From NCBI GenBank assembly GCA_965234775.1, contig OZ248562.1: 32,000 nucleotides of DNA, one strand, 5' to 3'. Within the stretch, counting starts at the first letter, position 1. The number at the start of each line of letters is the position of its first letter. Positions 1-32,000 of this stretch are shown piece by piece. The notes beneath the pieces were generated by a model. The model saw nothing but the letters and a program-made list of their open reading frames with translations, was not told the DNA's origin and did not search any database. Source of the stretch: Burkholderiaceae bacterium. Lineage in GTDB: Bacteria > Pseudomonadota > Gammaproteobacteria > Burkholderiales > Burkholderiaceae_C. The position numbers and the translations under genes were made by a program.

Positions 1-158
1 ATTTCATGGGGATCCATACCTGAATGGCCATTGACTGAACCGGGAACATGGTCAAAAAACCTGTCAGTACGTTGACCCTTCTCATCAATGAAAGCAAGTT
101 CAGCGAAAAGTTTTGTCAACCCCATGCACGCCAAACACCTTGAACCAAACGCTGGTTG

Positions 159-180
159 AAAAATGCCAGAGGGCATTTTT
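159..180. terminator. A/T-flanked hairpin AAAAATGCC-N4-GGCATTTTT, possible bidirectional intrinsic terminator upstream of pilB
   Basis: Perfect 9-bp inverted repeat read at 159-167/172-180 with A-run and T-run flanks. The stem is GC-poor, so this is weak. Confidence 0.3.
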
Positions 181-348
181 GCAAGGGTCGACGGTGAAAA
201 ATCAAAACCATGGCCACAAGCTGTTCACCAGGTGCAAACCCTGCCCAGACGGCGCTTGTGCTTTTAATCTGTGCTGTAGAAAATGTTTCAAAAGGTGACC
301 AGCAGTTCTAAGGCGCCACTGACCACAACCGTCAGACGGGGGAATTGC

Positions 349-2073
349 ATGAGCGAGTTGCCAAATTCTGTTTCACGCGCACACACCGCGCCAAGCAGCC
401 ACCCGCAGGGCCTGACCAAAACCCGCCAAGTTTTGGCGCACCCGGTTTTGCAACTGCTGATCCAACACAAGCGCATCAACCCAGCGCAAGCCCAAGCCTT
501 GTCGGGTGAGGCTGGGCCCATGGTGCAGGCCTGTGTGCGCACTGGGTTCATCGATGCGGTGGCCCTGTGCCGCTTGCTGGCCAATGCCTACAAGTTGCCC
601 TGGCAGGATTTGGAAGAGATCAATCCGCGCAAAGTGCCGCGTCAATTGGTCGACTCCACACGTTGTCGACAGCTCTGGGCCATGCCCATCGAACGCAAAG
701 ACAACGCCGTGGTGGTGGCGATTGCCGACCCGTCTGACACCCTGGCGCGCCAATCCATGGAGCAGGCCTTGCGCAGCAAGGTGCAATGGGTGGTGGCCAA
801 TGTCGATCAGCTCGAGCGCATGCTGGATTTTTATCATCCGGCGTCACAGGCCCACGCGGTGAGCGAAGCCGCACCCGTAGAGCCCGAAGAAGATGGCGAT
901 GCGGTGGCCTATTGGCAGCGCATCTTGGCGCAAGCCGTGGCATGGCGGGCGTCTGACATCCACATCGAGTCGCTGGAAAACGGCTTTCAGGTGCGCTTGC
1001 GCGTCGATGGGCTGTTGCGACCCATACCCAGCGCGGCCGCTGATTTGCGCCTGCGCCTGCTGTCGCACATCAAGGTCTTGGCGCAAATGGACATTGCAGA
1101 AAAGCGCTTGCCGCAAGATGGCCGCATTGGCGCGGTGGTGCAAGGGCGGCGTTTTGATTTGAGGGTCAGCTCTTTGCCGACTTTGCATGGCGAGAAGTTG
1201 GTGGTGCGCCTTCTGGGCGATCAGCAACGACCCGCATTGGCGGCGCTCGGCTACGAGGCCGATGACTTGGCACACATCCACCAAGCACTGCGCCGAACGG
1301 GCGGCATGATCATCGTCACCGGTCCCACAGGGTCTGGCAAAACCCTGTCGCTGTACGCATGCTTGGACGTGCTCAACCAAGCCCACGTCAACATTGCCAG
1401 CATCGAAGACCCGTGTGAAATGGTGGTGCCAGGCATCAACCAAGTGAATGTGAATGAGCGCGCAGGCTTGGACTTTGCCACCGGTCTGCGGGCTTTTTTG
1501 CGGCAAGACCCGGATGTGTTGATGGTGGGCGAAATCCGCGACCGCACCACCGCCGGCATTGCCTTGCAAGCGGCACAAACCGGGCACCTGGTGCTGACCA
1601 CGCTGCACACCAACGACGCCCCGGGCGTGCTGTACCGTTTGATGCACATGGGTGTGGAAGCGTTTCAATTGGCTGCCAGCGTCCACCTGGTGACGGCGCA
1701 ACGCTTGGTGCGCCGTTTGTGCGCGCAATGCAAGCGACCCACCACCCTGGGCGCCGAGTTTGATCGGCTGGGCTTGGGCGCCGCGGCCATGACCCAGGCG
1801 GGTTTTGCCAGCGACCTTCAGCCCGACCGACCGATTTATCAACCGGTGGGTTGTGGTGCATGCCTGGAGGGCTTCATGGGGCGGGTCGGCATCTTTCAGG
1901 TCATGCCAGTGAGCACCTCCCTGGCGACGCTGCTGGTGCAAGCCCAAGACCTTCACACCCTGACGGCCCAAGCCCAACGCGAGGGCATGCGCACATTGCG
2001 CCAATCCGGTTGGCTCAAAGTTTTCAGCGGCGTCACCGCTGTGCAAGAGGTGTTGGGGGCCACCCATGTCTAG
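349..2073 (+). CDS. pilB: Type IV pilus assembly ATPase PilB (GspE/PilB secretion ATPase family)
   Basis: Walker A GPTGSGKT, Asp box IEDPCE, Walker B DPDVLMVGEIRD, His box TGHLVLTTLHTND, tetracysteine CAQCK...CGAC, and a GspE-N-like N-terminus. Start at 349 is preferred (GGGGGAA upstream); the ORF track start at 283 is an alternative. Confidence 0.9.
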   Translation: MSELPNSVSRAHTAPSSHPQGLTKTRQVLAHPVLQLLIQHKRINPAQAQALSGEAGPMVQACVRTGFIDAVALCRLLANAYKLPWQDLEEINPRKVPRQLVDSTRCRQLWAMPIERKDNAVVVAIADPSDTLARQSMEQALRSKVQWVVANVDQLERMLDFYHPASQAHAVSEAAPVEPEEDGDAVAYWQRILAQAVAWRASDIHIESLENGFQVRLRVDGLLRPIPSAAADLRLRLLSHIKVLAQMDIAEKRLPQDGRIGAVVQGRRFDLRVSSLPTLHGEKLVVRLLGDQQRPALAALGYEADDLAHIHQALRRTGGMIIVTGPTGSGKTLSLYACLDVLNQAHVNIASIEDPCEMVVPGINQVNVNERAGLDFATGLRAFLRQDPDVLMVGEIRDRTTAGIALQAAQTGHLVLTTLHTNDAPGVLYRLMHMGVEAFQLAASVHLVTAQRLVRRLCAQCKRPTTLGAEFDRLGLGAAAMTQAGFASDLQPDRPIYQPVGCGACLEGFMGRVGIFQVMPVSTSLATLLVQAQDLHTLTAQAQREGMRTLRQSGWLKVFSGVTAVQEVLGATHV

Positions 2074-3337
2074 GCCCCAGCCGCCTGCGCCACAGGCACC
2101 AGAACAACAGATTTGGTTTGTTTGGACGGGCCGCGATGCGCAGGGGCAAGACCAAAGCGGCCAAATGTCAGCCCTGCAACGCGCTGACATCGAAGCGCAT
2201 TTGCATGCGCAGCGCATCCGGCCCATCCGCATCCAGCGCAAGCGTCAGCCCCAAGCGCCCCGACCAGCGCGCGCCAAGGAGGTGGCCCGCTTCACCTGCC
2301 AACTGGCCACCTTGGTGCAAGCCGGCATTCCTTTGTTGAGCGCCTTGAAACTGCTGGACAACGCCACCGAACACCCGAGCATGCGCGCCGTTGCACAAGA
2401 TTTGATGGCCCAGGTGGAAAGTGGCGTGAGCCTGCACCAAGCCATGCAAACACACGCCTGCTTTGGGCCGGTTTATTTGGGGATGGTGGCGGCGGCCGAA
2501 GCATCGGGCCAGCTGGATGTGATTTTGGCTGAGCTGGCGCAAAGTTTGGACAGCGACCTGGGCCTGCGCGAGGCCTTGAAGTCGGCCCTGACCTATCCCC
2601 TGGCCGTGCTGGTGTTGTCGGTTGTGGTGTTGGCCATCATGCTGGCGTGGGTGGTGCCGGCCTTTGAAAGCATCTTCACCTCGATGGGTGCGGAGCTGCC
2701 CGCCCCCACACAAATGGTGTTGACCTTGAGCCGTTGGTGGGTGGCCCATGGTTGGACACTGACCGCCGCATTGATCGCGCTGGGGATGGCGCTGCGCCAT
2801 TGGCTGCGCCACCACCCCAAGGGGCAATGGACCCTGGCACAACTGGCCTTGGCTTTACCGATATGGGGGCAGTTGGTGCAACTTGCTTGTGTGTCGCGCT
2901 GGGCGCGCACGCTTTCCAGCTTGATGCAAGCCGGTGTCTCTTTGCCCGAGGCCTTGGACATCAGTGCAAAAGCCAGCGGCAATCTTTGCTATGAGAAAAG
3001 TTTGGCCTTGGTGCGCTCGGACGTGATGACCGGAACCGCCTTGGCCCACGCTTTGGAACACGGCAGCAGCTTGAACGCGGCAAGTTGGCGTGAGGGCTTA
3101 TACAGCCCGTTGTTCTCGCCCCAAGTGGTGCAAATGGTCGCGGTGGGCGAAGCCTCTGGCCGCTTGGATGACATGCTCATGCAAGTGGCACGCATGCACG
3201 AAGCACAGGTGCAATGGCTGCAAAAACGCATCGGTGTGCTGATGGAACCCACGGTGATCGTGGTCTTGGGCGTTTTGATTGGCGGCTTGGTGACGGCCTT
3301 GTACCTGCCCATTTTTCAGCTCGGCCAAGTGCTTTGA
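2066..3337 (+). CDS. pilC: Type IV pilus platform protein PilC (GspF family, polytopic membrane protein)
   Basis: Its start overlaps the pilB stop. Duplicated GspF-type domains with hydrophobic segments, typical C-terminus LPIFQL, and position directly after pilB. Confidence 0.9.
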   Translation: MSRPQPPAPQAPEQQIWFVWTGRDAQGQDQSGQMSALQRADIEAHLHAQRIRPIRIQRKRQPQAPRPARAKEVARFTCQLATLVQAGIPLLSALKLLDNATEHPSMRAVAQDLMAQVESGVSLHQAMQTHACFGPVYLGMVAAAEASGQLDVILAELAQSLDSDLGLREALKSALTYPLAVLVLSVVVLAIMLAWVVPAFESIFTSMGAELPAPTQMVLTLSRWWVAHGWTLTAALIALGMALRHWLRHHPKGQWTLAQLALALPIWGQLVQLACVSRWARTLSSLMQAGVSLPEALDISAKASGNLCYEKSLALVRSDVMTGTALAHALEHGSSLNAASWREGLYSPLFSPQVVQMVAVGEASGRLDDMLMQVARMHEAQVQWLQKRIGVLMEPTVIVVLGVLIGGLVTALYLPIFQLGQVL

Positions 3338-3358
3338 GGGCTGCATTAGACTGCGCGC

Positions 3359-3991
3359 ATGGACAAAGTGTGGCGCATTGGTTTGACGGGCGGCATTGGC
3401 AGCGGCAAAAGCACCGCCGCCCAAGTGCTGGCCCAATTGGGTGCCGCTGTGATCGATGCCGATGCTGTGGCCCGCTCGGTCACCGCCCCGGGTGGCCCCG
3501 CCATGGCACCTTTGCGTGCGGCCTTTGGCGACGCGGTGATCGATGCCCAAGGCGGCCTGGACCGACAACACATGCGCGAGCTGGCCTTCAGCGATGCCAA
3601 AGCCAAAGCACAACTGGAAGCCATCGTCCACCCCTTGGTCAAGGCAGCAATCGACGGACAAGCGCAGTCGGCCCTGGACGCTGGATCCCGGGTGCTGGTG
3701 TTTGACATCCCTTTGCTGGTGGAGTCGGGGCGCTGGCGCGAGCGGGTGGATGGGGTGTTGGTGATCGATTGCAGCGAAGACACCCAAATCGCCCGGGTCC
3801 AAGCGCGCAATGGCTGGCCGCGAGCGCAAATTCTTGCGGTCATTCAAGCCCAGGCCACGCGGGCCCAAAGGCAGGCCGCGGCCGATTGGCTGATCCTCAA
3901 TGAGGGCCTGGGGCTGGATGCCTTTGAAGCAGCGGTGGCCCAACTCGCCCGCCAGTGGGGCTTGCCCACCCCAGGACGGGATTCGGCGTGA
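3359..3991 (+). CDS. coaE: Dephospho-CoA kinase
   Basis: N-terminal P-loop IGLTGGIGSGKST, ~210 aa, and the conserved position after the pil genes and before zapD. Confidence 0.9.
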   Translation: MDKVWRIGLTGGIGSGKSTAAQVLAQLGAAVIDADAVARSVTAPGGPAMAPLRAAFGDAVIDAQGGLDRQHMRELAFSDAKAKAQLEAIVHPLVKAAIDGQAQSALDAGSRVLVFDIPLLVESGRWRERVDGVLVIDCSEDTQIARVQARNGWPRAQILAVIQAQATRAQRQAAADWLILNEGLGLDAFEAAVAQLARQWGLPTPGRDSA

Positions 3992-4083
3992 CCGAAATGC
4001 GCCCGCGCCACTGAAAAACAGCGGCCAGGGCCCCATTTGGCCCTGTCGGACAAGGTTATGATTGCGCCTGGAAATGACGCGCA

Positions 4084-4836
4084 GTGATCCTCTACGAGCA
4101 CCCCTTCAACGAAAGAGTCCGCACCTACTTGCGGCTGGAGCATTTGTTCCATCGTTTCGACGAATTGATCACCCGTGAGTCCGCCGTTGACCACCACTTT
4201 GCCCTGACCACCTTGTTTGAACTGGTGGATGTGGGCGGCCGGGCCGACCTCAAAACCGAGGTGCTCAAAGACCTGGAAAAAAATCGCCAGCAGTTTTTAT
4301 CCTATCGGGGCAACCCCTCGGTATCTGAAGGGGCATTGAACGAAGTCATCGCCGAACTCGATATGCACCTGGAGTTGCTCAAGTCGTTGTCGGGGCGCAT
4401 CGGTCAAGCGGTGACCGACAACGAATGGTTGTCGAGTTTGCGCAACCGCTCCAGCATCCCAGGTGGCACCTGTGGCTTTGACTTGCCCTTCTACCATGCG
4501 TGGCAGCAACACCCGAGCGCACAACGCTGTCAGGACCTGCGCCAATGGGGTGAGAGCCTGCGCCCCTTGCAAAATGCCGTTAACTTGTTGCTGCGCTTGT
4601 TGCGCGACAACGGCATGACCCAAAAAGTGGTGGCTGCTGCGGGCCAGTTTCAGCAAGCCCTGCCCCAAGGACGCTTTCAGCTGATGCGCTTGCGCTTAGA
4701 CGCGCAACATGGCCTGATCCCTGAAATCAGCGGCAATCGTTTGATGATTTGGGTGCGCATGATGAAGGCCGATGAGGCCGGTCGCATGCAAGCAAGCAAC
4801 CAAGACGTCACCTTCGAAGTGGCCTTGTGCGTCTGA
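4084..4836 (+). CDS. zapD: Cell division protein ZapD (DUF1342 family)
   Basis: N-terminus ILYEHPFNERVRTYLRLEHLF is characteristic of ZapD. GTG start. Conserved coaE-zapD-yacG order. Confidence 0.85.
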   Translation: MILYEHPFNERVRTYLRLEHLFHRFDELITRESAVDHHFALTTLFELVDVGGRADLKTEVLKDLEKNRQQFLSYRGNPSVSEGALNEVIAELDMHLELLKSLSGRIGQAVTDNEWLSSLRNRSSIPGGTCGFDLPFYHAWQQHPSAQRCQDLRQWGESLRPLQNAVNLLLRLLRDNGMTQKVVAAAGQFQQALPQGRFQLMRLRLDAQHGLIPEISGNRLMIWVRMMKADEAGRMQASNQDVTFEVALCV

Positions 4837-4887
4837 GCCCGTCAACGGCGCATTGACTCAGGCATTCAGGCAGACGTTCGGCACAGC

Positions 4888-5100
4888 ATGGGGATGGAAT
4901 CACGCACCGTCAGATGCCCGGGATGCGGCGGGGACAGTTTGTATGCCCCGTCCAACCCCTACCGGCCTTTTTGCTCCAAGGCCTGTAAAAACCACGACTT
5001 CGGCGCCTGGGCCAGCGAGCAACATCGCCTGCCTGACGACACCCCCAGCGACGATTTCGACAACCCCAGCAACTTGCCCGCACCACCCTTGCCCCAGTGA
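4888..5100 (+). CDS. yacG: DNA gyrase inhibitor YacG (zinc finger)
   Basis: CPGCG...PFCSKACKNHDFGAW zinc-ribbon signature, small size, follows zapD. Confidence 0.85.
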   Translation: MGMESRTVRCPGCGGDSLYAPSNPYRPFCSKACKNHDFGAWASEQHRLPDDTPSDDFDNPSNLPAPPLPQ

Positions 5101-5113
5101 GCCGTGGCAACGC

Positions 5114-5584
5114 CTACCCCTGGTGGGTCGGCCCAAGGTGGGAACGTTCTTCGGCCAACCACTGCAGCACAGGCAGCGTGCCAGGCAACACCGGGGCCAC
5201 TTGCACGGGCAAGGACTGCCATGCAAAGGTTTGCCCCTCGCGCATTTGCATCTCTCCTTGCCAGGCCCAGACTTTGCAAAAGTTGAGTTGCACCCAGGCA
5301 TGGGGGTAGTCCACTTGGGTGCTGCGCCAGGCCTCAACCTGGCTGATGCGGATGCCCAGTTCTTCTTCCAACTCACGGCCCAGCGCCTGCGCCACGCTTT
5401 CGCCGGCCTCCAGCTTGCCCCCTGGGAACTCCCAGTAGCCCGCGTACACCTTGTCAGGCGGGCGTGAGGTGAGCAAAAAAAGGCCGTCGGCTTTGATCAG
5501 CACACCCACGGCCACTTGCACCAAAGGCCGCTCGGGCCCACCTTCACGGGCCAGCGATGCGTCGGCCACCAAGGGGGATGTCAC
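5114..5584 (-). CDS. mutT: NUDIX hydrolase, MutT-like 8-oxo-dGTP diphosphatase
   Basis: Nudix box GGKLEAGESVAQALGRELEEELGI. Preferred start is the GTG at 5584, which forms a GTGA overlap with the stop of the upstream ATPase gene. The track ATG at 5674 would overlap that gene by ~90 nt. Confidence 0.8.
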   Translation of the reverse strand: MTSPLVADASLAREGGPERPLVQVAVGVLIKADGLFLLTSRPPDKVYAGYWEFPGGKLEAGESVAQALGRELEEELGIRISQVEAWRSTQVDYPHAWVQLNFCKVWAWQGEMQMREGQTFAWQSLPVQVAPVLPGTLPVLQWLAEERSHLGPTHQG

Positions 5585-6465
5585 GCCGCGCTGCGCCCCA
5601 CGTGGTGACCCGCAAAGTCGCGGGCAAATTGGTGCGCCACACGGCCGCTGCGCGACCCGCGCTCGAGCGCCCACACCAAGGCCTGGGGTCGCGCCGCCTC
5701 AAACAGCGCAGGCGACACGCCCAGAGCGGACAACCATTGGGTCACGATGGTGAGGTACTCGTCTTGGGTGAATGGATAAAAACTCACCCACAAACCGAAA
5801 CGCTCGGACAGGGAGATTTTTTCTTCAATCACCTCACCTGGGTGCACTTCACCGTCTTCGGTGTGGGTGTAGCTGAGGTTGTCTTTCATGTACTCGGGCA
5901 GCAAATGGCGGCGGTTGCTGGTGGCGTAAATCAACACATTGGGAGACGCCGCCGAGACGGTGCCGTCCAAAATGGACTTGAGGGCTTTGTAGCCGGACTC
6001 GCCATCTTCAAAGCTCAGGTCATCGCAATAGATGATGAATTTTTCGGGGCGGTGGGCGACCAGGTCCATGATGTCGGGCAAATCCGTGAGGTCGGCTTTG
6101 TCGACTTCGATCAGGCGCAGGCCTTGGGGCGCATAGTGGTTCAAGCAGGCTTTGATCAGTGACGATTTGCCCGTGCCCCGTGCCCCCGTGAGCAGCACAT
6201 TGTTGGCCGACAAACCTTGCACAAACTGCTCGGTGTTTTGCTGGATTTTTTCTTTTTGCGGCTCGATCTCTTTGAGGTCTTCCAGCCTCAAAGGGGCGAC
6301 ATGCGCCACCGGCTCCAAGGCACCATGGCCACTGGCCCGTTTGCGGTAGCGAAAGGCGACGCTGGCCGACCAATCGGGCGCCGACAAGGGGCGGGGAAGG
6401 ACCAACTCCACCCGGTCCATCAAGGCGTGCAAACGCTCGACCAGGGCATCAAATTTATCGTTCAT
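5581..6465 (-). CDS. AAA-type ATP-binding protein, DUF815/COG2607 family
   Basis: Walker A LLTGARGTGKSS and Walker B IIYCDDLSFE. Start taken at MNDKFD (6465), downstream of the argJ stop; the longer track ORF overlaps argJ. Confidence 0.8.
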   Translation of the reverse strand: MNDKFDALVERLHALMDRVELVLPRPLSAPDWSASVAFRYRKRASGHGALEPVAHVAPLRLEDLKEIEPQKEKIQQNTEQFVQGLSANNVLLTGARGTGKSSLIKACLNHYAPQGLRLIEVDKADLTDLPDIMDLVAHRPEKFIIYCDDLSFEDGESGYKALKSILDGTVSAASPNVLIYATSNRRHLLPEYMKDNLSYTHTEDGEVHPGEVIEEKISLSERFGLWVSFYPFTQDEYLTIVTQWLSALGVSPALFEAARPQALVWALERGSRSGRVAHQFARDFAGHHVGRSAA

Positions 6466-6477
6466 GAAAAGGCGCTC

Positions 6478-6499
6478 GTAAAAACCTGCAGCTTGCAGG
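6478..6499 (-). terminator. Weak intrinsic terminator after argJ
   Basis: On the minus strand, CCTGCA-AGC-TGCAGG (6485-6499) lies directly after the argJ stop and is followed by a TTTTTA run. Confidence 0.4.
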
Positions 6500-6502
6500 C
6501 GC

Positions 6503-7732
6503 TCAACTTCTGTAGTCGGCGTTGATGGTGACGTACTCGTGGCTGAAGTCACAGGTCCACACGGTGTCGGTGGCTGGACCGCGACCCAGCACCACCCGCA
6601 CCGTGATTTCGGATTGCTTCATGATGCGCTGGCCATCGGCTTCTTGGTAACTGGGGCTGCGCCCGCCGTTCACGGCCACTTGCACATCGTCCAGATACAA
6701 ATCAATGTGGGCTTGGTCCAAATCAGCTATACCGGCATAGCCCACCGCCGCCAAGATGCGGCCCAAATTCGGGTCGCTGGCAAAAAATGCGGTTTTCACC
6801 AAGGGCGAATGGGCAATGGCATAAGCCACTTGGCGGCATTCGGCCGCATCGCGCCCACCCTCGACGGTGACGGTGATGAATTTGGTCGCCCCCTCGCCAT
6901 CGCGCACGATGGCCTGGGCCAATTGGCGTGACACCTGCATCAAAACGCTGCGCAAGGCCTGGCCATCGGTTGAAGCCCAATCGGTGACCGTCGGGTGCTT
7001 GGCCTGCTGGGTGGCCATGACGATGAAAGAGTCGTTGGTCGAAGTATCGCCATCGACCGTTATGCGGTTGAACGACGCCTCGGCCAAATCATGGGCCAGT
7101 GCGTCCATCAAACCAGGGGCAATGCAGGCATCGGTGGCCACAAAGCCCAGCATGGTGGCCATGTTGGGGCGAATCATGCCGGCGCCCTTGCTGATGCCCG
7201 TGACCGTCACCGGCACACCCGACAGCATGACCTGCACGGAAAAGGCCTTGGCCACGGTGTCGGTGGTCATGATGCCGTGCGAGGCTTGCAACCAGTGGTC
7301 GGCATGGGCCGCCGCGATGGCAGCGGGCAAACCGGCCACGATGCGCTCGTGGGGCAGCGGTTCCATGATGACGCCGGTGGAAAACGGCAGAACCTGTTGC
7401 GGGTTGATGTGGAGCTGCTCGGCCAAAGCTGAGCACACCGCTTGGGCATCCAACAAACCTTGCGCACCGGTGCCTGCGTTGGCCACCCCAGTGTTGATCA
7501 CCAGCGCCCGGATGCCTTGCCCACTGGCCAAATGCGATCGGCACAACTGCACAGGCGCGGCACAAAAACGGTTTTGGGTGAACACACCGGCCACGGCAGC
7601 GCCAGGGTCGAGCAAAAACACGGTGAGGTCTTTGCGGTTGGCTTTGCGCACGCCAGCCTCGACGACCCCAATGCGCAAACCAGCCACCGGATGCAAATCA
7701 CCGGCCTGGGGGGGCAATAAATTCACAGCCAT
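6503..7732 (-). CDS. argJ: Bifunctional ornithine acetyltransferase / N-acetylglutamate synthase ArgJ
   Basis: Full-length ArgJ-like sequence with the autoprocessing site [14 protein letters not shown] and the C-terminus [12 protein letters not shown]. Confidence 0.95.
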
Positions 7733-7740
7733 TGTTTCAA

Positions 7741-7769
7741 GCCAGCTTGCCGTGGCAGTTTTTGAATTT
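7741..7769. repeat. Left direct repeat (att site) of the secA-inserted island; fossil copy of the secA 3' end
   Basis: GCCAGCTTGCCGTGGCAGTTTTTGAATTT is identical to 14463-14491. On the minus strand it encodes KFKNCHGKL plus the first two bases of the final Ala codon, followed by the third Ala base and TGA (7737-7739), then 4 nt and the argJ ATG. Confidence 0.9.
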
Positions 7770-8039
7770 CCACGGACTAAAGATTGGGCATTGATTTATA
7801 TAGATTTTTTTTGATAAAAAACAAGTATAAAACATTTGTCTAACAATCCACTAAAGTTGCCATAGCTTAATCATAGCGTGATTTGGGGTTGCACTGTGAC
7901 CATAGCTACGCTAAAGAATTACTATTCTCAATCAATAATCAGACACAAGATGAGTATAACTTTTCTGTGTTTTATTGATTTTTTGACATGATTTTTAAAC
8001 AGGAAATCAATCATTAAATCAACAGCTTAATAGGATTAG

Positions 8040-8056
8040 ATTGCACAGAGTGCAAT
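8040..8056. promoter_or_regulatory. Perfect palindrome ATTGCAC-AGA-GTGCAAT upstream of the HNH endonuclease gene (candidate operator)
   Basis: 7-bp arms read directly. It lies ~75 nt upstream of the ATG at 8132 and downstream of a TTGACA hexamer at 7983-7988. Confidence 0.35.
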
Positions 8057-8131
8057 ACGACATAAAACAAATACACACAAAGAAAGACTAATGAATTAGA
8101 ATTTACTACCTACATTGCTTTTGGTTAGCAT

Positions 8132-8776
8132 ATGCAAAACGATTTCGACGCATTCATTTCACACTTAAATCTTAGCGAAGTCAAGCTTAAAATGCTTAAG
8201 AGACTGTGGAATAGTGGAAATATTTTCCCAAAAGATTGGGTTAGAAGTAGTGAATTGTTAACCTTAACAAATCAGAAATATTTTGACCGACGACTACGAG
8301 AACTGAGAGACAGAGGTGGATTAGATTTGGAAACAAAGCAGATTAATGGCGAACATTGCTGGAGACTAAATTCCAATAATATTTCAAAAATCATCAATAG
8401 AACTTACTTAACAGCAAAACAAAAGATAGAAATGTTTGAACAAGCAAAACACACTTGTTCCATCTGCGGAAAATTTAGTTTAGCTGGAGTACGTGGACTC
8501 CAAGCAGATCATAGAGTTCCACTAACTCGAGGTGGAAGTGAAGAGCTTAGAAATTGGCAACCTATATGCAATGAATGCAATGTTGTCAAACGCAGACAAT
8601 GCCAAGACTGCACCTTAAATTGCGAAACTTGCAGTTGGGCTTATCCCGAAAAATCAAGCAAAAAATTGTTGATAAACATACCAAAAAATTTATCTCAAAA
8701 TCCCAAAATTAACCAACTAAATGACGAACAACTAGAAGCATTTTTTGTCCAATTACTTCGTAAAGATTTAGACTAA
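8132..8776 (+). CDS. HNH (His-Me finger) endonuclease, putative Type II restriction enzyme partner of the adjacent m5C methyltransferase
   Basis: C-terminal CSICG...ADHRVPLTRGG...NWQPICNECN...CQDC..CETC gives an HNH motif with CxxC zinc ligands. The N-terminal ~100 aa resemble a DNA-binding or winged-helix module (inference). Convergent with the MTase gene and overlapping it by 9 nt. Confidence 0.7.
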   Translation: MQNDFDAFISHLNLSEVKLKMLKRLWNSGNIFPKDWVRSSELLTLTNQKYFDRRLRELRDRGGLDLETKQINGEHCWRLNSNNISKIINRTYLTAKQKIEMFEQAKHTCSICGKFSLAGVRGLQADHRVPLTRGGSEELRNWQPICNECNVVKRRQCQDCTLNCETCSWAYPEKSSKKLLINIPKNLSQNPKINQLNDEQLEAFFVQLLRKDLD

Positions 8777-9751
8777 GCAAAACAGATTGTCTTCAATAGT
8801 TCTCTTTTGTTTTTTCTTCTTAAGTGCATTGATGATTGCTAAGCCAACAGCCCTTGCTACTGGGGGTGGAAAAGCATTACCAATTTGACGATAAGCAGAA
8901 GTCTTCTTTCCACAAAAATGCCACTCATCAGGGAATCCTTGAATACGTGCAGCCATACGCAATGTTAATCTTGGAGTGAAATCTAAAGGCGCGTCACTTC
9001 CAGGACCTACATCAACAATTCCCTTACCATCAACCTTGAGGTCTAACCATTGTCTCTTAGCCCTCGTTGGTCCTAAATCAGCACCGCCATGCTTCTTACT
9101 TCCACCAACAAGTGTTGGCGCAATCTTGTTTGAATAATTTAGCCACTTATCTGCACCTTGCCAACCATTTTCAGCAATCAAATCAAAAAGTGCATCCCCT
9201 ACTGTTACAACTTTATCTTCACCCTTAGGCCAAGTAAAATATTCAGCATATTCATCCTTAATCGCTACCAATATAAATCTTGGTCGCAATTGAGGAACAC
9301 CATAACTAGATGCATTCAATACACGCCAATCCGATTTGTAGCCCAGCTTAGAAAGTGTTTGTAAAATCCAAGCCCTATAGTTTTCAAACTTCGGAGTGGA
9401 TAAACCACGTACATTCTCTAGTAAAACAGCTTTGGGATTACATTGCTCTATAAGTCTTAGTGCGTCTGGAAATAAATCTCTATCATCTAAATTCCCTAAT
9501 TGCTTACCAGCCAAGGAGAAAGGTGGGCAAGGAACACCACCAGCAAAGAGATCAACACCATTAAATTTTTCAGCACTGAAAGATTTCACATCCTGTTCAA
9601 CTACATTCCACTTCGGGCGATTGTGTCTAAGTGTTTGACATGCATGTGCATCTATCTCTACTGTCGCTAAATGATTAAAGCCAGCCATCTCCAATCCTAA
9701 AGCTTGTCCACCAGCGCCTGCACATATCTCTATAGATGTAAATTTAGACAT
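8768..9751 (-). CDS. DNA (cytosine-5)-methyltransferase
   Basis: Motif I EICAGAGGQALG, motif IV GGVPCPPFS, motif VI LLENVRGL, motif VIII QLRPRFILVA, motif X GNAFPPPVA. Start taken at MSKFTSIE (9751). Confidence 0.9.
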   Translation of the reverse strand: MSKFTSIEICAGAGGQALGLEMAGFNHLATVEIDAHACQTLRHNRPKWNVVEQDVKSFSAEKFNGVDLFAGGVPCPPFSLAGKQLGNLDDRDLFPDALRLIEQCNPKAVLLENVRGLSTPKFENYRAWILQTLSKLGYKSDWRVLNASSYGVPQLRPRFILVAIKDEYAEYFTWPKGEDKVVTVGDALFDLIAENGWQGADKWLNYSNKIAPTLVGGSKKHGGADLGPTRAKRQWLDLKVDGKGIVDVGPGSDAPLDFTPRLTLRMAARIQGFPDEWHFCGKKTSAYRQIGNAFPPPVARAVGLAIINALKKKKQKRTIEDNLFCLV

Positions 9752-9762
9752 AAAAATGTTGA

Positions 9763-9814
9763 TTGAAAGAGGCTTGCACAGCTTATTATAATGGATACAA
9801 TACAAGATTGTATC
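9763..9814 (+). promoter_or_regulatory. Sigma70-like promoter (TTGAAA-18 nt-TATAAT) followed by an 8-bp perfect inverted repeat GATACAAT-N5-ATTGTATC
   Basis: -35 at 9763-9768, -10 at 9787-9792, inverted repeat at 9794-9801/9807-9814. It sits in the 92-nt divergent gap between the MTase gene and the H-NS-like gene. A TATAAT also reads on the opposite strand at the same place. Confidence 0.5.
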
Positions 9815-9843
9815 TCTCTAAACATTGGATAAAGGAACGAAAA

Positions 9844-10074
9844 ATGAGTAAAGTAGCTGAAATCAAAGCACGAATTGCTGCTGATCAAGAAGCACTAAAA
9901 GATGCTATTAAAGGTGAGAAGACAGAAGCACTAAAGCGAATTCGTCAAGAAATTAAAGACTTTGGTTTTAAGACAAGTGACTTCAAAGGTGTTCTTGCTA
10001 CACGCGCCAAGCGTAGTCCCAACGGTACACGTGCAGCTAAAAATGTTGCAGCTAAGAAAACCTCAAAAGGCTAA
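9844..10074 (+). CDS. Truncated H-NS-like protein (N-terminal oligomerisation-type coiled coil with a basic tail; no canonical C-terminal DNA-binding domain)
   Basis: MSKVAEIKARIAADQEALKDAIKGEKTEALKRIRQEIKDFGFKTSDF resembles the H-NS/BpH3 family N-terminus and the ..YG.t..D. linker pattern. It ends after a Lys/Arg-rich tail with no TWxGRG-type motif. AAGGA RBS lies before the ATG at 9844. Confidence 0.55.
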   Translation: MSKVAEIKARIAADQEALKDAIKGEKTEALKRIRQEIKDFGFKTSDFKGVLATRAKRSPNGTRAAKNVAAKKTSKG

Positions 10075-10077
10075 TAT

Positions 10078-10377
10078 ATGATTGTCGTAAAACACAACTC
10101 AAGTCGTAAGAGTTTAAACTTTAACGACAACTATTTTGAAGTTACGGGTGTGCCTATGACTATCAATAACACCAATGTGATAAGCGATGCGCTCAATGAC
10201 AAATTATCAATATATGGCGATGAAGCTTTTTCACCAAAAGCTGACGGAAGTTCCTACAATATTTCTGTAAGAGGATTGGCATCACAAACAATTTTTACTG
10301 ATGTTAGTGCTCTACAAGCGTATATTTTAGACAAGCTTAATTCTTGCCTATCAAAGTTAGAAGAACGGAATAATTAG
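10078..10377 (+). CDS. Hypothetical protein (99 aa), apparently co-transcribed with the H-NS-like gene
   Basis: ORF starts 3 nt after the upstream stop. No recognisable motif. AT-rich codon usage consistent with the island. The start codon is uncertain. Confidence 0.4.
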   Translation: MIVVKHNSSRKSLNFNDNYFEVTGVPMTINNTNVISDALNDKLSIYGDEAFSPKADGSSYNISVRGLASQTIFTDVSALQAYILDKLNSCLSKLEERNN

Positions 10378-10949
10378 ACCAACTCAATCGCTTTGCGTTT
10401 CATCGCGTCATTGACGTCTATGTAGCACTGGGTGGTTGACAGATTAGCATGCCTTGCGATGCTTTGTAGCACCCTAACGCTGACACCTTTATCAGCCAAG
10501 TTGGTAATTCCTGTGCGTCTTGGACTGTGACTTGAACCACCTGAAATGGCACAATTGCGGAATAAGTGGTGAAAGTGTTGGCATAAGGTATTGCTGCTCC
10601 AGCCTTCCGCTGGACGCTTTTGTGAGTAGAAAAGCTTGTCTGTGATTTCCTTGTATGGCACAGCCTTAACGTAAGTCTGTAGTTCTCGGCGTAGCTTATC
10701 ACTCACAAACACAGTACTGCCCTTGCCTCCCTTTGTCTGTTCTGCAGTCAAGTAAATCTCAGTTTTAACCTTGCCCTCTGCATCAAGTACATCTGCGTAG
10801 CGTAGTGCCGCACATTCTTTGACACGTAACATTGCGTACAGCATTGTCAAAAACATTGCTCTATTACGCTCAGCGTGGGGACGTGTAGCCACATAGTCCA
10901 GCACTCTACGTATTTCTTGTGCTGTGAGTACTTTTGCTTGTTTGGACAT
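10374..10949 (-). CDS. Small tyrosine recombinase (catalytic domain only, ~191 aa)
   Basis: Catalytic residues are readable: R in LRVKE, K in TKGGKGSTVFV, HSPRR (H-x-x-R), RHANLSTT (H) and QCY (Y). AGGAGA RBS lies 6 nt before the ATG at 10949. No N-terminal core-binding or arm-binding region. Confidence 0.85.
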   Translation of the reverse strand: MSKQAKVLTAQEIRRVLDYVATRPHAERNRAMFLTMLYAMLRVKECAALRYADVLDAEGKVKTEIYLTAEQTKGGKGSTVFVSDKLRRELQTYVKAVPYKEITDKLFYSQKRPAEGWSSNTLCQHFHHLFRNCAISGGSSHSPRRTGITNLADKGVSVRVLQSIARHANLSTTQCYIDVNDAMKRKAIELV

Positions 10950-11087
10950 TAGTGCTCTCCTAAATGTAAGTTTACTAATGCGAACAGTGTATTTTCTTTG
11001 TTTCTTAATTCCTACCTCTTTTTTACTTTGTTGATTCAAGTTATTTTCCTTAATGATTACGCCAGGTTAGCGTGTGTATAACAATAA

Positions 11088-11117
11088 ACCAAAGCTTTTA
11101 GCAATTAGCTTTGGTTT
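11088..11117. terminator. Perfect 10-bp stem hairpin AACCAAAGCT-N10-AGCTTTGGTT with T-rich flanks on both strands
   Basis: Read directly. It lies ~140 nt upstream of the small recombinase start, followed by TTTGTATTT on + and TTTATTGTT on -. Confidence 0.4.
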
Positions 11118-11160
11118 TGTATTTATTGGAAATACTGTGTGATTGCGACTTAATTAAGCA

Positions 11161-11296
11161 AGCTTGCGTATAAGCCCTGTACGCTGTTGCAAGCTGCGCC
11201 AGCTATCCAAGCCTAGCTCAGCTTGTTTTGTGCGTTTGTAGCTTGTTTAATTCAGCTTGCTTGTGTGCTTTGCTTTGTCGATTAGCTTGCGTAAGC
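11161..11296 (+). repeat. Iteron-like cluster of five same-strand AGCTTG motifs; the outer two extend to AGCTTGCGTA(TA)AGC
   Basis: AGCTTG at 11161, 11220, 11240, 11254 and 11284. The plus strand here is strongly G+T-rich. Inverted AGCTTGC/GCAAGCT at 11161-11167/11189-11195. Confidence 0.45.
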
Positions 11297-11481
11297 ACTA
11301 CCCTATTGCTCCTATGTAGACAACTCTGTTGTTTGATGTTGCGCTGTAATGTTTGGACGCAGTTAGCCATTTGTATGTGTGTTACTTGAGAACACATTGA
11401 TAGCGAAACTTTGTTTCGCTTGCGTCTTCGCTTACGCTCAACGCATTTTTCTTCTCTTAATTTTATTTGTGTTTTGACTTT

Positions 11482-11551
11482 TAATGCTCATTACTAGGAA
11501 GCACAAGCCACGCCCTGTTAAAGGGCGTAGCTTTAGCTAATGCTCATTACT
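11482..11551 (+). repeat. 14-bp direct repeat TAATGCTCATTACT (x2) flanking a 7-bp-stem hairpin ACGCCCT-GTTAA-AGGGCGT
   Basis: Copies at 11482-11495 and 11538-11551. Hairpin at 11510-11528. Confidence 0.5.
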
Positions 11552-11986
11552 GAGGGTTAACAACTGATATACACACAACTTGATTGATTACAAGAAAGGT
11601 AGGTTTTGCTATCACCTTTTATGTGCTTGCCTTACGCAACACACTCACAGCCTATATCAGTAGCTTTGTGGTGTGTTTATGGGTTGGATTGTGGCAGTCC
11701 CATTCACTTTCAGCCTATACATTTTCGTACTTGCTTACGTTCATACATCTCTGTATTACCAACCTGTACAACTTCGCAAACGTTTCTACGCAATGGCGTG
11801 ACGTTTAAGGCATCCAACGGTTAAATTGGGTAGTGCGATGAGGCTAACTATGAGAGAGTTAAATTGCTTACCGTCACACATCAGAACGGATTTCGCGGCA
11901 CTATTACAGTCGGCGTGCTAACCTTTATATCTCATTTATACCTTTATTTATGCGAAACCAAAGAATAGATTAAATTTTTCTTCTGG

Positions 11987-12015
11987 TTGACCTTAAAAAA
12001 GTCTGAAGTTACATT
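11987..12015 (+). promoter_or_regulatory. Candidate sigma70 promoter for the 12046-13026 gene pair (TTGACC-17 nt-TACATT)
   Basis: Hexamers at 11987-11992 and 12010-12015, ~30 nt upstream of the AAAGGAG RBS and the ATG at 12046. Confidence 0.4.
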
Positions 12016-12045
12016 AATAATTCACTTAACAAAAGGAGTTCTGCT

Positions 12046-12483
12046 ATGTCAGCAATTGCTAAATTGAAGCTTGTTTCTAGCAAGCGTGAACGTTTTCTTA
12101 GTCCAACTGTATCTCGTCGTCATAAACTAGCAGACAAGTTGGATGAGCAGCTTGCTCTTTGTCAAGCACAAAAAAATGGTGATGTTTACGCACCCAAGCG
12201 TATTAAGACCATAACCAAGCCAGATGGTGAGCGTGTACGTGTAGAAGCTGTCAAGCGTGTTAAAGAGTGGTTTTGGACCAATAGCAATGGAAAGATTAAC
12301 TTGGCTGTGCGTTATGGCAGCAAGACTTTGGAGCTTGGCAAAGGTAAAAACGCCATTGAACTCAGTACTGGTGATGAACTTATCAGCACCTTAGTGCTGC
12401 TTAAAGATGCTGTAATTGCTGGTGAATTGGATGAAGCTATCAACAACGCAAGTGATAAGTTACGTGCTGGCTTTGCTAAATGA
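12046..12483 (+). CDS. Hypothetical protein (145 aa), conserved-looking island protein of unknown function
   Basis: Strong RBS AAAGGAG. Basic N-terminus and KRVKEWFW...GKINLAVRYGSKTLELGKGKNAIEL core. No catalytic motif recognised. Confidence 0.7.
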   Translation: MSAIAKLKLVSSKRERFLSPTVSRRHKLADKLDEQLALCQAQKNGDVYAPKRIKTITKPDGERVRVEAVKRVKEWFWTNSNGKINLAVRYGSKTLELGKGKNAIELSTGDELISTLVLLKDAVIAGELDEAINNASDKLRAGFAK

Positions 12484-12491
12484 TTGATTAA

Positions 12492-12514
12492 GGACTGGCT
12501 TTTATTGCCAGTCC
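12492..12514 (+). terminator. Intercistronic hairpin GGACTGGC-TTTTATT-GCCAGTCC (attenuator or partial terminator)
   Basis: 8-bp perfect stem 9 nt after the stop at 12483. No clear downstream T-run. Confidence 0.35.
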
Positions 12515-12555
12515 ATTCTCCTATTCATGGCTAAATATAAGAATAGGAGATGACT

Positions 12556-13026
12556 ATGCGACTTTATGAAATTGCTGACGCTAAAGCACAACTAGAATTG
12601 CTACGAATAATTATTGACAACACTTGGTCAGCAATAGCACAACAAGCAGAACAGCAGAAACGTTCGGACGCGGAACGTAAGGCACTGGCTAAGCTTAAGC
12701 CACGTACTAAGAAATCACGTAAGGGTACAAGCATTCGTATACCTACACCTCCACCACTACCACCAAAGCAGCCTCAAGTCCAGTTAGCTAAACAACCACC
12801 CTCTTCACTTAACAACCTCAACCCTAACGCCTTAAACGCTGTAAAACCCCCACCTACCAATCCTCAAATTAAACCGTCGGCTACAATTACAGCAATCAAA
12901 CCTACGCCTGCGTTTATTCCTCAACCCAAGCCTATAGTCACTACATCCATCAAACCATCTAACGGTTTAAAATTGAGCACTTTAGAAAAAGAAGAAGATT
13001 GGTACGCTAAGTATAGAAATAATTAA
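12556..13026 (+). CDS. Hypothetical protein with N-terminal helical segment and long Pro/Gln/Lys-rich low-complexity region
   Basis: AGGAGA RBS lies 5 nt before the ATG at 12556; the track start at 12550 overlaps the RBS. PTPPPLPPKQPQVQ...KPPPTNPQIKP repeats. Confidence 0.55.
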   Translation: MRLYEIADAKAQLELLRIIIDNTWSAIAQQAEQQKRSDAERKALAKLKPRTKKSRKGTSIRIPTPPPLPPKQPQVQLAKQPPSSLNNLNPNALNAVKPPPTNPQIKPSATITAIKPTPAFIPQPKPIVTTSIKPSNGLKLSTLEKEEDWYAKYRNN

Positions 13027-13099
13027 TTCTATTTTAAAATAAACTTCTTTAAGGATGTAATACGTTTTCTCAAATTGCGTAATACTTCTGCCGTTTATC

Positions 13100-14365
13100 T
13101 TACCCACCTAGCTTAGTAGCAAGTGCTAAAGGTGTTGCTTGTTTACCATAGTATTTCTCAATTATTTGCACACTCGTACCCATATTTCTTGCTATATCAA
13201 ATATTGGTATCCCACGTTTTATCATCATTACAGCGTAAAAATGTCGCAAGCTGTACAGCGTATATTTCTCTTTGTCACGGCTTTCTGTCAAGCTTATTGA
13301 CTTAAGCAAAGCATTGAATTGGTCGATGAGTGTGACTATTTTGTTGCCATCGTACATACAGAAAAACCAACCGTCTGTATCTTTTAATTTTCTTTTTGGA
13401 CTTCGGACTTTTCTAACTTCCGCCTCTTGTGTTCTTACAAGATTCCGCCGTCTTACTCGTTCTACATATCTAACAACATTAGTTCGTGGAATAACAACTC
13501 TTCGTCCAGTCTTCCCACGCACTGAAAACATATAGTTTTTTCTTCCTAGCTCATCCTTAAATTCAACAATATCGTTGTCTTTTAAGTTGTTGGCTTCACC
13601 AACTCGTATGCCACTGTTAGACAATACCAGAACGTAATCTCTTAGCAGTTCCTTTGTGTACTTCCACTCCTTATTCTTTGTATCTTTTATGCCCTTACGC
13701 ATTCCTTTTATGATTTCCCAATACTCAGCTACTGTAAATGTTGGACGAACAATAGCTCTTTCTGCATTAAATCTGTATGTTGGCAGCTGTGTCTGTCCTC
13801 TGTATCCACGCTCATAAGCAAACTTTATCAGCGTCTTTCCTAGTGTCATCTCCCACTCTAATGTCTTATCAGCTGGGTTTATTTTGTGGTTTCGTGGACG
13901 CTTATCCTCTGCCATTCGGTGGTAATAATCTTTACGCCAGGGGATGTAATCTTGTAGAACAGCGTTGTCCATATTACTTACACTTTTTGTACCGCAGTAC
14001 TCTCTCCAAAACTTTGCTACTCGCTTAATTTGACGAAGCATATGAATACTTGTCTGCTGCCTTGAGCTTGAGTTCGTCTTAACGTCTAGACTTTTTTGGT
14101 ATTGACTTTGCCTAAGTGCGATGTATTCATCTATTACATCGCCAAAAGATTTTTGCTGTAGTGGCAGTCCTTCTCGCTGTTTATATTCCATCTCGTGGAG
14201 ATATTTCAAGGCTAATTTACGTGCCTCTTCTACCTTACGTGTCTTTAAGGTTTTGTAAATGTACTTCCTATCGCCTTTGTAAAAGCGTGCCTGATATATG
14301 CCGTTGCGACAGAAGATAAGGACTTTGCCGTCCTCTAATTCTTCCTTAAATTCTGTGCTTAACAT
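13100..14365 (-). CDS. int: Tyrosine integrase of the island
   Basis: C-terminal catalytic domain: SGIRVGE (R), GKTGRRVVIP (K), YSLRHFY (H-x-x-R), and the EKYYG tyrosine. Long N-terminal arm/core-binding region. Located directly inside the right att repeat. Confidence 0.9.
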   Translation of the reverse strand: MLSTEFKEELEDGKVLIFCRNGIYQARFYKGDRKYIYKTLKTRKVEEARKLALKYLHEMEYKQREGLPLQQKSFGDVIDEYIALRQSQYQKSLDVKTNSSSRQQTSIHMLRQIKRVAKFWREYCGTKSVSNMDNAVLQDYIPWRKDYYHRMAEDKRPRNHKINPADKTLEWEMTLGKTLIKFAYERGYRGQTQLPTYRFNAERAIVRPTFTVAEYWEIIKGMRKGIKDTKNKEWKYTKELLRDYVLVLSNSGIRVGEANNLKDNDIVEFKDELGRKNYMFSVRGKTGRRVVIPRTNVVRYVERVRRRNLVRTQEAEVRKVRSPKRKLKDTDGWFFCMYDGNKIVTLIDQFNALLKSISLTESRDKEKYTLYSLRHFYAVMMIKRGIPIFDIARNMGTSVQIIEKYYGKQATPLALATKLGG

Positions 14366-14458
14366 TTGCCTAACCTAGTCCATTAATCAACCTTTTGCCT
14401 AACAATTGTAAAACATCTTTCAAACCCTGTAAACCGCGTAACCTGTTGTTTTATAAGG

Positions 14459-17215
14459 CTAGGCCAGCTTGCCGTGGCAGTTTTTGAATTTTTTGCCGCT
14501 GCCGCAGGGGCAGGGTTCGTTGCGACCCACTTTGACCAGCCCCTGCGGGGCCAACTCAAATTCGCTGCTGGGACCGGCATAGGTATAGGCCTCGCCGGTT
14601 TCGCTGGGCGCGGTATAGGTGACGTTGCTGATCTTCTCGGCCTGCGCTTCCAAGGCTTGGGCAGCCTCGTCAATTTGCTGCTGCGATTGGATTTGCATGT
14701 TCATCAAGATGCGGGTCACTTCGGCCTTGACCTGGTCCAGCAACTGACCAAACAACTCAAATGCCTCGCGCTTGTACTCTTGCTTGGGTTGCTTTTGTGC
14801 ATAACCACGCAAGTGAATGCCTTGGCGCAAGTAGTCTAGGGAAGACAAATGTTCGCGCCAATGGTTATCGATGCTTTGCAACAACACCGCCCGCGTGAAG
14901 GGCGTGAGCTGACCAACCCCCAGATCAGCCACCTTGGTGGCAAAAGCGGCGTGGGCAGCGCTGACCACTTTTTCGACCACATCTTCATCAGACACCGATG
15001 TGGCGCCCTCGATCCAAGCTTGCAAACCCAGATTGATTTGCCACTCCATGGCGAGCGCGCGCTCCAAAGCGGGAATGTCCCACTGCTCTTCAACCGACTC
15101 CACCGGGACAAATTGGCGCACCAAGTCGGTGAAGCAGCCTTCGCGCAAGCTGGTGATTTGCGCGCTGAGGTCTTGGGCATCCAAGATGTCATTGCGCTGC
15201 TGATAGATCACCTTGCGCTGGTCATTGGAGACATCGTCGTACTCGAGCAACTGCTTGCGCACATCAAAATTGCGAGCCTCCACCTTGCGTTGAGCGCTTT
15301 CGATGCTGCGGGTGACGATACCGGCCTCAATCGCCTCGCCCTCTGGCATTTTCAGGCGGTCCATGATGGACTTGACCCGATCGCCCGCAAAAATGCGCAT
15401 CAGCGGATCGTCCAGGCTCAGGTAAAAACGCGATGAACCAGGGTCCCCCTGGCGGCCCGAACGGCCCCGCAACTGGTTGTCGATGCGGCGCGACTCATGG
15501 CGCTCAGTGGCGATGATGCGCAAACCGCCTTGCGCCACAACTTTGTCGTGATCCAACTGCCACTGGGCACGCAGGGCCTGCTCTTGCTGTGCGTGCTGAT
15601 CGGCGGGGATGGCCGCATCGGCTTGCATCGCAGAAATCATTTTTTCAAGGTTGCCGCCCAACACAATATCGGTGCCGCGGCCTGCCATGTTGGTGGCAAT
15701 GGTGATCATCTGGCTGCGCCCAGCTTGGGCCACGATGTCGGCTTCGCGCTCGTGTTGTTTGGCGTTGAGCACCTGGTGCGGCAGCTTGGCTTGGGTTAAC
15801 AAGGCGGAGATGATTTCCGAGTTTTCAATCGAGCTCGTGCCCACCAAAACCGGTTGGCCGCGCTCGTGGCAATCGCGGATGTCATCGATGGCGGCGGTGT
15901 ATTTTTCTTGGGTGGTTTTGTACACCCGATCGAGTTGGTCTTCGCGCCGGCTGATGCGGTTGGGCGGGATGACCACGGTTTCCAAACCGTAAATCTCTTG
16001 AAATTCGTAGGCCTCGGTATCGGCCGTCCCGGTCATGCCAGAGAGTTTGCCGTACAGGCGGAAATAGTTTTGAAAGGTGATGGACGCCAGGGTTTGGTTT
16101 TCGGCCTGGATGTTCACACCCTCTTTGGCTTCAACCGCTTGGTGCAAGCCATCGCTCCAACGCCGCCCCGACATCAAGCGCCCGGTGAACTCGTCGACGA
16201 TGACGATCTCGCCGTTTTGGTTCACATAGTGCTGATCGCGGTGGTAGAGGTGGTGCGCACGCAAAGCAGCGGTCAAGTGGTGCATCAGGCTGATGTTGGC
16301 GGGGTCGTACAACGACGCGCCTTCGGGCAGCATGCCCATCTCCACCAACAAGCGCTCAGAATTTTCATGGCCTTGTTCGGTGAGGAACACCTGGTGTGAT
16401 TTTTCATCCACCGTGAAGTCGCCCGCCTTGGTGACGCCTTCGCCAGTGCGCAAATCTTCTTCACCCTCTTGGCGCTGCAACTTGGGCACCAACTGGTTCA
16501 TGGCCACATAGCGCTCGGTGTGGTCCTCGGCTTGGCCGCTGATGATCAGCGGCGTGCGCGCCTCATCGATCAGGATGGAGTCCACCTCATCGACGATGGC
16601 GTAATGCAACTTGCGCTGCACGCGATCGGCAGGCTCGTAGACCATGTTGTCGCGCAAGTAATCAAAACCAAACTCGTTGTTGGTGCCGTAGGTGATGTCG
16701 CTGGCATAAGCCGCTTGCTTTTCTTCGCGCGACATTTGCGGCAGATTAACGCCCACACTCAAGCCCAAAAAGTTATACAAGCGCCCCATCCACTGCGCAT
16801 CGCGCTGGGCCAGGTAGTCGTTGACCGTCACCACATGCACCCCGCGACCGGTCAAGGCATTCAGGTAAACAGCCAGGGTGGCGGTGAGGGTTTTGCCCTC
16901 ACCGGTGCGCATTTCAGCCACTTTGCCATGGTGCAGTGCCATGCCACCGCTGAGCTGCACATCAAAGTGACGCATCTTCATGATGCGCTTGGAGCCTTCT
17001 CGCACAACAGCAAAAGCTTCAGGCAACAAATCGTCCAATGGGGTGCCGCCAGCCACTTGCTGTTTGAAGGCCTCCGTTTTGGCTTTGAGGGCTTCATCAG
17101 TCAGTTGCTCTAGGCTTGGCTCCAAGGCATTGATGCGTGCCACGGTCTTGCTGTACTGTTTGAGCAAGCGCTCATTGCGACTGCCGAATATCTGGGTCAA
17201 AAATTTAAAGGCCAT
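14459..17215 (-). CDS. secA: Preprotein translocase ATPase SecA
   Basis: Starts [25 protein letters not shown]-like motor motifs ([38 protein letters not shown]) and the C-terminal zinc motif [14 protein letters not shown]. The longer track ORF (to 17317) is an upstream extension. Confidence 0.95.
14463..14491. repeat. Right direct repeat (att site), forming the functional 3' end of secA
   Basis: Identical to 7741-7769. Here it is followed on the minus strand by island-derived C+TAG, so the island supplies the stop codon now in use. Confidence 0.9.
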
Positions 17216-17315
17216 GGATGGTGCATCAATCCCTCGGGCAGGGGCGCCCAAGAAGGTGAAGGGTTCCTTTGAAGTAGCCGGGCATTTTAGCGCTGACCGG
17301 TTGGATAATCGCCCC

Positions 17316-17618
17316 ATGAAACAACGCCCTCAAACGCTCACCGCCGAGCAAGCCGCCCGCTCCGAGCCCAGCCTCGCTCGCTTGGGCGCTTTGGGCCAAG
17401 ATTCGCTGCGCCGTTTGGCATCGATTGCCCCTTTGTTGCCCCCAGGGCTGCGCGAGGGCCTCAAAGCCGGGCCCATCGACGGTCAAACCTGGTGTGTGTT
17501 GGTGCCGAGCAATGCGGCGAGCGCCAAATTGCGCCAGTTGGAGCCAGCTTTGTTGGCCCATTTGCGCACCCAAGGTTGGGATGTGCAAAAAATGCGGGTG
17601 AAGATCATGTCCCGATGA
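17316..17618 (+). CDS. DUF721 (DciA-like) domain protein, divergent from secA
   Basis: [46 protein letters not shown] matches my recollection of the betaproteobacterial DUF721 protein found next to secA. Confidence 0.65.
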
Positions 17619-17656
17619 AGCGGGAATGCATGATGGACGCGGGTGGGCTTTGTAAA

Positions 17657-17732
17657 TGGTGCCGATTATCGGATTCGAACTGATGACCTACCGCTTACAA
17701 GGCGGTTGCTCTACCAACTGAGCTAAATCGGC
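17657..17732 (-). tRNA. tRNA-Thr (anticodon UGU), 76 nt with encoded CCA
   Basis: Hand-folded cloverleaf: acceptor GCCGATT/AATCGGC, D arm GCTC-AGTTGGTA-GAGC, anticodon arm ACCGC-CTTGTAA-GCGGT, T loop TTCGAAT. One A-C mismatch in the T stem. Confidence 0.9.
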
Positions 17733-17743
17733 GCTGGATAATT

Positions 17744-18244
17744 TTACTTCACGCGCTTTAACGCTGGGCGTTTGCCACCGCTTTTGGGGGGTGGCGTCGG
17801 TGTGGTGCTTTCGCCGGACAAGGTTAAATTGAGGTTACGCGGCGTTTTGACAGGGGCGCTGCTAACCGCCCCAGAGTTGTTCAAACCGCCTTCAAGATCG
17901 GACCCCTCTTCAGGCGCATGGAGTTGAAGCGGAAAGGCCATGCCTTGACCGTTTTCACGGGCGTAAATGGCCAACACCCGGTTGACCGGCACCATGATGC
18001 CGCGGGCCGAACCGGAAAACCGCGCTTTGAACTCGATGAAGTCATTGCCCAGCTTCAAACCACTGGTGGCGTCGTAACTGATGTTGAGAACGATCTCACC
18101 GTTTTTCACATACTCTTGGGGCACTTGAACGGTCTCATCCACGTGCACCGCCACATAGGGGGTGAAGTGGTGATCCACGCACCACTCGTAGAGGGCACGG
18201 ATCATGTAGGGCCGGGTGGAGTTGGAATCGGCAACGTTGAGCAT
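17744..18244 (-). CDS. sspB: ClpXP adaptor / stringent starvation protein B
   Basis: N-terminus RPYMIRALYEWCVDHHFTPYVAVHVDE..VQVPQEYVKNGEIVLNIS is typical of SspB. Follows sspA. Confidence 0.9.
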   Translation of the reverse strand: MLNVADSNSTRPYMIRALYEWCVDHHFTPYVAVHVDETVQVPQEYVKNGEIVLNISYDATSGLKLGNDFIEFKARFSGSARGIMVPVNRVLAIYARENGQGMAFPLQLHAPEEGSDLEGGLNNSGAVSSAPVKTPRNLNLTLSGESTTPTPPPKSGGKRPALKRVK

Positions 18245-18262
18245 GGTTCCCCCCTGCCAGAC

Positions 18263-18874
18263 TTATTTGCGCATGACCTTTTCAGAGGGCGTGAGCGCCT
18301 CAATGTAGGCCGGACGGGAAAAGATGCGCTCGGCGTATTTGAGCAAGGGGGCTGCGTTCTTGGACAAGTCGATGCCAAAGTGATCCAAACGCCACAGCAA
18401 AGGGGCGATGGCCACGTCGAGCATGGAGAAGTTATCGCCCAGCATGTATTTGTTTTTCAAGAAGACCGGGGCCAATTGCGTCAAGCGATCGCGGATGTGT
18501 GAGCGGGCTTTTTCCAAGGCCTTTTCGTTGGCCTTGGCCGTGCGCGACTCTAGGGTGCTGACGTGCACAAACAGCTCTTTTTCGAAGTTCAACAAGAACA
18601 AACGAACACGAGCGCGGTCGACCGGGTCGCCAGGCATCAATTGGGGATGGGGGAAGCGCTCATCGATGTATTCGTTGATGATGTTGGACTCATACAAAAT
18701 CAAATCACGTTCGACCAGGATGGGCACCTGGCCGTAAGGGTTCATGACATTGATGTCTTCTGGTTTGTTGTAGAGGTCAACATCACGGATTTCGAAGTCC
18801 ATGCCTTTTTCAAACAGCACGAAGCGGCAACGGTGAGAAAAGGGGCAAGTGGTTCCGGAATAAAGCACCATCAT
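18263..18874 (-). CDS. sspA: Stringent starvation protein A (GST-like)
   Basis: MVLYSGTTCPFSHRCRFVLFEKGMDFEIRDVDL..KPED matches the SspA N-terminus. GST fold length. Confidence 0.9.
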   Translation of the reverse strand: MMVLYSGTTCPFSHRCRFVLFEKGMDFEIRDVDLYNKPEDINVMNPYGQVPILVERDLILYESNIINEYIDERFPHPQLMPGDPVDRARVRLFLLNFEKELFVHVSTLESRTAKANEKALEKARSHIRDRLTQLAPVFLKNKYMLGDNFSMLDVAIAPLLWRLDHFGIDLSKNAAPLLKYAERIFSRPAYIEALTPSEKVMRK

Positions 18875-18893
18875 GATGAAGGCTCCTGAAATT

Positions 18894-18921
18894 CAAAAAG
18901 AATGGGGGCTAACCCCCCATT
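18894..18921 (-). terminator. Rho-independent terminator after petC
   Basis: Minus strand GAATGGGGG-TTAG-CCCCCATTC followed by TTTTTG. It is preceded by a second hairpin CCAACCC...GGGTTGG. Confidence 0.65.
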
Positions 18922-18962
18922 CCCAAATCCAACCCCAGCCAGCAGGCTTGGGTTGGGAAAAA

Positions 18963-19721
18963 TTATTTGATGTCTTTCCAATAAGACGCGTTCAATCTCC
19001 AAGCGATGACCATGAAGCACAACAAGAAGATCAGCACCCACACGCCAATGCGCACCCGGGAATTTTGGCCAGGCTCAGCCATCCACTGCAAGTAGCTGAC
19101 CAGGTCACCCACAGCTTGGTCATACTGCAATGGCGTCATGGTGCCGGGCTTGACTTGCTCCCAACCTTTGAAGACCTGAACCTCATGGCCATGTTGCTGG
19201 GCCACATCAAAAACAGGGCGGCGCTCGCCTTGCAATTCCCACAGCACATGGGGCATGCCCACATTGGGAAAGGCCAGGTTGTTCCAGCCGGTGGCTTTGG
19301 TGTCGTCGCGGTAATAAGTGCGCAAATAGGTGTAGAGGTAATCGGCACCAGTGCCGCCACTGCCAGAGCGTGAACGTGCCACCAAGGTCAAGTCAGGGGG
19401 CAGGCCACCAAACCAATCTTTGGCTTGGCGCGCATCGATGTTGGCCTTCATGGTCTCACCCACCTTGTCGGTGGTGAACAACAAGTTGTCTTTGATTTGT
19501 TGCTCGGTCAAACCAATATCGGTCAAGCGGTTGTAGCGCATGAAAGCCGCAGAGTGACAGTTCAAGCAGTAGTTCACAAACAGCTTGGCGCCGTTTTGCA
19601 ATGCAGCCAAGTCGTTGGTTTTGTTGGGCGCTTTGTCCCAAGCAATGGTGTCGCCACCAGACGCCCATGCGCCAGAGAAGCAACCGAGCGAGACCAACAA
19701 AGAGATGAGGATTTTTTTCAT
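18963..19721 (-). CDS. petC: Cytochrome c1 subunit of the bc1 complex
   Basis: Signal peptide, heme-binding CLNCHS, C-terminal membrane anchor, and position after petB. Confidence 0.9.
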   Translation of the reverse strand: MKKILISLLVSLGCFSGAWASGGDTIAWDKAPNKTNDLAALQNGAKLFVNYCLNCHSAAFMRYNRLTDIGLTEQQIKDNLLFTTDKVGETMKANIDARQAKDWFGGLPPDLTLVARSRSGSGGTGADYLYTYLRTYYRDDTKATGWNNLAFPNVGMPHVLWELQGERRPVFDVAQQHGHEVQVFKGWEQVKPGTMTPLQYDQAVGDLVSYLQWMAEPGQNSRVRIGVWVLIFLLCFMVIAWRLNASYWKDIK

Positions 19722-19739
19722 GGTGTTATTCCTGCGCGC

Positions 19740-21140
19740 TCAGTGGGGGGTGAAGGTCACGCGGTCCGGCACGGGCTTGGTCTCACCCAAACGACTCCAC
19801 CAAGGCATCAGGAGGAAAAAGCCAAAGTAAAACAAGGTACCCACTTGTGAAACGCGCTCTCCGATGGGTGAAGGCGGCTGCACACCCAGGTAGCCCAGGA
19901 TCACAAAGTTGATGACGAAAATGGCGTACAGGTATTTGTGCCAATCGGGACGGTAGCGGATCGACTTCACTTCGCAGTTGTCCAACCAAGGCAGGAAGAA
20001 CAAAATAATGACCGCGCCACCCATGACCACCACGCCCCAGAACTTGGCGTCGATCTTCAGCATCAAGCCCATAATGATGACCGCAGCGGCCACCACGGCA
20101 GCTTTGAGGACGCTGGCCATTTTGATGCGGGTGACACCCAAATAGGCGGCAATCACCACACACAGCACCAGCGCATACATCATCTCAGTGGTGATGGCGC
20201 GCAGCATCGAGTAGTAAGGGGTGAAATACCAAACGGGGGCAATGTGCAGCGGTGTTTTCAGGGGATCGGCTGGGATGAAGTTGTTGTACTCCAAGAAGTA
20301 GCCGCCCAGTTCAGGCGCGAAAAACACAATCGAGGTGAAGATCACCAAGAAGCCAGTCACGCCCAAGATGTCGTGCACGGTGTAGTAAGGATGGAAAGGA
20401 ATGCCATCCAAGGGGCGGCCTTTATCGTCTTTGTACTTCTTGATCTCGACGCCATCGGGGTTGTTGGAGCCCACCTCGTGCAAGGCGATGATGTGGGCCG
20501 CCACCAAACCAAGCAGCACCAAAGGCACGGCAATGACGTGGAAGCTGAAGAAGCGGTTCAAGGTGGCATCACTCACCACGTAGTCGCCACGGATCAACAA
20601 TGCCAAGTCGGGGCCAATCACGGGCACAGCAGCAAACAGGTTCACGATCACCTGGGCGCCCCAATAAGACATTTGCCCCCAGGGCAGCAAGTAACCCATG
20701 AAGGCTTCGGCCATCAGGCACAAGAAGATGGCGCAGCCAAACAGCCACACCAACTCGCGCGGCTTGCGGTATGAGCCATAAATCAGGCCCCGGAACATGT
20801 GGAAATAAACCACCACAAAGAATGCCGAGGCGCCGGTGGAGTGCATGTAGCGGATCAGCCAACCCCAAGGCACATCGCGCATGATGTACTCGACAGAGGC
20901 AAAGGCCTGAGCTGCATCGGGCTTGTAGTGCATGACCAAGAAAATGCCCGTGACAATTTGGATCACGAGCACAAACAAGGCCAAAGAGCCGAAAAAGTAC
21001 CAGAAGTTAAAGTTTTTGGGCGCGTAGTACTCGCTCAAATGCTCTTTGTAGAGCTTGGATGCCGGGAAGCGGTTGTCCACCCAGTTGAGCAACTTGTCAC
21101 CCACGCTGGCGTTGGGGGAGATTTCTTTGAATTCAGCCAT
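19740..21140 (-). CDS. petB: Cytochrome b subunit of the bc1 complex
   Basis: Polytopic membrane protein with typical cytochrome b motifs (RYMHSTGASAFF, PEWYF-like PVWYFTPYY). Confidence 0.95.
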   Translation of the reverse strand: MAEFKEISPNASVGDKLLNWVDNRFPASKLYKEHLSEYYAPKNFNFWYFFGSLALFVLVIQIVTGIFLVMHYKPDAAQAFASVEYIMRDVPWGWLIRYMHSTGASAFFVVVYFHMFRGLIYGSYRKPRELVWLFGCAIFLCLMAEAFMGYLLPWGQMSYWGAQVIVNLFAAVPVIGPDLALLIRGDYVVSDATLNRFFSFHVIAVPLVLLGLVAAHIIALHEVGSNNPDGVEIKKYKDDKGRPLDGIPFHPYYTVHDILGVTGFLVIFTSIVFFAPELGGYFLEYNNFIPADPLKTPLHIAPVWYFTPYYSMLRAITTEMMYALVLCVVIAAYLGVTRIKMASVLKAAVVAAAVIIMGLMLKIDAKFWGVVVMGGAVIILFFLPWLDNCEVKSIRYRPDWHKYLYAIFVINFVILGYLGVQPPSPIGERVSQVGTLFYFGFFLLMPWWSRLGETKPVPDRVTFTPH

Positions 21141-21151
21141 GTTGATTCCTG

Positions 21152-21751
21152 TCAGGCCTTTTTATCTTCGCCGATGATCAGCCGAGAGTCCGACAAATAC
21201 ATGTGCGGCGGCACTTCCAGGTTGTCTGGCGCCGGTTTGTTTTTGAACACGCGGCCGGCCATGTCAAAGGTCGAGCCGTGGCATGGGCACAAAAAGCCAC
21301 CCGCCCAGTCGTCGGGCAAAGAGGGCTGGGCGCCTGCTTGAAACTTGTCAGAGGGTGAACAACCCAGGTGCGAGCAAATGCCCACACCGACGAAAAACTC
21401 AGGTTTGATCGAGCGCGCTTGGTTGCGGGCGTATTCGGGGGTCAAGTCGGCAGGGTTGCGCTCAGACTTGGGGTCGGCCAAAAGGGCCTCGGTCTTTTTG
21501 AGGGAATCGAGTTGCTCGGGTGTGCGGCGCACGATCCATACTGGCTTGCCACGCCACTCGACGGTGAGCTTTTCGCCAGGCTTGATGGTGCTGATGTCAA
21601 CTTCCACCGCTGCACCGGCAGCTTTGGCTTTCTCAGAGGGCTGAAAAGTGCTGACAAAGGGAACGGCTGTGGCGATGCCGCCGACTGCACCAGCGCAACC
21701 AGAGGCGATGAGCCAGGTGCGCTTGCTGGTGTCCAAACGGGTGTCACTCAT
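21152..21751 (-). CDS. petA: Rieske iron-sulfur subunit of the bc1 complex
   Basis: Tat-like N-terminus SKRTWLIASG. Rieske boxes CSHLGC and CPCHGS. Start at MSDTRL with a GAGGA RBS. Confidence 0.9.
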   Translation of the reverse strand: MSDTRLDTSKRTWLIASGCAGAVGGIATAVPFVSTFQPSEKAKAAGAAVEVDISTIKPGEKLTVEWRGKPVWIVRRTPEQLDSLKKTEALLADPKSERNPADLTPEYARNQARSIKPEFFVGVGICSHLGCSPSDKFQAGAQPSLPDDWAGGFLCPCHGSTFDMAGRVFKNKPAPDNLEVPPHMYLSDSRLIIGEDKKA

Positions 21752-21901
21752 GAAAATCCTCGAACTTACGTCGCTTGTTGGGTCAACCGTTGATTGTAAC
21801 TGAGCGACATAGCGCCGATCTGACGCCACCCTGTCACCCTGATCAGGGCCATCCTTTCAAGGGTATATTATTGAGTACTTTTTAACTCATTAAGGAGCTG
21901 T

Positions 21902-22336
21902 ATGTTGCAAGAATTCAAGGCCTTTGCCATCAAGGGCAATGTGATCGATTTGGCCGTGGGGGTGATCATTGGCGGGGCATTTGGCAAGATCGTCGACTCA
22001 TTGGTGGGCGACCTGATCATGCCCATGGTGTCGGCCTTGATCGGTCGGCTCGACTTTTCCAACCTGTTCATCGCCTTGGGCGCGGTACCAGCCGGCACCG
22101 GCAGCAGTTTGGACGCCTTGCGCAAAGCGGGCGTACCGGTGCTGGCCTATGGCAGTTTTCTCACGGTGGCGGTCAATTTTGTGCTGCTGGCCTTCATCAT
22201 TTTCATGTTGATTCGCCAAATCAATCGGCTCAAAGGCGAGCAAGCCGCCCCCGAAGCCCCAGTAGAGCCTGCCAGCCCGCCCGAGGAAGTGCTGCTGCTG
22301 CGCCAGATCCGCGACAACCTGCAAAACAAGGCCTGA
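21902..22336 (+). CDS. mscL: Large-conductance mechanosensitive channel
   Basis: [35 protein letters not shown] is the canonical MscL N-terminus. AAGGAG RBS. Confidence 0.95.
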
Positions 22337-22339
22337 GGG

Positions 22340-23377
22340 TCACACCACCCGGGTTGACAAAGTCCTGGCCATGGCTAGCGAGGCCAACAAGCTCGAAGGG
22401 TCGGCCACCCCCTGCCCAGCAATATCGTAGGCCGTGCCGTGGTCGGGGCTGGTGCGCACAAACGGCAGCCCCAGGGTGACATTCACCCCATGGGCCAGGC
22501 CCATGTATTTCACTGGGATCAAGCCCTGGTCGTGGTACATGGCCACCACCGCATCAATGGCATTGGCTTGCCCATGGCTGGCGCGGGCGCGCATGAACAC
22601 CGTGTCTGGCGGATAGGGGCCGCTGGCATCGATGCCCAAAGACCGCGCCAGCTCCAATGCCGGCTCGAGGATGTCAATTTCCTCGCGCCCCATCAATCCC
22701 CCCTCACCCGCATGCGGGTTGAGCCCTGCCAAGGCCAACCGGGGCGGCCCACCCTGGGCATTGCGCAAACTGTTGTGCGCGATGCGCAGGGTTTGCAACA
22801 CGTTGTCCACCGTGACCGCATCAATGGCTTGGCGCAATGAGACATGGATGCTCACCAACACCGTGCGCAACTCTGGATTGGCCAGCATCATGCGCACCGG
22901 CAGTTGGTCGACTGACACGCCCAAGTGGTTCGCCGCCAGCGACTGCAACAGCTCGGTGTGCCCCGGAAAGCTCTCGCCCGCCGCAGCCAATGCGGTTTTG
23001 TTCAAAGGCGCGGTGACCACAGCCTGCACCAGACCGTTGAGTGCCGCTTGCGCCGCAGCGCGCACGCTATCGGCGGCCAAACGCCCGGTGGCAGCGCTCA
23101 CCTGGCCCCATGGTGGCGGGTCGCTTTCGGTACCCACTTGCCAGACCGGAATCACCCCAGCGGGAAGGCTCAGGGCCTGGGTCAAATCGGAAATCACGGC
23201 CACGCTGAGCTTTGGCTCCAATTTCAACAAATGCAGCGCCTGCTGCATGATGCGAGCGTCGCCAAAAACCACGCAACCACGCGCGGCGCTGGGGTGTGCA
23301 AAAGCTTTGGCGATGATCTCAGGACCAATGCCCGCCGCATCGCCCAAGGTGATGGCCACTGGCCGTTGGTCAGGCAT
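22340..23377 (-). CDS. pdxA: 4-hydroxythreonine-4-phosphate dehydrogenase family protein (PdxA)
   Basis: VAITLGDAAGIGPEII N-terminus, HTELL, NPHAGEGG and DHGTA motifs. Start at 23377 with GAGGG upstream. Confidence 0.85.
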   Translation of the reverse strand: MPDQRPVAITLGDAAGIGPEIIAKAFAHPSAARGCVVFGDARIMQQALHLLKLEPKLSVAVISDLTQALSLPAGVIPVWQVGTESDPPPWGQVSAATGRLAADSVRAAAQAALNGLVQAVVTAPLNKTALAAAGESFPGHTELLQSLAANHLGVSVDQLPVRMMLANPELRTVLVSIHVSLRQAIDAVTVDNVLQTLRIAHNSLRNAQGGPPRLALAGLNPHAGEGGLMGREEIDILEPALELARSLGIDASGPYPPDTVFMRARASHGQANAIDAVVAMYHDQGLIPVKYMGLAHGVNVTLGLPFVRTSPDHGTAYDIAGQGVADPSSLLASLAMARTLSTRVV

Positions 23378-23387
23378 GGCGATACCC

Positions 23388-24155
23388 TCAGGCCGGGTTG
23401 TCAATGTCAATGAAGCGGTGGACCAAGCCCAACTGCGCGGCCACGTGGGCTGCGACAGCCGGTGCGCCATAGCGCTCGGTGGCATGGTGGCCACAGGCAA
23501 AGAAAGCCACCCCGGTTTCACGCGCCAAGTGGGCTTGGGGTTCGGAAATTTCACCGGTCACAAAAGCATCGGCGCCAGCGGCGATTGCCGCTTCAAAGTA
23601 AGACTGGGCGCCGCCACTGCACCAAGCCACCCGCCGGATGGGTCGCGTCACATCTTCGGCCCCCACCCACACGGGTGCTCGACCCAAACCCTGCTGCAAA
23701 TGCGCCGCCAGCGCTTGGGCGTTGGGCCAAACCGTGTCGTCGGCCGCTTGGCCCAGGCAACCCAATTGCTGCTCGCCAAATTGGCTGTCGGCGCGCCAAC
23801 CCAAACGCCGCCCCAATTGCGCGTTGTTGCCCCACTCGGGGTGTGCGTCCAGCGGCAAGTGGTAGGCCAGCAAACTGATGTCATGGGCCAACAACAAGCG
23901 CAAGCGTTGCTTCATCCAACCGGTGACCGTGCCTTCTTGCCCGCGCCAAAACAAGCCGTGGTGTACCAAAATGGCATCGGCCTTGGCGTCGATGGCCGCT
24001 TCGATCAAGGCCTTGGACGCGGTCACGCCAGAGATCAACACATCGACCTGCGCCTTGCCCTCGACTTGCAAACCATTGGGCCCGTAATCCTTGAACCGCT
24101 CTGGGGTGAGCAAGGTTTGGCAAGCTTGCACCAATTGAGACAGCTCAGCGCTCAT
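23388..24155 (-). CDS. Nif3-like dinuclear metal centre protein (YbgI family)
   Basis: PNGLQVEG, ILVHHGLFW, AYHLPLDAHPE.GNN and GGAQ motifs typical of the NIF3/YbgI family. Confidence 0.85.
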   Translation of the reverse strand: MSAELSQLVQACQTLLTPERFKDYGPNGLQVEGKAQVDVLISGVTASKALIEAAIDAKADAILVHHGLFWRGQEGTVTGWMKQRLRLLLAHDISLLAYHLPLDAHPEWGNNAQLGRRLGWRADSQFGEQQLGCLGQAADDTVWPNAQALAAHLQQGLGRAPVWVGAEDVTRPIRRVAWCSGGAQSYFEAAIAAGADAFVTGEISEPQAHLARETGVAFFACGHHATERYGAPAVAAHVAAQLGLVHRFIDIDNPA

Positions 24156-25294
24156 CGCTCCACCGGCCTTTGCTTGGGCCTCTGGGCCGGGTTGACCGAT
24201 ACCGACAAGGGGCTGCCCCCACGCTCAATCGACAAAGAGGCGGTCACACCGGGTTTCAGCGCCGCAATCGCAGCCAGCAATTGATCGACGTTTTCGACCG
24301 TTTTGCCATCCACACCCAACAACACATCGCCTGGGCGTACCCCGGCCTTGAATGCTGGGCCGTTTTGCAGCACACCGGTGACCACCACGCCTTGCAAGCG
24401 AGATATGCCAAAGGACTCGGCCAACTCGGGGGTCAGGTCATTGGGCTCCACGCCCACCCAACCGCGCACCACGACACCGTTTTTCACAATGCCTTCCAAC
24501 ACCTGGCGGGCGGTGGAGACGGGAATGGCAAAACCAATGCCCATGTTGCCGCCCGAGCGCGAATAAATGGCGGTGTTGATGCCCATCAAATGGCCTTGGA
24601 TGTCCACCAATGCGCCACCTGAATTACCGGGGTTGATGGCCGCATCGGTTTGGATGAAATTTTCAAAGGTATTGATGCCCAGCCGATTGCGCCCCAAAGC
24701 AGACACGATGCCGCTGGTCACGGTTTGACCCACGCCAAACGGGTTGCCAATGGCCAGCAAGCGGTCGCCCACTTGCAACTCATCCGAATTGCCCCAAACG
24801 ATGACAGGTAATTTGTCGAGTTTGATTTTGAGCACGGCCAAATCGGTGTCGGGGTCGGTGCCAATCACTTGGGCTTGGGTGCGGCGGCCATCGTGCAACA
24901 CGATTTCAATTTGCTCGGCCCCCTCCACCACATGGTTATTGGTCAACACATAGCCCTCGGGGCTGACGATCACCCCACTGCCCATGCCCCCTTGGGGTGC
25001 TTCATCTTGGTCGCCATAAAAAAACTTGAACCATGGGTCTTTGGCATGCGGATTGGGTCCTGCTGCGCGCGAGGTGCTGATGCTCACCACAGCCGGTGCC
25101 GCTTGACGTGCGGCGGGGCTGAAACTGCCCACTGCAACGGCACCCGGGGCAGCTGCGGGCGCTTGCAGCAAATGCACCGCGCCCGACCAATTGCCTCCCG
25201 TGCCCACCCATTGGGGCTTGAGCGTGACCAATACAAACCAAATGGCCAACAACACCGTGACCACCTGGGAGAAGATGAGCCAGTAGCGCTTCAT
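24152..25294 (-). CDS. Periplasmic serine endoprotease, DegS/AlgW-like (S1C, single PDZ)
   Basis: N-terminal anchor. Catalytic triad context TNNHVV, DLAVLKI, GNSGGAL. One PDZ domain at the C-terminus. ATGA overlap with the downstream gene. Confidence 0.85.
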   Translation of the reverse strand: MKRYWLIFSQVVTVLLAIWFVLVTLKPQWVGTGGNWSGAVHLLQAPAAAPGAVAVGSFSPAARQAAPAVVSISTSRAAGPNPHAKDPWFKFFYGDQDEAPQGGMGSGVIVSPEGYVLTNNHVVEGAEQIEIVLHDGRRTQAQVIGTDPDTDLAVLKIKLDKLPVIVWGNSDELQVGDRLLAIGNPFGVGQTVTSGIVSALGRNRLGINTFENFIQTDAAINPGNSGGALVDIQGHLMGINTAIYSRSGGNMGIGFAIPVSTARQVLEGIVKNGVVVRGWVGVEPNDLTPELAESFGISRLQGVVVTGVLQNGPAFKAGVRPGDVLLGVDGKTVENVDQLLAAIAALKPGVTASLSIERGGSPLSVSVNPAQRPKQRPVER

Positions 25295-25300
25295 GCGGTG

Positions 25301-26092
25301 TCAAGCCTCGGGTGGCTTCTCGGCGTCAGGGGCTTGGGTGTGGCGAATGAACAGCTTTGCCGCCCAAATGCCCACTTCGTACAACACACACATGGGTATG
25401 GCCAAGGCCAATTGCGACACCACATCGGGGGGGGTCACGATGGCCGCAATGACAAAGGCCAACACCACAAAATAAGAGCGAAATGCTTTGAGCTTTTCGA
25501 TCGACACCACATTCATGCGGGCCAACACAATCACCACAATGGGCACCTCAAACGCCATGCCAAACGCCAAAAACATGGTCAGCACAAAGCTGAGATAGGC
25601 CTCGATGTCAGGCGCCGCCGTGATGCTTTTGGGGGCAAAGCTTTGGATGAAGGCAAACACCTGGCCAAAGACAAAAAAGTAGCAAAACGCCACACCCAAA
25701 AAGAACAAAAAGGTGCTCGACACCACCAGCGGGAACACCAGCTTTTTCTCGTGCGTGTACAAACCCGGCGCTACAAACGCCCACATTTGGTACAGCACCA
25801 CCGGCAAGGCCAACAAAAAAGCGGCCATCAGCAATATCTTGAGCGGCACCAAAAACGGCGAGATCACCGAGGTGGCGATCATCGTGGCACCTGCAGGCAA
25901 CTGGGCCACCAATGGGGCGGCCAAGATGTCATAAAGTGGGCCGGGGCCAGGGTAAAGGGACAAGGCAATGGCAAAAACCGCAATGGCAATCACCGCCTTG
26001 ATCAAGCGGTCGCGCAGCTCAATGAGGTGCTGCACAAAGGGCTGCTCGGAGCCGGCCAGTTCGTCTTCCGGTTTGGTGCTGGGGTCAGACAT
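25301..26092 (-). CDS. tatC: Twin-arginine translocase subunit TatC
   Basis: Six-TM protein with QPFVQHLIELRDRL N-terminus. Follows tatA-tatB. Confidence 0.95.
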   Translation of the reverse strand: MSDPSTKPEDELAGSEQPFVQHLIELRDRLIKAVIAIAVFAIALSLYPGPGPLYDILAAPLVAQLPAGATMIATSVISPFLVPLKILLMAAFLLALPVVLYQMWAFVAPGLYTHEKKLVFPLVVSSTFLFFLGVAFCYFFVFGQVFAFIQSFAPKSITAAPDIEAYLSFVLTMFLAFGMAFEVPIVVIVLARMNVVSIEKLKAFRSYFVVLAFVIAAIVTPPDVVSQLALAIPMCVLYEVGIWAAKLFIRHTQAPDAEKPPEA

Positions 26093-26101
26093 GGTGGGCC
26101 T

Positions 26102-26563
26102 TTAGCCTAGGCGCTGCGGGCGAAACCGCGCCACCCGCGCTGCACCCGACAAAGCCTTGCTGCGAATGCCGTGGCGGGCTTTGTACCACTGGGGGGCAGC
26201 CCCTTGCTTGATGCGCCACTTTTTCTTGGGGTGGGCGTATTCGGGGTAAACCACCTCTGGGGTGTAAGACACGGTGTCCAGGCCTGCGGTCGCTGATTGC
26301 CAGTCTTTTTCAAAGTCAGTGCTGGCGGTATGGACCTGGGTTTCCACGTCGCGGGCAGCCGACTCGACGGTTTCCTTCATCTTTTTGAGCTCTTCCAGGT
26401 CCATCGAACGATTGACCTCGGCTTTCACGTCAGACACATAACGCTGTGCTTTGCCCACCAAGGCACCCAGGGTGCGCGCCATCTTGGGCAACTTTTCAGG
26501 GCCAATGACGATCAATGCCACCGCGCCGATCAGCGCTATTTTGGAAACACCCAGGTCGATCAC
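26102..26563 (-). CDS. tatB: Twin-arginine translocase subunit TatB
   Basis: [34 protein letters not shown]-terminus. Confidence 0.9.
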
Positions 26564-26572
26564 GGCATTCGA

Positions 26573-26827
26573 TCAGAGCTTGGGACGGGCTTCGACGTCA
26601 ATGGTGTTTTTGTCAGCCGCAGGGCTGGCGGCAGCCACTTGGGCCGCAGGGGCGGCGGTTTTGTCTTCAGCGGGCGCAGCGCCAGGTTGGCCGTCTTTCA
26701 CGCCATCTTTGAAGCCTTTGACGGCACCACCCAAGTCTGCGCCAATGTTCTTGAGCTTTTTGGTGCCAAACACCAGCACCACGATCAACAACACGATCAA
26801 CCAGTGCCAAACGGAAAACGATCCCAT
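26573..26827 (-). CDS. tatA: Twin-arginine translocase subunit TatA
   Basis: [41 protein letters not shown]-terminus. Confidence 0.9.
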
Positions 26828-26890
26828 GGATATCTCCTCAACAATCCGGCGATTCTAGTGGGCTGGAGACACCACCCAAGACCGAGGGGC

Positions 26891-27250
26891 TTATCCCCGC
26901 AACCAGGGGCGCGGGCCGCCCATCACGTGAAAGTGCATGTGATGAACCTCTTGCCCGCCTTCCGTCCCGGTGTTGGTGACGATGCGAAAGCCACCCTCAG
27001 GGTACGGGCGGGCCCCTTGCTCCAAGGCCAGCTTGGGCGCCAGCAACAAAATACGCCCCAATAGGGCCTGGTGCTCGGGTTCCACCTGCGCCATGGACGG
27101 GATGTGTGCCTTGGGAATGATCAAAAAATGCACCGGCGCCCAGGGGTTGATGTCGTGGAAGGCGAAAATCTCTTCGTCCTCGTAAACCTTTTTGCTCGGT
27201 ATCTTGCCGGCAACGATTTTGCAAAAGATGCAGTTGGGGTCGGTGTGCAT
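26891..27250 (-). CDS. Histidine triad (HIT) nucleotide-binding protein
   Basis: CIFCKIVAGKIP and the HIT motif HHMHFHVMGG. Start at MHTDPN (27250). Confidence 0.85.
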   Translation of the reverse strand: MHTDPNCIFCKIVAGKIPSKKVYEDEEIFAFHDINPWAPVHFLIIPKAHIPSMAQVEPEHQALLGRILLLAPKLALEQGARPYPEGGFRIVTNTGTEGGQEVHHMHFHVMGGPRPWLRG

Positions 27251-27314
27251 GGTGAGTTTGGAGTGGATCGCCACGTCGCTTCGCACCTCGCGATGACGGG
27301 CTAAATGAACAAGT

Positions 27315-27683
27315 TTAATCTTCGCCGGCTTCACGGGCTTGCGCTTTGCGCAAGGCTTTTTCTTCCAAACCGCTCAAGCCTTCGCGGCGCGACAGCTCTT
27401 GCAACACATCCTCGGAGGTCAGGCCGTAATGCGCCAGCGCCACCAAGCTGTGGAACCACAGGTCGGCCATCTCGCCCACCAACTTGTGCGGGTCGCCGCC
27501 GTGGTCCAAGTCTTTGGCGGCCATCACCACCTCGGTGGCCTCTTCGCCAATTTTCTTCAAAAACGCGTCGGGGCCTTTGTGCAGCAACCTCGCCACATAG
27601 CTGGTGTCGGGGTTGCCGCCGTTGGCCGCTTTGCGGCTTTCAATGACCGCGGCCAAGCGGGCCAAGGTGTCGTCAGAGCTCAT
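27315..27683 (-). CDS. hisE: Phosphoribosyl-ATP pyrophosphatase
   Basis: [12 protein letters not shown]...SYVARLL.KG.D...[15 protein letters not shown]...E.ADLWFH. ATGA overlap with the hisI stop. Confidence 0.9.
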
Positions 27684-28090
27684 GGTTTGGCCTTGTAAAT
27701 GGTGGCGGGGTCTTGTAACACCGGCTCGACGCTCAACCACTGGCCGCCGTCGGGGCTGGTTTGCCAGCGTTGGTAAAAGCAGCTGTGGCGGCCGGTGTGG
27801 CAGGCAATGCTCGGGTCGTGGCCGGTTTGGGTGACGCTGAGCAAAATCACGTCGTTGTCGCAATCGAGGCGGATGTCGTGCACAGTTTGCACATGGCCCG
27901 ACTCTTCGCCCTTGAACCAAAGCTTGCCCCGTGAACGGCTGAAATACACCGCGCGGCCGAGTTCTGCAGTTTTTTGCAGCGCCTCGCGGTTCATCCACGC
28001 AAACATCAGCACGTCTTTGCTGCCCTGCTCTTGCGCGATGACCGGCACCAAGCCTTGGGCGTCCCATTTGATAGTGTCTAACCAATTCAT
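27680..28090 (-). CDS. hisI: Phosphoribosyl-AMP cyclohydrolase
   Basis: [21 protein letters not shown]...[10 protein letters not shown]...[18 protein letters not shown]...DCDNDVILL...CHTG. The track ORF extends further upstream but homology begins at 28090. Confidence 0.9.
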
Positions 28091-28235
28091 AGGGGGAGAT
28101 GTTAAGGGCATCGCTAGATCCGGAAATGAAGGCCTTTTGCCCATTTCAGTTTCCATCGCCGCCAAGGAGATTGGCTTCACATTCAAGGAAATAGCTTTTA
28201 CAATACCTGATCAACTACCTGAACAGGTCCAGACC

Positions 28236-28490
28236 ATGCAAGTCATCAGTTACACCGACGCCCGCAACTCGCTCAAAGCCGTGATTGACAAGGTCATAGA
28301 CGATCAAGCGCCCACGTTGATTCACCGCCGCGAAGGAGGCAATGCAGTGCTGATGTCTGAAGAGGCTTACGCCAGCATGCAGGAAACTTTTTATTTGATG
28401 TCCAACCCAGCCAATGCTCGCGCCCTGCTACGTTCGATTGAACAGGCCAAAGCAGGAAAGGCCAAAAAGCGTCAGTTGTTGGATGTATGA
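28236..28490 (+). CDS. yefM: YefM/Phd-family antitoxin
   Basis: MQVISYTDARNSLKAVIDKVIDDQAPTLIHRREGGNAVLMSEEAYASMQETFYLMSNPANA closely parallels E. coli YefM. Its start sits inside a long antisense-of-hisI ORF in the track. Confidence 0.9.
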   Translation: MQVISYTDARNSLKAVIDKVIDDQAPTLIHRREGGNAVLMSEEAYASMQETFYLMSNPANARALLRSIEQAKAGKAKKRQLLDV

Positions 28491-28750
28491 GGGAGATCCA
28501 CTTCACCCCTGATGGGTGGGACGCCTATGTGTGGTGGCAAGGTCAGGATCGCAAAACCCTCAAGCGCATCAACACGCTGATCAACGCCGCTTGCCGAGAA
28601 CCCTTTACCGGCATTGGCAAACCAGAACCCTTGGTGGGTAACTTGTCAGGCTATTGGTCTCGCCGAATTGATGACACCCATCGGCTGGTTTACGAAGCCG
28701 ATGATGCGGCGGTACTCATCATCGCTTGTCGGTTTCATTACGATAAATGA
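28487..28750 (+). CDS. yoeB: YoeB/Txe-family mRNA interferase toxin
   Basis: WDAYVWWQGQDRKTLKRINTLI...EPFTGIGKPEPL..NLSGYWSRRIDDTHRLVY...IIACRFHY parallels E. coli YoeB. 4-nt overlap with yefM. Confidence 0.9.
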   Translation: MREIHFTPDGWDAYVWWQGQDRKTLKRINTLINAACREPFTGIGKPEPLVGNLSGYWSRRIDDTHRLVYEADDAAVLIIACRFHYDK

Positions 28751-28756
28751 GCGGCC

Positions 28757-28763
28757 GTTAGGC
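28757..28763 (-). repeat. Isolated attC R''-type box (GCCTAAC on the minus strand) after hicB; the rest of the attC is missing
   Basis: GTTAGGC on the plus strand lies 8 nt beyond the hicB stop. The sequence beyond it runs straight into the 3' end of yoeB with no matching L''/L'/R' boxes. Confidence 0.35.
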
Positions 28764-28770
28764 AAGTAAC

Positions 28771-29103
28771 TCAGGACGCCACACGCAGCTGCAAAGCCTC
28801 TTGCGCCAGCAGGTTGATACTTTTGCCCTGGGCCTGCGCCGCAATGGCCAGTTGCTCATGCAACTCGGGTGAAATGCGAAGGTTAAATTTGCCCGAGAAA
28901 TTTCTTTTGGGCTCAATGCCTTTTTCCTGGCACACATCCAGAAAGACCTGCAAAGACTTTTTGAACTCTGTGCGCAACTCCTTGGGATTCTTTCCATAGA
29001 AGTCAGCCCCGCCATTGAGCCCGAGAATTTCCCCGCGAAACAGGTCTAGCTCTTCGTCGTATTCGATCTTGGCGTGATAGCCATCAACTGTCATGGTGTT
29101 CAT
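28771..29103 (-). CDS. hicB: HicB-family antitoxin (with C-terminal RHH-like DNA-binding segment)
   Basis: VDGYHAKIEYDEELDLFRGEILGLNGGADFYGKNPKELRTEFKKSL..FL..C.EKG.EP...FSGKFNLRISPELH is HicB-like. Start at MNTMTV (29103), with an ATGA overlap with the upstream hicA-like frame. Confidence 0.8.
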   Translation of the reverse strand: MNTMTVDGYHAKIEYDEELDLFRGEILGLNGGADFYGKNPKELRTEFKKSLQVFLDVCQEKGIEPKRNFSGKFNLRISPELHEQLAIAAQAQGKSINLLAQEALQLRVAS

Positions 29104-29254
29104 GGTTCTACTCCGTGCTGCTCTAGCCATTTACGAATGCTGGCGACAGCGCCTTTGTCGGTGTTGGGGGATGGGTGGGGTCTGTGAAACACCCTAACTT
29201 CTCCAAACAGCACCACCGCCACGCGGCTGCCTTCTCGCTCACTGACCTCTGCAT
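29100..29254 (-). pseudogene. hicA: Decayed hicA-like toxin gene (no in-frame start for the conserved part)
   Basis: The frame ending at TGA 29100-29102 reads LERYAEVSEREGSRVAVVLFGEVRVFHRPHPSPNTDKGAVASIRKWLEQHGVEP. This aligns by eye with E. coli HicA (...GSNHLKLRFHGRRSVMPRHP...LRKAILKQLGL). It is closed by a TAG inside attC at its 5' end. The only ATG (29254) is in another frame and terminates after 43 codons. Confidence 0.5.
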
Positions 29255-29344
29255 AACGTTCAAGCTAACCGGGCGGCGACGGCAGGACGCCAGACCGGGC
29301 CTGGTGGCCTGCCGTTGGCGCTCCGCTTGAGAGAGGGGTTAGGC
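29251..29344 (-). repeat. Integron attC site (94 bp) between the orphan cassette and the hicAB cassette
   Basis: Minus strand: GCCTAAC-CCCTC-TCTCAAGC...imperfect long palindrome (GGAGCGCCAACGGCAGG / CCTGCCGTCGCCGCCC)...GCTTGA-AC-GTTATGC. This gives R'', L'', L' and R' boxes with bulged bases. Confidence 0.65.
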
Positions 29345-29368
29345 CCCGCTCGCTGGGCATGACTGCGG

Positions 29369-29971
29369 CTAGCGAACATCTACTGTGTAGCCGGGCAAAT
29401 TCTTACGATAGTTGCGTATAAGTTCTACTACGCGTTCGATTGCCACCAAGTAGTCCTGTGCAGATTCAGGATTGGGGACTACCTGCGCATGCGCGACTTG
29501 ATTGCGCAACTGCCGAAGATTCTGAATCAGTTGTCTTGTTCCTAAGGGAAGTACATCGGAGTCCATGATTGCACGGTAGACCTTGGCTTGACTTTCAAGC
29601 GGATCAACCACGACCTGCGTTTGACGGCCCAGCTTGTGTAGCTCTCCGTCTAGGGTTGACCAGCTTTCAATAATGGCTGCGGTGGGTTCAGATCGAGCCG
29701 TAAGCAGCTTGGCTGTGGCCTCCTCAAAGCTATGCCTAGGCACTGATGCGGGAACATCTGGCACTTGCGCCTGCGGAGCTAGTTCAGCGGTTCCGACCAG
29801 CACCTGCTTGGTTGCGAGCTCAAACTCTGCTTCTAGTGGTCCTGCCTTCACCCGGCGTAAAGTAGGAATCAACTCAAGCAGCTTCTTTCGAAAAAGTAAT
29901 CCGAGAACAACGCCAGCAACTGGCCACGCAAGCGAGTCGATCAGCTTACTTGTGAATGTGAGCCAGTCCAT
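29369..29971 (-). CDS. Hypothetical cassette protein: N-terminal transmembrane helix plus C-terminal helical domain resembling DUF4145
   Basis: LIDSLAWPVAGVVLGLLF hydrophobic helix. C-terminal LIQNLRQLRNQVAHAQ...SAQDYLVAIERVVELI resembles the R-x-x-R-N-x-x-A-H signature I associate with DUF4145. Bounded by attC sites on both sides. Confidence 0.65.
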   Translation of the reverse strand: MDWLTFTSKLIDSLAWPVAGVVLGLLFRKKLLELIPTLRRVKAGPLEAEFELATKQVLVGTAELAPQAQVPDVPASVPRHSFEEATAKLLTARSEPTAAIIESWSTLDGELHKLGRQTQVVVDPLESQAKVYRAIMDSDVLPLGTRQLIQNLRQLRNQVAHAQVVPNPESAQDYLVAIERVVELIRNYRKNLPGYTVDVR

Positions 29972-30005
29972 GGTCTTTCGAGTCGCTGACGGTGGGTGAT
30001 GCGTG

Positions 30006-30083
30006 GCCTAACGTTGAAGTTAACCAGAAAATTGTGGATGGCGAAGCCAGCCGCAATTTGTCCGGTTGAACGACCAGTTAGGC
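30006..30083 (-). repeat. Integron attC site (78 bp) following the 5'-nucleotidase cassette
   Basis: Minus strand: GCCTAAC-TGGTC-GTTCAACC...GGTTAAC-TTCAAC-GTTAGGC. R''/R' are perfectly complementary. L'' carries an extra C relative to L', as in canonical attC top strands. The ORF stop TAA lies inside R''. Confidence 0.7.
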
Positions 30084-31052
30084 CTCAGGCTTAGGCGATG
30101 ATGCATTTAGCGGGGAATCCGAGCGGTACGGAACCTTTCCGGACGGGATGAATTTGGCTGCCGGGTCAAGGTGCAGATCTTGGTCGTCGAAGAAGATGTG
30201 CGCTCGAAACGCCTTTACTACCTTTGTCTTGTCGACTCCGCCAAGGAAGAAAATTTCGTTGACGTAGATGCCCCAGTGGCGAAGTGTCTTTATCACTCGC
30301 ATCTCAGCTGGAGAGTTCCTTGCGGTGACTATCGCGATTCGGACAGGCGAGAACTCAACACTGACCGTTAATCGTTTCTGCAGTCTCGCAAGCTTTCGAA
30401 GCAGTTGAGCGTAAGGGCCATCCTGCATTGGCTCATCTTGCTTGTTGTCCTCTGCCGTGTGGAAACCTTTCAGTCCCTCAATCTTGTAGACGATCTCGCT
30501 ACTTTCATCGAAGAGCACAGCATCGCCGTCGAAGGCGATTCGCACGTGATCATCCGGCAGTGGGGGTCGATCTGCTGGCGGAGGCTTGACGATCGCCGCT
30601 GCACAAAGCTTTCCATCAATTACCCGCTGTGCGTCCTTAACGTTCGTAGTCAGAAATAGGTCAACATCAAACGCATCTAGGTATTCGACTACGGACTCTC
30701 CGCCAGTGAATGCGTGACGTGAGATTGGCAGGCCTCGCTTTCGAATGTTGTTAAACACCTGCACGCCGGTCTCCGGACTATTTCGAGACATCACAACCAC
30801 TTCCACAAGTGGGTTCTTGTCGCCTTCCTGCTGAAAGCGGTTCAGCGCCAGCAGTGACTTGACCAACGGCATGGCCGTCCCATCGGCCAGGTCCTCTTTC
30901 TCGTGGTCGAGCATATAGGCTCGATACTCTACAACAGCTGTCTGACGGTCTTGCTCGAACTTGGCGCGGAAGACGGCATCGGCTGCTTTGAGGTCGAAGA
31001 GTGCCGTGGCTGCAATGCTAACGACGAGTGTGTCGGAAAGGTCAAGTGGCAT
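30078..31052 (-). CDS. Cytosolic 5'-nucleotidase IA (cN-IA)-family HAD-like nucleotidase, encoded as the first integron cassette
   Basis: LVVSIAATALFDL, VRIAFDGDAVLFDESSE, IAIVTARNSPAEMRVIKTLRHWG and HIFFDDQDLH align by eye with human NT5C1A motifs (VAFDGDAVLFSDESE, YLVTARSA...ALKTLRSWG, HIFFDDQ). Start at MPLDLS (31052); a GTG at 31088 is the alternative. Confidence 0.85.
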   Translation of the reverse strand: MPLDLSDTLVVSIAATALFDLKAADAVFRAKFEQDRQTAVVEYRAYMLDHEKEDLADGTAMPLVKSLLALNRFQQEGDKNPLVEVVVMSRNSPETGVQVFNNIRKRGLPISRHAFTGGESVVEYLDAFDVDLFLTTNVKDAQRVIDGKLCAAAIVKPPPADRPPLPDDHVRIAFDGDAVLFDESSEIVYKIEGLKGFHTAEDNKQDEPMQDGPYAQLLRKLARLQKRLTVSVEFSPVRIAIVTARNSPAEMRVIKTLRHWGIYVNEIFFLGGVDKTKVVKAFRAHIFFDDQDLHLDPAAKFIPSGKVPYRSDSPLNASSPKPEA

Positions 31053-31208
31053 GGTTTGTTCTCTGAGGCCTAAAGTGATGTAGACCACAAAACCCTGTTC
31101 ATACCTCCGACCAGATTCGACACATCAGTTTGATGCAATGCCTGCAAGCCGCGTTCGCTATGGCTCAGCGGTTCATGAACTGTGAATTCATAAAGATAAA
31201 AATTTGCC

Positions 31209-31310
31209 ATGAAAGTCAGTGCCCCTTCCTTGCAGTTCACCCGCTTACTTGACCAGCTGCACGAGTGCTTGCGTTATGGGCACTATAGCTTCAAAATGTG
31301 TATTAATTAG
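31209..31310 (+). pseudogene. intI: Integron integrase (IntI) N-terminal remnant, about 29 homologous codons followed by an unrelated AT-rich tail and a stop
   Basis: MKVSAPSLQFTRLLDQLHECLRYGHYSFK parallels IntI N-termini (IntI1 ...[24 protein letters not shown]). Similarity ends at ~31295 and the frame stops at 31308-31310. Orientation is divergent from the cassettes, as in integrons. Confidence 0.6.
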
Positions 31311-31445
31311 CTCAATTAAGTGAATATTTATATTATTTATGAATCAATAATTATTCGGAATCTCTGTGTCTTTTAAGGCCCATCAGTGGGGTCAAACGCC
31401 AGCACCCTGTGTATGAAGAAAGGCTATCGGCTCAACCCAACCAAC

Positions 31446-32000
31446 TCACAACCTCACAGGTATCCCCCGCTCCCGCATCCTCTGCTTGGCCTGCTGCACC
31501 GTGTACTCACCATAGTGAAAAATACTGGCAGCCAGCACCGCATCGGCGCCGCCGGTTTGAATGCCGTCGGCCAAGTGGTCCAGGTTGCCCACGCCACCCG
31601 ATGCAATCACCGGCACGGGCACGGCGTCGCTGACTGCGCGGGTCAGCGCCAAATCAAAGCCGCTTTTGGTGCCGTCGCGGTCCATGCTGGTGAGCAAGAT
31701 TTCACCCGCGCCGTGTTCTGCCATTTGCGTGGCCCAGGCCACGGCGTCAAGGCCGACGTTTTTGCGGCCGCCGTGGCTGTACACATCCCAGCCCGGGCCC
31801 ATGGGTACGCCATGTGAATCCAATCGCTGTTCTTCAAGCGCAGAGCGGCGCTTGGCGTCAATCGCCACCACGATGCACTGTGCGCCGTATTTGGCAGACG
31901 CATCGCGAATGACTTGCGGGTTGGCAATGGCCGCTGAGTTGAAGCTGGTTTTGTCGGCACCTGCATTCAGCAATCGGCGAACATCGTCCACGGTGCGCAC
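31446..32000 (-). CDS. hisF: Imidazole glycerol phosphate synthase cyclase subunit HisF (5' part lies outside the window)
   Basis: [76 protein letters not shown] are typical HisF. The ORF is open to the window end. Confidence 0.95.

Follow-up and report, generated by a model that had tools for sequence, protein, structure and literature searches.

A small, probably integrative element in the SEC-C-encoding end of secA that carries a type II restriction-modification pair

The secA-argJ interval

The window analysed here is a stretch of 32,000 nucleotides from contig OZ248562.1 of a Burkholderiaceae bacterium (assembly GCA_965234775.1), in which an AT-rich block lies between secA and argJ. The features of the locus are given below in order of position; the attachment-site parts (attL, attR, the arms and their sites) are predictions.

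6503..7732, minus strand: argJ, with its ATG at 7732; directly follows secA in unoccupied chromosomes
7741..7769, minus strand: attR core, the 29-bp repeat copy distal to the integrase, followed by the original secA end (GCT TGA), 4 nt and the argJ start codon
7770..7879, minus strand: P arm of attP, conserved with sister elements
7770-7775: CCGTGG in the P arm, inverted partner of the core TGCCACGG
7826-7833: degenerate second P arm site GTTTTATA, from sequence conservation
7837-7844: P arm-type site GTTAGACA, from sequence conservation
8132..8776, plus strand: HNH-type type II restriction endonuclease, 214 aa, cargo
8768..9805, minus strand: C5 cytosine DNA methyltransferase, cargo
9844..10074, plus strand: small basic protein, 76 aa, no family match, partly conserved in sister elements
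10078..10377, plus strand: 99-aa ORF, no family match, not conserved
10374..11039, minus strand: small tyrosine recombinase, 221-aa ORF, catalytic domain only, conserved across the element family
11040..12045, no strand: divergent intergenic region of 1 kb that contains CTTTGGTTT motifs
12046..12483, plus strand: DUF6641 protein, 145 aa, conserved across the element family
12550..13026, plus strand: proline-rich protein, 158 aa, conserved in the closest sister elements only
13100..14365, minus strand: integrase, 421 aa, a divergent tyrosine recombinase that starts 98 nt inside the right repeat
14356..14462, minus strand: P' arm of attP, with an IHF-like site and four arm-type sites GTTDDRCA
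14356-14363, 14367-14374, 14396-14403 and 14407-14414: P' arm-type sites GTTDDRCA, from sequence conservation
14439-14451: IHF-like site AAACAACAGGTTA in the P' arm, from sequence conservation
14463..14491, minus strand: attL core, the integrase-proximal 29-bp repeat copy, encoding the last secA codons
14472-14488: family-wide 17-bp core TTCAAAAACTGCCACGG inside the attL core
14459..17215, minus strand: secA, an intact gene with the full SecA domain set, including the SEC-C zinc motif at the C-terminus

The first-pass annotation had described a perfect 29-bp direct repeat that brackets an AT-rich block; its coordinates proved exact, and its reading of the block as an integrative island is supported. 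Specifically, the window contains two mismatch-free copies of the 29-mer GCCAGCTTGCCGTGGCAGTTTTTGAATTT and no more, at 7741-7769 and 14463-14491, and shuffled windows yield no match to it even when three mismatches are permitted. GC content is about 0.57-0.63 in the flanks but only 0.34-0.45 over positions 8001-14500, and overall amounts to 40% in the block against 60% in the chromosome. The element measures about 6.7 kb and consists of bases 7770-14462 plus one repeat copy; 8 nt separate the left copy from the argJ start codon downstream of it.

The repeat was also correctly recognized as the coding sequence of the last residues of SecA: its right copy coincides with the minus-strand end of secA, where residues 932-950 of the 952-aa ORF match Pfam SEC-C (the raw ORF reaches 17317, with a likely start at 17215). 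The SecA protein in the window is unaltered by the insertion. The island contributes the last base of an alanine codon and the stop codon (TAG at 14459-14461) and nothing more, and SecA ends in KLA followed by the stop in the occupied and the empty state alike. The essential gene stays intact because the P' side of the element brings a look-alike of the secA tail together with a stop codon, and in 11 of 12 bounded islands this element-borne tail equals the native tail in codon number. The target gene is thereby restored by sequence that the element itself carries.

Recombinases, cargo and the putative attachment site

The full-length tyrosine integrase that had been reported just inside the right repeat is borne out by the 421-aa ORF, which matches Pfam Phage_integrase (PF00589) with 29.1 bits, barely above the cut-off of 27.1. 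Residues R254, K285, R374, H375 and Y405 are invariant in the family, as are Y371 and T397, which replace two histidines usual in tyrosine recombinases. The only sequence match in the PDB is XerA (E=2.6e-4), and an AF2 model (pLDDT 81.6) matches Tn1549 Int, XerH, XerA and full-length lambda Int at E=1e-8 to 1e-7. In the whole-protein model, a beta-sheet domain at the N-terminus precedes a helical core-binding domain and a catalytic domain; residues 7-65 form a four-strand sheet and a helix ahead of the helical and catalytic domains. By catalytic fold and residues alike, the protein is thus a tyrosine recombinase.

As read from sequence, the reconstructed attP has a lambda-like predicted anatomy, with an inverted-repeat core, an IHF-like site and six arm-type sites that are distinct from the core and occur in both arms. 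The GTTDDRCA sites hold fixed offsets (+57, +68, +97, +108, -78 and -67) in one common orientation, are kept in alpha and beta elements both, and are about 40-fold denser at island ends (13.1 per kb) than in the interior (0.32 per kb). The site at 14356-14363 overlaps the integrase start codon, and the IHF-like motif stands at +20 in 46 of 65 P' arms. CAAGMA is the part of the spacer in which no difference between partner sites was seen. The crossover position, the arm sites and the IHF site are putative assignments made from this conservation.

The locus is very probably occupied by a small integrative element, neither phage nor conjugative, that was inserted by its own heterobivalent integrase into the SEC-C DNA of secA. 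In this model, the lambda-type tyrosine integrase would insert the element at the secA 3' end by binding the inverted-repeat core CCGTGGMA-N10-TGCCACGG, with strand exchange taking place inside the core spacer. On the circular form, the integrase would assemble on the two GTTDDRCA sites of the P arm and the four of the P' arm, and an IHF-like bend site would take part in this assembly. The element brings its type II restriction-modification pair with it. Current activity, the use of IHF, the roles of the small recombinase and the DUF6641 protein, and the route of transfer between cells are parts of the model that we infer.

The genes common to the element family are the integrase, the small second tyrosine recombinase and DUF6641. 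Cargo varies between elements and consists mostly of restriction-modification genes; sister elements with the same conserved genes carry other restriction-modification types or surface proteins. In the window, the two cargo genes are convergent, overlap at 8768-8776 and form a type II restriction-modification pair, as indicated by PADLOC (REase_II at E=1.5e-13, MTase_II/C5 methylase at E=1e-129 to 1e-159) and by Pfam matches to HNH and DNA_methylase. The methyltransferase is likely to start near 9751, because the L104 gene call comprises 327 aa.

The small recombinase, on whose gene end the 99-aa ORF converges with an overlap, probably starts at M31 (position 10949) and would then have about 191 aa. 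Judged by eye it has a complete catalytic signature, and its best family matches are Xer-like. This signature and the family-wide conservation allow the view that it, and not the 421-aa protein, integrates at secA. That view is very improbable: the 421-aa gene is always 111-182 nt from the core, with arm-type sites overlapping its start codon, whereas the small recombinase gene shifts place within islands and is missing from the 1.87-kb minimal element L053, whose only genes are the large integrase and DUF6641. The small recombinase also occurs with a tRNA-targeting outgroup and therefore does not track the target.

With its catalytic domain only and a length of about 190-220 aa, the small recombinase resembles FimB/FimE-type recombinases, and inverted CTTTGGTTT motifs flank an 830-bp promoter region that adjoins its gene. 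CTTTGGTTT forms an inverted pair at 11086-11117, with further single copies at 11955-11963 and at 9960-9968. The centre of the intergenic region (11248-11938) lacks ORFs of 75 aa or more and is not homologous to sister elements. NCBIfam models of tyrosine-type DNA invertases match the small recombinase weakly (E=1.7e-6, far below the cut-off). Membership in the FimB/FimE type is unsupported, given the Xer-like best matches and the lack of an inverted variant of the 830-bp segment among seven sister contigs.

By its position, the DUF6641 protein is a candidate directionality factor or regulator; its model (pLDDT 68) gave no structural match, and Pfam, NCBIfam and PHROGs recognized no excisionase of the Xis/AlpA type in the island. 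These genes also permit a more speculative reading, to which we would assign a rather low probability, of a vehicle with two recombinases: the large integrase would dock at SEC-C DNA, the small recombinase and CTTTGGTTT would constitute a second, independent site-specific system, and DUF6641 would act as a directionality factor of a novel type. This second system might exchange the cargo segment, whose start coincides exactly with the small recombinase stop codon, or invert the 830-bp divergent promoter region. If so, the conservation of the SEC-C sequence well beyond Alpha- and Betaproteobacteria would account for spread across classes, and the integrase would be a candidate broad-host-range landing-pad tool.

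The small size, an integrase at one end without transfer genes of the element's own, several small ORFs of unassigned function among the conserved genes, and matches of the HNH and methylase genes to PHROG families are what a prophage remnant or a PICI-like phage satellite, packaged and transferred by a helper phage, would share with this island. Such an origin is nevertheless improbable. PHROG matches in the island are confined to the integrase, HNH, methylase and two unknown-function families, a content that qualifies it neither as prophage nor as satellite, and no capsid, terminase, portal, primase or repressor gene was found in the window's island or in the 65 cargo ORFs of 13 bounded islands. 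The integrase, moreover, has no relative among 50,697 phage records, and its best match in IMG/VR (2.9 million contigs) is partial and 32% identical, with none higher. Replication genes were likewise not found in the island.

Empty sites, sister elements and target choice

Empty secA-argJ sites in relatives, which the first-pass annotation had proposed to look for, exist in four independent JGI metagenome contigs (L085-L088). Each has a single repeat copy, 96.8-97.4% identity to the secA and argJ flanks of the window, and collinearity across the junction, which counters the possibility that every relative is occupied. Nor are repeats lacking at homologous junctions: in 14 other loci (L001-L063), a second core copy lies 1.7-11.2 kb downstream, invariably in direct orientation. 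Direct repeats that share a core with the target, together with unoccupied attB sites in close relatives, place the element among site-specific integrative islands. That the block is an insertion fixed in place and immobile, or a hypervariable stretch between genes, with the repeat arising by duplication or chance, has a negligible probability: this view is contradicted by the empty sites at 97% flank identity, by a chance expectation of zero for the repeat, by the same architecture in dozens of genomes of two classes (Alpha- and Betaproteobacteria), and by the presence of the same element in different hosts.

Some sequences hint at excision. Logan assemblies use k=31, on which the argument from contig breaks is based. 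In Logan sample ERR15093871, the island forms a separate contig of 6751 bp with both ends exactly at the repeat, and the contig on the argJ side begins at the repeat. Contig L097 contains an attP-type junction (P arm, core, P' arm), for which a circle and a tandem are both possible; tandem arrays are seen in L024 and L048/L050. The contig breaks and the L097 junction are indirect hints that the element may excise to a circular attP.

The integrase also tracks its target; whether integrase homologues adjoin secA was a check that the first-pass annotation had proposed. Among 63 evaluable loci in species-representative genomes with integrase relatives of at least 42% identity, secA ends just upstream of the integrase in 55, at a distance of 111-182 nt and in two cases of about 710-735 nt. 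One of the 63 relatives lies at a UPF0149/YecA-like gene that ends in a SEC-C motif. Because one element occupies this yecA-like gene, sequence comparison indicates that what the integrase really targets is DNA coding for the SEC-C zinc motif and not secA as a gene. The identity that matters spans about 17 bp (TWC AAR NNN TGY CAY GG), the 29 bp of the window being unusually long; core positions 0-7 are identical in 15/15 pairs, and mismatches are confined to wobble positions 8, 11 and 14. At about 30% identity (n=10), none of the integrase relatives is at secA and nine adjoin tRNA genes; these relatives (L069-L079) are 190-270 nt away from genes for tRNA-Arg, tRNA-Cys and tRNA-Leu, and the same small recombinase or DUF6641 accompanies some of them. 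Across many Alpha- and Betaproteobacteria, closer relatives of the integrase dock at the short zinc-motif sequence.

One sister element is found in secA of both a Comamonadaceae-like and an alphaproteobacterial host, with integrase genes 99.9-100% identical at the DNA level and conserved genes 98-99% identical, in hosts whose SecA C-termini are 45% identical. That alpha- and betaproteobacterial hosts share a nearly identical element requires a vehicle of broad host range. This sharing speaks for an integrative mobilisable element that would rely on a plasmid or ICE in the same cell for conjugation, by way of an unrecognized oriT, as does the 1-kb non-coding region with conserved inverted repeats amid the conserved genes. 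This is a tentative possibility that is compatible with the preferred explanation. Against it, no relaxase, coupling protein or T4SS family was found in any island examined (the window's island, which is thus no ICE, and the 65 cargo ORFs of 13 bounded islands), and plasmid records give only distant integrase relatives, at most 31% identical.

Relation to known integrative systems

Protein-gene targets of integrative islands include prfC, guaA and yicC. Compared with the integrases specific for these genes, dusA and trmE, the secA integrase is set apart by its target gene, and the nearest non-secA relatives found (about 30% identity) are at tRNA genes. Islands at the ends of housekeeping genes further comprise SGI1 (trmE 3' end), the dusA islands, Tn5253 (rbgA) and PAISt (bacA 3' end) (PMC8409611, PMC6079316, PMC4057263). 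The secA element shares with these islands a dedicated integrase adjoining one att site, variable cargo, and short direct repeats of which one lies inside a conserved gene that is still functional; it differs in that the target is SEC-C-encoding DNA (secA and, once, a yecA-like gene). Unlike SGI1-type elements, it has no mobilisation genes.

TIGER, a catalogue of islands, assigned 43.4% of 1.75 million mapped islands to protein-coding sequences (PMC10936790, PMC12424338). The secA element resembles the 'NonPI' islands of TIGER, which are neither phage nor ICE, in being small and integrase-bearing with restriction-enzyme and similar cargo. These two TIGER papers do not mention secA, and the full-text literature searched, exclusive of the original TIGER paper and of the TIGER/Islander database, gave no description of the secA 3' end or of SEC-C DNA as an attachment site.

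With tRNA and tmRNA islands that have P4/lambda-type integrases, the element has in common tandem arrays and an integrase gene that adjoins the att site and reads away from it, and in both cases the target is restored because attP carries a copy of its 3' end. The secA element differs in that its target is a protein-coding zinc-finger motif, so that the restoring sequence has to preserve reading frame, tail length and stop codon. Lambda offers a further parallel: the integrase model shows three domains and aligns with full-length 1z1b, 1z1g and 5j0n over 415-438 columns, and the predicted attP, as in lambda, combines an inverted-repeat core, repeated arm motifs in both arms and an IHF-consensus-like site beside the core. 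On the other hand, the sequence of the integrase is very remote from that of lambda Int, the element is no phage and lacks a Xis homologue, and its predicted arm sites come in pairs spaced by 11 bp, one of them overlapping the start codon of the integrase.

The island, its repeat and its unoccupied site

The AT-rich block in the 3' end of secA is very probably a site-specific integrative element of the kind described here, and the first-pass annotation, which had proposed such an island from the sequence alone, is exact in its description. The relevant features of the block are as follows.

7741-7769: left repeat copy, attR core, argJ side
8132-8776: HNH-type type II restriction endonuclease, cargo of the window
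8768-9805: C5 cytosine methyltransferase, cargo of the window
10374-11039: small catalytic-domain-only tyrosine recombinase, conserved in the family
12046-12483: DUF6641 protein, conserved in the family
13100-14365, minus strand: integrase, a tyrosine-recombinase ORF of 421 aa
14463-14491: right repeat copy, attL core, integrase-proximal secA end

Specifically, the 29-mer GCCAGCTTGCCGTGGCAGTTTTTGAATTT, reported as a perfect direct repeat, occurs exactly twice in the window, at the two core positions, and shuffled sequence yields no match to it even with three mismatches permitted. The sharp drop in base composition is equally evident, with a GC fraction of 0.34-0.45 within 8001-14500 and of 0.57-0.63 on either flank. 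The right copy, which had been read as encoding the last residues of SecA, is indeed the end of secA on the minus strand, followed by TAG; Pfam finds all SecA domains, with SEC-C at the last 19 residues. This copy covers the end of secA except for the stop codon and the final base of the last Ala codon, which lie on the island side; the integrase, said to sit immediately inside, starts 98 nt from the repeat. After the left copy come GCT TGA, four bases and then the argJ ATG.

Junction bases flanking the 29-mer AAATTCAAAAACTGCCACGGCAAGCTGGC
attL: A...C
attR: G...T
attB: A...T
attP: G...C

The only tRNA gene of the window, tRNA-Thr(TGT) at 17657-17732, lies ~340-440 nt upstream of secA on the same strand; it is a classic type of target, yet unused by the island. 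Rfam returned no RNA family within window positions 7000-15000 at E up to 0.1, and exact-sequence look-ups of SecA in its 952-aa and 918-aa versions gave no match.

The unoccupied secA-argJ site that an inserted element implies was found in metagenomes. A degenerate pattern consisting of the secA tail, one repeat copy and TGAAACAATGGC of the argJ start was scanned over a metagenome collection, and four JGI contigs (L085-L088) match the predicted single-copy junction. A synthetic empty site, made by fusing the two flanks of the window at one repeat copy, aligns to these contigs at 96.8-97.4% identity, collinear through the junction and over up to 4960 bp, and the predicted attB is matched at every base. 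The same species-level population thus includes chromosomes without the 6.7-kb block.

The attP was reconstructed by joining the two element ends, which form its P and P' arms on either side of the core. The P' side of the element encodes a SecA tail and stop codon, with the native number of tail residues in 11 of 12 bounded islands and identical residues in four, the window included (KLA in both states). The element-borne tail thereby parallels tRNA-targeting islands, which restore the 3' end of the tRNA gene.

The SEC-C-coding target and its integrase clade

The window integrase has more than 1000 homologues in a large protein collection, nearly all of them unnamed. A survey limited to one genome per species returned 80 loci, 63 of which were evaluable at an identity of at least 42%. 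The first-pass annotation had asked whether such homologues also abut secA, and in 55 of the 63 secA ends just upstream, with a distance from core to integrase start of 111-182 nt in 53 loci and of ~710-735 nt in two. Seven further loci contain the core only, either on short contigs or at junctions internal to a tandem array, and one, a fragment, contains neither secA nor core. The hosts are betaproteobacteria (Comamonadaceae, Polynucleobacter, Dechloromonas) and alphaproteobacteria (Rhodobacteraceae, Acetobacteraceae, Hyphomicrobiales, Sphingomonadales and others).

The core, described by the pattern T[AT]Y AAR NNN TGY CAY GG (codons F/Y-K-x-C-H-G), occurs in secA orientation only, with one copy at the secA end in every locus. 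In keeping with a repeat at homologous junctions, 14 other loci (L001-L063) have a second copy, 1.7-11.2 kb downstream. Together with the window these give 15 pairs, in all of which core positions 0-7 are identical; the two copies differ only at wobble positions 8, 11 and 14, and their similarity ends abruptly at position -1 and beyond position 16. The element-side flank of the distal copy reads CCGTGGCAA or a near variant, which is the reverse complement of TGCCACGG, so that the attP core is an inverted repeat with arms (CCGTGG / TGCCACGG) ~10 bp apart. Moreover, one sister element has TAC in its attP where the secA of its host has TTC. CAAGMA is thus the stretch without any difference between partner sites, and the likely overlap region. 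The smallest bounded element, in a Novosphingobium MAG (L053, 9853-11743), spans 1.87 kb and holds only the integrase and DUF6641 between its two core copies; L063 holds a 1.73-kb remnant with a truncated integrase.

One of the core-only loci separates the motif from the gene. In Candidatus Aalborgicola (L007, 9061-9901 and 20998-21014; integrase 58% identical), the element lies at the 3' end of a UPF0149/YecA-like gene, not of secA. This gene ends in ...CYCGSGKKYKKCHGQ (Pfam UPF0149 and SEC-C), with a second copy of the same core 11.1 kb downstream. On the strength of this insertion, the target recognised is DNA encoding the SEC-C motif, not secA as such. The E. coli secA and yecA genes end in TATAAGCAGTGCCATGG-like sequence. 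The YecA-like target gene of L007 seems to be split over two frames.

More distant relatives, of ~30% identity (L069-L079), use other sites: none of 10 is at secA, and nine adjoin tRNA genes, with the integrase 190-270 nt downstream of tRNA-Arg(CCG), tRNA-Cys or tRNA-Leu. Some of these loci also carry this small recombinase or DUF6641, an association that suggests an origin of the SEC-C-targeting clade within a broader family of elements.

The reconstructed attP contains four copies of the motif GTTDDRCA after the core (+57, +68, +97, +108) and two before it (-78, -67), all in one orientation. This arrangement is common to alpha- and betaproteobacterial elements, and the same offsets dominate over 65 P' arms; the motif density is 13.1 per kb at the island ends and 0.32 per kb inside. 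An IHF-like match (consensus WATCAANNNNTTR, loosely read) is found at +20 in 46 of the 65 P' arms. The last GTTDDRCA site overlaps the integrase start codon, a position that hints at autoregulation of the integrase. In the AlphaFold model (pLDDT 81.6), the integrase comprises an N-terminal sheet-plus-helix domain, a helical domain and a catalytic domain, and it matches Tn1549 Int, XerH, XerA and full-length lambda Int. The combined anatomy of attP and modelled protein points to a heterobivalent integrase of the lambda type, with predicted arm and IHF sites and, probably, the working mode of lambda Int.

Movement between hosts and tandem arrays

An exact integrase protein, P0003, which is 89% identical to the window integrase, is encoded on many contigs and places one element in two bacterial classes. 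It follows a Comamonadaceae-like secA on L089, L090, L093, L094, L096 and L098 and an alphaproteobacterial secA on L091, L092 and L095. The SecA C-termini of the two hosts are 45% identical; the integrase DNA is 99.9-100% identical and the conserved genes 98-99% over 4 kb. A chimera at the 17-bp core is unlikely, since the junctions stem from independent assemblies. The cargo downstream of the small recombinase varies by contig and includes type I and type IIG restriction-modification, among others. The occurrence of a near-identical element in alpha- and betaproteobacterial hosts fits the conservation of SEC-C-motif DNA across bacterial classes.

Contig L097 (2230-2372) contains a junction of P arm, core and P' arm, as expected of an excised circle or a tandem array. 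Tandem arrays also occur at L024 (20999) and L048/L050, and the internal P-O-P' junctions include one at L035 (38). For the island of the window itself, the Logan assembly of sample ERR15093871 holds a separate 6751-bp contig (L104) with the 29-mer at both exact ends (1-29 and 6723-6751), and the argJ-side contig (L081, 1-30) begins exactly at the 29-mer. Logan assembles with k = 31, and the 29-bp repeat is shorter than k-1, so contig breaks at its edges suggest alternative attB and attP junctions in the reads, coexisting with attL and attR in this sample. In L048 (7034-9868), the second core copy follows not a P arm but a stretch of 60 nt or more that is identical to the real secA end; before this lies a 2.8-kb remnant with a degenerate integrase fragment. 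Simple tandem integration does not explain the arrangement.

Cargo, conserved genes and known islands

Three genes, encoding the integrase, the small recombinase and DUF6641, are conserved family-wide (36 tblastn hits for the small recombinase and 29 for DUF6641 over the fetched loci). In place of the type II pair of the window, type I or type IIG restriction-modification is found in sisters whose integrases are 97% or 89% identical. Among 65 cargo ORFs of 13 bounded islands, Pfam finds further restriction-modification and GmrSD together with Sel1, porin, RTX and sulfotransferase families, and no relaxase, T4SS, capsid, terminase or replication family. Integrase relatives are absent from phage records, reach at most 31% identity on plasmids and do not exceed 32% in IMG/VR. 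On these grounds of gene content and integrase distribution, readings as a prophage, a phage satellite or an ICE were rejected. Such islands appear to ferry restriction-modification and other accessory genes across classes among freshwater and marine bacteria.

By gene content, the island fits the non-phage, non-ICE class of TIGER, whose reported cargo includes restriction enzymes (PMC10936790). Islands at conserved gene ends are described for trmE, dusA, rbgA and bacA (PMC8409611, PMC6079316, PMC4057263), as well as for tRNA/tmRNA genes, and 43.4% of mapped islands lie within coding sequences (PMC12424338). The island of the window follows the same logic but differs in its target, SEC-C-motif DNA in secA and a yecA-like gene; in its distinct integrase clade, whose nearest outgroup among the fetched loci is at tRNA genes; and in its three conserved genes and cross-class spread. 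The secA 3' end had been put forward as an undescribed attachment site, and the literature searched indeed yielded no published description of secA or SEC-C DNA in this role, with uncommented cataloguing by TIGER being possible. The ~17-bp stretch encoding the zinc-binding SEC-C motif would constitute a new class of attachment site, recognised by motif, not by gene. As the docking site lies in an essential gene of nearly all Proteobacteria, the integrase and its compact attP (~250 bp) are a candidate tool for inserting DNA at a defined site in the unmodified genomes of many members of this phylum.

Additionally, roles in recombination control can now be tested for DUF6641 and the small recombinase. 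No excisionase was recognised in the element of the window, and DUF6641 is a directionality candidate by position only; it has no meaningful PDB sequence match, Foldseek on its AF2 model (pLDDT 68) returned nothing below E=1, and no mention of it was found in the literature. Homology between sister elements stops exactly at the stop codon of the small recombinase and resumes at the ~140-bp P arm. This exact position could reflect a second site-specific system, with the small recombinase exchanging cargo; the conserved flanks could equally yield such a pattern through homologous recombination.

The motif CTTTGGTTT occurs in four copies within 2 kb of the island, as an inverted pair (11086-11117, spacer of 10 nt) upstream of the gene for the small recombinase and as single copies upstream of DUF6641 (11955-11963) and inside a gene for a 76-aa protein (9960-9968). 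The inverted motifs raised the possibility of a fimS-like invertible switch driven by the small recombinase. The copies lie in blocks shared with sister elements, but seven sister contigs include no inverted variant of the intervening segment, and conservation of the motif is limited to the closest sub-clade.

The 76-aa protein (9844-10074) is basic, with a helical N-terminus, partly conserved in sisters and without a family match; its reading as a truncated H-NS-type protein, of interest for an AT-rich island within a GC-rich host, was dropped for want of Pfam or NCBIfam support. Between the small recombinase and DUF6641, ~690 bp (11248-11938) lack ORFs of 75 aa or more, match nothing in Rfam and share no similarity with sisters, which carry ORFs of 192 aa and 147 aa in this place.

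Follow-up and report, generated by a model that had tools for sequence, protein, structure and literature searches.

The locus studied here raises the question of what a tyrosine recombinase that consists of little more than its catalytic domain does inside a small mobile island that already encodes a complete integrase. The gene, which we call sRec, lies in a stretch of 32,000 nucleotides that was analyzed as a whole (the window). A sequence-only reading of the window had drawn attention to the gene and had suggested a dimer resolvase, an invertase, or part of an undescribed recombination module as its role.

An Intact Short Recombinase Gene in a secA Island

The island has a GC content of 0.34-0.45 against ∼0.6 in the flanks, and a perfect 29-bp direct repeat (GCCAGCTTGCCGTGGCAGTTTTTGAATTT) is found at both of its ends with a spacing of 6,722 bp. 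Since the right copy of the repeat is formed by the last codons of secA, the island was inserted into the 3′ end of secA in a way that regenerates the gene. The sequence-only reading had described a 6.7 kb island with a full-length integrase at its edge, a description that agrees with the repeats, their spacing, and the 421-aa integrase at 13100-14365. The features of the island, apart from those of the stretch upstream of sRec, are the following.

7741-7769, no strand: left copy of the 29-bp direct repeat, island boundary (repeat search)
8132-8776, plus strand: HNH endonuclease, cargo (ORF and Pfam)
8768-9805, minus strand: C5 cytosine methyltransferase, cargo (ORF and Pfam)
9763-10074, plus strand: 103-aa protein, convergent with sRec (ORF)
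10374-10949, minus strand: sRec, 191-aa compact tyrosine recombinase, catalytic domain only (ORF, Pfam, and family profile)
10956-10961, minus strand: AGGAGA ribosome-binding site, 6 nt before the sRec ATG and conserved in relatives
12046-12483, plus strand: DUF6641 protein, 145 aa, divergent from sRec
12550-13026, plus strand: 158-aa protein, conserved in close relatives (ORF)
13100-14365, minus strand: full-length 421-aa integrase, next to the attachment site (ORF and Pfam)
14463-14491, no strand: right copy of the 29-bp direct repeat, last codons of secA (repeat search and ORF)

The HNH endonuclease and the C5 cytosine methyltransferase are probably a restriction-modification pair.

The sRec gene is real and intact. 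The earlier reading had placed a 191-aa open reading frame at 10374-10949, which exists as described, and had left its orientation implicit; the gene is on the minus strand and starts with the ATG at 10949, 6 nt from the AGGAGA motif that had been proposed as its ribosome-binding site. Pfam PF00589 (Phage_integrase) aligns with residues 6-181 and is covered from position 1 to 170 of its 172 positions (E = 3.6e-24), and the score of 85.9 bits exceeds the curated cut-off of 27.1, which places sRec in the tyrosine recombinase superfamily. As the match runs from residue 6 at profile position 1, sRec starts at the catalytic domain, in line with its description as a second tyrosine recombinase free of other domains. 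The complete R-K-H-R-H-Y set that had been claimed for it is located at R42, K73, H141, R144, H167, and Y176, and all six positions are invariant or at least 90% conserved among 50 diverse family members with 32-59% identity. An alignment of related loci displays a clear three-base periodicity of conservation inside the gene, indicating purifying selection on the protein.

Nearly all relatives preserve a longer, 221-aa reading frame that begins at a TTG (11039) in frame with sRec and would supply a basic N-terminal arm. We rejected it as coding because the extra 90 nt are evenly conserved and show no codon periodicity. Judged by this pattern, they are conserved non-coding DNA, probably the leader and promoter.

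The Short Form Is Characteristic of the Family

Had sRec been a 5′-truncated pseudogene, as the sequence-only reading had allowed, its homologues would normally carry an N-terminal domain; they do not. A word-indexed search returned 1,282 relatives, the best 120 of which are 79-96% identical to sRec and all 186-230 aa long. Searched exhaustively, the 50%-identity cluster representatives gave 4,468 matches at E ≤ 1e-3. The top 150 of these, which extend down to 34% identity, consist mainly of full-length proteins with ∼187-200 aa whose alignment begins at residue 2-4; the remainder are mostly shorter fragments, and three are longer. The truncation explanation is rejected on the ground that the best relatives are likewise ∼190 aa. 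sRec is a naturally short protein and belongs to the regular backbone of a group of small mobile islands that freshwater bacteria carry. Short tyrosine recombinases as a type are already known from FimB/FimE, from MobK, and from hundreds of ∼190-aa proteins annotated as "site-specific integrase". sRec is a new, uncharacterized member, encoded in an apparently undescribed family of small secA-targeting islands.

Placement among Tyrosine Recombinases

The closest solved structures by sequence are the catalytic domains of XerA (4a8e), XerD, XerH, and IntI4, with XerA matching at E = 5.5e-13 when the sRec sequence is used alone and at 5.9e-33 with the family profile. Modeled with AlphaFold, sRec reaches low confidence only (pLDDT 61); Foldseek run on this model returns the same top list of Xer catalytic domains, and given the model confidence the fold search only corroborates the placement by sequence. 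The alignment covers XerA residues 103-273 only, so that sRec does not have the two-domain Xer build, and the NCBIfam Xer equivalogs all score far below their cut-offs (XerA 80.7 versus 220 bits, XerD 57 versus 330, XerC 56 versus 335). A search upstream of sRec for a dif-like 11-6-11 site found none. The dyads present there are a 6-6-6 dyad, perfect in relatives and imperfect in the window, and an 11-10-11 hairpin, neither of which tracks the sRec phylogeny.

The sRec family profile aligns collinearly with FimB (hhalign, 98.8% probability, E = 8.4e-17, residues 8-185 versus 8-182 of 200). NCBIfam invertase models match sRec over the full length but below cut-off (PRK09870, 28 versus 221 bits; PRK09871, 18.6 versus 222 bits). 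The integron integrase model TIGR02249 covers residues 5-97 only and reaches 37 of the 265 bits needed, which separates sRec from IntI, and the variable slot upstream of sRec is bounded by conserved DNA and not by attC-like sites. For MobK, whose sequence we took from pIGRK by way of a published mutagenesis primer, BLASTP gave E = 0.31 and profile comparison a probability of 48.6%; MobK scores 38 bits on PF00589, over residues 17-184, versus 86 for sRec. sRec does share the build of the MOB_M proteins, a catalytic domain without core-binding or arm-binding domains. These comparisons identify sRec as a protein of single-domain FimB/FimE build with a predicted Xer-like catalytic core. Of the groups among which the sequence-only reading had proposed to place sRec, the Xer-like one fits the catalytic core and the integron-like one does not fit; the overall build is that of FimB.

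A Constant Core with Exchangeable Surroundings

We compared 26 genome loci (Limnohabitans, Polynucleobacter, and other freshwater Burkholderiales) and 80 metagenome loci. The DUF6641 gene lies upstream of sRec, on the opposite strand and 1.0-4.1 kb away, in every related locus with enough flanking sequence (∼100 loci), and a homologue of the 103-aa protein follows sRec in most close relatives (sRec at least 79% identical). The constant core therefore comprises DUF6641, an intervening slot, and sRec, joined in close relatives by the 103-aa gene. Around this core the elements differ. Except at one locus with the same secA site, their integrases are only 24-27% identical to that of the window and may be located to the left or to the right of the module, while sRec is 80-97% identical; the cargo differs as well, restriction-modification systems being frequent. 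Tandem elements exist (loci L002 and L024), and one related element was assembled as a circle of 7,123 bp, with the overlap located within its integrase gene.

More distant relatives of sRec, with 30-37% identity, occur in 469 plasmid records and are found on large plasmids and phage-plasmid-like replicons. Several of them adjoin ParA/ParB partition genes, and a Legionella plasmid with one such relative encodes a MOBF relaxase of its own. Lytic phiCbK-like phages contain relatives as well; the viral contigs yielded none. Homologues of DUF6641 were not found in plasmids and phages, nor did we find literature on this domain. Its predicted model has a helix-sheet-helix arrangement (pLDDT 71.6) and no match in the PDB at E < 1. 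The idea that DUF6641 is a split core-binding domain of the MpsB kind is not supported, as the predicted model has no core-binding-like fold. The sequence-only reading had reasoned that a recombinase of this build needs a partner protein, another way of recognizing its site, or an accessory nucleic acid; the one constant neighbor offers no such fold.

The Upstream Stretch Is Composite

The 1.1 kb between sRec and the DUF6641 gene (10950-12045) had been called repeat-rich non-coding DNA. It contains no ORF of at least 80 aa, as that description implied, but it is only modestly repeat-rich, with one exact 14-nt direct repeat, short palindromes, and no tandem arrays. The stretch is a composite of a promoter region, a structured RNA in the slot, a spacer, and ∼300 nt of conserved DNA.

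10950-11085, minus strand: conserved sRec leader and probable promoter region; the block from -70 to -38 is 77-94% conserved
11086-11117, no strand: 11-nt perfect inverted repeat with a 10-nt spacer (AAACCAAAGCT-N10-AGCTTTGGTTT), then a T-rich run (repeat search)
11118-11249, no strand: upstream conserved DNA "U", about -300 to -170 from the sRec ATG (sequence conservation)
11481-11929, minus strand: structured element X, ∼445 nt, with its own upstream CATAAATA box (RNAalifold, covariation)
11759-11926, minus strand: 5′ domain of X, full-length relative of the Polynucleobacter-1 RNA (Rfam RF01718; covariance model)
11935-12045, no strand: conserved divergent promoter region of ∼110 nt between the DUF6641 gene and the slot holding X or orfA

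Within the last of these, TTGACC-17-TACATT is present on the plus strand at 11987-12015.

The ∼300 nt next to sRec are conserved in almost all loci, with blocks that persist where sRec itself is 52-60% identical. We found no consensus RNA structure or covariation in them. Sequence conservation and palindromes without RNA covariation point to protein-binding DNA, and the same result led us to discard the idea that the 180 conserved nucleotides beyond the hairpin, on its upstream side, encode a small RNA resembling the sgm-sRNA of SGI1. The palindromes of U are a CAAGCT-N6-GCTTG-type dyad, which in relatives is a perfect CAAGCT-N6-AGCTTG, and GCGTRYA-N5-TRTACGC. On this pattern U is a candidate recombination site or origin of transfer. 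The inverted repeat at 11086-11117 is probably a terminator or a structural hairpin. We considered whether its 11-10-11 arms could be recombinase half-sites and the "hybrid" arms seen in relatives crossover products, and rejected this because the flanks are unexchanged and the arm type switches within closely related sRec lineages, decoupled from sRec phylogeny. A variable spacer of ∼190 nt separates the conserved ∼300 nt from the slot.

Two kinds of content occupy the slot. In ∼60 loci it holds an ORF of 174-212 aa (orfA) with an HUH-like motif (HLHLHFAIG) and a YITKE motif, in several very divergent types; Pfam support for a Rep-like protein is weak (REP_ORF2-G2P). In the window and ∼11 other loci it holds the ∼445-nt element X, without an ORF. 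We also asked whether the slot of the window is a decayed Rep gene and rejected this, as tblastn finds no remnant. To the question of the sequence-only reading whether homologues always travel with a similar upstream region, the ∼300 nt, conserved in almost all loci, give a largely positive answer; the structured RNA was seen in the window and those ∼11 loci.

RNAalifold on seven copies of X predicts 104 pairs, with 94.6% of cells able to pair and 29 pairs showing compensatory changes. The count of such pairs falls to 11.3 ± 2.3 after column shuffling, none of 500 shuffles attaining 29, and to 3-10 in slid controls; the element folds better on the minus than on the plus strand. An invariant 18-nt core in its 5′ domain has at least 120 exact matches in viral contigs, at sites that Rfam assigns to Polynucleobacter-1 (RF01718), an RNA motif described in 2010 by Weinberg et al. 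(PMC2864571). In the window itself, Rfam reports no hits, including with its own Polynucleobacter-1 model on X. A covariance model built from the island copies alone matches the viral loci over the full length (E = 1e-6 to 1e-26), and on the strength of these model matches we class the 5′ 166 nt of X as a Polynucleobacter-1-type RNA.

The covariance model detects no X RNA in six orfA-type elements, and the viral contigs that carry the Polynucleobacter-1-type RNA have no sRec, DUF6641, or Rep-like gene. At two loci the RNA and its own CATAAATA box are inverted and point away from sRec, within a different gene arrangement. Because the RNA is absent from orfA-type elements and present without sRec in phages, it behaves as an autonomous unit and not as an obligatory partner of sRec; a role as guide or cofactor is rejected, as obligatory, on the same evidence. 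Nor does this RNA support the proposed need for an accessory nucleic acid, since most relatives have the Rep-like gene in place of the RNA.

What Does sRec Do?

The reading that we favor, at a probability of about 0.4, is that sRec is a resolvase-type recombinase that would act on the element's own DNA. sRec would be an active compact tyrosine recombinase, and its gene is a conserved backbone gene of ∼7 kb integrative elements in freshwater Betaproteobacteria. These elements insert into the 3′ end of secA by means of a separate, interchangeable full-length integrase, and in this reading sRec is not the integration enzyme. It may instead bind the conserved ∼300 bp directly upstream of its own gene and perform site-specific strand exchange on element DNA, which would reduce multimers or tandem copies of the excised circle to single units; in most members this circle would replicate from the adjacent HUH Rep-like gene. 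We infer the substrate site and the resolution reaction from several lines of evidence. The catalytic domain is intact, with its six residues kept under purifying selection; the profile is collinear with that of FimB, and Xer catalytic domains are closest among solved structures. Relatives sit on plasmids by ParA/ParB, one with its own MOBF, and in lytic phages, where a recombinase is sensible and a relaxase is not. The element has a separate integrase with a 29-bp attachment repeat, and integrases differ while sRec and DUF6641 stay constant. The 7,123-bp circle and the tandem arrays provide forms on which a resolvase could act, in elements that mostly have the Rep-like gene, and the upstream ∼300 nt are conserved and palindromic without RNA covariation. 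The dimer resolvase named by the sequence-only reading is, in this light, plausible. Several observations pull the other way. The clearest inverted repeat, at 11086-11117, has a 10-nt spacer, is terminator-like, and has arms whose type is independent of sRec phylogeny; the loci showed neither a recombination product nor a deletion or hybrid junction; and tandem arrays persist in genomes, although efficient resolution between direct repeats would tend to remove them. Rolling-circle replicons seldom carry their own resolvase, and a resolvase is uncommon as a core gene of small integrative elements. The layout, moreover, also fits the proven MobK relaxase module (PMC8152469).

That fit gives rise to the reading that sRec is a MOB_M tyrosine-recombinase-type relaxase of the MobK, MpsA, and TcpM kind, nicking an upstream oriT, with the island as a helper-dependent integrative mobilizable element. 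This option, which the sequence-only reading had not named, is the main rival of the resolvase and in our estimate somewhat less probable. MobK of pIGRK, a 242-aa orphan catalytic-domain protein with the nucleophile Y179, is a proven conjugative relaxase whose oriT lies in a 456-bp intergenic region, just upstream of the mobK promoter and downstream of the replication gene, and the purified protein binds its site and nicks specifically in vitro (PMC8152469). Gene order around sRec mirrors this module, with a replication gene, several hundred bp of non-coding DNA, and a short recombinase-like gene, and sRec shares with MobK the orphan catalytic domain and a nucleophile at a similar position. 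The MpsA module of SGI1 is organized along similar lines and requires a small RNA whose gene lies between oriT and mpsA (PMC6414798, PMC9299015). MOB_M relaxases are reported to be common in chromosomes, to be often misannotated as integrases, and to be found near an integrase in 96% of cases (2026 preprint, 10.64898/2026.01.13.699239), a setting like that of sRec in its small integrase-bearing island. The adjoining ∼300 bp of palindrome-bearing DNA would suit an oriT, and without a relaxase role for sRec the island copy in the window has no visible transfer function. Against a relaxase stand the lack of MobK-specific similarity (a profile probability of 48.6% compared with 98.8% for FimB), a PF00589 score typical of a recombinase, the occurrence of the nearest relatives on plasmids with their own MOBF or MOBP relaxases and in lytic phages, and the presence in most elements of an HUH protein able in principle to nick DNA. 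To our knowledge, however, the established MOB_M proteins share no significant similarity among themselves, so that low sequence similarity cannot speak decisively against this reading.

The remaining explanations are less probable. It is improbable, by our estimate, that sRec, the ∼300-bp upstream DNA, and DUF6641 make up an undescribed mobility or maintenance module, in which sRec, separately from MobK, MpsA, and TcpM, would have been co-opted as a relaxase or strand-transferase and in which an HUH Rep-like protein and a Polynucleobacter-1-type RNA would be interchangeable occupants of the slot. Still lower is our estimate for sRec as an auxiliary subunit or directionality factor of the island integrase at the attachment sites, in a heteromer of the XerC/XerD kind. 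Two tyrosine recombinases in one element, one of them without DNA-binding domains of its own, would invite that explanation; but the divergent integrases, on either side of a nearly constant sRec, give no sign of co-evolution, and nothing resembling the upstream conserved region is present at the island ends. Least likely of all is an invertase of the FimB/FimE kind that flips a promoter segment and switches neighbors such as the restriction-modification cargo. The FimB build and strong profile similarity, the weak full-length match to tyrosine-type DNA invertase models, and the variable defense cargo downstream of sRec all suggested it. The role of invertase, also offered by the sequence-only reading, is nevertheless disfavored by the 340 nt upstream of sRec, which are collinear and in one orientation in 86 of 86 aligned loci (73 distinct). 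No inverted-repeat pair bracketing a promoter segment was found next to sRec, the invertase scores are far below the curated cut-offs, and the inversion of the RNA at two loci belongs to a different gene arrangement and does not run between fixed repeats.

Implications

Short tyrosine recombinases without DNA-binding domains are abundant; the sRec family by itself accounts for thousands of cluster representatives, hundreds of plasmid records, and occurrences in phiCbK-like phages. Almost none of these proteins has an assigned role, and annotation pipelines label all of them "site-specific integrase". Whether sRec is a recombinase or a relaxase decides whether small defense-carrying islands count as mobilizable, and it would extend or delimit the newly recognized MOB_M class. 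A specialist will find the sRec result solid and unsurprising; the most interesting by-product is the genomic context of the Polynucleobacter-1 RNA. Finding this RNA where a Rep-like gene usually resides offers a lead that can be put to the test for a motif known since 2010, and if the undescribed module were real, this would be the first functional context for this orphan RNA, in the replication or transfer of mobile DNA.

Comparison with Known Systems

FimB and FimE are switch recombinases that work without a core-binding domain. Like sRec, these E. coli proteins are ∼200 aa long, begin at the catalytic domain, and have the full catalytic set. Unlike them, sRec has no adjacent invertible segment with flanking inverted repeats and no orientation polymorphism, and it lies inside a mobile island and not beside a fimbrial operon. 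The claim that a protein of this kind cannot recognize DNA alone is not supported, given the same architecture in FimB and the binding and nicking by purified MobK (PMC8152469).

The Xer recombinases (XerA, XerD, XerH, and XerS) have the catalytic domains closest to that of sRec, yet all possess the N-terminal core-binding domain that sRec lacks. In several resolution systems of the Xer or Cre-loxP type the recombinase gene stands beside its own site, and the relatives of sRec beside plasmid partition genes fit this comparison. MobK is, like sRec, an orphan catalytic domain, with Y179 in place of Y176, and both genes are preceded by a replication gene and then by conserved non-coding DNA that spans several hundred bp; the replication gene is RepL-like in pIGRK and HUH-like in most of the sRec elements. 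MobK differs in its 60-aa C-terminal tail, and a specific sequence relationship between the two is absent. MpsA of SGI1 resembles sRec in its location in an integrative island beside a true integrase and differs in having an N-terminal extension and the helper MpsB. As for the RNA, the 5′ 166 nt of the island copies match viral and Burkholderiales members of Polynucleobacter-1 over the full length and share the 18-nt core. Unlike those RNAs, the island copies carry ∼280 nt of extra 3′ structure, and they take the place of a Rep-like gene within an integrative element.

Island Boundaries and Cargo

The ends of the island and its cargo pair lie at the following window positions.

7741-7769 and 14463-14491: perfect 29-bp direct repeat, at the island ends
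8132-9805, opposite strands: HNH endonuclease and C5 cytosine methyltransferase cargo genes

The direct repeat shows that the insertion point of the island lay within the final codons of secA and that the reading frame was restored. The same secA site is occupied in locus L003 by a different element, the integrase of which is 90% identical to that of the island. Within the cargo, the HNH endonuclease gene overlaps the end of the oppositely oriented methyltransferase gene, and the two are probably a small restriction-modification system. An IscB model matches the HNH part weakly and over the HNH motif only.

Related Elements and a Variable Slot

Related elements occur in tandem arrays at loci L002 and L024 (two elements each), where every element has its own DUF6641 gene, its own copy of the small catalytic-domain-only recombinase (sRec), and its own cargo, including NaeI/Vsr and MmeI-type restriction-modification systems. 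The 7,246-bp assembly of a further related element, L047, has a 123-nt terminal overlap within the integrase gene and closes to a 7,123-bp circle; a contig from a second sample, L049, is exactly 7,123 bp long. Such assemblies indicate that the element either exists as a free circle or is repeated in identical tandem copies.

Between DUF6641 and sRec, the position equivalent to window 11249-11934 is filled in most related elements (L002, L003, L004, L047, and ∼60 other loci) by an ORF of 174-212 aa that carries HUH-like and YITKE motifs and is probably a rolling-circle Rep or nickase. This ORF comes in several types that share only 25-35% identity, and at three loci it is replaced by an unrelated 101-aa ORF. 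The slot behaves like an exchangeable cassette with a conserved flank on either side.

Distant sRec relatives are found on Acinetobacter, Piscirickettsia, and Legionella plasmids (L113, L114, and L115), adjoining partition or toxin-antitoxin genes. In several plasmid-borne relatives, AT-rich palindromes lie up to ∼120 nt upstream of the gene, as exemplified by the 16-6-16 repeat of pABTJ2.

Structured RNA Upstream of sRec

In the window, the region upstream of sRec contains the following features.

11481-11929, minus strand: structured element of ∼445 nt with strong covariation
11759-11926, minus strand: 5′ domain of this element, related to Polynucleobacter-1 RNA (RF01718)
11482-11495 and 11538-11551: exact 14-nt direct repeat TAATGCTCATTACT

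The two repeat copies bracket the last hairpin of the RNA, and every copy of the RNA, even where it is inverted at loci L024 and L025, keeps a CCTNAGTAA core. This repeat probably prompted the description of the region as repeat-rich in the sequence-only reading.

Polynucleobacter-1 RNA is widespread in phage contigs. In viral loci including L129, L158, and L124, genes for alanine/lysine-rich proteins beginning MRLxEI often lie 450-530 nt downstream of it; the 158-aa island protein (window 12550-13026) begins MTMRLYEI, an apparent resemblance.

The 5′ 166 nt of the structured element are a full-length relative of Polynucleobacter-1 RNA, and Rfam's own model misses the window copy. Compared with Polynucleobacter-1 RNA, the island copies carry ∼280 nt of additional 3′ structure.

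Follow-up and report, generated by a model that had tools for sequence, protein, structure and literature searches.

The analysed window comprises 32,000 nt of contig OZ248562.1 from the Burkholderiaceae bacterium assembly GCA_965234775.1. The histidine biosynthesis genes hisF and hisI are both located on its minus strand, and the gap between the hisF stop codon (31446-31448) and the ATG of hisI (28090) amounts to 3,355 nt (28091-31445). Most other Comamonadaceae loci in which both genes could be located have a gap shorter than 150 nt. For four metagenome contigs encoding an identical HisI protein it is 37-38 nt, representing the empty site. The G+C content of the insert is 52.5% vs 57.8% for the flank. 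Read along the his strand, hisF is followed by a divergent intI stump, attI, cassette 1, attC, cassette 2, attC, decayed toxin-antitoxin modules and hisI-hisE (Table 1). The same array was assembled independently from separate samples (Logan, JGI and ENA data). A previous sequence-only reading had described hisF and hisI-hisE as parted by 3.35 kb with integron architecture, which agrees with the measured distance and with the integron features found.

Table 1 Features of the hisF-hisI region (positions in the window)
Feature	Position	Strand	Description
hisF 3' part	31446-32000 (runs off the window)	-	Pfam PF00977, E=4e-49; full 266-aa gene in locus L001
Spacer, hisF stop codon to recognisable intI stump	31344-31445		Conserved with sister locus L013 only (alignments, including the five-locus alignment)
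intI stump, decayed truncated integron integrase gene	31209-31343	+	Codons 1-29 clear (31209-31295); A+T-rich continuation aligns up to clade HMM position 45
Interval between intI start and attI	31087-31208	-	Family consensus: two GATGTATC direct repeats and LexA-box-like CTGT-N8-ACAG
attI simple site	31068-31086	-	GGTCTACATCAC-TTTAGGC; T for G at the crossover position (31074)
Cassette 1	30012-31073	-	ORF from ATG 31052 to 30081, 324 aa, 5'-nucleotidase-family protein
attC_a (78 nt)	30006-30083	-	GCCTAAC-5 nt-GTT(C)AACCGG ... CTGGTTAAC-6 nt-GTTAGGC
Cassette 2	29257-30011	-	ORF 29372-29971, 200 aa, N-terminal hydrophobic segment, weak HEPN-like similarity
attC_b (94 nt)	29251-29344	-	GCCTAAC ... 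GTTATGC
Decayed hicAB module	28774-29250	-	hicA 5' half gone directly after the R' box of attC_b; hicB 28774-29130 intact
Lone R''-type half-site	28758-28764	-	GCCTAAC after hicB, without partner R' box; read from sequence
yefM-yoeB pair	28236-28750	+	Opposite to the his genes; promoter-like site 28176-28204 (promoter scan)
hisI-proximal insert end	28110-28235		Junction ...GCGAT/GCCCTTAAC (slash, junction point); length varies between strains
hisI	27683-28090	-	Followed by hisE (27318-27683); NCBIfam NF000768, E=5e-51, and NF001611, E=2e-48

The plus-strand ORF at 31209 encodes MKVSAPSLQFTRLLDQLHECLRYGHYSFK, corresponding to the N-terminus of IntI. Its only NCBIfam match was the integron integrase NF011946 (profile positions 8-32, E=0.023). 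With a DNA profile of the intI 5' ends from 14 related loci, the stump was detected at E=1e-29 (nhmmer), and a protein HMM of the same clade aligned over positions 1-45 with 29.4 bits. Better-preserved homologues match integron integrase at E=1e-14 to 1e-43. Thus, the divergent IntI remnant that had been proposed for this position is homologous to IntI N-termini. Of the integrase gene, no more than roughly 45 decayed codons are left; the IntI tyrosine recombinase with the IntI-specific additional domain is absent. By tblastn no other IntI similarity was found in the window, neither to the catalytic nor to the C-terminal region, and the IntI profiles gave no signal in the spacer next to hisF, which may be further decayed intI. 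Two tyrosine recombinases of the window (10377-11039 and 13103-14365) were rejected as integron integrase; their best scores are to Xer-type recombinases, and they are located more than 15 kb away. A related locus (L142) has kept the IntI-specific patch, with a stop at codon 202, and carries five divergent attC sites. Over 24 residues the stump shares 50% identity with IntI1, and for the better-preserved N-termini of the clade the identity to IntI1 is 53-67% (about 60%). A class 1 integron was rejected, as the IntI is not near-identical to IntI1 and the attI sequence differs.

On the minus strand the motif TTTAGGC occupies 31074 to 31068, at a distance of 135 nt from the intI ATG, in accordance with the spacing of about 135 bp on the cassette strand noted before. 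The attI 19-mer recurs in 50 metagenome contigs, with a sequence after GTTAGGC that varies from contig to contig. Homology among these contigs ends exactly after GTTAGGC, as it does among the five loci linked to hisF. At the position corresponding to TTTAGGC, the sister locus L013 and 49 of the 50 contigs have GTTAGGC. The replacement of G by T at the crossover position had been recognised earlier; judged by this sequence comparison, the G-to-T change in the attI core is real and derived. Both direct repeats and the LexA-box-like site of the family are mutated in the window (conservation profile of 41 unique loci; LexA-box count). Conservation in the region is highest over about 20 nt immediately upstream of the 19-mer used as query; the intI remnant is far more decayed. 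Hence, the attI of the window is homologous to the family attI, but its core is TTTAGGC rather than G|TTRRRY and its upstream repeats are mutated.

Two complete attC sites were identified on the cassette strand with the covariance model R1. It scored attC_a with 69.9 bits on the minus strand vs 13 bits on the plus strand, and attC_b with 79.3 bits on the minus strand. The bottom strands fold at -18.1 kcal/mol (z=-5.3) and -29.4 kcal/mol (z=-4.9), respectively. In both sites R'' and L'' are 5 nt apart, L' and R' are 6 nt apart, and L'' contains one additional base, a geometry similar to that of the aadA1 attC. Since R1 was built partly from these two sites, their scores are partly circular, and the support for attC comes from independent matches and a clean control. 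Applied to other attI loci, R1 detected many non-training sites, all co-oriented with attI and, except for one locus, downstream of it. In 1.3 Mb of control his loci no match exceeded 20.3 bits (E=0.09). A chance origin of the attC matches is excluded. For the lone half-site behind hicB no R1 match was obtained even with the filters off. Three minus-strand cassettes bounded by attC-like elements had been assumed; two of these elements are complete attC sites, comparable to nothing in the controls, and the third is this half-site.

Each cassette ORF is located just upstream of its own attC, and cassette 1 has its TAA stop codon within the R'' box of attC_a. The cassette 1 protein matches Pfam PF06189 (E=9e-111) and PADLOC PDC-S08 (E=1e-122), a candidate phage-defence family; the same 324-aa gene was called in L001. 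For the protein of cassette 2, similarity to Pfam HEPN_Swt1 (E=0.004, below the family cut-off) and PADLOC CARF_HEPN (E=0.001) was detected. The pair of cassette 1 and cassette 2 occurs on two other contigs.

The part proximal to hisI consists of toxin-antitoxin genes. HicB was identified by Pfam (E=2e-21, 76.3 bits), and the hicA remnant reaches 21.6 bits with Pfam HicA (cut-off 27) over profile positions 31-57 only. Alignment with the intact hicA of L013 shows the 5' truncation; a HicAB type II toxin-antitoxin pair with both proteins intact was rejected because HicA is truncated. In contrast, YefM (PhdYeFM PF02604, E=2e-23, 82.6 bits) and YoeB (PF06769, E=3e-37, 127.1 bits) are both above the cut-offs, and their genes are adjacent with an overlap of 4 nt, as in YefM-YoeB type II toxin-antitoxin systems. 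The insert end was defined by comparison of the junctions of L003, L005, L006, L007, L008, L009 and L010, with L007 carrying brnT-brnA at this end. No attC was found with R1 in the hisI-proximal 1.1 kb, so an integron origin of this part is suggested by its context only; toxin-antitoxin modules of these kinds are abundant in other arrays of this integron family. The third minus-strand cassette of the sequence-only reading was not confirmed: the hisI-proximal third is toxin-antitoxin debris without attC, with yefM-yoeB on the plus strand.

Four relatives share the stump beside hisF, each with a different first cassette. In the five hisF-linked loci the distance from the hisF stop to the attI crossover is 314-372 nt, all five intI copies are truncated, and the differing first cassettes start right after GTTAGGC. 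A single origin of the five stumps was not shown by sequence clustering. Unrelated insertions at the hisF-hisI junction occur in other Comamonadaceae (e.g. L090, L075, L081 and L053). In general, relatives possess an empty site, the same truncated platform with other cassettes, or other toxin-antitoxin modules at this junction; conserved his-operon neighbours were not observed. Thus, of the three outcomes named beforehand as evidence against an integron (no attC match, no IntI similarity, ordinary his-operon neighbours in relatives), none occurred.

It is highly probable (about 90%) that the insert 28110-31445 was once a chromosomal integron with an IntI of the soil/freshwater proteobacterial type and now persists as a relic within the his operon; the host belongs to an uncultured freshwater lineage of the Comamonadaceae. 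Integron integrases recombine the folded bottom strand of a cassette attC with attI at G|TT, and promoterless cassettes are stacked in one orientation by this recombination. A once-active integrase would have loaded cassettes at attI between hisF and hisI, all in one orientation. Decay would then have left the intI stump, the mutated attI core and repeats, the half-lost toxin gene and the distal modules without attC, with two well-formed attC sites remaining. The element can presumably not rearrange by itself. As attI is degraded but both attC sites look intact, an integrase in trans could probably still excise cassette 2, the only cassette between two good attC sites. Thus, the former description of the array as frozen is supported only in part.

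Read-through from the his promoter is a plausible way of transcription for the cassettes and hisI-hisE, because the cassettes point in the same direction as the his genes, that strand showed no promoter-like site, and hisI-hisE are intact. A consensus scan of the minus strand from 27900 to 31600 revealed neither a sigma-70-like site nor a Pc-type promoter. Deletion may have removed the Pc-equivalent part of intI.

The array might also not be frozen. In that case an integrase from another place in the genome, or one brought in on mobile DNA, would still act on the orphan attI and attC sites across the lineage, and the window would represent a recently disabled copy. We regard this as possible but improbable. 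Different first cassettes directly after GTTAGGC beside stumps of similar length in the five hisF-linked loci would fit such a use, as would the conservation of about 20 nt upstream of the 19-mer next to a much more decayed intI. About a fifth of the integron-bearing lineages have more than one intI (Nemergut et al. 2008, PMC2426708), and integrases acting in trans were proposed to mobilise cassettes of CALIN, i.e. clusters of attC sites lacking an integron integrase (Cury et al. 2016, PMC4889954). However, no intact IntI of the clade was seen: within the 2.5 kb upstream of attI, none of the attI-bearing loci showed IntI similarity past about residue 130, and the best 120 protein homologues all have 101-223 aa. 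In the window, the attI core and the upstream repeats are mutated, and the arrays could also have come to differ through independent truncations or through homologous recombination in the his flanks.

Two further explanations do without a platform at this site. CALIN can arise by insertion of single cassettes at secondary GTT-type sites (Cury et al. 2016, PMC4889954), and codons 3-5 of hisI contain GTTAGAC, but this motif is not conserved (several strains have GGCTAGAC) and does not lie at the junction. Since an intI stump and a family-typical attI head the array, which contradicts such an origin, single insertions between hisF and hisI by an integrase from elsewhere are very unlikely. Still harder to credit is a toxin-antitoxin/defence islet formed by an unrelated mechanism, with palindromes and an IntI-like peptide due to chance or misassembly. 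Half of the insert has no attC, and the unrelated insertions mentioned above occur at the same junction; the behaviour of the attI junction, the covariance-model control, the IntI profile matches and the independent assemblies contradict this explanation.

According to the definition of IntegronFinder, a CALIN comprises two or more attC sites that share a strand and lie within 4 kb, with no integrase nearby (Cury et al. 2016, PMC4889954). The two attC sites of the relic are about 660 nt apart on the minus strand, no integrase is detectable nearby with the IntI C-terminal profile, and the cassettes are unrelated to antibiotic resistance. Hence, the element is a CALIN in which an intI stump and attI have survived, and the label of a CALIN-type relic given to it before was appropriate. 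Unlike CALIN in general, the N-terminal stump and a recognisable attI are still attached (only 15 of 279 CALIN had an intI pseudogene in their vicinity; Cury et al. 2016, PMC4889954), and the element lies inside a biosynthetic operon. Of a complete integron, the two attC sites divergent from intI are present, but intI itself is not complete. The divergent intI, the attI and the co-oriented cassettes are shared with class 1, class 3 and soil/freshwater-group integrons, and in the family consensus attI has two direct repeats upstream of the GTTAGGC core as in these integrons, which the attC sites also resemble in geometry. The identity of about 60% of the clade N-termini to IntI1 and the different attI sequence distinguish it from class 1.

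Chromosomal integrons of Xanthomonas are located downstream of ilvD, and inactivation of their intI is widespread (Nemergut et al. 2008, PMC2426708; bioRxiv 10.1101/2025.06.18.660453). Here, too, a chromosomal platform beside an amino-acid biosynthesis gene is common to related lineages, with repeated intI decay and short arrays. In contrast, the host belongs to the beta- and not to the gammaproteobacteria, two genes of a single operon flank the element instead of one gene upstream of it, all five hisF-linked copies are truncated, and empty sites occur in the same population. Sedentary chromosomal integrons of the Vibrio superintegron type have arrays with toxin-antitoxin and defence cassettes (bioRxiv 10.1101/2024.07.02.601686) and more than 19 attC sites in the classification of Cury et al. 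(2016, PMC4889954), and they are carried by most genomes of their species. HicAB, YefM-YoeB (BrnTA in relatives) and the PDC-S08 first cassette resemble their content, but the relic has only two attC sites, no integrase, and toxin-antitoxin modules without attC. A sedentary chromosomal integron was rejected because of the two attC sites and the empty-site alleles in strains with identical HisI.

The relic is of a known kind, a dead integron; no description of an integron at the hisF-hisI locus was found in the literature. The integron mechanism as known is unchanged by this finding. The relic is a natural example of integron death, in which the integrase would have been lost before attI, followed by toxin genes and distal attC, and a live population polymorphism of empty sites and different arrays exists beside it. 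Due to its position, transcription of two histidine-biosynthesis genes must cross foreign cassettes, a natural test of the cargo tolerance of an operon and of the takeover of cassette expression by a host promoter. Since this attI is spread over many loci and its integrases are almost without exception defective, servicing of orphan attI/attC arrays in trans is directly testable. One speculative and rather doubtful scenario is that the cis integrase is dead almost everywhere in this freshwater Comamonadaceae family and the conserved attI still gains first cassettes. Orphan attI platforms at several chromosomal loci, one of them in the his operon, would depend on another integrase acting in trans, and at the his locus the host operon promoter would have replaced Pc. 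If so, the expression of the cassettes, including the candidate phage-defence gene, would be tied to the regulation of histidine biosynthesis, and the expression of hisI-hisE would depend on transcription through the array.

The hisF and hisI genes had been described in the sequence-only reading as split by about 3.35 kb, and the gap in the window was measured as 3,355 nt. The exact HisI protein was looked up in public assemblies, which led to freshwater metagenome contigs. One of them (L001) represents the window's own locus, and in four (L003, L005, L006, L009) the hisF-hisI spacer is just 37-38 nt. Other toxin-antitoxin modules lie ahead of hisI in L007, L008 and L010. For 80 Comamonadaceae loci fetched with HisI, less than 150 nt separate the two genes in most pairs. 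Because of the short spacers beside an identical HisI and in most of these Comamonadaceae, the separation is both real and unusual, and it is derived or at least polymorphic. The limits of the insert (see table) were obtained by comparison of filled and empty alleles; 18-19 nt of the empty spacer are replaced, and the junction on the hisI side reads ...GAT/GCCCTTAAC. The motif GTTAGAC in hisI was rejected as a secondary recombination site, as it is not conserved and lies away from the junction.

Features of the hisF-hisI locus and of a low-G+C island in the same window
Feature	Position	Strand	Remarks
hisF	31446-31448	minus	stop codon
Insert	28110-31445		
intI stump	31209	plus	29 aa
attI 19-mer	31068-31086	minus	ends in TTTAGGC
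Cassette 1	30012-31073	minus	324-aa PF06189 5'-nucleotidase-family protein, ORF 30081-31052
attC_a	30006-30083	minus	
Cassette 2	29257-30011	minus	200-aa protein, HEPN-like similarity weak only
attC_b	29251-29344	minus	
hicA remnant	29103-29250		
hisI	28090	minus	ATG; followed by hisE
Downstream of hisE		minus	HIT-family gene, tatABC, DegP-type protease gene
Low-G+C island	8000-14400		39% in 8-12 kb, about 58% in flanks
HNH-type endonuclease-like ORF	8132-8773		low-G+C island
Dcm cytosine methyltransferase	8771-9805		low-G+C island
Tyrosine recombinase-like ORF	10377-11039		low-G+C island
Tyrosine recombinase-like ORF	13103-14365		low-G+C island
952-aa ORF	14459-17317		adjoins low-G+C island

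Unrelated insertions were observed at the hisF-hisI junction elsewhere in the Comamonadaceae (L090, L075, L081, L053 and several Hydrogenophaga loci, the latter with a gap of about 630 nt), and none of them contains an attC match. The gap of L090 (2553-5909) is also exactly 3,355 nt, with a methyltransferase and a PhoX-like gene. L090 was rejected as a counterpart of the window insert, since the gene content differs and the same length is a coincidence. Accessory DNA seems to have landed at this junction repeatedly.

The attC sites were searched for with a covariance model, R1, whose training set of ten comprised six sites of metagenome loci and two each of the window and L013. In the window only attC_b (79.3 bits) and attC_a (69.9 bits) were found, scores which are partly circular, as both sites belong to the training set. 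Their plus-strand readings reached 12-13 bits. Independent evidence comes from the other loci with attI, where R1 recovered many sites outside the training set (25-82 bits); these all share the orientation of attI and, outside L122, lie downstream of it. Within 1.3 Mb of control his loci the best score was 20.3 bits (E=0.09). The covariance-model check, run with R1, yielded two sites on the cassette strand. Folding z-scores of the bottom strands, which correspond to the window plus strand, are -5.3 for attC_a and -4.9 for attC_b. The spacing of the boxes (R''-5 nt-L'', the L'' carrying an extra base, and L'-6 nt-R') shows that the top strand is the minus strand, in agreement with the ORF direction. 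Three cassettes delimited by attC-like elements had been claimed; two complete sites stand, and the third is a lone GCCTAAC, with no attC site detected by R1 in 27900-29250 even with filters off. No Rfam family matched 27000-32000 at E<=1 in the copy searched. Two home-made detectors were superseded by R1: a loose R''/R' and folding search was unspecific (922 candidates in 1.4 Mb), and an energy filter for 'mini-hairpins' lacked sensitivity, as the window's own sites escaped it. In L122, two attC matches (1784-1852 with 41 bits, 2153-2210 with 32 bits) were found some 3 kb upstream of attI, past the intI remnant and in the orientation of the main array. This pair could represent a second array or one that was rearranged.

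The attI site was compared with L013, a metagenome-assembled genome representing a separate species (94% HisI identity) with the same stump adjoining hisF. L013 reads GGTCTACATCAC-GTTAGGC where the window has ...TTTAGGC, and the similarity of both ends right after this core. Metagenome contigs were scanned for the attI 19-mer, and 50 contigs were obtained. The T for G reported at the crossover is indeed present in the window, with G in L013 and in 49 of the 50 contigs. The only other contig with T, L091 (attI 1174-1192), has a different sequence context, and its T probably arose independently. Apart from a handful of repeats, each contig has a sequence of its own downstream of GTTAGGC, which is the behaviour expected of an attI x attC junction. 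Among 41 unique loci, the best-conserved part of the region is about 20 nt upstream of the searched 19-mer, and the consensus contains two GATGTATC direct repeats. In the window both repeats carry mutations, as do several further conserved positions; its attI is degraded. A LexA-box-like CTGT-N8-ACAG is restored in the family consensus of the intI-attI interval; of the 41 loci only L124 has it intact, about 120 nt upstream of attI. This motif suggests a lost SOS control site.

The stump (MKVSAPSLQFTRLLDQLHECLRYGHYSFK) had been described as a divergent IntI N-terminal remnant. Its sole NCBIfam match is NF011946 'integron integrase' (profile positions 8-32, E=0.023). As this match is weak alone, relatives were gathered through the attI 19-mer and not by protein query. 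Integron integrase was recognized in their better-preserved N-terminal ORFs (E=1e-14 to 1e-43). When 14 related intI 5' ends were combined into a DNA profile, it matched the window with E=1e-29, the alignment stopping at the HYSFK codons, and the clade protein HMM was aligned to the window over positions 1-45. Together these matches bear out the remnant. The A+T-rich stretch past codon 29 is decayed coding sequence, as this HMM alignment shows. Further intI sequence in the window was detected neither by tblastn nor by DNA-profile searches.

The stop codon of the cassette-1 ORF falls within R''. The encoded protein matches PADLOC PDC-S08, a candidate phage-defence family, over the full profile (E=1e-122), in line with recent reports of defence genes stored in integron cassettes. 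Exact look-up gave no record for this protein and the same array only for the cassette-2 protein. The R' box of attC_b is followed at once by the middle of hicA; hicB is intact and followed by the lone GCCTAAC. The yefM-yoeB genes lie on the strand opposite to the his genes, with their own promoter-like site. Hence, the claim that the cassettes run with the his genes holds for cassettes 1 and 2, but not for yefM-yoeB. In close relatives the hisI-proximal part varies, and in some of them brnTA, DUF433/PIN-like genes or a co-oriented yoeB abutting hisI occur here. Toxin genes are decayed and antitoxins kept in two cases: hicA is 5'-truncated in the window and intact in L013, whereas brnT is apparently internally deleted in L013 (7960-8023) and intact in L007. 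Derivation of the 28110-28175 spacer from the L007 brnTA module was rejected, as the alignment is unconvincing.

At the hisF-hisI junction, where a comparison of relatives had been proposed, these carry an empty site, the same stump with other first cassettes, or other toxin-antitoxin modules. In the window, L013, L095, L134 and L136 the attI crossover lies within 314-372 nt of hisF; the stumps are similar in length and the first cassette is different in each. Descent from a single ancestral truncation, with later cassette turnover catalysed in trans, is a possible origin of this group. Alternatively, whole arrays may have been swapped by recombination in the his flanks, or independent events may have been repeated. 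Pairwise identity does not group the five stumps and makes no choice among these origins, so that a single origin is unproven.

The low-G+C island encodes no integron integrase among its ORFs, including both tyrosine recombinase-like ORFs.

The same attI occurs in many unrelated chromosomal contexts. Within 2.5 kb upstream of attI, no IntI similarity beyond about residue 130 was found in the attI-bearing loci. None of the best 120 database homologues of the clade N-terminus falls outside 101-223 aa in length; contigs of 0.2-2 Mb carry some of these, which end at differing nonsense or frameshift positions. In L142 (8001-8970), one of these loci, the layout is classical: many toxin-antitoxin cassettes accompany five attC sites that diverge from intI. 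The intI gene of L142 retains the IntI-specific patch but is interrupted by a stop at codon 202 and has suffered a C-terminal deletion. Across the whole IntI clade, integrases broken independently of one another appear to predominate. Widespread intI decay is already known (PMC2426708; Xanthomonas study, bioRxiv 10.1101/2025.06.18.660453).

In general, the insert proves to be an integron platform in decay, in which two cassettes are structurally intact. By the IntegronFinder definitions (PMC4889954) it is a CALIN, with intI stump and attI retained. A literature search found no paper linking an integron to hisF or hisI. GC skew (-0.013) is too flat to place the attC bottom strand on a replication strand. 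The array had been called frozen, which agrees with the degraded attI and the integrase reduced to a stump, but not with two well-formed attC sites. The element would be unable to rearrange alone; excision of cassette 2 by an integrase provided in trans could still occur. A scan of the locus found no promoter-like site on the minus strand and no convincing terminator. Since the genes are also co-oriented and hisI-hisE is intact, the his promoter would transcribe the cassettes together with hisI-hisE.
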